DNA from: Mytilus trossulus | Lineage: Eukaryota | Assembly (NCBI RefSeq): GCF_036588685.1 | Contig: NC_086373.1 | Span: 97,526,001 to 97,590,000, forward strand | Reading direction: 5' to 3' | DNA: 64,000 nt | Part shown: positions 1-64,000 of the stretch, in pieces | How positions within the stretch are numbered: position 1 is the stretch's first letter | Layout: the number at the start of each line of letters is the position of its first letter | Notes under the pieces: model-generated | The model's database searches: none | What the model saw: the letters and a program-made list of their open reading frames with translations, nothing else | Told to the model about the DNA's origin: nothing | Position numbers and translations under genes: made by a program

Positions 1-2008
1 AACGTTCACGTCGGAAATGGACCGGAATCAACGAATGGCCGCATTATCAAGTTCAAATGTTCAGTAATCTAAAACTTCAGATGTATAATTGTCAATGCAT
101 AGCGTGAGGCAAGTAGTCGAAAATAATTTCAACACGGCAACAGTTCTTTTTATAGTTCGTTTGTTAACATTGTGCACAAAAGATGAACACCAAAAAAGTT
201 ACATCTATTTTCAGTTATTCGTTACCAAATAAAATCAAACATTTTTAATCTCAGTTTAGAAAAAGGAAAGGTATTGTTTGCTATATGGGCATTTTCTCTT
301 TCAGCCATGGCGTTGTCATTTTATTTTCAACTTATGGGTTTGAATGTTTCTTTGCTATCTGTTTGGCTTTGCCCTAACTTATTTTGTCAAGTTCTTTTTT
401 TTTTCTTATAGCTATTTCACCTTTTCTGATCAAATATTCAAATATGCTTTGAAATGAATATAATAGTTTTGAGCGTTCTCAATGAACGAATAAATTACAA
501 CCTACGAATAAATAGTAAAAATCAGATGAAAACGGCTTGATTTTCGGCTTTGAACTAGTTTTCGGTAATAACGAGTACTCTCAGATGTTTACTTTGTGTC
601 TTTTGTGTTTTTGCTAGTGGTTTTTGCAGATGAATTTCTCCCTTTTAAACATATTTGTATAAAAAAAATTTTGTGTTGGTACACCACTGTACAAGGTAAG
701 GACAGGATTTGAAATTTAAATATATTTGTCATTTTGGGGGTAATTAATAGTGTTGTTTTTCTCATTGGTGGAGAAGGCAGAATGGTGACCTATGGCTTCT
801 TATTTCAACGTCATTTGGTCTCTGATGGAGAACTTCCTTAATTGATATCATGCCATATCTTCTTTTCATAAAACCGGGTTCAATCCACCATTTTCTACAT
901 TAGAAAATGTCTGTACCAAGTCAGGAATATGACAGTTGTTATCCATTCGTTTGATGTGTTTGGACTTTTGATTTTGCCTTTTGATTTTTGATTTTCCTTT
1001 TTGAATTTTCCTGGGAGTTCAGTATTTTTGTGTTTTTACTTTTTAGAAGATAGGCGTACTAAGCAGCTAACAAAATACCGATCCAAGATTACTCAAACTG
1101 CCTGAAAGCTAGTTTGAAGCCCAATTTCAACTATGTATCCACTGATTAAAAAGGTCATAAATACACCTCAATTTTAGAAAATTGAAAAACCATTAATAGT
1201 CTTAAATTCGTTTAATTTAAAATCCGTGAGATGTTTCCCCTGGTTGTTTTCGTAAAATTAAATTATAACTTTGATAAGACGGTTACACATGCGTATTTTT
1301 TGCATTTGCTGTATAACCTGATTTGGTGGCCATCAATAGTGTGAAATGTCAGACATGTTATCAAACCACATTGAATGCCTGCAGTACATTTCTTGTCATT
1401 ATCACATTTAGTTTCTCGTGGAATAAAAGTTTCAGACAGTATGAAATTGCTTTAAGTAATCTTCTACATCTTGTTTTATTTGAATTAGCGTGGAGTTAAT
1501 GAAATATAATAAAAAATAAAAGGTTTCAGCCTTTGTTGGTTAATTATCTAATTTGTACAATGTTGCATGACTCAAGAAAGATTTTTAATGTCATTTACAC
1601 AGCTTTAATGGTTTACCCGAGGGTTTAGGAAACGACAGCTTTTTGTGTACAATTAGACATGGATTTCTTGATTTCGATGAGATACGCTGAAACAGAATAG
1701 ACGAAAATGGCATACTGAGATGTTATGTAAAAATTAGGAAAAAAATGTCATAAACTATCCAAAATAAAACTCAGGGATACCTCCAAACTGTTTAATGACT
1801 TAAAATATTATTTGCATTGGTGCTTGTCACATACATATAAGATTACTTTTCATATTTTAGTCTTTACTACACACATGAGCAATGTTTTTTTCCTATTTCT
1901 ACGGAAATAAAAAGTGAAAATTGATCAGCAGTAGAGGTGATTGTCATATTATATTAATTAGACGAGAAGACCAACAAAAAACCTAATTTTTTTATTTAAG
2001 AAACTTAC

Positions 2009-2130
2009 ATTTACTCCATGACAACACAATGGAGTCGGTATATTGTCCTCTTCATGACATATAATTGTTCCTTTCCAGTGACCACGAATATGTAGTCCTA
2101 CAGTTGTCAGTATTTGACCATTCACATAAT
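2009..2130 (-). CDS. Probable downstream exon of the TIR gene: (D)YVNGQILTTVGLHIRGHWKGTIICHEEDNIPTPLCCHGVN
   Basis: Acceptor TTTTTGACAG| at 2131 and donor |GTAAGT at 2008. The frame is open and starts in phase 1, compatible with the TIR exon. Linkage to the TIR exon is inferred, and other exons may intervene. Confidence 0.55.
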
Positions 2131-2774
2131 CTGTCAAAAACACAAAAGATGTTATTTCATTAAGAATTAGAAGAGACATTATACATATGTAATAAAAATG
2201 CAGGATATAACAGAAATAGATAACGTGACAGTTAGTATAAGAAGCATACATCACATGGTGGTGACATAAGTATACGTTTAAGTTAACTATTGTGTTACAA
2301 AGGTTTCCATCACGTGAGGATCTAGAAGTACCACACTGATATCGAAGTTCGGTCACCGGTCAGTCAATTTAAGACTAAAAATTGTGATAGTTTTCAGCAT
2401 GCAATATTTAGGAGAAAGAATAAGAATTAATTATGAATCCTGTTCACATCAAGAAAACCTGTTTTCAAAAAGGTCAAACTCACTTTGTCAGTTTAGTATA
2501 AAAAAAACAAGACATCGTAAATTTATCTGGCTTCAGCATGCAATGGAGATGAATATGCATATTATATCTGCCTCTCGACGTTTAGAATCCACCGACTTAT
2601 GAAATGAATACGACTTCCCAAAAATTGTTCCATACCTCTTACAAGACAACATCACTAAACGAAACATATTGTCTCTAAATATGGGGCCTCCTTAAGTGAA
2701 AATAGAAATGACTGTACCTCCTTTTACAAATGCCATTGTATCCTTTTTACCTTTGATGATAAAAAAGGGAGCTC

Positions 2775-3325
2775 CTTTTGATAAAAAGTTAGCAATATCT
2801 TTTAACTTTACGTTCTGCTTTATAGATAATGTAACTAAATAATACAAGATTTGTTGACTATATTGAACGAATCTATCTTATCGAACTAGAGGTAAAGGAT
2901 ACCACAGCTACAGTTAAGTCAGCCTCATACCACAAAACTTTACGAAAAAAAAGATGATTTCAGCTTCCCTATTGTGAACTTTCCGTTTCTATGAAGTAAA
3001 CAATCAAGCTGCGCATGCATACGAAGTATATATCTCCCGATTGATACGATATTCCCGGGCTTGTATTTCCTATCATGATTTTCTTGATAGAGGATTGCTA
3101 CTCTCAATGAAGCTATAAAACCAAGAGTTCCAAATAGTGAAGTTGAAATCATCCCTTCGTAAATTTTACGGACGCCAGCACGAGTTGGTTGACCGTTATG
3201 GAATAATCGTTTCATAAATGATGTGTCGTAACTACACTACCCTTTCATTTTCACGAATGTGACCTACCGAATTAAACTATTTACCGGATTTGTAATAACA
3301 TAAGCAACACGACGGGTGCCATAAA
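2775..3325 (+). mobile_element. Degenerate Penelope-like retroelement RT/thumb 3' fragment (tentatively Naiad/Chlamys-type)
   Basis: Translates with stops and indels to KLAISFNFTF.FIDNV...IYLIELEVKDTT...LYEKKDDFSFPIVNFPFL...AYEVYISRLIRYSRAC...LKSSLRKFYGR.HELVDRY. The tail at 3245-3325 matches the reverse complement of 39400-39490. Confidence 0.75.
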
Positions 3326-4294
3326 TTGTATACGTCCATTGATAATTGTTGATATTCTATTGTGACTAATATTTTGGAAAGTAACAACTTTGCTTTTTCA
3401 AATTCTTATATGAGTAAATATTTTTTTTTTTGTATTTGAAATTTGTATATGAGTAAATTTTTTTTTTTTTAATTCTTATATGAGTAAATATGTCCAAGCA
3501 CTGTAGTTACAAAGCCGAATACAAATAATGAGATTCTAACCTTCCCTTCATGGAATAAACAATTTCAGTGTGCAAATTGAAATTAAATCCTGCTCAATTG
3601 GCAATATGGAAGTTGCGCTCTATTACGTAAACCTATTAAAACAATGAAACTATATAGACAGATGCATTGTTTCTGGCTTTCTTTAGGAGCGAATAATTTT
3701 GTATTTGATGTATACGATATCGTATTGATTCTGAAAACCATACAAAAATTCACTTACTTTAACCATTCCTATGTTGATAATTACGCTATGGTATATATAG
3801 CTTTGCAATCTGCTTAAGGCAAACATAAAAAAAAAAACTTTTTTTTTTAATTTCATTCGTGTAATAACTTACTTGAAGGCGAATACAGGATGCATGTCAT
3901 TTCACTGGCAAACGAATCACTGCTACGGGGCAGACGATCTGAAAATAATAAGAGTTCATTTGTACCTTTTTTGTTTGAGAGTTTGAGATTTATACGTAAG
4001 AAAATGTCTGCAACAAGTCAGGAATATGACATTTATTGTTCATTCGTTTGATATGATCGAGCTTTTGATTTTGCCATTTGATTTTTGACTCTCCGGAGTT
4101 TAGTATTTTTGAAATTTTACTTTTTGCTGTTATTTTGTCAATATTGTTGTGAACATTATATAAACATGGAAGATATAAACACTTTTATAATTGTCTACAT
4201 CTTGTTTTATTTGTTATATCTCTTTAATGTCACAATTGCGAAGCTAATTAGTCGTTAAAAGTGTTGTGTTCTGTGAACATTTACTCTTTGCACC

Positions 4295-5612
4295 TTTTTA
4301 GCTCACCTGGCCCGAAGGGCCAAGTGAGCTTTTCTCATCACTTGGCGTCCGTCGTCTGTCGTCGTCCGTCGTCGTCGTCGTCGTCCGTCGTCGTCCTGCG
4401 TCCGGCGTTAACTTTTACAAAAATCTTCTCCTCTGAAACTACTGGGCCAAATTTAACCAAACTTGGCCACAATCATCCTTGAGGTATCTAGTTTGAAAAT
4501 TGTGTCCGGTGAACCTGCCAACCAACCAAGATGGCCGCCATGGCTAAAAATAGAACATAGGGGTAAAATGCAGTTTTTGGCTTATAAGTCAAAAACCAAA
4601 GCATTTAGAGCAAATCTGACAGGGTGGAATTGTTTATCAGGTTAAGATCTATCTGCTTTAAAATTTTCAGATGAATCTGACATTCCGTTGTTAGGTTGCT
4701 GCCCCTGAATCGGTAATTTTAAGGAAATTTTGCTGTTTTTGGTTATTATCTTGAATATTATTATAGATAGAGAAAAACTGTAAACAGCAATAATGTTCAG
4801 CAAAGTAAGATCTACAAATAAGTCAACATGACCAAAATGGTCAGTTGACCACTGTAGGAGTTATTGCCCTTTATAGTCAATTTTTAACCATTTTTCATAA
4901 ATCTTAGTTATCTTTTAGAAAAATCTTCTCCTCTGAAACTACTGGGCCAAATTAATTGAAACTTGGCCACAATCATCTTTGGGGTATCTAGTATAAAAAT
5001 TGTGTCCGGTAACTCGGCCAACCAACCAAATTGGCGGCCATGGCTAAAAATAGAACATGGGGAAAAATGCAGTTTTTGGCTTATAACCCCAAAAACAAAG
5101 CATTAAGAGCAAATCTGACAGAGGTAAAATTGTTGATCAGGTCAAGATCTATCTGCCCTAGAATTTTCAGATGAATTGGATCATCGGTTGTCAGGTTGCT
5201 GGCCCTAAATTGGTAATTTTGAGGAAATTTTGCTGTTTTTTTGTTATTATCTTGAATATTATTATAGATAGAGATAAACTGTAAACAGCAATAATGTACA
5301 GTAAATTAAGAACTAAAAATAAGTCAACATGTCCAAAATAGTCAAATGACCCCCTGTGGAGTTATTGCCCTTCATAGTCATTTTTTAACAATTTTCACAA
5401 AATTTGTAGATTTTCACTAACATTTTCCACAGAAACTACTGTAATAGATAGAGATAATTGTAAGCAGCAAAAATGTTCATTAAAGTAAGATCTTCAAAAA
5501 CATCACCATCACCAAAACACAATTTTGTCATGAATTCATTTGTGTACAAAAAATTGTTTAATATTAACATAGACCAAGGTGAGCGACACAGGCTCTTTAG
5601 AGCCTCTAGTTT
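4295..5612 (+). mobile_element. Helentron-associated non-autonomous element (HINE/DINE-1-like)
   Basis: T-run at the 5' end. Sub-TIRs GCTCACCT / AGGTGAGC. 5' hairpin TGGCCC-GAA-GGGCCA. (GTC)n microsatellite at ~4345-4395. ~500-bp internal tandem units starting ~4420 and ~4920. 3' stem-loop AGGCTCT-TT-AGAGCCT followed by CTAGTTT. Confidence 0.8.
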
Positions 5613-7779
5613 ATAATCTTCTAACAATCTTAATATCTTGTTTGTTTCGACTTACTGTTGATGTGTTTATAATTGTTAAATAATGAATAATCATGTTGTT
5701 CGTATAATGAATTACAATCAAAATTAATTATCAGAAATATCTTGAAAATTTCACGTGTGTGTCAGAATCCATCAATGTACATCGTTAAGATAAGGAATAT
5801 GCTGCCAAGTACTATGATTAAAACTAAGTGCAGTAAAAGTAAAATCACACAAATTTTAAAACGGAAAATCCCTAATCTAATGACAAAATCTAAATCTCAC
5901 ACGCATCAATCGATGGATAACAACTGTCATATTCTTAAATTGGTAAAAAGGGTTTTTTCTTTGGTAGAAAATGGGGGATAAAACCAGGGTTTAAAGCTAG
6001 CTAAACCTCTGACTTGTATGACAGTTGCTTTAAATGTCAATTAAATTAACAACGATATGTGAAAAAAGACTTGTAAGGTGAAAATTCCAATAACAGGAAT
6101 ACAGCAGTCAACATTGTGTTATTATCTAAATCACTATAAAAACAAACAAATACATGAAATATGTAAAAAAAAAAAACCAAACATTTCACCATGCCACTAT
6201 CACAATGACGGGATGTAAAACGTTTCGTTTTTGTAATGATTATCAAAACAAAAACAAAAATCTGAAAAATCTAATTAATTGGTCTGAATATGATATTCAG
6301 ACCAATTAATTAGATTTTTCATTATGTAACAGGTATTTTTTCAAAATATAAAAAAGAAGATGTTGTATGATTGCCAATGAGAGAACTATTCACAATAGCC
6401 TGGATATTTTCATCTTAACTCAAATTTGTGTTATCAAATATTTGAATGTGGACTTCATTTTATAAGGTTCTTCAAAACATTTTCTTTGGGGGTACTGACA
6501 ACATTGTGGTGTATATCTTAGTGCAACATAACTTGATGAAAAAATTGTCATGTACATTATTACTACATGAATACGTGAATACGATAACAGATTAATGCAA
6601 AAATTGAATAAGGAGAACAGAGCTGTAGTCTTTGTATAAATACATTTCCCCAAGTAAAAGTAAATAAAATTACAGAACTGATATCACATTGATAATAGGA
6701 CGACGAATTTATATGAATAAATTACATATGTTGAACACAATAAATCAAATAAAATCATTATTAGGTGATAAGCGTGTCATTATACACATAAAATGTTAGA
6801 TCAGGGGAAGACGAAGGACAGTATTATAAGAGAATGGAATTTTTCCTTTGAATAACATTAACGGTAGTAATATTTTTTGCATTTGTGGCACAATTCGACA
6901 ATAAATGTCTCTTCGTGATGCCGGAGGCTGAAATATTCGAAAATCGTAAACATATTCAAGAGATAAAGAACTCAGTATCAACAAAAAATGAGCCAAATCT
7001 ATAGCTAAAGATGGGCTAGGAAACAGAACTTTCCAAAAGAGAGACATCTTTCTTAATTTAGAGTAATTTTCAAAAAATTGTCGAACCAAATTTTATTTAC
7101 ACAATTTTTTTTCGTGCCAGAGCCAAAGATTTGGCTACTTGATTGCTAATATTTAGGGACTTGCAGTCCAATTAGGAGTAAATATAGTATCAGAATCAAG
7201 ATAGGGTGTATTTCTGTCGGGGTGATCAGAACATAAACGTTTAGAGTTGATGTAAACTATGAGTTTGATACAAATTTCGAACACTTTACTTAACTGATTG
7301 GGGATAATTTTCTTAACTAACACCATAAATCTGACCGCATACGACATAGGCATGTCTCAATAATGAATAGCTTATTGTCCCCTGTAATTTAATATTATTG
7401 TCTTTGACAATCCTGTATTTGTTTTTGTTTTTTTTAGATTGATGAGTTTGACTGTCCCTTTGGTATTTTTCGTCCCTTCTTTAGAAAAATAATTAAACGA
7501 AGGTCAATAATATCGTTGTATGCAAAATATAACAAAACGTGCGAGCCAAAAATGTACAATATATTGTATCTAGCTTGTATTTGGCAGCAATAAATATAAA
7601 AAATATTTCATGAATGTTTGTTAACCATTTGGAAATTCTCTAAGTGTATTTAGTGTGTTTAGTCTTTTATATTCAAAATTTAGTAGGTTTCACCAATTGT
7701 AAGATATTGTTCCGATGAGTGCGACAAATATTAGAAAAGTTTACTCTTTACACCATGTATATCAAATCTGTACGCCGAT

Positions 7780-8540
7780 ATAAAAAAAGAAGATGTGGTA
7801 TGATTGCCAATGAGACAACTATCCACAAAAGACCAAAATGACACAAACATTAACAACTATAGGTCACCGTTCGACCTTCAACAATGAGCAAAGCCCATAC
7901 CGCATAGTCAGCTATAAAAGGCCCCGATAAGACAATGCAAAACAATTCAAACGAGAAAACTAACGGCCTCATTTATGTAAATAATGTGGCGGGGTTAAAC
8001 ATGTTAGCGAGATCCCAACTCTCCCCCTAACCTGGGACAGTGGTATAACAGTACAACATAAGAACAAACTATAAAAATCAGTTGGAAAGGCTTAACTCAT
8101 CAAATAGACAACAACAAAAAAACAAGTGGACGTGACCGGGTACTTATACATCCCGACACAAAAAGACACAATGAACAGATCTGAGAGTACTCGCAGTTAT
8201 CTGACAGCTAGTTCAAAGCCACTTACAACTAATAAAAAAATCATGCCTCTAAGACTAAACACTCAATCCGTACACATCCAACATACAATGGATTTAGTGT
8301 AAAGACGTCAAAAACAGCCAGAGAAGAACATGACCGTGTGCAATGCCAAGTTACAGGTATCGACAGATTGTAAATCCAGGAATATGTATATGTATATAAC
8401 ATACTAGTAATATTTAGTTAGCTTTTAATTTACTGATAACAAAATCAATATTTATACCAATAAAAACAATATTCAATGATCGTATTACAGTGTTGAATAG
8501 GTAACCTTTTAGAATAAGTTTATTTAAAGGAGCAACCAGT
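7780..8540. repeat. High-copy interspersed repeat (AAGAAGATGTGGTATGATTGCCAATGAGACAACT... family)
   Basis: Near-identical copy at ~16000-16425. Fragments at ~6345, ~27405 and ~52290-52560, and reversed at ~720-870. Confidence 0.8.
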
Positions 8541-8571
8541 TTACATGGACGATGAACTTCTATAAACCTAC

Positions 8572-9166
8572 CACTGCCTACGTATCTGACAAAACAAGGA
8601 AAGAAATCACTCTCTCTGGCATCTAAAAAACCCAGTTGTTGCAATGGTTCTGGAATCATACAATCCTTTAATAAAACTACCAACATTCTTTGTCGATAAA
8701 GACTTTTTTCTGTCAAGTTTTGTAATATTTCTCTGAATTCTTTCCAAGCGGTTTTAACATAATTTGGTGTTAACACAATAACTACTCGTTCACTGAGCAT
8801 CGCAGAACATAAAGCACTTTGAAAAAAGCTTAGTTTATTTGCATTTTGAAAGTCTCCATAAGAGCACTTGTAATTATATGGTTCTGACTCAAGTTTGTTC
8901 ATAATACTGCACACCCATAACTTATCTTCATTGCAGTGGGAAAAAAATACATGATATCGGTAAAGTTCGTGCAGATCCGGAGCCGACAAGGAAATGTCAA
9001 AGTCCAAACTCTCACTATATGTAATTGTGTCGTAAAACTTTGTGCCAAATCTGTAAGAATGTTCCGTGAGGGATTCGTCAATTGAACCTTTTCGCCTTAG
9101 TTCTATATCATACTGGCTATCTCTCATTAAGGAGACTTGATCTGAAAATATGGAATGCATAGACAT
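8572..9166 (-). CDS. TIR-domain protein, main coding exon (atypical intracellular TIR)
   Basis: The ORF encodes a TIR/TIR_2-like pattern: YHVFFSHCNEDKLWV...KLE...KC.YGDF...SERVVIVLTPNY...W...LVVLLKDCMIPEPLQQLGFLD. A phase-1 donor G|GTAGGT at 8572/8571 follows the domain. The rest of the ORF (8414-8571) runs into an interspersed repeat. Confidence 0.85.
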
Positions 9167-9705
9167 TACAAAAGTTATGTGAATATAATTATGATATAAA
9201 CAATCTATCCATTATTTACGAAAAAATAATATATATTTCATGTTATATCTGCAGTCATCAAGAATCCGATTGTTTTGTTTTTTTTAAATTTATGTAAATG
9301 TAGTTTTGTTTTTCATGTTTCCAATCGCGATAATTTGTATTCTAAAATATATCTGCAGAACGTATATTAATTGTGTTTACAAAATCTTAAAATCGTTTAA
9401 TGATAATTTATAATAGCCCAAGTTGCTTTAAGCAAAAGTGAGTAAGAGTAGATATATCGTCGGGTCGATTGGATTTCAAAGATTCATTAATTTTTAGGTT
9501 TGTTATCCCTTCTTTTACTTTGCTTCAATGACTCCTTCAAATTTACTAAGAGACATTTGCAACAATAATCCAATCATAAGAATGGCTTAACGTGTCTAAG
9601 GACACTACAAATTTACATTACCGAAATTACAAGGCTTGCGTCTCTTGTAGTTAGTTGTCATGCAAAATCTTATCATTATATTGACATGTTTCTAGATCAG
9701 TGTTG

Positions 9706-9886
9706 AGCCCATCAAGTTTTGAACCGTTAACAGTGTACTTTACATAACAGGAGCCAAATCCCCAAAACACTTACGACTAAGATTGATCGTAAGTATACTG
9801 AATTAATCATGACGATCAAGTTTTTTGTGTGAAATCGACTCCTGTTATGTAAAGTACACTGTTTACGGTTCAAAACTTGATGGGCT
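9706..9886. repeat. Hairpin/MITE-like inverted repeat with 48-bp arms
   Basis: 9706-9753 is the reverse complement of 9839-9886 with one mismatch. Confidence 0.8.
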
Positions 9887-10879
9887 AAAGGACATAAAAC
9901 ACGTTGCTGAAAACAAATCTGATTTAGACTATCTGGAACAAACATAGAACACGCACCTGTCGATAATTGTACTTAGAGACAACATCAGTATACAACAATA
10001 TTATTGAACAAAAGCGTCGTCTCTTTTGATATATTATTACTGATTCCATCTTTTCTCGGTGGAAATATTTGTATTTCATCACTTAAATCGTCTGACTGGA
10101 AAAATATTTATATTAATCTTCATAGGAATCCACATTAATTTTCTTAAGGTTTCCTTTATTATTTTCTTCATCATTTTCTCCTATTGATCTCTTGCGAGAA
10201 ATTAAAATGATCTCAGATTTCCCTAGCGATGAGTATTACTTCGGTTTTTACATTTCATGGTAACCACAACCGTTGATACGCAAAACTTCAATTAGACTTG
10301 AAGGTAACAACGTAACTAGATACATTAAGATTGAAGGTTTCTTTTTTAAACTCTTGTGAAAATAACTGAAGTTCTTAAAAAAATCGAATAAAACTTGTTA
10401 ATGAAGTGGATTTTAAAAGATTCATAATAAAGTAAATGGCATTAAAACTACTTCTTTACGGATTTTATTAAGCAGTCCCTCGAAATTGCAACGACAAGAA
10501 AAAAACACGTATTCAGTATCTCTTTGAATAATAACTATATGCGTTTGATTAGCTTTTTGAAAAATATTGCAAGACGTATCGCTGTCCGGTAAGCAACCGC
10601 TCTCTCGCTCTCCAAGATTTTAAACATTGCAATAACATTGACAAAAGTATTTTTGCCTACAAAATTTTCAACGGAATATCCATTCCTTTCAGAATTTACA
10701 ATCAATTCAGATTCTTTATTAACTTAGGTCCTTATGGTTCATCATTGTCTTCAAAAGTAGTTTATATTAATCGGACATATTTCAATGAAAAGTTATCTCT
10801 TAAACCTCTTTATTTCGAAGTTCATAAACGGTATTAGGATTTGCACCGAAGTACAAATGATAAGAAGGGGAATAGGAAA

Positions 10880-11012
10880 TAAACTCATCATAGATACCAG
10901 GATTCAAATTTTATATGAACGCCAGACGCGCGTTTCGTCTACAAAAGACTCATCTGTGACGCTCACATAAAAAAATGTTAAAAAGGCTGAATAAATTACG
11001 AAGTTGAAGAGG
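10880..11012 (-). mobile_element. Retrozyme family-1 fragment with hammerhead (core reads CAGAUGA)
   Basis: Minus strand GCGTCA-CAGATGA-GTCT TTTGT AGAC-GAAA-CGCGCG-TC-TGGCGT at 10919-10962. Confidence 0.65.
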
Positions 11013-11454
11013 AACGGACACTTTTACACACAGAAAAAAAATAATGTGGGAGTCATGAATATTTTATATAACTAACCATTTATTTTATTCGTAAGACTTT
11101 TGCATTGTACTCGAGAATGCTAATTTTTATCAATTTATGCTACTATGTCAATCATGGTACTTTGTGAGACTAAGACTTTCTTTCACTGCTTCATTATTAT
11201 TCAAGAAAAAATTCAATGCAGACAATATGACGCCATTTTAGTTGTCTAAATCGATGACAATAGATCACGACAAAGCATTGTCATTAGCAAAAACCATGAC
11301 TTTATATATGACAATTAAAGCCAAACAATAACATATTATCAGAAGTAAAAATGATTGTATAAGCGAGTATTAGACTCGGTCATTATTCCATCTCTTAAAC
11401 AAGCAAACTTATGACATATAAATCAGCATGTAAATATTATGCAAAAATGAGAAA

Positions 11455-11605
11455 TTACGATATATGAGGGACAAGTACTTAATAATTCTATATAATAAAA
11501 TCTACGATTAACATTAGATCAGCGACAAGTACTATATAAATTCTACGATAAACAATATATGAGCGACAAGTACTATATGAATTCTACGATTAGCAATACA
11601 TGAGA
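11455..11605. repeat. ~40-bp degenerate tandem repeat, 3-4 copies
   Basis: CTACGAT...ATATGAGCGACAAGTACTATATAAATT recurs. Confidence 0.7.
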
Positions 11606-12162
11606 TCAAACAGTGAAAGGTTTGTGATCGATTCGTGCTCTACAAAAGCCTGTATACCATAATTAAAATATTTTAACTGCGGTCGCTTATTGCATTGTCT
11701 TTTAGTTTTCCTGCATAACAACTGTTGATATTGAAATTATGGAAATGATCATGTTGCTAATGCCGTTCCTAGGAAATAAATTTGTATTTGTAGAAAACAA
11801 GTGTGATAAATGATATCAAACTTACTCGAACGAAAACTACAAGTTTTCGGATAGTAGTTTATTTTCATGGTTGAACTGAAAAATGTGTTGGTTCAATTAA
11901 ACACAAATATTGCTACTCCACACAAATATTTCCAATAATTCGTAACATGAAATCAGATTTTTTCTTCACTGTTTTTTTTAAACGATTTAAAATGAAATTG
12001 TCAATATCATTGAATCAAGTTGCTTGATTAATAGATTGTTGTTAGCTTGAAGTCCAGTAACAAATAATTCGTACAAATTCAGGAAGAAAAAATAATGAAC
12101 ACTGATCCAACAAACTGTTGTTGCAAGGGCTGTTCAATAACCTTAACGGTACCAATTTTCCT

Positions 12163-12206
12163 GCACCAGATGCGCATTTCGATAATACATGTCTCATCAG
12201 TGATGC
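12163..12206 (-). ncRNA. Type I hammerhead ribozyme motif with intact core (retrozyme family 2)
   Basis: Minus strand reads GCAUCA-CUGAUGA-GACA UGUAU UAUC-GAAA-UGCGCA-UC-UGGUGC. Stem I is 6 bp, stem II has one mismatch, stem III is palindromic (AUGCGCAU), and the cleavage triplet is AUC. Confidence 0.75.
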
Positions 12207-13654
12207 CCGTGGCCAAAATATTTAAAATCAAAAGCTTATATAAAAGATGAAGATCAACGTGCGGTGATCGTGGTACCGGTACTTTATGCCAACAAGAAAC
12301 ATCAGATCACTACTTTTACAGACGTTCCTACTTATTTATTATTTCCACTCAACAAAATGTCAGACAGATGAGCAAAAATTTTAATTTAACGTTGGTTTCC
12401 AGCGGATTTGAAGGTTTTGGTCTATTTCTTCATACATCCCTAACAATGTTGTGCTTATTGATGCATTTGCTGGAATTCTAGGCTATTTAGTTCATCATAT
12501 CAGCTGCAATAATTGTATAGTGTATCATCAGTGCTTAATCGGTTTTGATTAGGACCAACAAACATCAAATTTGATTGGGCGCCATAGTAAATAACATTAT
12601 CATCCTTTACGACAGACAAAATATCTTACATGAAAGGTACATTATCTAGTTGCCATAGGATATCATGTACTGAGTAACAACCTCAAATAAAGTCATTCAT
12701 TGACAACCAAAAGTCACATTTATTGTGTAGCCTAGGATTTCGAGTCGTTAAGTGCAATGGATACGGTGTAGGCGGTGTTGCCACGATGTCACAGACACAC
12801 GAATGGGTACGAATTCCGCTGAGGAAAGAACAAAAAATTATCAGGGTTTCTTTAAAGATTCATAAATATAGACATAAGAAATATGTTCAAAACGTAGTGG
12901 TATATGTTTATCTGTGTCCTAATTATCAAAGACGTTATATAATAATATAAAAATACAATGTTCTTAACATTCAAGTCTAAAAGTATGCATGGTATGCAAT
13001 TTTTTGAATTTTATGAGGACTTATTTTAAAAATAATAGTCGATCAGTGCCTGGATTGATTTGATCATTTTCAGACATGAGCTGTTCCATAACATAATTTT
13101 TTTGTATCAATATAGTAGTTTAGCAGTTTTCTTTCTTTTATTACAAGTCATAAAGTTACACGGACAAAACCCGACACCTGAAATGATATTAATTTTGTCT
13201 TCTAAAGCCAGCCACGCTTCTATAATTGGTAAAAGCATTATAGTAAAACGGTCATTAGACTGGGAAAAAATAATACAATAGAAGTGTGATTTGGTTATTG
13301 GAAGCAATAATAACTGTCTACGTGCCTTTAGTAATTTGTTACACCCTTAAGGATAGTTTATCTCAAATAGCCAGTTATTTTGTTGTTCTATTTGCATAAT
13401 AGTCCTATCTAATGAAAACACAGCGGTAGATTGGGGTCAAATAGGCCAGTTCAGATTGCAGTCAGAGATTGATATGAAAAAAGGACGGGTGGATAGAATT
13501 ATGTTTTGATGTCAAGATGACTGATTTTAAATGCATACCAAGACAAAAACATGTTCAGATATTTTGCTTAAAAAATAAATACTATATGCATCTTATTGGT
13601 ACAGAATTCCGGTTTTAACGGAACAAACATCTTCCTAAAATGTGTATGGTTCCT

Positions 13655-13835
13655 CCAAGGGTACACAATACATACTATTTTGTAATGTTACTTGCAAGAC
13701 TTCAAGTACTGTGTATCGTGTACATTATGAATAGGGTAAACTGTATATTGGAGAGTCAGAACAGTCACTTCACAAACGTAGAAACGCTCGTTGAATTACC
13801 ATGAATGATAAGCCAGAATCTCCTCTCAGAGAAAA
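13655..13835 (+). mobile_element. Old Penelope GIY-YIG endonuclease fragment
   Basis: Reads YILFCNVTCKTSSTVYRVHYE*GKLYIGESEQSLHKRRNAR*, homologous to the GIY-YIG at 63400-63550. Confidence 0.6.
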
Positions 13836-16800
13836 TAGGATCACTCTGGAAAAATTGAAGATACGAAAATAAAATGGGACCCACTTCAGATTATTGAACA
13901 GTTGTTGTTCATTTCACGCAACTGAATAGCTAATTCATTTTTGGATGCATACACAAATGTGTAGTATACATTCGATTGATGTGTTTGAGCCTTAGATTTT
14001 GCCATTTGTTTTAAACTTTCCATTTTGAATTTTCATCGTAGTTCGATATTTTGTAATTTCACTTTTTCATTGTGAATGCTGAATTAACGTGAATTTACGC
14101 AAATTTAAGTTTACACAGCGTGGCTCGGTTTTTAATTTGTATTGTGATCAAGAATTTTTCAAAAAAATCAACATAGATGTTTAAAATTCATTTTACATTA
14201 TACTGGTGAAAGATATCTGCTATCAGCAATACTTATTCATATTTTTATTTTTTCCATTTAATTAATTTGTTGTGCAATCCGACGCCATCGTCACAAAAAA
14301 CTTTGATAGTTTTTTGTGTATTATACTTCGTCATGAAATAAGGCCGACAAATGTTAGATCTGCAAAATCATTAAAATACGTTCTTCCCTCAATGAGGTTC
14401 GATCCCCTGCTTTTATAACATATGGTTATACTGCCTGCAATTTTCCCAGTGACTTAGACTACTTGGCCAACTAGACTATATAAAGAATAGCTTTCGTTAG
14501 ACTCTTCGAGTTTTCGGGCTTCGCCTAGGGTTGTGACACAGTAGATTTTGGCAAGTACGGTTTTATACCTTGCAGAACAGTTGTAAATTTGTAAGTCTTA
14601 AAGGATGATTATTACTTTACTGTCTATGCGGTCACATCAATAATATTTGTTATCATATGCGTCCACCTATGAGAAAACTCAAATATACTTTGAAGGATAT
14701 ATTGCAATCAATTATAAAATCTGCATAAGAAATTCTAATATTGTGAAAATTCTAAAATAAAGACAGATTAGGCGGTAGTAAACTTAAACAACACAAACCA
14801 ATTTTAAATTATTTTAAAAGATTCCAACAACCATCTAATACATAAACCTTATACTCGCGAAACAACTATCTATTGGAAGTAACTTTAAACTATAAAAACT
14901 TTTGAATTGGCGTGTTTGATAATTTACTATCAACGACAAAAGTATTTTTGTTTAAGTCTTTGTCAAATTTAGTTGGCATCAATGTTAGATATATTTGTAT
15001 GTTTGTTTGAATTTTTAGGCAGTTGTGTGAGTTTTATGTCTGTGGTGTCTGTTTACACAGGTTGGTTGCTTGATCCCAGTTATCTCAGATGGTGCCATTA
15101 AAACAAAATACATATATGGTTTGGCGATATCTGGCCACAGCTTTTATTCATAATATGATAGATTCATATAATATATAATATATATACATGTAGATAGATA
15201 TGTTGTAGATGAAATTCTAAAAAGGAATAAATGACGTCACAGAATATAACGTCACTCATGTTGGGTAAATCTAAAACATGAAACACAATCCGTGAGTGGC
15301 CCCGGCGATAACTGAATTTAAATCTATTAACTTAAATTCCATTAATATCACATTTACTGTTCATCTCTATCTCATGTTTTTCATCCATTTTGTCAATACA
15401 ACGAAATTATAAACAAATATCATACAAGTGAGGAGTTAAGCTAGCTATGATACCAAATTTGATCAAAAATTTACTTAAAAAAATGCAAGTCAGGAATGTG
15501 GCAGTTGGTTTTCACTATCCGTTGGTTGATAACGTCTAATTTTGTCAGTTTTTATAAAGTTTCAATTTTGGAAACAATCTTGTAGTTCGGTTTATTTGTT
15601 AAACTTGTTTGCATCTATTAGTGATATAACAATAGGCATAGAGACCAACACCAAACAAATATCAATACAGAAAATGCAATTCAATTTTAAATGTTCTTTT
15701 GTATGACGAAAAGAACAGCTACAACTAAGAAAATACGCCATAATTCCGTTTAAAAACATATAAAAGAGGGACGAAAGATACCAAAGGGACAGTCAAACTC
15801 ATTTATCTAAAACAAACTGACAACGCCATGGCTAAAAATGAAAAAAGACAAACAGAAAAACAATAGTTCACATGACACAACATAGAAAACTAAAGAATAT
15901 AACTCTTACTTAAAGGGAGCTAAAGGTACTTTCGTAAATTATAAATATCTCAGCCTTAGTAAATCCTAAATTGTTACTTTTCTTCCATATAGTATAAATC
16001 AGAAGATGTGGTATGATTGCCAATGATACAACTATCCACAAAAGACCAACATGACAAAAACATTAACAGCTATACGTCACCGTACGGCCTTCAACAATGA
16101 GCACAGCCCATACCGCATAGTCGGCTATAAAAGGCCCCGATAAGACAATGTAAAACAATTCAAACGAGAAACTAACGGCCTTATTTATGTAAAAAAAATG
16201 AACGAAAAACAAATATGTAACACATAAACAAACGACAACCACTGAATTACTGGCTCCTGTCTTGGGACAGGCACATACATATTAGCGGGATCCCAACCCT
16301 CCACCTAACCTGGGACAGTGGCATAACAGAACAACATAAGAACGAACTATAAAAATCAGTTGAAAAAAGGCTTAACTCATCAGATAGACAAAAAATACAA
16401 GTGGACGTGGCCGGGTACTTATACATCGATTCCTTTGAGTTAATGAAACACGAAAGCGCATAACCTACTGTGATTTTTTTAATAAAGTTTTAATACAGAT
16501 GAAAATAAAATGAACGCAATATTTTAATTGTGTTCAAGGATGTGAATAATTACAGATCAAAAAGTAACATTTCAGAGCATCAAAACAGAAATAGGCATAA
16601 ACAGTAAGGTCGAGATTACAAAAGATAAACGCCTGATGAAGCTACGTCCTTATGTTTAGTACAGTTAGATGATAAAAACTGGAAAACTGACAACCAAAAT
16701 TTTAGAACTCAAAATGCCTGTACCAAGTCAGGAATATGACATTTGTTATCCATTGGTTTGATGTGTTTGAGCTTTTGATTTAACCATTTGACTATGGACT

Positions 16801-19800
16801 TTCAATTTTGAATTTTTCTCGGAGTTCCGTATTTTGTGATATCAATTTTTTGCACATCATTCATGATATTAAGATGTTTACTATCCCGAGGGCTTAACTT
16901 GGTTAAACCCAGAAAGGGGGAAGTAATTTTGACAGTATTCTGATTCGAAGCATATGTTTTCAACAAAAGAAAATGTTTATTTGAAAGTACTATTATGTAA
17001 ACTGAATAAAAACCAGGGCAAACTGGGCATACCATAACTTTTCTATATGTATAAAACATCAAGACAAAATAAGGACCGTACAAAAACCCAATTCCTATGA
17101 TATGAAACTAGACCGATAAACTACAGAAAAAACTTCGTTTCGCGTACAGAGTCAGGAATATGAAAGTTGTTATCCATTCGTTTGATGTGTTTGAGCTTTT
17201 GATTTTGCCATTTGATTAGGGACTTTCATTTTTAAATTTTTCTTAGATTTCAGCATGATTGTAATTTAACTTTTTCTTATCTTTCCCAACTAAGAATAGT
17301 TTATGTATTTACGTATAACTGTGATTATGTAACTGGTTGAAAGCTTATCAATAGAGCATTGATTCCATTTTAATGACTAGGATGGTAAAGGCAATGATGT
17401 GTTCTGTAACGATGATAACCGTCTGAGAGTCGCTCCGTTAGAATGCAAATACAGTGAATGGTGTTTATACTGACATCTCTGACAGATAATGTAAACTGTC
17501 TAATGATTTTTACGATCAACATGTTCCTTTCTAAGTTAATCAATGATTGGAGAAAACAGTTTGAAACTGTGTTGGCACTAAATTGGACAGCTCAGAACAA
17601 CCATGGGACAGATGTTTTGTATACAAAGAAAGAAGAAATAAAAGATGGCATTTTTTAATTGGGACTCAAAGATACAACACAAATATGTCATCGACTAATG
17701 GTATTTGTTTTTCCCTGTTCAAAACAAGTAAATAGGTATATTGTAAATCGTTTTTCCTTCCGTCTTTAATATTTATTATATATAGTGTCTTCTTTATTTG
17801 TTGTGTGAATGCTTTTTCGCCTTTTAAGAGGGTGTAGAATATTTACTTTGGTAACATGTTTGTGTTCGTTTTTAACTTATGTCTATGAATGTAAGGTTCC
17901 TATATAACTTTTACCCTGACGCTGTGAAGAGGTTCAATAGGGTACAGATTTCATGTCAAACAATCGGATGATATTTATTTATACGGCTTTCAGTTTAAAC
18001 CGAATGATATTTATGGCGGACAAAGTTTGAAGTAAAGGGGCTTTCGCTTTCACAAACTTAAATAGCGTGGCCAACCTGATGCTCCTGAAATAATAAAATG
18101 AAATCAGGAGAACGTACGGTGCGTCATAGAATGGATCTTAAAGGGCTATTGATAGAGAAGCCATTTCTACAAACGGTAACTTAGTATAACTGCAATGAGT
18201 ACATATTTTTCATTCAACGGGAATAAATTTATTGTTAACAAAGGTTTTTCACATTTTTTCATTTTTTCGAGCGTGAAATATGTTGTCAGTTTAACATGTT
18301 TTCACCATGAAATTATAAAAAAGCAAGACGTAACCAACAATTTGAAAACTTTAAGGAAGTTTAAAAAAAACTTAAATTTTACAGTTAACTGAATACTATT
18401 AAATATTAAAATTCATTATTGGTAAAAACCAAATTAATTCGAAATTTTATAGAGCCTTTTCTTAATTAAAGCATTGTTTCAAGTGAAGAAAAATACAACT
18501 TTGCATGCAAACACATTAAGATAAATGAATCAATTTTGTTGCGATAAATAATTAAGTTTATTATTGATCTTAAACTTGTCTTATACAAAATATGCATGAA
18601 GTATTGAACTATTTATGTTGCGAAAACATTTGACAAAAAAATCATACTGAAATCCAAACAATGGCAAATGAATGAAAAAGAGGGAATAGTGATGGACGTG
18701 CATGCGAAATCAATGTCATATAAGGCTAAACCTTTCTTCTAATGAAATATTCATTAAATAAATATATAGTGACAACCTTATATAAATGGTACTCAATATT
18801 ACATATTTTAACACTTTAAACGATTGGAAATTCAAATTTTACTATTTTGCTAACCCATTTCTTTTCTTCTATTTTGTGCATAGGTATATGGATATGTAGT
18901 AACCATCATGACAATTAAATAACAATAATAAATGAATAATGAATTTCTTAATTTTGTTATCAGATTAATTCCAACACTTAATACGGTAAAGGTATTTCTT
19001 CCCAAATAAGTGTATGGAATTTTTCAAAGGATACAAAAATACTCAATATTATATAATACAACTGATATATAAAAAAATACACCTACCTTCTGCCATAATT
19101 AGTTGATTTTGTGTATCCAGATGTGTCTATTGATTCTATTACATTTCTTTAAAATTCCGTCTATGGTATTGTAGTATTGACAAATCACAACTCTGCAACT
19201 ATCCATCATTCCGAATCTTGGGCATTAATTATTGACGAAGATATATGCCAAAATGTTATTAAAATCACAGAACTGGAAGCAAAATATGAAAACATGAAAT
19301 TAGTCTTTTTTGCAATATGATGTATAAGTTTCCTGGGAGTTCTACAAAGCACTTTTGGTATTGGTTTACAGATATATGTTGTTAATTTAGTAATGTATAC
19401 CAGAAGGTTTACGACTAATGTCAAATGTCATTGATTTTCCGTATCTCATACCACTGGCTCATCATACGGGCATGATAATTGTAAAAAATTACATCAATTA
19501 TAAACTTTATTATGCCTTACGACTACATATCTATGAGTTACATTAGGACGGTCTCTTACGTGACTTGTCTCCAGGTGAACTGATAACAAACAGAATTTGT
19601 AGATGTTTCTTTTAACCATCAAATTATACGAAAAAGAAGCGTCTCAGTATATTTGAAAATATTGCAAACAAGAAAATTGCGGAATGGTAATATAAATAGG
19701 TTAAAAATCAAACTCTGGAACTTTGTAAATTTGTCGTCCATCCGTTTCACTTTTATGCGAATCTTATCCCCTTAAAGACATGCCCAGTTTGAACCCAACA

Positions 19801-22174
19801 TACAAGATATAGATTTTATCTAGAACAGTTAAAAGGGACGTATAACTACAAATCAAATGGATGGCAATTATTGCGCAAATAACCCTACATTGGTTTTCCA
19901 AATAGATATTTGGGTAAATCACATTTGAATAGTTTGGTCCGAAGGCACTTACATAATCCAGATAAAGTTTACCCCCCCCCCCCACCAAAAAAAAGGATGT
20001 GCAAACTATCATTTGAAAAATTTAATTGTTCATTTTTATTTATTATTTTTTTCATAAAAAAACTGCCTTCTTGGTTGTTAAAGGGATTTACTTTATGGTT
20101 TATTATATTGGTAAACAGGTACCATGCACAGATAAGAAAAAGTTTATTTTTTTTACCGGATGCATCTTTTCAATCTTAAAGTCTGTATTAATAGAAGGTA
20201 TATGAATTCATCATTTACGAAATCATTTGCACTTGTTTAAGACAAGCCATTGGTCGTATATGTATTGTATTATTTTCCATTTGAAAAAAAAACCCTGAAA
20301 GCCATAGATTTGAAAACAACAAAAATTTGCCATAGATTACAAAATTAAAAATCTTGCCATAGATCAGGATTGTAAAAAATCTGTCATAAATTTGGATGAC
20401 GACGTTACATTTGCCATAGATTAGGAATCTGTCATAGATTTTGAACCCTACCTATATACTTAATATAATACTGTCCCAAGTTAGGAGCCTCTGGTCTTTG
20501 TTAGTCTTTTATGATTTTTGATTTTGATTTTTTTTAATACTTTTCGGAGTTTTGTATGACGTCCATTATCACTGTAATAGTATACATTTTTGTTTAGGGG
20601 ATCAGCTGAGGCACGCATAAGTGTGCGGGATGTTCTCGCTGTATTAAAGGCCCATTGGTGGCCTTTAGCTGTTATCTGCTTTTTGGTTGGGTTGTTGTCT
20701 CTTTGACACATTCCCCATTTCCATTCTTAATTTTATCTTATTTCGATCATATGTATATTTACGGAAACGGCAAATATTTGCCTTCACCTAGAGCGCTAAG
20801 ATCCAAAAGAATTGCCGTATGTGTCCAATTAGAATAGAAATATTTCATGGAAACTTGAATTTATATTGATTTTACAATGAGTTTGCCCTTTATGTCGATA
20901 GTTTACACATCGCTGTCGCTCGTGGTTATTTATCCAGCATAAAGGGCCAGCCCATGGTAAAATCATTAAAAATCAAGCCACCATGAATTATTTCTTACCC
21001 TACAATGAGATAAATTAGAATTGGACTAGTGAAAGTTATTTCAGCAACTTTACCCTTTTTCACTTGTTAGTTTAAAATATAGCCATTTTTTGGACCTACA
21101 AATTTCACCTGGAACAATTAAAATTATCGAAAAAGTAAAATCACAAAAATAATGAAAATTCAAAAAGGAAAGTCCGTATTCAAATGGCAAAATTAAAATT
21201 TCAAACACATCAAACGAACAACTATCATTTTGGACTGTGAAGAAGCATATTCTTATGTAGGAAATGTTGATTAAACCTGTGAAATATTAATATTTGAGAC
21301 GATGCATTTGAATAAAAGGAGATATGTTATTTACATCAATGAGAACAACTCAACAACGCATTTGATATAAGTTTCTTAAACATTGTACAATAACCAAATG
21401 AGTTATTTAAGAAAAAAATCATAAAAAGGATGTGTTACAGATGTAAATACGAAATGTTCCATAGTAAGTAATTGAATAAAGTTTTAAACGACAAATAAAA
21501 TAACACAATTAAAATCAAGGTCGAATTTTAATAAGATTTAACAACAATCTTTGCCCTTATGTCCGCCTAATAGTTATTGATTTCACTTCTTGGAACAAAG
21601 CAACACGGAATAATCAAATTTATTTCTCATTACAAACCATGAACAAATTGTTGACGTTCTTTACGAAAAAGCAATACAGAAAATACTAATATGCTTTGGT
21701 TTTTAATTGGTTAAAATATTGAAATTGGGAAATAACAGCATGAATCTAGTTTACAATATATGGAATTGAAAATACAGAAATAGAATATCAATTTATGAAA
21801 AAAAACAAGAACGTGCCGAAAATGTGTGAATCTGTGAAAACTGAAGACACTGAATGGTGTAATGGGAAAATTGTTTTCATTCATAATAATTGTCTTTATC
21901 CGTTGAAATTATAATCATGATTGATCTCACTATGGCAGCATCAACTGGAGCAAAATTGGAAAGTTAAGTGTTATTTTATGTTTCTCTGCATTCTAAAAAC
22001 AATAAAAAAAATCATGAAAATAAAACATTAAGTGTGATGCTACATGTAAGTTAAAATTTGTATGTTTGGCTAAAAAGAAGTTCCAAAACTATTGTATCAC
22101 TACCTGTTGTTTTGATGACATTGTCGATGTTTCCTCGAATCACATTTTGAAAACATTTTTTTTTAAATAGAAAA

Positions 22175-22470
22175 AAAGAGTAAAATCACAAAAATACTGA
22201 ATCCGAGGAAAATTCTAAATGGAAAATCCCTAATCAAATGGCAATGATAAAACACATCAAACGAATGTACAACAACTGTCATATTCCTGACTTGGTACAG
22301 GCATTTTCAAATGTAGAAAATGGTGGATTGAACCTGGTTTTATAGCGCTAAACCTCTCACTTGTATGACAGTCGCATCATATTCCGTTATATTTACAACG
22401 ATGGGTGAACAAAACAGACATAATCGGTAAAATAATCAAAATATAGTTACAGCAGTCATCACTGTGTAAG
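22175..22470. repeat. High-copy interspersed repeat (AAAAGTAAAATCACAAAAATACTGAAC...TCCTGACTTGGTACAGGCATTTTC family)
   Basis: Further copies at ~870-1045, ~4000-4125, ~5832-6130, ~13970-14070, ~16710-16850, ~17150-17275, ~21130-21280, ~28413-28660, ~28990-29290 and ~44340-44500, in both orientations. Confidence 0.85.
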
Positions 22471-23967
22471 GCCAATTATACGTTCATTCTTCCAATGGAA
22501 CACGGATCATTTGATAAAATCGATAACGGAAATGATTCAGGAAAAGTTATGTAAACAAAAGGAAAGAAATTTTTAACAAAGATCTGTATGTGTATTCACA
22601 ATATTTGTTATATATAATTGTGAAATTAACTGTAAACTTAGTAAATTGTTACAGCAAATATGAAATAAAGATAGTGTTACGTTAAAAAAAGATATACCTT
22701 CATTTTAAAAAATGCGTCAATGCTTCAATGATTCGGAAAACGTGTGTTTCGTACAGGCCGACAAAGAAGCCTGCAATGAGTGTTGGTATGTCGTAAAGTT
22801 CAAACAAATGAAATTATTATTCCTTTTACATTCAATACCACAAGTTGACGATGAGTCAAATGTGATAATAATCAGTCCCTTTGTCCACATTTTATGAATC
22901 TTATGTATTAACCCCTGAACTACACAGAAATGTTTCAGTTCATTCCATCTCGGTGTTACGTAAATGTTTTCTTCTGATCTTTTTATTCATTTTCTTAACT
23001 ACTATTTAAAAGTTACAATCAAATTGTTTAATAAAGCATATGAAAAGAATGGAATTGATATCTTTGAACAGGGGAAAACTCTTTGAATGCTTTATATAAA
23101 TAACGTATTTTAATTGTCTTTTCATTTCACTTGACTTTTCGGATCTTTTCTACAGTACACGTCAACAGAATCTTACAAAATATAGTTTTCTTAATTAAAT
23201 AATATGGTCCATCGAAACAACTTTTTTCAAATATTAAAGCTGCATCTCATATACATTTGTCCCCTGTTAAAGGTACTTATTTATAGTATACTCACTAAAA
23301 CTGTGGAATCAGTGAGATATGTTTAAAGCAACTTTGATGAACTAACACAAGTTAGTAATTTTATTCTTGATCTCTGTACATTTCGGCAAGATAAAAATAA
23401 ATCAACCAGTTGTCAGTACATATGTTTTATTTATATGAGCACCAAATTGTACCTCTTGAATATCATCTGTTTAATTGTATTACGAATTTGACAAAATTCA
23501 ATCAAGATCCGTCTTGACTCCATTTGATAAACATTGATGATATTTTTGCTTGAATAACCAAGAATTCTCTAGTTATATTGCAGAATTTCCGCCAAGTGAA
23601 TTGGTTTAATAGATTTAGTAATTTGAGCAGCTTTATTTGTCCTTTTCTTGAATGTAATCTATTTTTTTGGCTTATGGCGGACTATACGGTGTTGACTTTT
23701 CTCACTGATGAAGACCATATTGTTAACGTACTCGTTAACCTATAGTTGGTTACATCTACGTAATTTGGACTGTGTGGTGGATAGCACTAAGTCTCATTGA
23801 CAATCATACTACATCTCTTTCTTTTTCTAGCTATCAAACTATTTACACTTATAGTCCTACAGTGGAGATCACTTCTAACCTCTCATTAGAACTGTCAGAA
23901 TAATCGGTCATAAAACTGTTCTAAACTGTCCTAGACTAGTTCTACCTAGAAAGTAGAACTGCCCTAG

Positions 23968-24217
23968 GTAGAACTGTCAAAATCAGTTCTATGTTGAACT
24001 GACCAAATCAGTTCTAGGTTGGACTGACCAAATCAGTTCTATGTTGAACTGACCAAATCAGTCTAGGTTGGACTGACCAAATCAGTTCTAGGTAGAACTG
24101 ACCAAAACAGTTTACGGTAGCACTGTCAGGATCAGTTCTAGGGTAGAACTATATCAACCTGTTCTAGGGTAGAACTATATCAACCTGTTCTAGGTAGAAC
24201 TGTCCAAATCAGTTCTA
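23968..24217. repeat. Minisatellite of ~10 x 25-bp hairpin units
   Basis: Consensus G-TAGAACTGA-CCAAA-TCAGTTCTA-G. Degenerate flanks span ~23885-24285. Confidence 0.85.
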
Positions 24218-26013
24218 GTCGTTAAACTGTCAGTAGAATTGACTAAATCAGCTCTAATCGTAGAAATGTCAGCAGAACTGTCTCATTTGTATGACATAAC
24301 AAATCAAAGACTGTAAAAATGGTCCTATTTGATAAATAATAAATTATGGTTGTTTAGATAGGGACAAACTTTTGATTATCAAAAACTCCACGGCGAAGTA
24401 CTCGTACTTTTTTGCAAGAGCCCTTAAAAGAGCCCGATGAATGGCAGTTTCCCTACACCAGGATTTGAATTTATCGTTGTACAACCCATGGATGACAATT
24501 CATGGGGTTGGTACTTTCAAAAAATGTAACTGGTACAGATATTTGGTCACTTGGTATACTCCAAAAGCTACAAAAATAGAAAAAGAACTACTGAAGCTAT
24601 TGTGGAAATAAATATGCAAGAGTTATTAAAAGATTCTGGTAAACAAACACTAGCATAATATTAGTATCGTCGAACGCATTTACGCCCAAATATTGAAAGA
24701 GTAATTCAAATGCGAAAAGGCGAGAATGCGTGATAAATGAATACGTCCACACAATTTCAGTATTCAAATGGACGATTTCTAAGCCAAAATTATTCTAAAG
24801 TAAATATTTGGTTAATTATTTGATTTGACACCAAAGTAGGGAAATCATCAGACAATTAAACTAAAATGACATGAAATATTTCGAAGATAGTGGTATACAG
24901 AACTCTACTTACAATGCTGACAATGCCGCATTTTATGTTACAAACACTTTTAAAACTGATCATCAATTTTATGTACTCTAAGTATTGAAAAGTTGGCGTA
25001 TTAATGCACTTTAAAAACGTAAAATAAAATCCTTTCACATAATCGTTGATTTAACTTTTCGAAGAATCTAAATTGCAAGCTAGATGATGCTATAAGTGCT
25101 GGACAATGAAAACAAATATATTCCATTTCTCAAACAATGCTTTTACTCCGATTTAAAACAAAAACCAACTTCAAAACTTAATACATTTAAACAAATATTT
25201 ACACACTATTGCAAACATTGTAAACAAAACTGTGTATGCAGTTTTGGTTATTAAGTTTAAAATAGAGTTATATTTCTTTTCATATAAACGCATTATACAT
25301 TAACCTTTTTCAATCTACATATTTTATGTAAAAACTGATGAAGCTATTTACTGTCAAAAAGGGATTTATTACGTTTTTCCTCCTTCCTGCCACACAAAAG
25401 CGGGTAGAGGTTGGAGCGGTCTTCTTCTGCAATACATAGGAATTAAACTAACCCTCTGTTAAGATAATTCTTTTTAAAACATACATTTGTTTGCTCCGTG
25501 TTAGTTTGGGGAGTTTGGTCACTCAATTTCTTATAGAAATATATATAAAGAAATACCTAAAACAATTGTTCGTTTAAGATTCTGACACCAAAGCTTTCAA
25601 AAGGCGTGTATTTTCAAAATCTATAAAGAAGTTTGACAAATTTAAGGCATTGCTTGATCCTAAGAAACCTTACAACATTCAACATCTCAGAAATGATCAA
25701 CCTCATCCTAGTTCCCACCTTCACCAAAAATTAACAAAAATTGCGCGCACACTTATAATTGGATGACATCACTGATTATTTAACTTTTTGGGTCTCATTT
25801 TTCTGTAGTATTAGTACATCATTCTCTTTTTAATAAACAATTTCCAGGCCCTCATAAATTGTGAATAAACCTACTTTTTATGTCCTTATTTATTAAAACA
25901 TTGCAACTTTCTTGAAAATAAATTTTTATCAGTCATAGGATGTCAATTTCACAGAAAACAAAATTGAATATCAATATTCTAGAACAAAAAAAGGTTTGTG
26001 TCCAGAGCAGTCA

Positions 26014-29000
26014 TTACATAGTCTTTGGTGTATTGTAATGGAATGGTACTCCAAACGCATTAAATGAAGCTATAACTGTTTTTCCCGAATTTCTGTCCTT
26101 AAAACGGCCAATGATCTCTGTACCACCAATTTCGAGTTCAAAATCACCTGTCCATTCCATTGGCCATTCTTTGCCATCTGGTGGTGGAATTTGAACTTGT
26201 CCTAATTTCATACAGCCTTTTTCATCAATAAAATTGGGATCCTTCTCAGTTGTGAAGTACAGATCAAGGGTATGTTTCATTGTTCGTTTGGCTTGTCTAT
26301 TTTTATCTTTGTAAGAATCTTTGATTGTGACTGCACTTCTTTCACCAACTGTCACTTCTTGATTAATTGTGAATAGTTTTTTGAAATAATCTCTGCACCA
26401 CTCTTTCCCCTCCTCTTTCAGTCTCTTTGAGTCCGGGTCGCCTTTTTTGAAAGTTCTATAAGATCGAATGCCATAAGAATATTTCGCCATTCTTGATATC
26501 ACCACAGTTGGATTATGTCCGAATAAAACGGCTCCTTTTAGTACAGCAAGTCTTGCCTCAGTTGGAATAATAACCTTAATATTTTTAAAAGATTCGTGAT
26601 TTCGAATAGCATCTGTGACTATTACTGATTCTGAAAATCCTCCAACCATCACCATAGCAGGTGGAATATGTCCTAAATGTCTGCTGTCTAGAACTTGCTG
26701 TAAATGAGATATAATGTGCTGAGTAGTTTCCTTAAAGAAGCTAATAAAAATACGAGCTTTGATATGTAGCCTATCTCTCTGGTTTTCCTTCACTGACACT
26801 GTACCTGAATGTTGAGATGATTCCACAATATCGGCCAGCTTTTGCTTTTTATTACGAATAATCTCCATTACCCCACCAGGCATACGGATAACGACGTCAT
26901 GATCGCGATCGGGCGTTACTTTACGTTTCTGTTCTTCAAAATCCTGTTGAATTTCTAGCAAATCACTTCTATAATCTCTCTTAATTTCCTCCATTATATT
27001 ATTCCCAAGAACCTCTTCCAAAAATTTCAAGTATTTTTTATCTATATTAGTTCCTCCCCAGTCTCCTCCGCTGGCTCTGTCAATAGTTTTCAAATTGTGT
27101 TCTTTTGTGACTTCATTAATTGATATATCTGCGGTTCCACCTGCAACGAGATACCATTTCATCTATATTGAGCATAATCATTGCACAAAACTAATTTTGG
27201 ATTTAAATGTTAACATATTATACCTGATTTTTTTTAAATCAGTTAAAAATGAGGTACTCTGATAATAAATTGTTATAATGATCACAATAACCTTATAAGG
27301 AATAAGTAAAATATGCCACTAGAATTTTAAAACGGGGAAAAACGGGGGGGGGGGGGGGGGGGGGCCGACATTTTGGCTGCAATTTCTAATATCAATAAAT
27401 AATAGATGTAGTATGATTGCCACTGTCTACCAGGGGAGATAGAAATTTAAAATTTAACAACTGTAAAATTAAAAATTTTATAGTAAAAAGATTATTTACC
27501 TCCCAAGTCTACGATAATTATCTTTTTTCCAGGTTCAAAACAAGATAAGTAATTAGTTCCTCCTGCGACTTTCATGGTATCTATTGGCAACAGTCTACAG
27601 TATAATGCTGCAGCTTCTGGTTCATATGCAAGAGTTAACGACGAATGAGGTATATTGGCCTACAAAGATCAAACATATTACAATTGTATGTTCAATTTGA
27701 GTAGAAGTGTTTCTGACGTAATGTTATGTAAAAACATGTTTGAAGAATTGTCAAGGCAAATTACAGATGAAAATGCTACATTTGTGTTTATATAGAGAAT
27801 AATACATGGCAAAATCCGTATCATATGTCGTATCATCCCGAGACATCAATATCAGCCCGAGGGCCTTTAGGCCCGAGGGATGATATTGGTCGAGGGTGAT
27901 ACGGCATGTGATACGGATTTTGCCATGTATTATACGCTTTATCATATATTTCAACAGAAGAGTTTTATATTATATGAACTGTTTTCTGATCCATAGCACT
28001 GGGTTACCTTCAGTTCTGCTTTTGTCTTGTTTCAAAGCTTTAAAATAACTGCTCAATTATTTATACGAAGCACCTAGGTTACCTTACAATCTGTTGTTTT
28101 GAAAATATTTTGTTTATTATTGTATTATTGAGTGTTTTGTATTTTTTATAGTTGCATTTAGTGTGCCAAAAAAATTGTTGTAAAAACTTGATGTTCGTGA
28201 CGTTACATACCAAACAATGACGACATTCAAAGAGAAAAAAAAAATACGGGTTTTACCATGCGATACGGGGTATGCGATACGGGTTTAGCCATGCGATACG
28301 GGGTATGCGATACAGGGTAGGTGATACAGACTGGAAAAAAGAACCTTTATTAGATATACAAAATAGCTGTATTTTGTACTAAATATATGATAAATGATTA
28401 TAACTCCTCAGCAAAAAGTAAAATCACAAAAATACTGAACTCAGAGGAAAATCAATACGGAAAGTCCATAATCAAATGGCAAAATCAAATAACAAAACGC
28501 ATCAAAAACGAATAGACAAGAACTGTCACATTCCTGACTTGGTACAGGCATTTTCAAATGTAGAAAATGGTGGATTAAACCTGGTTATATAGCGCTTACC
28601 CTCTCTCTTTAATAACAGTCTCATCAAATTCCGTTATATTTACATGATGCGTTAAATATATAGTGAATAGTGTTAAAAAAAGAGTATAATCCATAATAAA
28701 ATTAAACAACGTAAAGCTTGTTGTTCGTTGTGAGTTAAGGCTCCGTGTTGAAGGCCGTATCTTGACATATACTGGTTTATGTTTTACAAACTGTGACTTT
28801 GGTGACGAGTTGTATCATTGACACTAATGCCACATCTTAAAAATCTATTTTTGTAATTGTATTACATAATACATGAAGACAACACGAATCAAAAGTACAT
28901 AACATTCAGAGAAGTATGGTAATGGTAGTTGATGTGATATGTTTAGTTTGTTTAGAATTTTTTGTGAATTGTATTATCCTTTTTATGTAAAAAGTAAAAT

Positions 29001-30278
29001 AACAAAAATCCCGAACTCTGAGGTAAATTCAAAACGGAAGTCCCTTTTTTAATGGCAAAATCAAAAGACAAATGGATAACAACTTTCATATTCCTGACTT
29101 TGTACAAGCATTTTCGTAAGAAGAAAATGACGGATTAAACCTGTCACTTATATGACAGTCTCATCAAATTCCATTATGTTGACACGATGTGTGAACAAAA
29201 CCAACAGAAATTATAGGTAAAGATGTCAAAAATAGGGATGCAGCAGTTAATTTTGTGTTATAATCTTTATCACTATGAAAACAAACCAATATATCAAAAT
29301 CGAAAGTAAAGCATTGCAAACTCGATAAACTAGATATCATAAGCAATCTAATCTAAATTGATGAGTTCTAACGTGTACTCATCCAAATTCCTACCCGTTC
29401 AGCAGCTGTTCTCATAAACTGCTTTGCCGGATCTGACCAGATAGCCGGAACTGTGAGTACCCATTTTATTTGGTTATCAGGGACGTCTAAGTTACGTTTT
29501 TTAAGGTCGTTCAGTAAATGGTTCTTCAAGTATTTGATAGCTTCGGTGAATACAAGCAGAGCTGATATAGGTTTCTTATCCATGTCTTCAACTAAAGTTT
29601 TTTCATCCAATTCCTGAAAAAAATGGTTCTTTTAGTATATTGTCAGAATTTTCACAATCCATTTAGAAACATAGTAAGAAACATCAGTAAAAATTGTTGA
29701 ACCCAATTCAATATGATAGATATGAGTTTACTTATTGGAAAAAAGAGAGTGTACTAACGAATGAAAAAAATTACAAACAAACTAGCTATGTTGGTTTCAA
29801 AAATCTCCTGTTGTAAAAATAGGATCTAGTAGTCTCTAAATTCTGTAATACGACATTATAATTGTAAATAAAGTCAGTCATATATAAGCGTAGCTTTTTA
29901 ACGAGCATCAATGAAATTTAATCATATATAAGAGGAATTGCTATTTCAATAAGTTTATTTACTTTAGAACAATTTATCTACCTCTTTTTCCATCAATAAC
30001 ATCTTGAACCTTGTTACAAAATACCAATCCTCATGTTCCTCATTTTCTGCCAGACTTATATATTTGTTTTCAGCTTCGCGTCCAAAGGAATGGAACTTCT
30101 TTTCTGAGGTTAGAAGAACACACGTGGGTGTTTTGTATGACGGTCCATCTGGCCAGCTGTGGGACGTTATATTTAGTGGTTTGGATTTATATTGATGACC
30201 AAAAGAAAAGGCGTATCCACTATAGGTTGTTCCTATGTCTATAGCAACTACCAAAGTAGAATCTTGCGGGACAGCCAT
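26014..30278 (-). CDS. HSPA12: Heat shock 70 kDa protein 12-like, gene A (~600 aa, intact)
   Basis: Exons 30278-29982, 29613-29395, 27659-27500, 27140-26014, all GT-AG and phase-compatible (1803 nt). Motifs: AIDIGTTYSGYAFS, KTPT, WVLTVPAIWSDPAKQFMR, LAYEPEAA, DLGGGTAD, GGDWGGT, VGGFSES, AVLKGAVLFG. Confidence 0.93.
27790..28394. mobile_element. Foldback non-autonomous element in gene A intron 2
   Basis: 135-bp imperfect hairpin at 27799-27933. Second inverted repeat TTTATCATATATTT (27938) / AAATATATGATAAA (28381). Internal (GCGATACGGG)n array at ~28250-28330. Confidence 0.6.
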
Positions 30279-30382
30279 TACCTGAAACAATTTAGAATGT
30301 CATTAAGATTACTTTATTAATTTTTATTCTTTGCTGAGGTGATGTTTAATTATCGACGTTAACATAACCTATCCAATGTTAG

Positions 30383-31623
30383 TTATGTCACCCCTTTGAA
30401 AAAGGGGGGATATATTGTTATTCTACGATTTTTTTCTTCCACACTTTTTGTCCAGCCGATTTCTCGGAGATGCCTTGACATGTATTTATAAAATTGCACC
30501 ATAATGACAATCCCCATGTGCAAAGTTGCAGGAAGCATGGAATGGTTCAAGATGGCCGCCGTTACCATGGAAACGGCAAAAATGTAAAAAAACGAAAAAT
30601 GATCCAAATTACATAAAACTTTCAGAACTAATAACTCATCGATAGAAGGCGTGACTTCCATCTTGAGAACTTTCAAAATGGCTACCGTTGTCATGGAAAC
30701 CGTCCAAACGTGAAAAAAACGAAAATAAATCCTTAATTAATTCATAGAAAATAAACCGCTACAGATACGACCAAAAAAACCGAAGTAGAAAACAGAAGAA
30801 TAAACTGTAGAATTCATTGCCGTTGGAATTTTTAAGATAGCTGCTGTAACCATGGAGATAACGCATAAAGTGCACATGGGGCCCATATGGTAAAAAACGT
30901 CAAAGTAACATTTTTGTACAGATTTTAACCTCATTCCCGTTTAAATTATATTGTATTGTCATCTTCTGTGATTAAGACTATGTGCAAAACGTCTTCTAGA
31001 ATATGCTAGAAGAAAACTAATACATAATTCAAAGTGCTGCTATTCTATACGAACATCGTGCTTAAGAGAGAAAATCGCCACTGAGAGAGAGAGAGAAACA
31101 CGAAGAGTACACATAATTGACATTTCTGCACTTGCATTAAAGTACACATCCGTTAATTGAACACCTGCAAAAATATACACATTAGCTGAAATCAATCGAT
31201 AAGCGTGTAATTAAATTGTACAAGATAAAATACATGTATCGTGTGATACGCGAGATATTGAAGAATAAAATGAACAGTTAGTATGCCGCTTCGTCAATAT
31301 ATACACATGTTGTCTGTCCAAGGTCCCCTCTAAAAAGAATAGTAATGTACTAACTCCACGATAATATACTTCAGTATCACGTGACACCACCTTTCTTCTT
31401 CGCGCGTGTGTCTAATTTAAGATTTTAAAGAGTTCTCCAACTATATATAGACATCACTCTTAGTCTACGAGAAGAGAAAAGGGGGGGGGGGGGGGGGTGG
31501 TCAAAGGCATGTATACTATACGTGCCATGTGACTTTGGTACACTCAAACTGGTTGCTGCTACTGTGACAAAGTCTAGAACGGGGTGACATCCTCCGCTAT
31601 TGCTTGCAATGGCAAATCTAGTT
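30383..31623 (+). mobile_element. Second HINE-like element, just upstream of gene A's first coding exon
   Basis: Perfect 10-bp sub-TIR ATGTCACCCC (30385) / GGGGTGACAT (31581). Repeated AAGATGGCCGCCGTTACCATGG-like cores. 3' hairpin GCTATTGC-TT-GCAATGGC followed by CTAGTT. Confidence 0.7.
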
Positions 31624-32789
31624 ATATATGTCATCAAAATAATAGAATATTGCATAATTTATCGTACATTCACGAATATTAACATTCCAAGTTTGTAAGT
31701 AAAACAAATATGATAAACAAGGTTAGTGTATATATAACTACTACGTATCCCGCATTTAGATCATAATAACCGGAATTTGTCCTTATATTGTTTTATAGAT
31801 GTTGCCAGATTCTGAGGTTAATTTGAACAATGTGATTTGAATCAATTCAACAACATTCTATTTAAAAAAAAAAAACAGATATTAAAGAGCATATCTTTGT
31901 TGTCCTTTATCTTAGTATTCATCTCCAGTCTTCAATGAGTGGGACGTCCATTTGGCTCTGAGGATTTTATGTGTGTGGTTCCACGCCAGGTTCATATACA
32001 GGAACTTAAAACCCAATGCATGTGTAGGAAGAGTGTTACATTTTTTATACGAGATACAATCAACTAAATGATGGATTGGTACTTAGGTCATTGAAAGGCA
32101 AAGATTCAAACATGCTCTCATTTTCAGTTGCCATCCAATTTCCCGCTTTTCATCTCGATCAACCAACCCTGTAAAACCCTACCTATTGTATAATTCTGAT
32201 TATGAATATGCATGATTATTTGCTATCGGACGTTAAACAAGTAACCAACCTAATGGGAAAAGATGGTATCGCGCTGTTCTTTCAATTGCATTTGTACTAG
32301 CTATTATACGATTTCTTTTTTTTCTTTTTCTTTTTTAATTTTCTTTTTGTTTATTTTGATTGGGATTTTTTTTTTTTTTTTTTTTGGCATATTGATCTGA
32401 AGACCGAAGTTATTTTTAATTGTGATAATTGTTGATCTAAATTATGACGATATTTGTTAACAACATTCTTGTGATAAAACAAACGTAGAAATATTTTGTT
32501 TTTTTGAGATAAATCATTAGCATACACTACAGGTAGAATGGGCGATCCAAACCTTTGTCTAATTCTTAGAAGATACTTACATGTGTTTTTAAGAAGACCA
32601 CCCGCGAACGACCAAATCGCTTCTAATTTATATACATAAAGTGCTGAAATATAAGAGTAAAACAATTACTATGTATTACAATCTAAGCTTTATGTCATCA
32701 TGTCATTTTTGAACAGTTAGAAACGCACTTATTTTGATTCGTCAGATTTGCTTTTATGAATTTTATACTTATTATAGTATTTTTATAAT

Positions 32790-33385
32790 GTGCTTTCTAG
32801 GGTACATGATCTTATTTTCAATCGAAAATACCTCCTTATTTCAAAGACCAGTCTGTACCAATAAGTTCTTATACCTATACCAAACCTATTGCAACTAAAT
32901 TTTTCAATTCCAAACGCGTTTTGCAGGATCTCGATATTGACGACTTCAAATTTAAACCTCCTGATTGCACTTGTGCTAGTTCCCAATTCACATTTAATCC
33001 TGCTGGCCACGTTATTACCGGTGACCTTAACATTGTTAATAACACTTCTCTACGAAATGTGTTATCGAAAGGTCCGAAATATCGTGAGCCTAAATCCATC
33101 AATTGGATATACAACTTTTGATGGATTCAGTCGAGGATTATGCCAGGCAATGGGCTAAGCGCGAGAAGGAAGACGTAGACACTCTATCCGAATGGATTAA
33201 GGCAGTGAGGTCGTTAATACAAATCAGAATAAAGAAACTGAATGGGTCTATCAATGCCCATGCTACGTCAATCTTCAAAGACCCAAATGTTGCTAAACAC
33301 GTATCCGACCTCCATAATAAATAATAAACATGTTGTTTTCCATGCAGACAAAGCCTCAAATAACATTGTTTTTGTCTGTAAAAGT
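32790..33385 (+). mobile_element. Degenerate Penelope-like retroelement fragment (region upstream of RT)
   Basis: Encodes PPDCTCASS...GHVITGDLNIV...LSKGPKYREP...(frameshift)...LSEWIK...ADKASNNIVFVCK, with a frameshift and a stop. Confidence 0.7.
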
Positions 33386-34053
33386 TCAGTATTTTTGTGA
33401 TTTTACTTCTTACAGTATTGCATTACTAGCAAAGAAGTAGTAATCATTTTTACTCATTTTAGGTCAAATGAGGTTTTATTTGCCTCGTTTTATTGCTCTC
33501 CTTTTTGTTTTCCGTGGAGGGTTTTGTCTGGAACTTTGCCATGAACTGATCGACTTCTTGTCGTCTGTTTCTTACTTAATTTTCGATTTAGGATTTTGTT
33601 TACTCTAACGCATACAAAATTATAGATTGATTGTGTATCACTGAAGTCTATAATTCTTTATTTGATTACTGATTTCCAAAGATTAATACCTACATTATTA
33701 TCTAAAAATCAATTAAAAGGGTCAACCGAAAGAAAATAAAACTTTAAATAGTAAGAATTTAAATATAAAGCCTACCATGACCATGATCTGGAGAGGAATT
33801 GGTTTGTATACTTCTTCCTTGTCAACAGATCGATAATCATTGAATTTTACAGACCAACGAATGATTAAATATTTCTTCCAGGTAAGTCTTTTGATGAAAC
33901 ATTTATTGAATTATATTTTTTAAAAAACCCAATTTAAAACTATTTTACTGAAATAATTATATGTTCAATCACATTTTGTTTATATACATTTTGCTTTCAG
34001 ACAATTTATTTTTCCATATTAACGTTGTCACATTTAATTTCTTTTCAGAAAGT

Positions 34054-37000
34054 ATGGCGACTGTAAATGATCCCGTATTTGTAGTAGTAGCAATAGATTT
34101 TGGAAGTCATGGTTCAGGATATGCATTCTCTTTTCGGTATGAGTTTGCAAGCAACCCTATAAACATTAGCACCCCCTACTGGTCATCAGAGAGTGGAGGA
34201 GATGCTACCTACAAAGCACCTTCCTCTATTCTTCTTAACTCAAAGAAGAAATTTGTTGCCTTTGGTCACGATGCTGAAGACAAGTACTCAACTATTTGTG
34301 AAAAGAATGAACAGAATTCATGGTACTACTTAAAAGAGTTTAAAATGAAACTGTATGAAGCTGTTGTTTTAGGACAGGTAATTCTTTTTCTTACATATTG
34401 CACACTAAAGTTAAAATAGCTATTGTTATAACATTACAAGTTTGATATCTAATAAATCACAAGTTCCAAATGACTTAGCAATAAACACTAGAACGACTAG
34501 GGTAGATATAAGACGGTTTAAATTCCTTATACGTATAAAATTACAATGTATATCAATCTATTTAAAAGAGAATAATAGATAAAAGAAAACTATTCAAAAA
34601 GGTTATTTTTTTGTGTTATGATAGTTGTAACTTTATTCTTTACAGGATATTAGAGATGATTTTAAAATGGAGGAAATGAATGGTAAAAAAGTTTCAGCGA
34701 AGAAAGTATTTAGATTAGCAATTAAATTCTTAAAAAAACATCTGCTTGACCAGTTTAAGGAAAGGAACCTTGGTGTGAATAATGATCTGATTAAATGGGT
34801 AATTACGGTCCCAGCTATTTGGAATGATGCATGTAAACAATTCATGAGAGAAGCTGCTGAAGGGGTAAGAACAAACAAAACTATGTTAAGTACAAGAACA
34901 CATTTAGAAAACAAAATTGATTTGGCAGATAAAAATACCATTCCTCTTAGCGTACCTAGTCGACATCTTTGGTTTTGCTCCTTTTATAATTAATGCGATT
35001 CCTTCAGTTTTTATATTTTACCTTCCTAATATTCTTAATGGATTTATGAAATTTAAACATAGATAGACTAATATTGCATATTAATTTTCGGATTATCAGA
35101 TATAAGTACAGACCTAATACACCCATGTATCCTTTTTTTATATAAAAAAAAATATTGGGAACAGTATTAAAGGGACACTAGCTGTCAAATTCATGTTCAT
35201 TGATTCGACTCAAATTCTCATATATTTTTTTATTACATACTTAAACGTATATCCAAATCATAAAATGTCTAAAATATATAATTTACAGTGCATATGCTCG
35301 ATGATATGTATTAACATTTCGTGTGTTTTTTAGTCTAGAACCATCATGGTGACCATCGGAGAATTTAAGATGGTTATATAAACCGATATTAACATAAACA
35401 TACATCTAAATGAATAGCGAACTCGCGCAATTTGATTTTTCTAAGTCTATTTGATTTCACATTTAAGGTTAAAATATATATCCTAATTTTTGTTTCTACC
35501 TGCATTGGAATTACTGTGGATTCATCTCTTTTCGTGGGTGCCAATTTTCGTGGAATGATGAAAGGTGGTATTTTCATGACATTCAGTTTAGTGGATTTGC
35601 CCAAATCTGCATGAAAAACCTTATTGAAAATTTGTAATTCGTTGAACATTTAAATTCGTGGTTGACCTGTAACCACGAAATACACGAAAATTTGTATCAA
35701 ATGATTAATATTGAATCCACGATAGTTTTGTTTTTTTGATCGAATCGGTCAATTAATTGTTTTCCTTGTTTCGCTTTCAATGTTGACATTCTTTTCGATT
35801 TATTAACTGAACACGCCCAATTCATTCGTAGCCCATTTTTAGATAAGGGGGTAAATTGGAGTTTACACGAATACGGTTTCAATGAGTTTAGTTTTTAAAA
35901 CAGCCTTTTGTCCAGATATCCAGCAGAACTAAATATGTGAAACGTTATTGTTCATTAATCAAAAAACCTCTGTGACGAACCCTAGAGTCATCTGAAGTAA
36001 GTGGTATTCTGTTGGGCGATTACTAGCGTTTGCATTCTTTTATGCGACTATAGCACATGGAACGTCATCTGAACATTGAAAAAATATATGTAGTTTTAGT
36101 TGCGTATTGCAAATAATAACACACTTAACGTTCATTTTCTTTCAGGCTGGAATTGCAGGAGATAAATTCTGCATTGTGTATGAGCCTGAGGCAGCATCAA
36201 TATATATGCGTCTTATACCTGTAGAAAAGTTTGTAGGGGAAAATCAAACAACTATATTAAGATCGTTTGATCCTGGCAGAAAGGTTATGGTAGTTGATGC
36301 TGGGGGTAATATAATTATTTAATATGCGATCTTCAAACAAAAACCATCATGACAATAGCTTAATATTGTGAAAAGTACAAAGCAAAACCAAGCATTAAAA
36401 ATCAAAAATAAGTATATTAATTTGTTCAATGTTTTTTTGATGCACTGTTATTGTAAAAAGAAATCGAAATATAAACGAATAAAGATGGAGTTTTATTGCA
36501 CCGTATTTGATTTAGATCGTATTCGGACAAATCTTTTAGATTTATAAATTACCCTAACGGTATGGTCTCGGTAAAGCTAGAAAATATGTACACAGAATAT
36601 TACGTCTAGTGCAGTATACAGTTATTATTATAATTATTTCTTGATATGAAAATTTACCGACGGCAAATCGTTCAATCATTTCTTATACCCACATCTATGT
36701 TTTATCAACATAACCAAACGAGCGTATTAACGTTTTTAGAATAAATGAACCCTAAGATGATTTTTTAGCATATCAATATATTGATGTTTGTTCTATTTAC
36801 ATGTCATTTTTGAGTAGGTAGTACAGTTGGCATGTCAACTGTTTATAGGTTTAATAGTTCTATAGTTAACTTATTTTTTACTTATACCTAGTTCATTTGA
36901 CGTATCAATTACAAATTGTAAGGGATACAATAATCATATAATTTTTTGTAGGTGGTACTGTTGACATATCTGCACAAGAAGTTTTACCTGATGGTCACTT

Positions 37001-38067
37001 GAAAATAATTCATAAAATATGTGGAGGTTCGTGGGGTGGTGAATGGGTCAACCAAGAGTATCGCAAATTACTTAAGAAACTGATAGGAGGAGATGTATTC
37101 CTGGAATTTAAACAAACACAAGGATTAGATTATAATGAAATGATGAGGTGCTTTGAAATCCTTCAAAGGAAATGAAAACTCTGATATATCAACTAGATTT
37201 CCAGCCAACTTAGCAGAGCTTTTAGAATCGAAGACGGATTGTAGTATTTCAAACATGATAGAAAATTCTCGCTTCAGTGGTAAACTTAGGGTGAAAAGAG
37301 ACAAACTATTCATCAATCGAGAACTATTTCAATCGTTTTACAGTGAATCAATTTCAATGACAATTAAAGAAATTAAAGATATTTTGAAGCATGACAGATG
37401 TCGTGACGTATCAGCTGTTATGTTGGTTGGGGGGTTTTCAGAATGTCCGATGTTACAGAAAGCTATTAAAGACGCGTTAGAATTAGAGGTTTTCATTCCA
37501 GTTGAAGGTGGATTATCTGTGTTAAAGGGGGCTGTAATCTATGGTCATGATTCTTCTATAGTAACATCTAGAGTGTGTAATTATACGTATGGCGTCAGCA
37601 TAAGCCTTCCTTTCAAGGAAGGAGAGCACCGAAGGGAAAAATATTATAGATGGGATAATGAAGACTGGTGTAAACACCTTTTTCATGTTTGTTTTGTTGA
37701 GGGTCAAGACGTTCGTGTGGGGGATAAAGGTATGATTGAGATTAATAATACTTTTGAAAGTGAAGATTCCAAAACTAAAAGAACGGAACCTTTTACTGTT
37801 GAAATTTATATTTCTGATGACAAAACGCCAATGTATGTTACAGACGAAGGATGCAACTTACATGCAAAAATTCATATCGACCCCCCTAATGGAATATGGC
37901 CTGTGCATGCCTTTGGATGGGTAGAACTTGAAATCGCTGGCACCGAAATGATAGGAACTTACGTGAACGCAAAAACAAAGGACCGAATATCAACGAGGTT
38001 TGAATTCCTTCCAACGGGTTATAAAACATTAAAAGGAGAACGTGAAAGAATGCATGCAATGGATTGA
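34054..38067 (+). pseudogene. HSPA12: HSPA12-like gene B with a frameshift in the last exon (pseudogene, null allele or assembly indel)
   Basis: Exons 34054-34377, 34646-34864, 36146-36305, 36952-38067. The exon-4 frame hits TGA at 37173-37175, and homology continues in the +1 frame (ORF 37153-38067). Alignment to gene C indicates ~11 nt are missing at ~37158. Confidence 0.82.
35514..35722. mobile_element. TA-flanked MITE in gene B intron 2
   Basis: TA|CTGTGGATTCA ... TGAATCCACGA|TA imperfect TIRs with internal TTCGTGG / CCACGAA repeats. Confidence 0.5.
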
Positions 38068-40960
38068 CAGACGTCAGAATTTCTATAAATGTTGTTCATA
38101 CTACTTTAAAAAAATTAAGAATACTAGTCATAATACTTGATTAAAATTGAAAGTCTTTTAATTCAGTTGCTTTAACATTAAATTTATATTCGGGATATTG
38201 TATACATTTGGCTTAATCGTTAAAAGAAAGTCGACATACAAATTTAGAACACAAATCAATTTAGGGCGCCTGATTAGGATCGTAATTTTTCCATTTGTTC
38301 AAATGGTTGATTTTCCAGGTTTGTTTTACTTCTGAGTTTTGAATTTAACTTGGAGTTTGTTCTTTTAGTAAATCTTTTTGTGTAGACGACAGTCTAATGT
38401 TAAATAATCAGTTTGGATCTCTGAGTGTGTCTTCTAGTTTGGTAATTCAGATGTGCTTTTTTTTTTAATTCAATGAATAATGAAGGGTACCACAAAGTTT
38501 GATTTGATATGACACAATGTGAATTATTATTTATCATTATACAGTATTCATAACAGCGCATTTTATAATATTAAAATTACCCTAAGCGCTCAAAAACATA
38601 TATGCATTTACATTTATAAGTATTAACAATAAAATATGAAAGCCCATGTTATAAAATCATAAAAAACAAACAGAATTTCAAAAAAATGCATATAAAACTA
38701 TTAAATTTACTGATAAACAATAAATTCTATATAAAATGGGTATGGTAAAGTTAAGGAGATATTAAAACCATACCAATAAAAGTAGGTTAAAACTTCAAAA
38801 ATATTTGCTTAAACATTGTAAAGTTACATTAAATGATGTGTGATCTCGTCTGAAAGATGAAATGCATGAGTATATTTTTCTTCGGTTTTATATTTCATTA
38901 CTCATGTGACAAGGCTGAATACTTTATATTTGTATTTTTGACATTACAAATGTTGTGTATAAAGAAATTAATGAAGAGGACATGATTGTTTATGTTTAAA
39001 TTCATAACGGTTAAACATGCGATTCTTAAGAGACCGTGCTTGGATGAAAATAAGGGACCCGTGCAAATTCTCTTATAAGCTATTAGAAACGGTAAAGAAA
39101 AAGGGAAAACAAAACCTTATCGCTTCAGTAATAAAGATATAAAGTACCAGTACAAATGAGATATCATTCTAATTGAAATCCATTCTATGATATGTTCAGT
39201 GTGGATTTAACATGATTTAGAATCGTATTTTACTCCTTATTACTAAAGGGGCGTGAAAGATATAAAAGGGAAATTCAAACTCATAACATAAATTGATAAT
39301 GCCATGGCTAAAAAAATCCAACAGACAAACAAGAGTACACAAAACATAACATAGAAAACAGGGATTGATATCAGATACTTCAGAGGAATTAACAGATCTT
39401 GCTCGACATGTGGCACCCATGTTACTCATGTTTTAATACAAACCCAGAAATAAGTATAATTCCGGAAGTCACATTTGAGTAAAAGGGAATTTACTGGTAT
39501 CTTATCAAGTGATGCTTGAGATTTGTTGGTCAGTATCGGAGTCAGTATTAGTTCAGCCAGCGTATCGCTAGAAGATTTTATTTTAGATTAGAGTTAAAGA
39601 AGTAAAACATTTGACATTGTTCACATTCGACTCGAGTGTTTGTTGAAAAATATAACATGCGATATTCAAATCATTGTTCAAAACACTAAATATTAGATTT
39701 GTATATGTAAAGTAACTTACTTCAGTTAATCAGATATTTAAGCAACTTTAGATATACATTTTGATAACAGCTTCCCGTTATGCTTCTCTAGATAGGTAGA
39801 CGTTGACGTTTGTCGTGTACCAAGTCAGGGATACAGCAGATGTTATCAAATAGACTGTGTCTACGTATGTCGTCAATTATGTTTGAGGGTTGTTTTGTAA
39901 CATTTTAGTGCTTCTGTTGTTCCGTTGTTTTCCTCTTATACTTGATGTGTTCCTTCGGTTTTGATTTGAGAGCCGATTGTGTTTCAGTTAAATCAGTTTA
40001 TGACAATTGAACAGCGGTATACTACTGGTATCTTTTTTAACAATCAGATGTCCACAAGGTCACGCTATTGTTAGTTGTTGTTTAGTTCTCAGAATTAGTA
40101 GCAAGTTATATAAAAAGCTTATTTGATATAAAATCATATGTACCTTTTTATTGTAGCGATTCCATCGTTTGTTAGTCCGAATAATTTATCCCTCGAGCGA
40201 GAGAATTATGTGTAAAGTATGTTTTCATTATATTATACCTAATTATATGTGCTATTTCAAATACTTAAAGTTTAAATATCGTATCTGATAATTAATATTC
40301 GTTACATATTTCTATAAAGTTACAAGAATTTAAAAGGTTTATCAGTCTGAAAATTTATTCCCTCCAGTGGATCATATATATATATAAACGTTTGACTGTG
40401 ATTTAATACCACTTCGTATTTTAGATAATGTATACAATTTGGCCAATTCTTCATTTTGAAAACTAATTAGTATAGAGTTAAAAAGAAAGTAACTGCAATT
40501 CATTAATTACCTGAGAATAATCCAGTTCCAAAGTCTGTTAGCAAGTTCAAGCTCGTCAGTCACGGATGTTATCAACTTCCTTGTCTATCTAATGGTCATA
40601 TGACGTCAGAAAAGAACTCTTCATAACTCAAGGTACAGTAGCATAATTTAATTAAGGTTTTAAATGGCTCTTGTTTTTTAACTTCCTTAAGTATATATTT
40701 TAGTACGAATTTTTTTTGTTAAATTCTTCACGATTGATAGCATATTTCCTTCTACAACCTCTTATTACGTATATCAAATAATCAGATATGACAAATTTAA
40801 ATCTACTGTGGCTGTCAATCAATAAAGTTTTAATTTTAAGTTTCAATGCTGTATATTTCAATAATTAAACTTCATGGGTGACAAGTAGCAAACTTATGTG
40901 GATTATATCTTGAGACTGAAATACATCATTACAATTTAAGGACTTTATACTCAAAACGGG

Positions 40961-43900
40961 ATGTCGAAAGTCAAAACAAGATTGGTTGTTGCAGCAATAG
41001 ACTTTGGGAGCCACGGATCTGGTTATGCTTTCTCTTTTCGACATCAATTTGATGCTAACCCAATTGATGTATCATCACCAATGTGGTCCCCAGAAAGCGG
41101 AGGTGACAGTTTTTATAAGACTCCATCGGCCATGCTGCTTGACTCCAATAAGAATTTGGTAGCTTTCGGACATGATGCAGAAGACCGCTACTCGGTAATC
41201 TGTGAGGAAAATGAACAGAATGCCTGGTATTATTTGAAGGGTTTCAAAATGAAATTATATAGAGCGGTGTTGGAAGAGAAGGTAAACAGTTTGTTTTATT
41301 ATCCTATAAATATTATCAAAGGTTTTCAATAATTGATCCCAAACGGAGTTCAATTCGGTTATATATTTTATATATTGATCATCAATAAGTACTAATCTAC
41401 TGTTGCTCTGATATATGTATTTATGAATAGTATGATAAGTTTTATATCGTACATACCTGTCGCTATCAAAAGCTGAATGTATATAGTAAATTAATTATCA
41501 CCTTGAATAGACATGCAACTGGTTGAGTACACTTGGTATCGTTGATGTATTATGAAAGTTTTATTACGTTCGCTTATTCTTTTGTTTGTCCGACCGTCTT
41601 ATTGTTCGTTTTTCATTTTACTTATGTAACCCAACCGAAGCGCTATTGTGTGACTTTTGGTAATAACTTTTGGAGGACATAGGTTTCGTCATATCCTTCT
41701 CATTATAGTACACATTTATATCCGTTTCAACTCCTTAACCCCTAATCATATTATGATGAAACTTTCTCACAATCTTTAACACATTGTATCAATTGTACCT
41801 CAGTTATTTTATTGGTCAAAAACTTTAAAATATAATTTCTACTGCAACTACTGCCACCACTACATCTACGATAATATAATATAAGAAATGGTACTAGTTA
41901 TAAACAGCAGGCACTGTGATAAAAGTTCACAAGATGTTATTCCCAACCTGTTTCCTAATGAATTTTTGGAAAAATATCCTTCGCTAAAGCATTGACTTTG
42001 TTATTGTTTTCTTTGGGTGTACCTATTTTTTATCCCAAATACATCCGAAGCCGTTCAATAATGAAACTTTCTCAGAATGTATATCATATAATGCCGTTGT
42101 GTAACTTATATTTAATGGTTTGAACGGAATTTTTTTAGAGCATATTCCTTACTAAAATATGCACATAACCAGAGCTTCATCTAGCGATACCCATTTTGCA
42201 CCCTCACCTTACCACTCCTCCTAAACCCTTCAGTAAAGTATATTGAAACTCTCTAACAATTTTCCCCAAATTAAAGCATTATGCACCAGCTATACAAAAG
42301 AACTAGTCAAAGATACAAGATGTATAACCGTGATCGCAAGACGCGCTTCGTAAACATAAGACTCAGCAGTACCGCTATAATAAAAAAAAGTGTTCAGGTC
42401 AAATAAAGTATGTAATTAAAGATTATTATTTGATTTCTGGTCGGATTATTTTAAGGGATTTTTAATTAGTAAATCATAGACTTGCCAGGTTGGGAATAAC
42501 ATCTTGTGAACTTTTATCACAGTGCCTGCTGTTTATAACTAGTACCATTTCTTATATTATATTATCGTAGATGTAGTGGTGGCAGTAGTTGCAGTAGAAA
42601 TTCTATTTAAAAGTTTTTGTTAATAAACTAAGGCCGTGTTCACATTGACCTACACTCGGTGTTGTGTTGGTGTAACTCACACGTAAACTAAACAAAATTA
42701 CGTTCCCATTGATAAAACTCAATGTTTACATGTAGTTTAAATCATGTTTTGTCGAAACGCAGTCGATGGTCAATGTAGGCCTTGTGTAGATTAAGTGTAC
42801 ACATAACAAGGTTTTTAGAACATGCATTTTACCATGTATATTTTTTAAAGAAGAAACGATTGTTAAATAAAATTGATATTCATAACAATTAGTAATAAAG
42901 TTCAGAAATATTTGTATAAACTACTTGATATATTTAATTGTTATAAAACAACTTTTATCAAGACTCAAAGTATCATCATTGCCGAACAAATAATTCGTTT
43001 GAAAAGTTCTTCCCTGATCGACTGCGCGTACACAATAATAGTTGCCACTGGTCTTAACTCAAACAACGATTCACTCATAAATACATTTGCATCGGAACTA
43101 AACACATTTATTCAAAAAACAGTTGTTGGCATGACACGGGTTATGTTATTCTCATATTGTTATGATGGTATGAAACTAAACCCTAATGGGAAGGATTGTG
43201 CCTGATATTCATATGATGAAATCATAATTTTCAATCAGTTTAATTGAAGTCTGGAGCTGGCACGTCAGTTAACTGCTAGTAGTCTGTTGTTATTTATGTA
43301 TAATTGTCATTTTGTTTATTTTCTTGGGGGGGGGGGGGGGGGGTTCTGAGTCAAATTTTTCGAGCTAACGTTCAAATATTTGTTTTCAATATTTAACACT
43401 GTAATAGATGGAGAAGCTCGGGATTCAAAATATTTTTTTTGATAATCTGTATGACCAGAATAATTTTTTCTTATCAAAATAGGGATAAGAATATTTTTCA
43501 AGGAAAAAAACATTCTCCCCTTTTTTAAGTCAAATTGTCGTTCCCCAACTTCTAGAAAACTTGTCCGAAATATTTGTCATTCGGTTCTATATTTTACGTT
43601 ATGAACATATAAATGACATATAGTTTACAAGAGTGAACAAATCTTATGTACAGGTAACTAAACAAGGTGTATAGATGTGAACAAATTTAATGTGAAACCA
43701 GGGTACACTACATTAAACTAATTGTAAACATGTTTACTGAACATGGCGTTAGGTGTGAACACGGCCTAATTAATGACTGACATGCAGTTAATCCATTTGG
43801 TGACAGGTTCGTGATTTGATCCAATACATTCAGGATCAAAAGTTTTGTTCCAAGTTGAAACTATGTGTATTTGCGGAAAATATTCAGTTGAAGGGGATAT

Positions 43901-46900
43901 TAATGCATAATCAACAAAATTACTGCGTTTAAAAAGTTGTACAAGATGTTAAATAATACTTCTCTCAATGAAATCCCCATAAAGGAAAAAAAACATATCT
44001 TAAAAATAAACTGAAAAACTTTTAAAGTTTATATTTGTTTTGTTCACACATCGTTATCAATAATATGGTAATTTTTATAAATTTCCTGTTTTCAAAACTT
44101 TGAATTTTTCGAAAAACTAAGGATGTTCTTATCCTAGGCATAGATAACCTTAGCCGTATTTGGCACAACTTTTTGGAATTTTGGATCCTCAATGCTCTTC
44201 AACTTTGTACTTGTTAGAATTAATAAATATTTTGACTTGAGCGTCACTGATGAGTCTTATGTGACGAAACGTATTAAATTATAATCCTGGTACGGTACCT
44301 TTGATAACTAATTATACTAGTGAGATGTATATTTAACTACAAAACCATAATTAATCCACCCTTTTCTACAAAGGAAAATGCCTTTAACAAGTCAGTAATA
44401 TGACAGTTGTTATTCATTCGTTTAATGTGTTTGAACTTTTGAATTTACTATTTTTAGAGACTTTCCGCGTTGAATTTTTGGGGAATATTTTTGTGATCTT
44501 ACGTTTAAAAATATATTCAACACACAGTATATTACCAGGTTAACATGCGAAAAGGAAAACTAATCCCTTTTCTTGGGGTCATAGATTGTAGTTCATCAAG
44601 ATTTTTGCAAATCAATTCGATAATTCAATCATTATTTTTTACTCTATACATTACTGTAGTATCAATAATTCAGTGTACAAACTGAAATATCCAAAGGTGA
44701 AATAATTCTTTATTCTCTCATTTTTTCATTCATTCATTTATTTATTTATTCGTATTCATTTTAGTACACAATCAAGTGTTCAAGCACTTTCTCAATCAAG
44801 TATAGATAAAACTCACGGTTGAACTATTTAAAGCTTTTAAGATGATTTGTTTTTGAAATATCCGATATTCTCTTCTCTGATTTTCAAACACAATATAAGA
44901 GTGCATGTGAAAGATTCGTTCCTGGATCTACGTGTATTCAAATATCTCAACATTTATTCAATATAAAGGACCAATAAATTGTTTAGTAATGTAGATTTTA
45001 CTAGTATTGTTGTAAGATGTAAAGATACCGTTTGCTTTTATACAAGTTTTGTGCACTTCAGTAATTATGTTTGAAATTGAACTGAATTGAACTCTGTTTT
45101 CATCACAACTTACGTAATCATCAGAATTTGAATTACATGCATTTGAATTGAGGTTTGTGCTCAATTAAAGGAGACTGTTACGTCAAAATTATATTGCGAA
45201 AGATATGTTAATACATTGGGTATATACAAAAATCTGTATGCATCAATACTCATTCTATTTTCACTGATATTTAAAAAATTTAATCAAATTTAAGATGATT
45301 CTCCGAGATACTAATAGGAAGAGTTATAGTTTAACGATTTGATACAATGGCGATTGGATAGATTTAAATGTAGGATTCCCACGAACTTAATGATAACAAG
45401 AATTGTATCATGACAAAGCTCACAAAAATACCTCATTTTTTCTCATATTTGAATAAGTTTTGCCTTTGAATGAAAATTTCATAGTGTTGATATAAATTGC
45501 TTTTCAGGATATTCGAAAAGATTTTGAAATGAAAGATATCAATGGTAAAGCTATATCAGCCAAATTAGTTATAAAACTCGCAATTCAGTACCTTAGAAAA
45601 CATTTACTTGACCAGTTTGAAGAAAGAAATATTGGAGTTGATGCAAATGATATAGAATGGGTTATAACAGTCCCAGCTATTTGGAATGATGCATGTAAAC
45701 AGTTTATGAGAGATGCAGCAGAAGAAGTGAGTACCAAGTGTGTCCTGGTAGTACGAACTAAATAACAAGCAAATGGTCCTAGTAACATATAAGCCATAGA
45801 AGCGAGCAATTGCATACAATGTGGTATATGGAATGGTGCGTATGACTATGAAGGACTGCCATTGACTCAAAAATGGAAACAACGATAGTTAAAATGCATT
45901 TAAATATATAAATCACATTAATAAACTAGGAAGCAACAAGAACTCAGTATGGTACAAGACTAGGTGTTCCGACAAGGTAAACAAGCGAAGTTGACACATT
46001 TGTCATTAATCCTTTTTTAAAGTCCCCCATCTATATCGAGGAGAAGATCAACATAGGAAGCTCACCTTCTATTTTTTCGGATATGTCTTCAATGTCACGC
46101 TAACTGGGATAGATGTCAGACAAGCACTACATGATATGCTGTTTTTATGTACATGGTATTATCAATATATTTAAATGAGAAATTAAACTAGTTGGCAAGA
46201 TGCTTTCTTGTTTATCTCTTGAGAGCAGATTTATTTTAAATGTTGCTACATACGAATAAAAAAAGTATCCAATCAAATACCAAATATTTGTTGTAATCGT
46301 TTTTCTAAAAACTCATCTACTATGTTGTTGATCAAAGTTCTGGTATATTTATGTCTACGTGATTGATCATCGCCTATGTAACTAAAAAATTATAGAAACA
46401 GGATAGAACAAAAACTTTAATATCACATGTTGGCAAACTTACGTTTAGGATGGAATATATCAATGCTCTTCAACTTTGTACTTGTTTGGCTTTACAAATA
46501 TTTTGATATGAGCGTCACTAATGAGTCTTATGAAGACGAAACGCGCGTCTGGCATACTAAATTATAATCCGGGTACCTTTGATAACTATTTACTAATCAA
46601 TATTAAAAATTCTAGATAACAGTTATGTTTTAATATACAAAATGCCAACTATAAGCGATAAACATCAAGTATGCCTAGGGTTACATAGTGAATAGATATG
46701 CATTAACAATAAAACTTATTATATTTCAGGCCGGTATACATGGTGATATGTTTTCCATTGTGTTCGAACCGGAAGCTGCATCTGTTTATGCTAGGCTTTT
46801 ACCAGTTGAAAAATTCATGGGCGAAAACAAGTCGACTATTCTGAAGACTTTTGATCCAGGAACTAAATTCATTGTTGTAGATGCTGGAGGTAAGACCTTT

Positions 46901-48304
46901 TTTTACAGGGACGAGAATATTGTAAAGTTTAATTCTAATACAAGTTAGAGTGATTTTCCACTGTTTTATATCGTCATAGTGAAAGTAATGAACTACTGAA
47001 TTATCAACTTGAAATATCAAATACTGTTGTTATCATAGATCTTTATAATTCAAATGTCTTTGTGTTTTAAATGTTCTGTTCAAACAAGAACTTTAATTAT
47101 AGAAATCTATGTTGTAAATATAGTAAAATACCTAACCAGATGATACTTTAATTAATATATTGTAGGCGGTACAGTTGATATTTCTACTCAAGAGGTCGCA
47201 CCGAACGGCGAATTAAAGATAATTCACAAAGTATGTGGAGGCTCTTGGGGTGGTGAAATGGTCAATGAGAAATATAGAATTGTTCTCACAAAACTTGTTG
47301 GAGGTCCTGTTTTAAAACAATTTAAAAGGGAACAAGGAGCAGATTATAATGAGATGATGAGAGATTTTGAGCGTAAGAAGAAGACATATAAATTAAACAG
47401 TGCAGAAACTGTTAATACTAGATTTCCTGTTTCACTAAAAGATATTATAGCCGATTCTGTAGATAGTTCGATTGAGAGTATAATAAACGAATCGACTTTT
47501 AAAGGTGAAATAAGCACAAAACGTGATAAAATGTATATAAAACCCAATTTGTTTCTAACATTTTTCAAGGAATCATGTAATCTGACAGTCGAAGAAATCA
47601 GATCTGTTCTCAACCATCCACGTTGCGAAGACGTCTCCGCTATAATGATGGTTGGTGGGTTCTCAGAGTCTGAAGTTTTACAAGATGCTGTCAAAAAAGC
47701 ATTTCCAAAATTAGACGTTTTTGTTCCGGTAGATGGAGGTCTTTCTGTTCTTAAAGGTACTGTCATTTATGGACATAATCCAAACATCGTTGCTTCGCGA
47801 GTATGTAACTATACATACGGTGTTAGTTTAAGTGTTCCGTTCAAAACAGGGGTTCATCCTGAAAGCAAAAGATATACTTGGGATAAAGAAGACTGGTGCC
47901 GGCATGTATTTCATGTATGTTTTACGGCCGATGAGGATGTTAAGATAGGGGATATTAGACAAATTGAACTGAACGACACGTTTGTTACCGCAGATTCTCA
48001 ATGTAGACGAACACACCCGCTCAGAGCAGAAATATATATTTCTGATAAGCAAGATCCAAAGTATGTTACAGATGATGGCTGCCAAAAACATGCCGTTATT
48101 CACGTGAAACCACCCGGGGGACAGTGGCCTGAACAGGTCTTTGGGTGGGTAGAACTAAAAGTAGCGGGAACTGAAATGATTGGAACCTATGTAAATGCCA
48201 CAACAAAAGAACGGACTTCAACTAAGTTTGAATTTCTACCTTCAGGTTACAAATTCACCAAAGGAGAAAAGAAAAGATTGTTTGATCCCGCGGCCTCCGA
48301 ATGA
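40961..48304 (+). CDS. HSPA12: Heat shock 70 kDa protein 12-like, gene C (~612 aa, intact)
   Basis: Exons 40961-41281, 45508-45726, 46730-46889, 47166-48304 (1839 nt), all GT-AG. Motifs: AIDFGSHGSGYAFS, WVITVPAIWND, FEPEAAS, DAGGGTVD, GGSWGG, VGGFSES, SVLKGTVIYG. Confidence 0.93.
41817..42619. repeat. 134-bp inverted repeat pair in gene C intron 1
   Basis: 41817-41950 is the reverse complement of 42486-42619 with two mismatches, both near the outer end. Confidence 0.9.
42632..43766. mobile_element. PIF/Harbinger-type MITE with nested insertions
   Basis: 13-bp TIR GGCCGTGTTCACA / TGTGAACACGGCC with TAA on both sides (42629-42631 and 43767-43769). Confidence 0.75.
44080..44312 (+). mobile_element. 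Retrozyme family-1 fragment in gene C intron 1 (hammerhead 3' half deleted)
   Basis: GCGTCA-CTGATGA-GTCTTATGTGAC-GAAA-CG followed by a deletion, at 44241-44272. Flanks match the reverse complement of 57895-58390. Confidence 0.65.
46460..46592 (+). mobile_element. Retrozyme family-1 fragment in gene C intron 2 (core reads CUAAUGA)
   Basis: GCGTCA-CTAATGA-GTCTT ATG AAGAC-GAAA-CGCGCG-TC-TGGCAT at 46512-46555. Confidence 0.65.
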
Positions 48305-48320
48305 TTTGGTTGAAAAATTT

Positions 48321-48600
48321 CGTATACACGCCACCCGCGTTTCGTCTACAAAAGACTCACCAGTGACGCTCGAATCCAAAAAAGTTAAAAATGCCAAATA
48401 AATAACGAAGCTGAAGAGCATTGAGGACCAAAATTCCTGAAAGTTTTGCCAAATCCAGCTAAGGTAATCTATGCCGGAGATAGAAAAGCCTTAGTATTTC
48501 AAAAATTCTAAATTGTGTAAACATATATTTTATAAATATAACCATATTAATGATAATTCATGTCAGCACAAAAAGAGCTGACTACTGGGCTTGTAATACA
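48321..48600 (-). mobile_element. Retrozyme family-1-related monomer just after the gene C stop codon
   Basis: Hammerhead-shaped motif at 48328-48369 (CUGGUGA core, damaged stem III), followed by body sequence homologous to 57980-58190. Confidence 0.65.
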
Positions 48601-50666
48601 CTGTTGTTTCAAGTTACACGTCTTACAACAAAAATGAAAGTTAGGCATGTAAAAAAATTGAAAACTTGGGTATCTAAATATTTTCATAAATGCAAATATG
48701 GCTATGAAATATATGTATAAGATCATTTAAATGTGGGTGTGTTGATATAAAACAATTTAAATGTGTTTTGTTTTTTTATTTTTTACAAATTGTGATTCTT
48801 AAATCTTATAAATTAAATGATTAAAACCAATCATAGTATAGACATATTTCATTCTACATTCATAGGATTCAATTCTGATATGGTAAATAATTATTGAACG
48901 AAAATGTGGCTTATATAGATAGCAAATTATGATCATATACAAATTATATAACAGAAGAAAAAATTGTGTAATTTCGTCTGCTAGAATTTAGAAAAGTATT
49001 ACACATGGACATAATGTTCCCTATAACATTAAGGTATTCCACACCCCATAGTACACATAATTGTCAAATAGAAATTACTGCTTTACCTGTAATCAGCCAT
49101 ACAACTTATCAGTTGATCAGTTAAATCAAAATTAAATTACATGGGGGACTATTCAAAGTATTCCAACCTAGTTGAACCAAAACAAGTATCTTTCTTTACC
49201 AAATTATTCCTTAATCCTTCAAAGTATAGTTTAGCCATAATAAAAAGAAGTATATAACAGCAAAAGAATGTCATAAACAGTTTTGTATAAGTCTGTACAC
49301 ATTTCAGGCGAATTTTTTATTGTTGAGATAGTGTCAAGACATATTTAAGACTGTCAAGAATGTGTCGAGACATATTCAGACATTATTAAGAATGTCAAGA
49401 ACGTGTCAAAACTTATTCAGACATTATTAAGAATGTCAAGAATATGTCAAGACAGATCGAGACAAATTTAAGACAGTCAAGAATTGGTCGAGACTAATCC
49501 AGACTCTTATCAGATGATACAGAAAGTGTCGAGAAATTTTAAGACAATGTTCATACTGTCAATACACTTGTCATGAAAAACCAAGCACCTTATTAGACAA
49601 ATTCATACTATGTCAAGCATTTTTTTTTAAATAATTCAGACAAATTAAGAATGTCGAGTAAGAATTAATTCAAATTCAGACGATAACTGGTCTTTCAAAC
49701 TATTTGACTTTTGTAGTGAGATTTGTTAGAAATTTTCCAATGAACTATCAACCAGGCCATGTGAAAATTAATGAATTATTTCAGTTCTTATTTTTTTTTT
49801 TTAAATTAAAAGTTAACGATGTTTATAGTTATTATATGATACATCTTAACAATAATTTGGAGTACAGTAAATATATAATCATATTCAAGATAAATATACT
49901 TAAATGAATTCCATACCCCCCCCCCCCCCAAAAAAAAAACTAATATTATACGTCTTTTCTCAAATTTAGAAGCTTGCACAGATATTTAATGTCTGTCTTA
50001 TTGTGTGTTCTTTACATAATTAATGTTGCCTGTAGAATACAATAATTTAAAACTTAGTTATCAGAATTCTCTCCAAAATTGTTTTGTTTCTGGATATTCA
50101 AAAAGTTTATGCTCTATAGTTTCTATTTCATTACAACTGTCAACTTCATTAATTAAGCAAAGTTTATATTTTCCGGGAGATAATTATGTGAGACAATTCT
50201 GTGTAATATTTTATATTGGAAAGCTTGTAGTTTGCTTTCTATAGTACATTTAAAAGCCAATGAATAAATATTTTTCCATTTTTCGTCACTAATTTCTATA
50301 TTTTAAATTACTTTCAACCTTTGATGTAAAATAGGCTGATCGATAAAAATGAATAAACATCTGTAGCAAATAATTTACTGATAGGCATTTTTTTTATTCT
50401 CATGCTCAAAAACGAATCCAAATGACATATGAGTTTCTGTTAGGTGACATGTGTTGTTGTACTAGCAAGTCTTTTTAGTATCGTGGTATAGCAAGTTTAA
50501 TAGATAGAATGTCTACAAAAGAAACATTCAGGTTATATTTTTGGTTAATAGCGTCATCAGACAAAATCAATCGACTTTATTATCTACAATTTCATTGAAA
50601 AACCTTATACCTTTCATGTACCTAGGAATCTAGTAGTGTATGGTTGTTCTATTCAGCCTTGTAATA

Positions 50667-52187
50667 TACTGAGTGCCAATGAAAACGCAACACTTGTAAA
50701 TTTCAAATATTTTAAAATATATAATTATTTTTTTTTAAATGATTACCTATATCGGATAGAAAATGAATCGTCAGACTTCTTTCGAAATCTTTACGCTTGA
50801 ATGATTTTAGAAAAAAAGTTACGTGCTTGGTTACAAAAAAGGGGGATGAGTCGAGTGCACCGCTATTTAACGCACGAGTGATTTTCTCATTGTGTGTTTT
50901 GAAAATCGCTTAAGAATTGAACTTTCCCATCCTTTTTTGTTAGCCGCTGTAATAAACTAAGCCGTAGATGCCAAGACTTTTAGACAACCAGAGACATGAA
51001 GTTTGGTGCATGGTGCAAGGAGGCATTTCAAGTCGTGAAATTGCACGCAGAATGCATTGTTCAGCTTTAACAATTACCAGACTTATCCAAAGATTCAACC
51101 AAACTGGGTCTTTGAATGATAGACCACGTCCCGGAAGACAGAGAGCAACTACTGCCCAGCAGGACCGATACATTCGTCTTCAGCATCTGCGAGATCGGTT
51201 CCGTACGGCTGTCCAAACAGCACGGGAGACTGTCGGCGTCCATAGGAGACAAATTGGAGCAAACACGGTAAGACGCCGATTGCGCAGCAGTGGATTGAGG
51301 GCACAGAGGCCTTTCCGTGGTAACATGCTGACAGCAGTACGACGCCAAAATCGCTTAAGATGGACACAACAGCATCAGAGATGGTCACACAGGCAGTGGA
51401 CAACTGTCCTATGGACGGACGAATCAAGATTCCATCTTCGCCGTAGTGATGGACGAACTCGTGTGTGGAGACGAAGAGGAGAACGGTATGCAGATTCGTG
51501 TATCCAAGAGACAGATTGTTGGGGAGGTGGTAGTGTCATGGTATGGGGAGGAATATCATTCAACCATAAAACTCCTCTCATCACTATCAATGGCAATTTA
51601 AACGCTCAACGCTACATTGATGAAGTTTTACGACTGACCGTTATACCGTTCATGGTTGGACATCAAGATGTTAATCTTGTTCAGCAAGATAACGCTCGTG
51701 CACACTCCGCACGACTCACAACTGCGTTTATCAACAACAACCATGTTCAGACATTACCATGGCCAGCCTTTTCGCCGGATTTGAGTTCAATAGAACACTT
51801 ATGGGATCAAATTGGACAAGCCGTAAGACGACGACAGCCACCACCAGTTACGCTGCGCCAACTCGAAATTGCATTGCGAGAAGAATTGACAAACATTCCA
51901 CAACACCGTATCCGACGTCTGGTCAGGTCAATGCCACGTCGTTGTAGAGCTTGCGTTGCAGCACGCGGTGGACACATTCGTTATTGAGACTGTGAGTTAG
52001 TGAATTTTAGCGTTGTGTTGCATTAATGAATTGCATTCGAATCGTGGTAATTAAACATTTTTGGTTGAGTTTTATCTTTGGATAAACCCTTTAACTGTCT
52101 TTAACAATTACTGTAAACAAAATATTATTTTTTATAAAAATGCTATTTCTAAAAAACTTAGTGTTGCGTTTTCATTGGCACTCAGTG
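50667..52187 (+). mobile_element. Full-length Tc1/mariner DNA transposon (DD34E)
   Basis: 28-bp TIRs (T/C)ACTGAGTGCCAATGAAAACGCAACACT at 50667-50694 and 52160-52187. TA duplication at 50665-50666 and 52188-52189. Internal transposase ORF. Confidence 0.95.
50968..51987 (+). CDS. Tc1-family transposase, 339 aa
   Basis: N-terminal HTH plus RPGR linker, then VLWTDESRF, VMVWGGI, QQDNARAH and WPAFSPDLSSIEHLW. 34 residues lie between the second D and the E. Confidence 0.95.
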   Translation: MPRLLDNQRHEVWCMVQGGISSREIARRMHCSALTITRLIQRFNQTGSLNDRPRPGRQRATTAQQDRYIRLQHLRDRFRTAVQTARETVGVHRRQIGANTVRRRLRSSGLRAQRPFRGNMLTAVRRQNRLRWTQQHQRWSHRQWTTVLWTDESRFHLRRSDGRTRVWRRRGERYADSCIQETDCWGGGSVMVWGGISFNHKTPLITINGNLNAQRYIDEVLRLTVIPFMVGHQDVNLVQQDNARAHSARLTTAFINNNHVQTLPWPAFSPDLSSIEHLWDQIGQAVRRRQPPPVTLRQLEIALREELTNIPQHRIRRLVRSMPRRCRACVAARGGHIRY

Positions 52188-53547
52188 TATAAAACCCATA
52201 AATTTCAAACAAGTTTGCATTAATTGATTCTAAAATAACATGTACAAACTACCCTCGGATAGGTTAAAATTTTGTCATTAATTTTGTCAAAGCCACTAAA
52301 TGAAAAATATGAAACAATTCAGATGAGGAAACTAATGGCCTAATTCAGAACATCACAGTTTACGAAAACGCAAATATGACAAACATGAACCAACAATAAA
52401 TACTGGAGTACAGAATCCAGATTTGGGACAGACACATACAGAATGTGGTGGGGTTAAACGTTAAATGTTTGGGAACGCTGAACCGAACACCCTAAAATTG
52501 GACAGTGGTGTAACAATCAAATGTAAAGAACAAGTTATAAAAATCTAATGAAAAAGGCTTTCTCATTTTTATATCGATTAGACAGTTGGTTTTCCCGTTT
52601 GAATTGCAATACACTAGTAATTTTTTTTTTGCGGTTTGCTAACATTTTGGATATTCGGGAGACTGTCAAGCGAGCCTCCGACATTCGCATTTCTTACTTG
52701 GTACAGGAAATGTTCTATGTAGAAAATGGTGGATTAAAACTAGCTTTGCTACTAGTAGTGCAAGGCTCTTTTGATAATAACATTATCAAGGATAAGGGTG
52801 TAAGTTGTTATCTAAAAGACTAAGAAAACACAAAATGCTTATATTTTCTTAAATTCTTCATGCTAAACAGCATTCTAATATGATATGCTTCTTTCGCTTT
52901 GTAAACAACGCCGTGATAAAATTCTCGATATATCTATACTTAGCACAGATTCACAGATACACATAATAATTGATGTTACAATGTACCTACCACGTAATTC
53001 CACATGTATTGGAACCTATTTGCAATCGTTTTGCCGAATTTATTGTTTAAAAAATGGCTATTAAAAACAGACTAAGAACGTTTTTTCTTATTCGGATGCA
53101 TAATAAAAAGAATTATTGCAGAGAAGAGCTCGGAAAAAATCAACCAAATCAAAATAAAAGAAATTCCGCGCAAGTCTATTATTATTTATCATGACGTCAT
53201 AGAAATGGAAAAGTTAGAATGTAAGGTTTTCAGTTACGTGAACCAACGAAATTCTTATAATATTGTATATATATTTACTTATTTCAGCAAGTTAATATAG
53301 CGGCTCCTTAGTTACGAAATGTCATCTTTGGATTTGACAAGAAAAACGTGTGATTTAACAATATCTTATGCTGGGTTTAAAACATTAAACAGATTTTTTT
53401 CTAGCGTTTATTCACGAAATAGTCCATGCAAGCGGGGAGTTCATTAGAATGTTTGAGCTTCATTTAACAGGGAGTAAAAAAGAACAGCCAGACACACGGC
53501 ATCCTACTCTCGCTTCAGTTTTTTAATGGACGTATTTGTCCTATTAA

Positions 53548-53820
53548 GGTGGTATCCAAAACTTTAACTAAAATTAATTTGGTTCGTTTAATTTTCTTTA
53601 AATTTTGACAAAGTATTTACTTTGACCCTTTGATAAAAATATATAAATTTTAAAACATTTGAACCAACCGTTGTATTAGAAAAATTACACTGGTTATATA
53701 GCAGTTTGACAAACACTTTTTTTTATCATTGAGAAGCTTAATTTTCCCTTATCAACACAATGTAATTAAAACGTTTAGCTGATTTTACAGAGTTATCTCC
53801 CTGTAGTGGTAGGTACCACC
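53548..53820. mobile_element. TTAA-flanked MITE with GG...CC ends (Kolobok-type)
   Basis: TTAA|GGTGGTA...TACCACC|TTAA, 273 bp, non-coding. Confidence 0.65.
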
Positions 53821-55854
53821 TTAAAATCGAAATAATTCATAGAATCCATATATATGTTGTAAATTTACACATGGCCTGGGCCGTGTGTAAATTTACAACA
53901 AATCTACGGCGTTCATAAATTATTTCTTAAGTATCACCCTCTTGTTTCTTTTAGTATTCCTAATTATCTTAACATCCGACGAACGAACGACACAGTTTAT
54001 TTTAATTAGAACATACCAAACCACATTCATATCTTCAAAATGAAAATAAGGAGATGTGGTGAAATTATCAATGAGACAATCAGAGTTCAAACGCAGAGGA
54101 TGTAAGCAGTTAGAGTCGGCTGTTAAATGTCCAGACATGAAAAATTCGAAAGCTGACAACCTAACTAGGACTGATGTTACAGCACAACACAAGACAACAC
54201 TATAAAATAATCAATTTAATGATCAGATCATCATGTGAAACTAGCATGGACGATATCAGACCAGACGTGGATCCAGCCTCTCTGAACATATGGTGATTCA
54301 AACCTTGGAACACCATGAAACGTTTGTAGCAGAGTAATATTTTCTGCTACATAAACAATGTAAATTGTACTTTGGAAATCACTGACTTATATTAAAAATT
54401 TACTTTTTAAATTCTTATTTAGCTTTAGTTTATTGACTTAATTTATTATATAATTTACGTATTGAGTAATGTTACTTATACATATTCATGTAGGGCTTTT
54501 GAACTTTCAGATAGGTAAGACTATATATAAAACCAGGTACATTTGGATGCATATTTCGTTTTTGTTATTCTATTGGTTTATACATATAGAATGTTTTGAT
54601 TACCAAAACTCGAAGCAGAAACGCTATATAGTATCATAAGAGTTCATCAAGTAACTTGTAATTTTGCGAATGTCGGAGCCCAGCTCGACAGTCTCCCGAA
54701 TGACCAAAATATTAAAAAACCGTACAGTTCCGTTCCCACACTGTGAATATGAGTATAGGTATTATTGATTAAGCATACTCGTAAATACATGTTGTATATA
54801 TACACTACACCAACGTGCATTTATTGAAACTGTGGATTTATTCAATCACAACCGGGAAAAAGATAACTTAGCCAACATTCTGCAGAACTTGTTTTCTGCA
54901 TATAAAAACCTTTGTAGAAAAGGAAGACATTATTTGTCTTAAATTCTGAACATAACTCTAAATGTTCATCTGTATAAAATGTATAAATAAAACATGTATT
55001 CTATAAACCTATTATATATTTTAACTATCATATGCAGAAACGTGTTGGTATATCATCAAAATCAATCACTTTTGCACTTCGGTCAATCAAGTTTACAAAC
55101 AAAATGTTTTGGGCTAAATTTGTGATGTTGGAGTAACCTATCACCACATATTAAGCAAAATTTGGGACCATGGAGTAACCTATCACCACATATAAAACAA
55201 CATATACAAATACTCACTTGAGCACCTAACTCCGTGGTCGGGAATGATTGCACCAGCAATAATTTTCTTTTGTCTCTCGTGATAAACTGTCCTTGTTGAT
55301 CTATATCTATCGCAGGCATTATGACTTGACAATTGTCTACCTTTATTGTAACAACGTCTGGAACTAATTTTTAATTGTTCGAAACAGATTCTGAAGGATA
55401 ATATGTTAGTATGTCAATATAAACGGTTTTAATTTCTCTAATTTATATTTTTTTCTGATGAAATTTTGAATCTAGAAGATTTACCAATTGGAATAAATGG
55501 ATTTCTAATGTATTCTGCTTTAGTGATTTTATGTCACCTTTCCATGTAGAAAGTGAGTCAAAGTTCGAATTGGTGATATTCATATTTTGCAATACCATAT
55601 TAGTACGATATATCAGTAGCATGAGCTCGAATACCGGCAAGGTAAAAACAAAATGTCCTATCTTTCATTGTTAGGCTTATATTTGGACGAATTATATATA
55701 CAAAATGTTTTTATAGCCTTGTATCACCATCACTGGTGATCCGATGGATAAAATCGGTCATGGAGTACTGTCAGACGTACATAATATAATTATTTCTGTG
55801 ACTGCATTCTTCATTTATTTGTAACATCCTTTCACCTCACCCCATCTATGCTCT

Positions 55855-56610
55855 TCATGCCCGTCGAATTTGTCTCAGACATCTATTTTTGAAGGCGTTT
55901 AATTTCTTTTTGTCTTGTTCATTTATTTTCCAGGTTTCACATCCATACAGTAGGACTGATATGACTAATCTATTAAATAACCTGAACTTTGTTTTAAATG
56001 ACAATACTGATGATCCCCATATTTTTTTTCTTAAACCTGTTGTCCATGTCATTTTCACAGCCACCTATTGTTGTCACTATTCCTCAAAGGTCTTTCTCGT
56101 TTAACACTACCGGGTTGTCATTATTGGTATTCATCTGCATTACTTTTGTTTCAGATGTGTTTATCTTAAGTCCTTTTTTGCTGGCATTTACTTGAAGTTT
56201 ACTGGTTTTCAGTTGTAACTTGGAAGACTTGCGTGCTAGGTCGTCAGCAAAATCAATGTCTCCTAAATTTTCATTTTATTTTTTTCAAGATCTTTAATTG
56301 TTAGCTTCATGACGTGGACAATGGCTAGGAGAAATAAGAAGTCAGCCATTATGCATACTTTGTTTTTACTTTAACCATTATGGTTGTACTCCTTTGTCTA
56401 TGACTGCTCACTCAAATGAATCGTATAAGAGTTTTAAACTGTGTACGTTTATCTAGAATGTGATAAACTTTGAAGATGGAACATAAGCTTTTCTCATCGG
56501 ATGGAATCAAATACCTTTTCTACCAAGTTGACGTATAAAGGAGCCTTCCATTCTGAACATTGTGCTATGATGTTTCTTAAAGCAAAGAGTTGTTCGGTAG
56601 TGCTTTTCTT
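55855..56610 (-). mobile_element. Degenerate RTE-like non-LTR retrotransposon RT fragment
   Basis: LGDIDFADDLA...GLKINTSETKVM...TKFRLFNRLVISVLLYGCETW...LNAFKNRCLRQI, with stops and frameshifts. Confidence 0.75.
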
Positions 56611-57894
56611 GGAAAATAGTTTGGCCTGAGCCACGCTTATCACAGCCTTATTGGGCTATGGTATCATGTAATAGCGCAAATGATCATCACGAAAATCGAT
56701 ATTTTAGAAGAAATTTAAAAATTTATTGCTTGAAATAAAATTGTATATTTATATGTAGTAACCCTCAGAAATTAAAGGTACCTCCCAACTTCTCCTTCAT
56801 CCCCTAATTTTTTTTTATAGGGTTTCTTGCTTTCTTAAAAAATTAAAAGGATTATATAAAGGCTTGGTTATATGAGCACAGTTTATCCCTTATTCTCATT
56901 GGATAATATTTTGTTTTGTGAATTTGCGCAAATAAATGTTCACAGAATATGTGATAGCAAGTAGTTATTTAATAAAATCTCATTTTGCTTTTAAAATGTA
57001 TAACTTTTATACGTTCAACGTTACCATTTAACTTCTATTTACCAAAAAATTTAATTCAACATCACATGGGAGAAAATGACTCAAGGGGTAAAGAATTTAA
57101 ATCGTTTTGGTGCGCGGTCTTCCGGTTATTTTTATATTTATATAGCCAAATTCATCTTCTAATTTCAACTTGGACGGAAATTTCTTGATAATTTATAATT
57201 TTCCTTATTTCTCAACATACAATTTTGTTACAAATCAGGTCAGTACGGGTATATCATATGGTTTCAGTCATTTACACATTTTGAAGATATTGCATGGCTG
57301 ATTATGTCTGCCGTTTAAATTTTCTATCTTTCGAGATAATAAGTAGAAACCCAAAATTAGTAAAACATTGACGTTGAAATGCAATAACAACCAGAGGAGT
57401 CACCCAAATGGCCAATGGTTTCAATCGGTTAACCTTTTTTATATCTTTTATTGCTGGTCAACATTTTAAATCAACAGTCAAAAACCATGCAAATTATCCT
57501 GAGATAGGTAAAACAACGAGAGTTCACCACAGCAGAAGGGAAAAGATATGTTTGAACTATTGAAATAGTGGTTTGTCTACCATGCAATATCTTAGAAATT
57601 TATCAATTGCAGTTGGTCATACGTGATCAGGACATTCATTTCATTCAACAGGTTGATTTGATTATTATTCAATTCTGGTGGAAATTAATCACTAAAAGGT
57701 GAGCTCATGAAAATCTTTATAAAGCCTGTCTCCAAAATATTTTGGCAAATAGTTTTAAAAATTTCAACGAATGACATTCCTGACCATTTAGTATACTAGT
57801 AGTTTCCTGAATGAGATCATAATATGAAGTCTTGATGAATAATGAATTATTGATGAATAATGAATTTAAACGTATTGCTAACCCTTATGAATCT

Positions 57895-58390
57895 GAAATA
57901 GTGTTCAAAGGTACCAGGATTATAATTTAGTACGCCAGACACGCGTTTTGCCTACATAATACTCATCAGTGACGCTCATATCAAAATATGTGAAGCAAAA
58001 CAAGTACAAAGTTGAAGAGCGTTGAGAATCATTAATTCCAAACAGTTGTGTCAAATACAGCTAAGGTAATCTATGCCTGGGATAAGAAAATCCTTATTTT
58101 TCGAAACAAAAACCCAGGAAATTTATAAAATTTTCCTCATTATTGATATTCATGTCAACACCTAAGGGTTGACTACTGGACTGGTGATACCCTCGGGAAC
58201 GAAATGTCCACCAGCAGTGACATCAACCCAGTGGTGTAAATAGTGATCAAAGGTACCAAGATTATTATTTCGTACGCCAGACGCTCGTCTACATAAGACT
58301 CATCAGTGACGCTCATATCAAAATATTTATAAAGCCAAACAAGTACAAAGTTGAATAGCATTGAGAATCAAGAATTCCAAAAAGTTGTAT
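57895..58390 (-). mobile_element. Head-to-tail hammerhead-containing repeat (non-LTR retrozyme-like, family 1), ~342-bp period
   Basis: CAAAGGTACC recurs at 57906 and 58248. Each unit carries a hammerhead-shaped motif GCGTCA-CTGATGA-stem II-...-GTC-TGGCGT (57932-57975 and 58274-58312). Both motifs have core lesions. Confidence 0.75.
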
Positions 58391-58546
58391 ATTATTACAA
58401 TTTGCATTCAGCTATCAAAATATAAAACGAAAACCTATATAGATCCCAGCACTTGTTCTTACTCCTCATTTTACATTACAAGGATATGCACAGCAGTGAA
58501 TAGAAAATAGAATACCCATATGTATAAAATTTAAAAAAGGTAGATG

Positions 58547-59031
58547 TTACAAACCTTTTGGTCTACTGTAATTAAATGGTACTCCTAGTGTGTTAAATGT
58601 AGCAACACTAATTTTCTTTGATTTTCTGTTTTTAAAACGACTAATAATTTCTGTGCCACCAATTTCAAGTTCGAAATCTGCTGTCCATTCCATTAGCCAT
58701 CCTTTGCCATCAGGTGGTGGAATTTGCATTTGTCCAAATTTCATACAGCCTTCTTCATCTATAAAATTAGGATTTATCTCAGTTGATAAGTGTAAATCGG
58801 GAATGTGCGGTATGCGTCGTTTTATTTGTCTTTTCTAGTCTTTGTATGAATCTTTAAGTGCGACTGAACTTTTGCATCAACAGAAACTTCTTGATTAATT
58901 GTGAATAATTTTTTGGAATAATCTCTGCACCACTCTTTCCCCTCCTCTTTCAGTCTCTTTGAGTCCGGGTCGCCTTTTTTTAAAGTTCTATAAGATCGAA
59001 TGCCATAGGAATATTTCGCCATTCTTTATAT
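58547..59031 (-). pseudogene. Truncated HSPA12-like pseudogene fragment E (3' ~480 bp of the last exon only)
   Basis: Homologous to the C-terminus of genes A and D (MAKYSYGIRSYR...QIPPPDGK...FELEIGGTEII). Two 1-nt deletions and an in-frame TAG fall around 58800-58875. No upstream exon-4 sequence is present. Confidence 0.85.
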
Positions 59032-59269
59032 CAGATTTTTGACCAATTTTCTAGACTACTACTAAAGAAGTTACAATCAAATTGTTTAATAAAGCATATG
59101 GGAATAATGAAATCAATTATTTTTAAAGTTGGAAAAAAAACTCGTTGGATACTTGAGGAAAATAACGTGATTTAAATGGTCTTTTAATTTAACTACTCTT
59201 TTCGGATCAGTACATATCAACAAAATCTTATAAAATAGAGTTTTTCTTACTTAATTAAATGGTCCATCG

Positions 59270-59460
59270 AAACATTTCGGCAATAAACTTATGAACAGGT
59301 TGTAGGTATCCCTATGAGCACCAAAATGTACTTCTTTATATTAGATATTTTTATTGTTTTTATGAATCTTGCCTTTGGGAAAATTCAGTAAAGATCCGTC
59401 TTGAGTGCATTTATATAACATTGATGATATGTTTGCTTAGATAACCAAGAATGTTCTCAT
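59270..59460 (+). mobile_element. Ancient Penelope-like RT remnant; paralogous copy at ~23430-23600
   Basis: QVVGIPMST... (degenerate GIPMGTNCAP) and ...IDDMFA.DNQE motifs. Confidence 0.5.
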
Positions 59461-60451
59461 ACTCTTAGCCTTGAAAAGATGGCTTGGCAATACACCTCTA
59501 CAGGAAGTTAGAAAAACCCTTTCATGTAATCGCTCTTTTAACTGTCGAAGTTGTCTAAAATGCAATTGGTAGATGAGCTAAATGATGCTATAAGTAGTTG
59601 ACAATAAACAAAATTACTTTTGATTTATCAAACATTCTTTTATTACGATTTGAATAAAAAAATCGAATTTTACCACATTTAAACAAATATTAACACATTT
59701 TGTAAACTGTGTTAACAAAATTAGTATGCAATTTAATTCATTTAGTTTAAAATAGAGTTATACTTCTTTTCATGTTAAGCGGATATGCATTTTACATTCA
59801 ATTTTTTTTTTTTTTTTTTATTTTTCATTAGAAAAACTGATGGAGTTATATACAGTAAACCAGGAAAGAAATGTGCGATTTGTTTACTTTTCTCTCCTTT
59901 CAATTCAGTCATAAACGAAAAGATGTTTAAGGGGTCTGTTCCTTCAATAACTAGGACTGAAACTTAGAAACTGTAAGATTAATCTTCAAAACTATGCACT
60001 ATTTTTCTTTGTATTTTTTTTTATTTGTATTTTGTGCACGAAAATCATACCACAAAGTATATATCAAAGAGGATATGGATGGGGTCCTACGTTCCTCTAT
60101 GTTGTTATTCTTTTGGGGCCGTCTTCCTATAGAAAATTTGTTCCAATCGTTCTCCGTTGTTTGTATTTTAGCGCTCCATTATTCCCTTTTTCTACCGATT
60201 TCTATTCTTTATATTGTGGGTCACTTTTTTGATAGTATTACTAGTACATCCTCCTCTTGTTAATAAACTCTATTTAGGCCCTCATAAATTGTGAATAAAC
60301 CTACTATTCATATCATTATTTATGAAAACATCGCGTCTTTCTTTAAAAAAAAATATTTATCAGTCATAGCATGTCAATCTCACGGAAAACAAAGTTGAAT
60401 TATCAATATCATAATTAGAGCACAAAAAGATGTGTGTGTCCATAGCAGTCT

Positions 60452-61578
60452 TCACAAAGCCTTTGGTGTAGTGTAATGGAATGGTACTCCGAGCGCATTT
60501 AATGAAGCTATAACTGTTTTTCCCGAATTTCTGTCCTTAAAACTGCCAATGATCTCTGTACCACCAATTTCGAGTTCAAAATCACCTGTCCATTCCATTG
60601 GCCATTCTTTGCCATCCGGTGGTGGAATTTGAACTTGTCCTAATTTCATACAGCCTTTTTCATCAATAAAATTTGGATCCTTCTCAGTTGTGAAGTACAG
60701 ATCAAGGGTATGTTTCATTGTTCGTTTGGCTTGTCTATTTTTATCTTTGTAAGAATCTTTGATTGCCACTGCACTTCTTTCACCAACAGAAACTTCTTGA
60801 TTAATTGTGAATAGTTTCTGAAAATTGTCTCTGCACCACTCTTTCCCCTCCTCTTTCAGTCTCTTCTCTACCGGGTCGCCTTTTTTGAACGTCCTGTATG
60901 TTCGAATACCATATGAATATTTCGCCATTCTTGATATCACAACATTTGGATTATGCCCGAATAAAACGGCTCCTTTCAGTACTGCAAGTCTTGCTTCTGT
61001 CGGAATGATGACCTCAATATTTTCAAAAGATCTATGGTTGCGTATTGCGTCTGCAACTATCAGTGATTCTGAGAACCCCCCAACCATAACCAATGCAGGT
61101 GAAACATTGTCAAAGTTTCTGTTCTCTAGAACTTTTTCTAAATGTAAGAGAATTTTTAGAGTCGTTTCCTTAAAGAAGCCGATAAAAATTCTTGCTTTGA
61201 TGTGTAGTCTATTTTTCTGTTTATCATTCACAGACACCATATTTCTATGTGGTGATGATTCCATAATATCGGCAATAGTTTTCCTTTTGTTTTTGATGAC
61301 TTCCATTACACCAAACGGCATCCGTATAACAACATCGTGACCCCCATCCGGTGTGACTTTTCGTTTCTGTTCTTCAAATTCTTGTTGAATTTCTAAGAAA
61401 TCGCTTCTATAATCTCTGCCAATTTCCTCCATAATGTTGTTCCCCAAAACTTCATCTAAAAATTTTAAGAATTTGATATCAATGATGGTTCCTCCCCAGT
61501 CTCCTCCGCTGGCTCTATCAATAGTTTTTATACTGTTGTCATGTGTTACTTCGTTAATTGATATATCTGCAGTTCCAC
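60452..61578 (-). CDS. HSPA12: HSPA12-like gene D, terminal exon (upstream exons not found in the window)
   Basis: Acceptor TTCCAG|GTGGAACTGCAGAT at 61579/61578. The 1127-nt exon is open to TGA at 60452, with the same length and phase as gene A exon 4. Confidence 0.9.
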
Positions 61579-61608
61579 CTGGAACAAAAAACGTGTACTT
61601 ATGTTTTT

Positions 61609-61715
61609 CAGTTTTTCAAGACATGTTATATAACAGTTTTGCAAGACATGTTATATAACAGTTTTGCAAGACATGTTATATAACAGTTTTGCAAGACATG
61701 TTATATAACAGTTTT
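61609..61715. repeat. 25-bp VNTR, 4 copies
   Basis: (GCAAGACATGTTATATAACAGTTTT)x4, containing the palindrome TGTTATATAACA. Confidence 0.9.
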
Positions 61716-62435
61716 ACTGTGTATGATCATAAGTGTTCTAATTAATCATGACAATATTAAACCTTTTTACTTAAAGTCTAACTTAACATTTATTATTTAT
61801 TTATTAATATCATTACTGGCCAACGTCAGCATCGACCACGGCAATTGTCTCTTGCAGAAATTGATATATTTATACAACCAAAAACTGAAGTGAAAATAAA
61901 ATCAATTATGAACTCAAATCAATAATAAAGTTTGCAGGAAAACTAATAATTGCACCAATTGTTCTAGTTGATAATTTTTCTCCTAACTGGTTATACTCAA
62001 AACAACTGCATAGTCAATATATTTTTTTTCATTTCAAATTATGTTTGGATTATTTTGACTAAATATAGATATGAACCATATATAAACTTTTTTATATATA
62101 TTACTTTTTTAGAATACCCTAAATCAAACTTAATGTATGCTATTTACTTGATTTTAGTCACAACTTAAATCAGAGTCAACAGAAATCTATAAATATTCAA
62201 ATCTTATAAATTCATTTTAAAGAACTAACAGATCAAAGTAAAAAAAAAAACAATGAAGGAAAAAAAAAACAATGAAGAAAAAAAACCAGACCGGAACCAC
62301 CGACAGTGTAAGCTTTGCTGTCTATGACAGACAACTGTTTTTATATATATTTAAAATTCAGTTTCTTTCCTAAATTGAGGTAAATTAAATGGCCTTCCAA
62401 AAACTTTAAGATCCCTAACATCACTGAAGAGACTT

Positions 62436-62912
62436 TACAGATCTATCATTGTTGCGTTGATGTTTAGACGAGTTTTTTATACATAATGTACACAGCCATG
62501 AATCACCATCATTACTGGTGATCCGATGGACAAATATGTTGTAGAGTTGTCACAGACTCAGACGTACTTATAAATATAATTATTTTCTGTGACTGTATCT
62601 TGCATTAATTTGTAGGATCCTTTACTATAGATAATTGAGCTGATCTGTACCAATCAAATATCCATGCCTTATATATAATGTACTGTAGTACGCCGCTAGA
62701 TTAAAACTGACGAGGAAAGGTAACACACGGCCACTAACAATTTTATTTTGAAGCCCAGATGGTTGTTTGGTCTAGCGGGACGCGATTTGGTCTCACGATA
62801 TCTCAGAAGCATGGGTTCGAATCCCGGCGAGGGAAGAACAAAAATTTGCCTTCTTACAGATCTAACATTGTTGGGTTGATGTTTAGACGAGTTGTATATA
62901 TATATATATATA
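62436..62912 (+). mobile_element. tRNA-related (Pol III box) repeat unit of ~419 bp with a hammerhead-like remnant
   Basis: TACAGATCTA.CATTGTTG.GTTGATGTTTAGACGAGTT recurs at 62436 and 62855. A-box-like TGGTTGTTTGG at ~62760 and B box GGTTCGAATCC at 62814-62824. CTGACGA at 62707-62713. Related fragments at ~12725-12860 (+), ~14340-14500 (-) and ~55715-55830 (+). Confidence 0.65.
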
Positions 62913-63204
62913 TATGAGTCTGAAATATTGTGTAACAATACCGATAAATAGATGATAAACAAAACACTAAAAAGTGTTGAATATCATTGCACAAAGATGG
63001 AAAAACTGACCAGATGATATAAATTATACAATAATTGCAAATATTTCGGTTCAAGAAATGGCCTTCTTCGGTGACAAAAGTTTTAACAATAATGATATAT
63101 AATGTATAAGGTGTAATCATAGATCAGTAATAATACAGGTAAGTTTTGGTCGATTGATTTTAATCCAAAATCCTGATTATAATAATATAAACACAAGACT
63201 GTAA

Positions 63205-63980
63205 ATTTAATTATTTCTTTCTATTGATTCCATCTGGATGGAGGACACCCAGTTTTTTTATCCAAAACTTCTCCCGATTTTCTCTTTGCCTATTTTGCCA
63301 TGTACAATCCTGTTCGATCACAAGGATCTTCATTATATCAAAATCTTTCAGATTGTGATCTGGTAACCTGAAGTGTTGGCTAACAAGAATATACGGTATT
63401 TTTGTGAGGTCACTCCTGTGGCCATTGAGGCGTTTGTGAAATGGCTGCATAGATTCACCAACATATTGGAGACCACATCTAGGACTCTAAAGAACGTAAA
63501 TCACGTTTGAGCTTTTGCAGTTGACATTGCAGAAGATCTTGTATGTCTTTTCTGTGGTCTTACTGTGAAATGTAGATGAATGCTGTAATTAGTTGCAACA
63601 TTTGCAGCGCTTATCCCAACTAGGCTGGCAATTACCTACAGTATGGTTAGGTTTGGAAAGGTCAGCACGGACAAGTATATTTCTCAGGCTGTTAGGTTGT
63701 TTGAAGGCAATCATGGGAGGCTCAGGAAAGATTTTGGATCATTGATATAGATACTCTCAAACATTTAAAACCTGAAAATTCAAAACCTGGGCGATTCTAC
63801 CTGCTCCCTAAAATTCATAAACATGGTAACCAAGGAAGACCAATCGTCTCAGCTAATGGTCATCCCACCGAAAAAATATCCGAATTCGTTGATTACTATC
63901 TTCGACCACATGTAGAAAACTTGCCATCTTTTATAAAAGATTCTACAGATTACATACTAAAAATGCAGGATTTAAAATCC
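63205..63980. mobile_element. Penelope-like element: GIY-YIG end on the minus strand (63211-63740) fused to an RT segment on the plus strand (63750-63975)
   Basis: Minus: [19 protein letters not shown]...RCKCC...NCKSSNVIYVL*..CGLQYVGES.QPFHKRLNGHRSD...REKFWIKKL...PDGIN. Plus: [12 protein letters not shown]...[37 protein letters not shown]. Confidence 0.85.
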
Positions 63981-64000
63981 GGATCTGGTGTACTAAAAAA

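Follow-up and report, generated by a model that had tools for sequence, protein, structure and literature searches.

Layout of the Insertion

The window, by which we mean the whole 64-kb stretch of DNA analyzed here, is AT-rich animal DNA and carries at 57896–58388 an insertion of 493 nt that comprises two hammerhead remnants and one full monomer, or about 1.44 units of a direct repeat. The hammerheads are oriented on the minus strand, and self-comparison of the window places the truncated 5′ end of the insertion at 58388 and its 3′ end at 57896. Within it, 57896–58049 aligns with 58238–58388 at 85.9% identity over 156 nt (E 3e-47) with an offset of 342 nt. The monomer, counted from cleavage site to cleavage site (57938–58279, minus strand), is 342 nt long, has 37.7% GC, and is noncoding, no ORF of at least 90 aa overlapping it; its fold is weakly better than that of shuffled sequences (z = −1.84, with 3 of 100 shuffles equally stable). 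Beyond the downstream cleavage site, an extension of 42 nt (57896–57937, minus strand) runs on and stops at the common 3′ end of the family, which makes it a candidate start of reverse transcription. Self-comparison of the window returned no LTR-like pair, and no tRNA gene was found within the 64 kb.

An earlier note on this DNA, made from the letters alone, had described a head-to-tail repeat of ~342 bp without giving its strand. The period of 342 nt stands, but the repeat does not form an array, and Tandem Repeats Finder did not report it at 57896–58388. Furthermore, 342 nt is the length in this particular copy; three relatives contain 13, 13, and 15 more bases in the part compared, implying a family unit of about 355 nt.

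Contigs from four of 24 listed runs, two of DNA (X1 and X10) and two of RNA (X19 and X21), were aligned to 57500–58540. Both junctions of the insertion occur without differences in DNA run X1, so the insertion exists as genuine DNA, with the reservation that X1 itself may come from the source sample. A contig of X10 reaches 30 letters into the element from the left flank, one letter fewer than needed to count as bridging, and thus gives no more than a hint that the insertion is common to organism B. No empty-site joint occurred among the 15 joints listed out of 579 in the contigs of the four runs. In all four, contig depth is limited to 57896–58388, save for single-copy depth on the flanks in the two DNA runs. 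The family is present in high copy number, with 54,372 DNA contigs on the element in X1 and 43,423 in X10. RNA contigs (341 in X21 and 408 in X19) fall on the element only, with depth 0 on both flanks; such contigs reveal no strand, RNA ends, or circularity, and their depth may represent DNA carry-over or copies inside host transcripts. In X21, 11% of the pieces continue into unlike sequence.

Hammerhead Lesions and the Intact Family Motif

Both hammerheads of the insertion are broken. The upstream one (u2, 58274–58312, minus strand), with a predicted cut between 58280 and 58279, has suffered a 5-nt deletion across the GAAA/stem III junction, while the downstream one (u1, 57932–57975, minus strand; predicted cut 57938/57937) carries G12A, two changes in stem II, and one change in the stem III loop. 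Neither is complete, although the earlier note gave each unit a type I hammerhead layout, and the copy is predicted from its letters neither to cleave nor to give a circle. Family contigs restore five letters at 58284, the site of the u2 deletion, and the u1 lesions at 57941, 57949, and 57951 are minority letters among them. At these three sites, which were among 40 of 125 rows listed, the intact letter accounts for 85–97% (X1), 87–97% (X10), 96–100% (X19), and 57–88% (X21) of depth, percentages that express summed contig depth and not shares of copies. The two units have three letters in common that 2–4 outgroup copies do not have, and their differences amount to 14 and 10 private columns, a pattern that fits a single copying event followed by independent decay.

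All five solo fragments listed in the earlier note are present in the window, as established by self-comparison and motif search, and each has a core lesion. Positions being counted from the cleavage site, they comprise 10887–11011 (minus strand, −82 to +33/34, core U4A), 42307–42392 (minus strand, about −55 to +33, heavily decayed), 44055–44313 (plus strand, −211 to +42, stem III and cleavage site deleted), 46460–46593 (plus strand, −88 to +42/44, core G5A), and 48328–48602 (minus strand, −256 to +6, core A6G with the UC triplet lost), the last of which adjoins the stop codon of an HSPA12 exon. Together with 57896–58388, they amount to six family-1 insertions within the window. Two of the fragments, 10887–11011 and 48328–48602, agree in several letters at which the remaining family-1 copies differ and seem to form an older subfamily.

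Rfam Hammerhead_1, the model by which the hammerheads were to be checked, returned no match at 57896–58388 but did hit 10919 (29 bits) and 46512 (27.3 bits), both below the gathering score of 34 bits. A pattern of core plus stem III was found six times in the window versus 0.66 expected, a count reached by none of 100 shuffles, and a strict core descriptor was passed by one of nine hammerhead-like copies in the window, at 12163–12206. The neutral chance of a core lesion in six of six tested copies is ~0.34, so neutral decay is explanation enough, and the idea that active ribozymes are selected against near genes was rejected.

The copy passing the strict descriptor belongs to a second hammerhead family (12133–12253, minus strand), whose motif at 12163–12206 has an intact core and four compensatory pair changes relative to family 1. 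A decayed partner is located at 6848–6969 (minus strand; 74% over 123 nt, E 2e-13), and sequence likeness between the two stops near +36. Neither member of this family was in the earlier note's list. Across six aligned motifs, four pairs have both bases changed, a number reached in 0 of 500 shuffles; all four are due to the one second-family copy.

A scan of metagenome contigs with a 21-nt motif outside the ribozyme retrieved two further loci, L001 and L002. L001 holds at 145–188 a natural copy with 12 of 12 pairs and the entire core (Rfam 33 bits, E 9.5e-6), whereas L002 has substitutions in the motif. The type I layout deduced for the family is confirmed by L001, where the core is complete, and the intact letters dominate contig depth at the three u1 lesion sites. 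A family lacking an intact core, which the earlier note had named as refuting its reading, is therefore not what is observed. In both marine metagenome contigs, the mussel-type retrozyme pieces (L001 1–222 and L002 1158–1467) are joined to bacterial-looking genes, and these junctions are probably chimeric assembly of host DNA. Additional scan matches, 0 and 2 in viral contigs and 13 in prokaryote genomes, were dismissed, all 15 being chance matches in GC-rich DNA.

A Common 3′ End and Variable 5′ Ends

The six family-1 insertions begin at widely different points and stop at nearly the same one. Taken in the order 57896–58388, 44055–44313, 46460–46593, 10887–11011, 42307–42392, and 48328–48602, their 5′ ends lie at −451, −211, −88, −82, about −55, and −256 relative to the cleavage site, and their 3′ ends at +42, +42, +42/44, +33/34, +33, and +6. 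Five of the six therefore stop at +33 to +44, with 48328–48602 the sole exception. The chance of five of six ends falling within 12 nt is 3e-5 on a 342-nt circle, or 6e-4 if the fragments must hold the hammerhead, for a 12-nt window that was picked after the data had been seen. The 3′ end of L001, at ~+41, weighs little here since its junction appears to join the mussel repeat to bacterial-type sequence.

The contigs display the same boundary. The loose end with the most support falls at 57905 (+33) in each DNA run (533 contigs for X1, 363 for X10), a pile-up that may collect copies ending anywhere from ~+33 to +55. The tails have a median length of 224–255 letters, and their consensus tracks the family for ~11 bases more before dissolving. 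Other loose ends among the best six per run (1586 lie beyond these) have for the most part short tails that stay within family sequence; those at the 5′ edge, 58388, run on into the monomer's own sequence.

All family-1 copies span the cleavage site, from which we infer a circular or an uncleaved multimeric template and not a cut linear monomer. The common 3′ end agrees with reverse transcription that is initiated internally, in the manner of Penelope, on RNA that extends across the cleavage site. The family-1 copies exhibit the corresponding insertion signature of a fixed 3′ end, variable 5′ truncation, and partial tandem arrangement, and both 5′ truncation and partial tandems have been described as hallmarks of Penelope-like elements (PMC8557442). 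We would give even odds to the more specific proposal that mussel retrozymes possess a fixed internal start of reverse transcription ~42–44 nt past the cut, at the same position in two hammerhead families.

The same family, decaying in the same manner, might have spread by another route, namely with a LINE-type RT or by excision and re-insertion of satellite pieces at the DNA level, a fragile or A/T-rich breakpoint then accounting for the common 3′ end, or through a Penelope-like RT working on uncleaved, linear read-through RNA. We regard these routes as improbable, even though the window data do not separate a circle from an uncleaved multimer and an anole Penelope-like protein mainly uses uncleaved RNA, with ribozyme cleavage being dispensable (PMC11167929). 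LINEs as well as PLEs have been named as candidates (PMC7229834), and LINE-like duplications of 15 bp are reported at Nematostella repeats (PMC4918200). A LINE, however, would be expected to begin at the physical 3′ end of the RNA, which is the cleavage site and not +42, and no poly(A) tail was present at the ends examined, nor any target-site duplication at the junctions of eight insertions; such duplications are optional, and the copies are old. Breakage of DNA, for its part, would not fix the 3′ end while leaving the 5′ ends free in two hammerhead families. An inverted 5′ piece was sought within 120 nt of the same eight insertions and not found; the copies are too few to resolve two end classes. 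Missing duplications and inverted pieces, the deviating end at +6, and the want of clear homology to local Penelope-like 3′ regions count against the Penelope-type reading.

Penelope-like Fragments in the Window

The five Penelope-like fragments noted earlier proved to be real by tblastn and profile search, and three of them are Naiads. These three comprise the frameshifted C-terminal part of the RT of a Naiad-type element at 2738–3241 (plus strand; tblastn E 5e-42 to proteins with an N-terminal GIY-YIG and a C-terminal RT), a frameshifted linker of Naiad type that contains the CxC and DKA motifs at 32813–33424 (plus strand; 93% to P0001), and a very decayed RT fragment covering the RT4 motif region at 59125–59361 (plus strand). 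The last is recognized by the Naiad profile at E 3e-5, where a profile search of the shuffled window gives nothing below E 0.5; a six-frame Pfam search of 59000–59900 yielded no match. Both the N-terminal GIY-YIG and the C-terminal RT are found in eight of nine relatives of the Naiad-type fragments scanned. A sixth fragment, absent from the earlier note, is a decayed Naiad RT piece at about 45990–46265 (minus strand; profile E 6e-6).

The remaining two fragments are of another type. A decayed, short GIY-YIG fragment at 13606–13845 (plus strand; tblastn E 1.5e-10) is nearer to the C-terminal-endonuclease (Neptune-type) set, with a profile E of 8e-12 versus 3e-3 for the Naiad profile. At 63214–63738 (minus strand), a Penelope-like element of the canonical, Neptune type is represented by its 3′ portion with the GIY-YIG end (93.7% to P0067, E 8e-107; PF01541 E 4e-4), the label Neptune reflecting domain order and a cysteine-rich linker, not a tree. 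An inverted RT piece adjoins it on the plus strand from 63738; in relatives, the order is RT followed by GIY-YIG. None of the Penelope-like fragments in the window encodes a whole RT.

The 3′ UTR of the Neptune-type element contains a decayed minimal type I hammerhead (63034–63077, minus strand) with the extra base before helix II and the position beside an RT/endonuclease ORF that characterize the pLTR type. It is the sole match in the window of a relaxed descriptor, which was composed after the motif had been seen and gives 0–2 matches in each of six shuffled windows. The element as a whole (63034–63974) has an internal inversion at 63738 and runs into a (TA)n tract at ~62890–62915. The junction between the two resembles the 3′ junction of the retrozyme, 17 of 19 bases being alike between 62913–62931 and 57886–57904 (E 0.36); the likeness is probably due to chance and possibly to a common target preference.

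Given these neighbors, the repeat could be conceived as the pLTR of a larger Penelope-like element, the fragments being its 5′-truncated 3′ ends and the 1.44 units a partial tandem. We consider this highly improbable. The unit joins back onto itself after 342 nt and lacks an ORF, the loose ends at 58388 lead back into the monomer, and the motif is of the canonical form, lacking both the extra base and the minimal helix III described for pLTR hammerheads (PMC4209133); these features outweigh the facts that Penelope-like 3′ ends typically stop at a fixed point and are truncated to varying extents on the 5′ side and that Xenopus retrozymes are reported to be homologous to pLTRs (preprint 10.64898/2026.07.22.740005). 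The nearest Penelope-like fragment, moreover, is a Naiad ~740 nt away, past an HSPA12 exon piece. Comparison of the monomer with the 3′ regions of the local Penelope-like fragments revealed no clear homology, two of the three regions matching no better than chance. An A/T-rich stretch of 44 nt does match between the monomer and the Neptune 3′ UTR (1 of 300 crude shuffles), but it is not colinear with the hammerhead and was disregarded.

That the locus is an active tandem retrozyme which releases a circle of 342 nt and whose Penelope-like partner is encoded in the window is scarcely credible: two hammerhead remnants of the right spacing and orientation, family sequence in two RNA libraries, and five real Penelope-like fragments, one of them hammerhead-bearing, would suit such a locus, but both cores are broken, RNA depth on the flanks is 0, the RNA contigs carry mostly intact family letters and not those of the locus, no whole RT is present, and Naiads make up three of the five fragments. 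The earlier proposal that both halves of the system reside in the window finds no support, given the broken ribozymes, the missing whole RT, the share of Naiads, and a partner RT that acts in trans. As it does so, proximity is expected by chance and is uninformative on partnership; the Penelope-like fragments are likely to be chance neighbors. Naiads are described as having no canonical hammerheads and as being very abundant in Mytilus, where they account for a large part of all Penelope-like copies, with 3,782 3′ ends and 86,269 fragments counted (PMC8557442).

Other Features of the Window

An HSPA12A-like exon cluster extends over both strands of the window (26014–27162, 29964–30299, 33952–38067, 40940–48304, and 58547–61615) and includes a duplicated block, 22989–27147 versus 58557–61585. 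The best named relative of the ORF at 47156–48304 is HSPA12A of Mytilus coruscus (84%), and an unnamed protein matches at 94%. A partial copy of an HSPA12A-like exon is situated 160 nt upstream of the retrozyme at 57896–58388, on the same strand.

Further mobile DNA is represented by a Tc1/mariner-type element at 50664–52190, which has inverted ends and an open transposase frame of 339 aa (50968–51987; DDE_3 and HTH). A dispersed repeat with about ten copies was also observed (868–1044, 3989–4125, 5851–6119, 13965–14067, 16711–17278, 22175–22467, 28413–29298, and 44314–44515), the copy at 44314–44515 directly adjoining the 3′ end of a retrozyme fragment at 44313. An open frame at 8414–9211 (minus strand) encodes a TIR domain (PF13676, E 1e-9).

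Proposed Origin of the Insertion

With a probability of roughly 0.8, we read 57896–58388 as a 5′-truncated, noncoding copy of 1.44 units whose two type I hammerheads are both broken, likely a dead insertion from the mussel retrozyme family of high copy number and likely the work of a Penelope-like RT acting in trans. The assignment to metazoan non-LTR retrozymes with a canonical type I hammerhead, made in the earlier note, is supported. The family has a canonical hammerhead and a head-to-tail unit within the range of 150–450 bp, it is noncoding with a GC content under 45–50%, and its many copies are dispersed; it also fits the cloned family of M. galloprovincialis (PMC7229834). The host, judged by its named protein matches, is a Mytilus-type mussel, and the unit of ~355 falls within the published 350–390 bp. 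Because host, size, motif type, and copy number agree, the copy very probably belongs to the published Mytilus retrozyme family (GenBank MN642551–MN642576), as judged from these four properties. Overall, what the earlier note had observed was confirmed in part, and its interpretation found partial support.

A dead retrozyme copy mobilized in trans could have arisen as follows. Read-through transcription of intact members at other loci would yield RNAs that cut themselves once per unit, and a host ligase would close circles of ~355 nt, as published for the M. galloprovincialis family. A Penelope-like protein would then nick AT-rich DNA, and reverse transcription would begin at a fixed internal site ~42–44 nt downstream of the cleavage site. 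Copying would pass the cleavage site, go round the template, and halt at a random point, after 493 nt at 57896–58388 and after 80–275 nt elsewhere in the window, as judged from the ends. Once inserted, u1 and u2 would decay independently.

Retrozymes of this class, the mussel family, and the hypothesis of a Penelope link have all been published, and the locus itself is of little weight, being a dead copy of a family that has very probably been characterized at the bench. The useful lead is the common 3′ end: internal initiation by a Penelope-like RT predicts a fixed end downstream of the cleavage site. The link between retrozymes and Penelope has so far consisted of co-occurrence (PMC7229834), plus pLTR homology in Xenopus (10.64898/2026.07.22.740005), and a review of metazoan retrozymes states that no conserved motif indicates the mobilizing element (PMC7761336). 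A fixed 3′ end of retrozymes was not found in the literature searched, outside of which lie most subscription papers and repeat-database entries. If real, the fixed start would be the missing cis signal that lets a Penelope-like protein prime on circular RNA, which offers no 3′ end, and would provide a direct means of identifying the partner element.

Comparison with Known Systems

The closest counterpart is the retrozyme system of M. galloprovincialis (Cervera and de la Pena 2020, PMC7229834), for which ~5000 type I hammerheads in two similar families and repeats of ~350–390 bp have been reported. The repeat self-cleaves with a kobs of about 0.1 per min, circles are plentiful in gonad and mantle, and RtcB-type ligation was described for a cloned monomer of 353 nt. 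The family described here resembles that system in its mussel host, canonical type I hammerhead, noncoding head-to-tail units of ~350 nt, low GC content, thousands of copies, and more than one similar hammerhead family. It differs in that the copy at 57896–58388 is truncated and, by its sequence, catalytically broken; furthermore, a fixed 3′ end is not among the features described in the main text of PMC7229834.

Vertebrate non-LTR retrozymes (Li, Clavereau and Pollet 2026, 10.64898/2026.07.22.740005) likewise occur as tandem beside solo copies and together with Penelope-like elements. Most Xenopus copies are reported to be inactive, one of nine dimers tested having cleaved, and with both hammerheads broken, 57896–58388 falls outside the definition of an "active" retrozyme used in that preprint. 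The vertebrate link to Penelope is built on pLTR homology and co-distribution, whereas that in the mussel window is built on the geometry of the ends. With respect to Rfam Hammerhead_1 (RF00163), the family has the same core, stem II, and palindromic stem III, but none of the copies encountered attains the 34-bit gathering score, the best (L001) scoring 33 bits. The features of pLTR hammerheads, which are minimal, have an extra base before helix II, and adjoin an RT/endonuclease ORF, are absent at 57896–58388. In the Penelope-like fragments of the window, all of them incomplete, domain order and diagnostic motifs agree with those of the Naiad and Neptune clades (Craig et al. 2021, PMC8557442).

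A parallel for the ends is Poseidon of Anolis carolinensis (Frangieh et al. 2024, PMC11167929), whose genomic copies likewise stop at set internal positions downstream of a hammerhead, with AT-rich targets and copied RNA that extends across the cleavage site. In vitro, the anole Penelope-like element was found to start at fixed internal positions and to use AT-rich targets and hammerhead-spanning RNA. Poseidon, however, is autonomous, has a minimal, protein-assisted hammerhead, and uses two start sites 111–118 nt into the ORF region, whereas the mussel element is noncoding, has a canonical hammerhead, and displays one apparent end ~42 nt past the cut.
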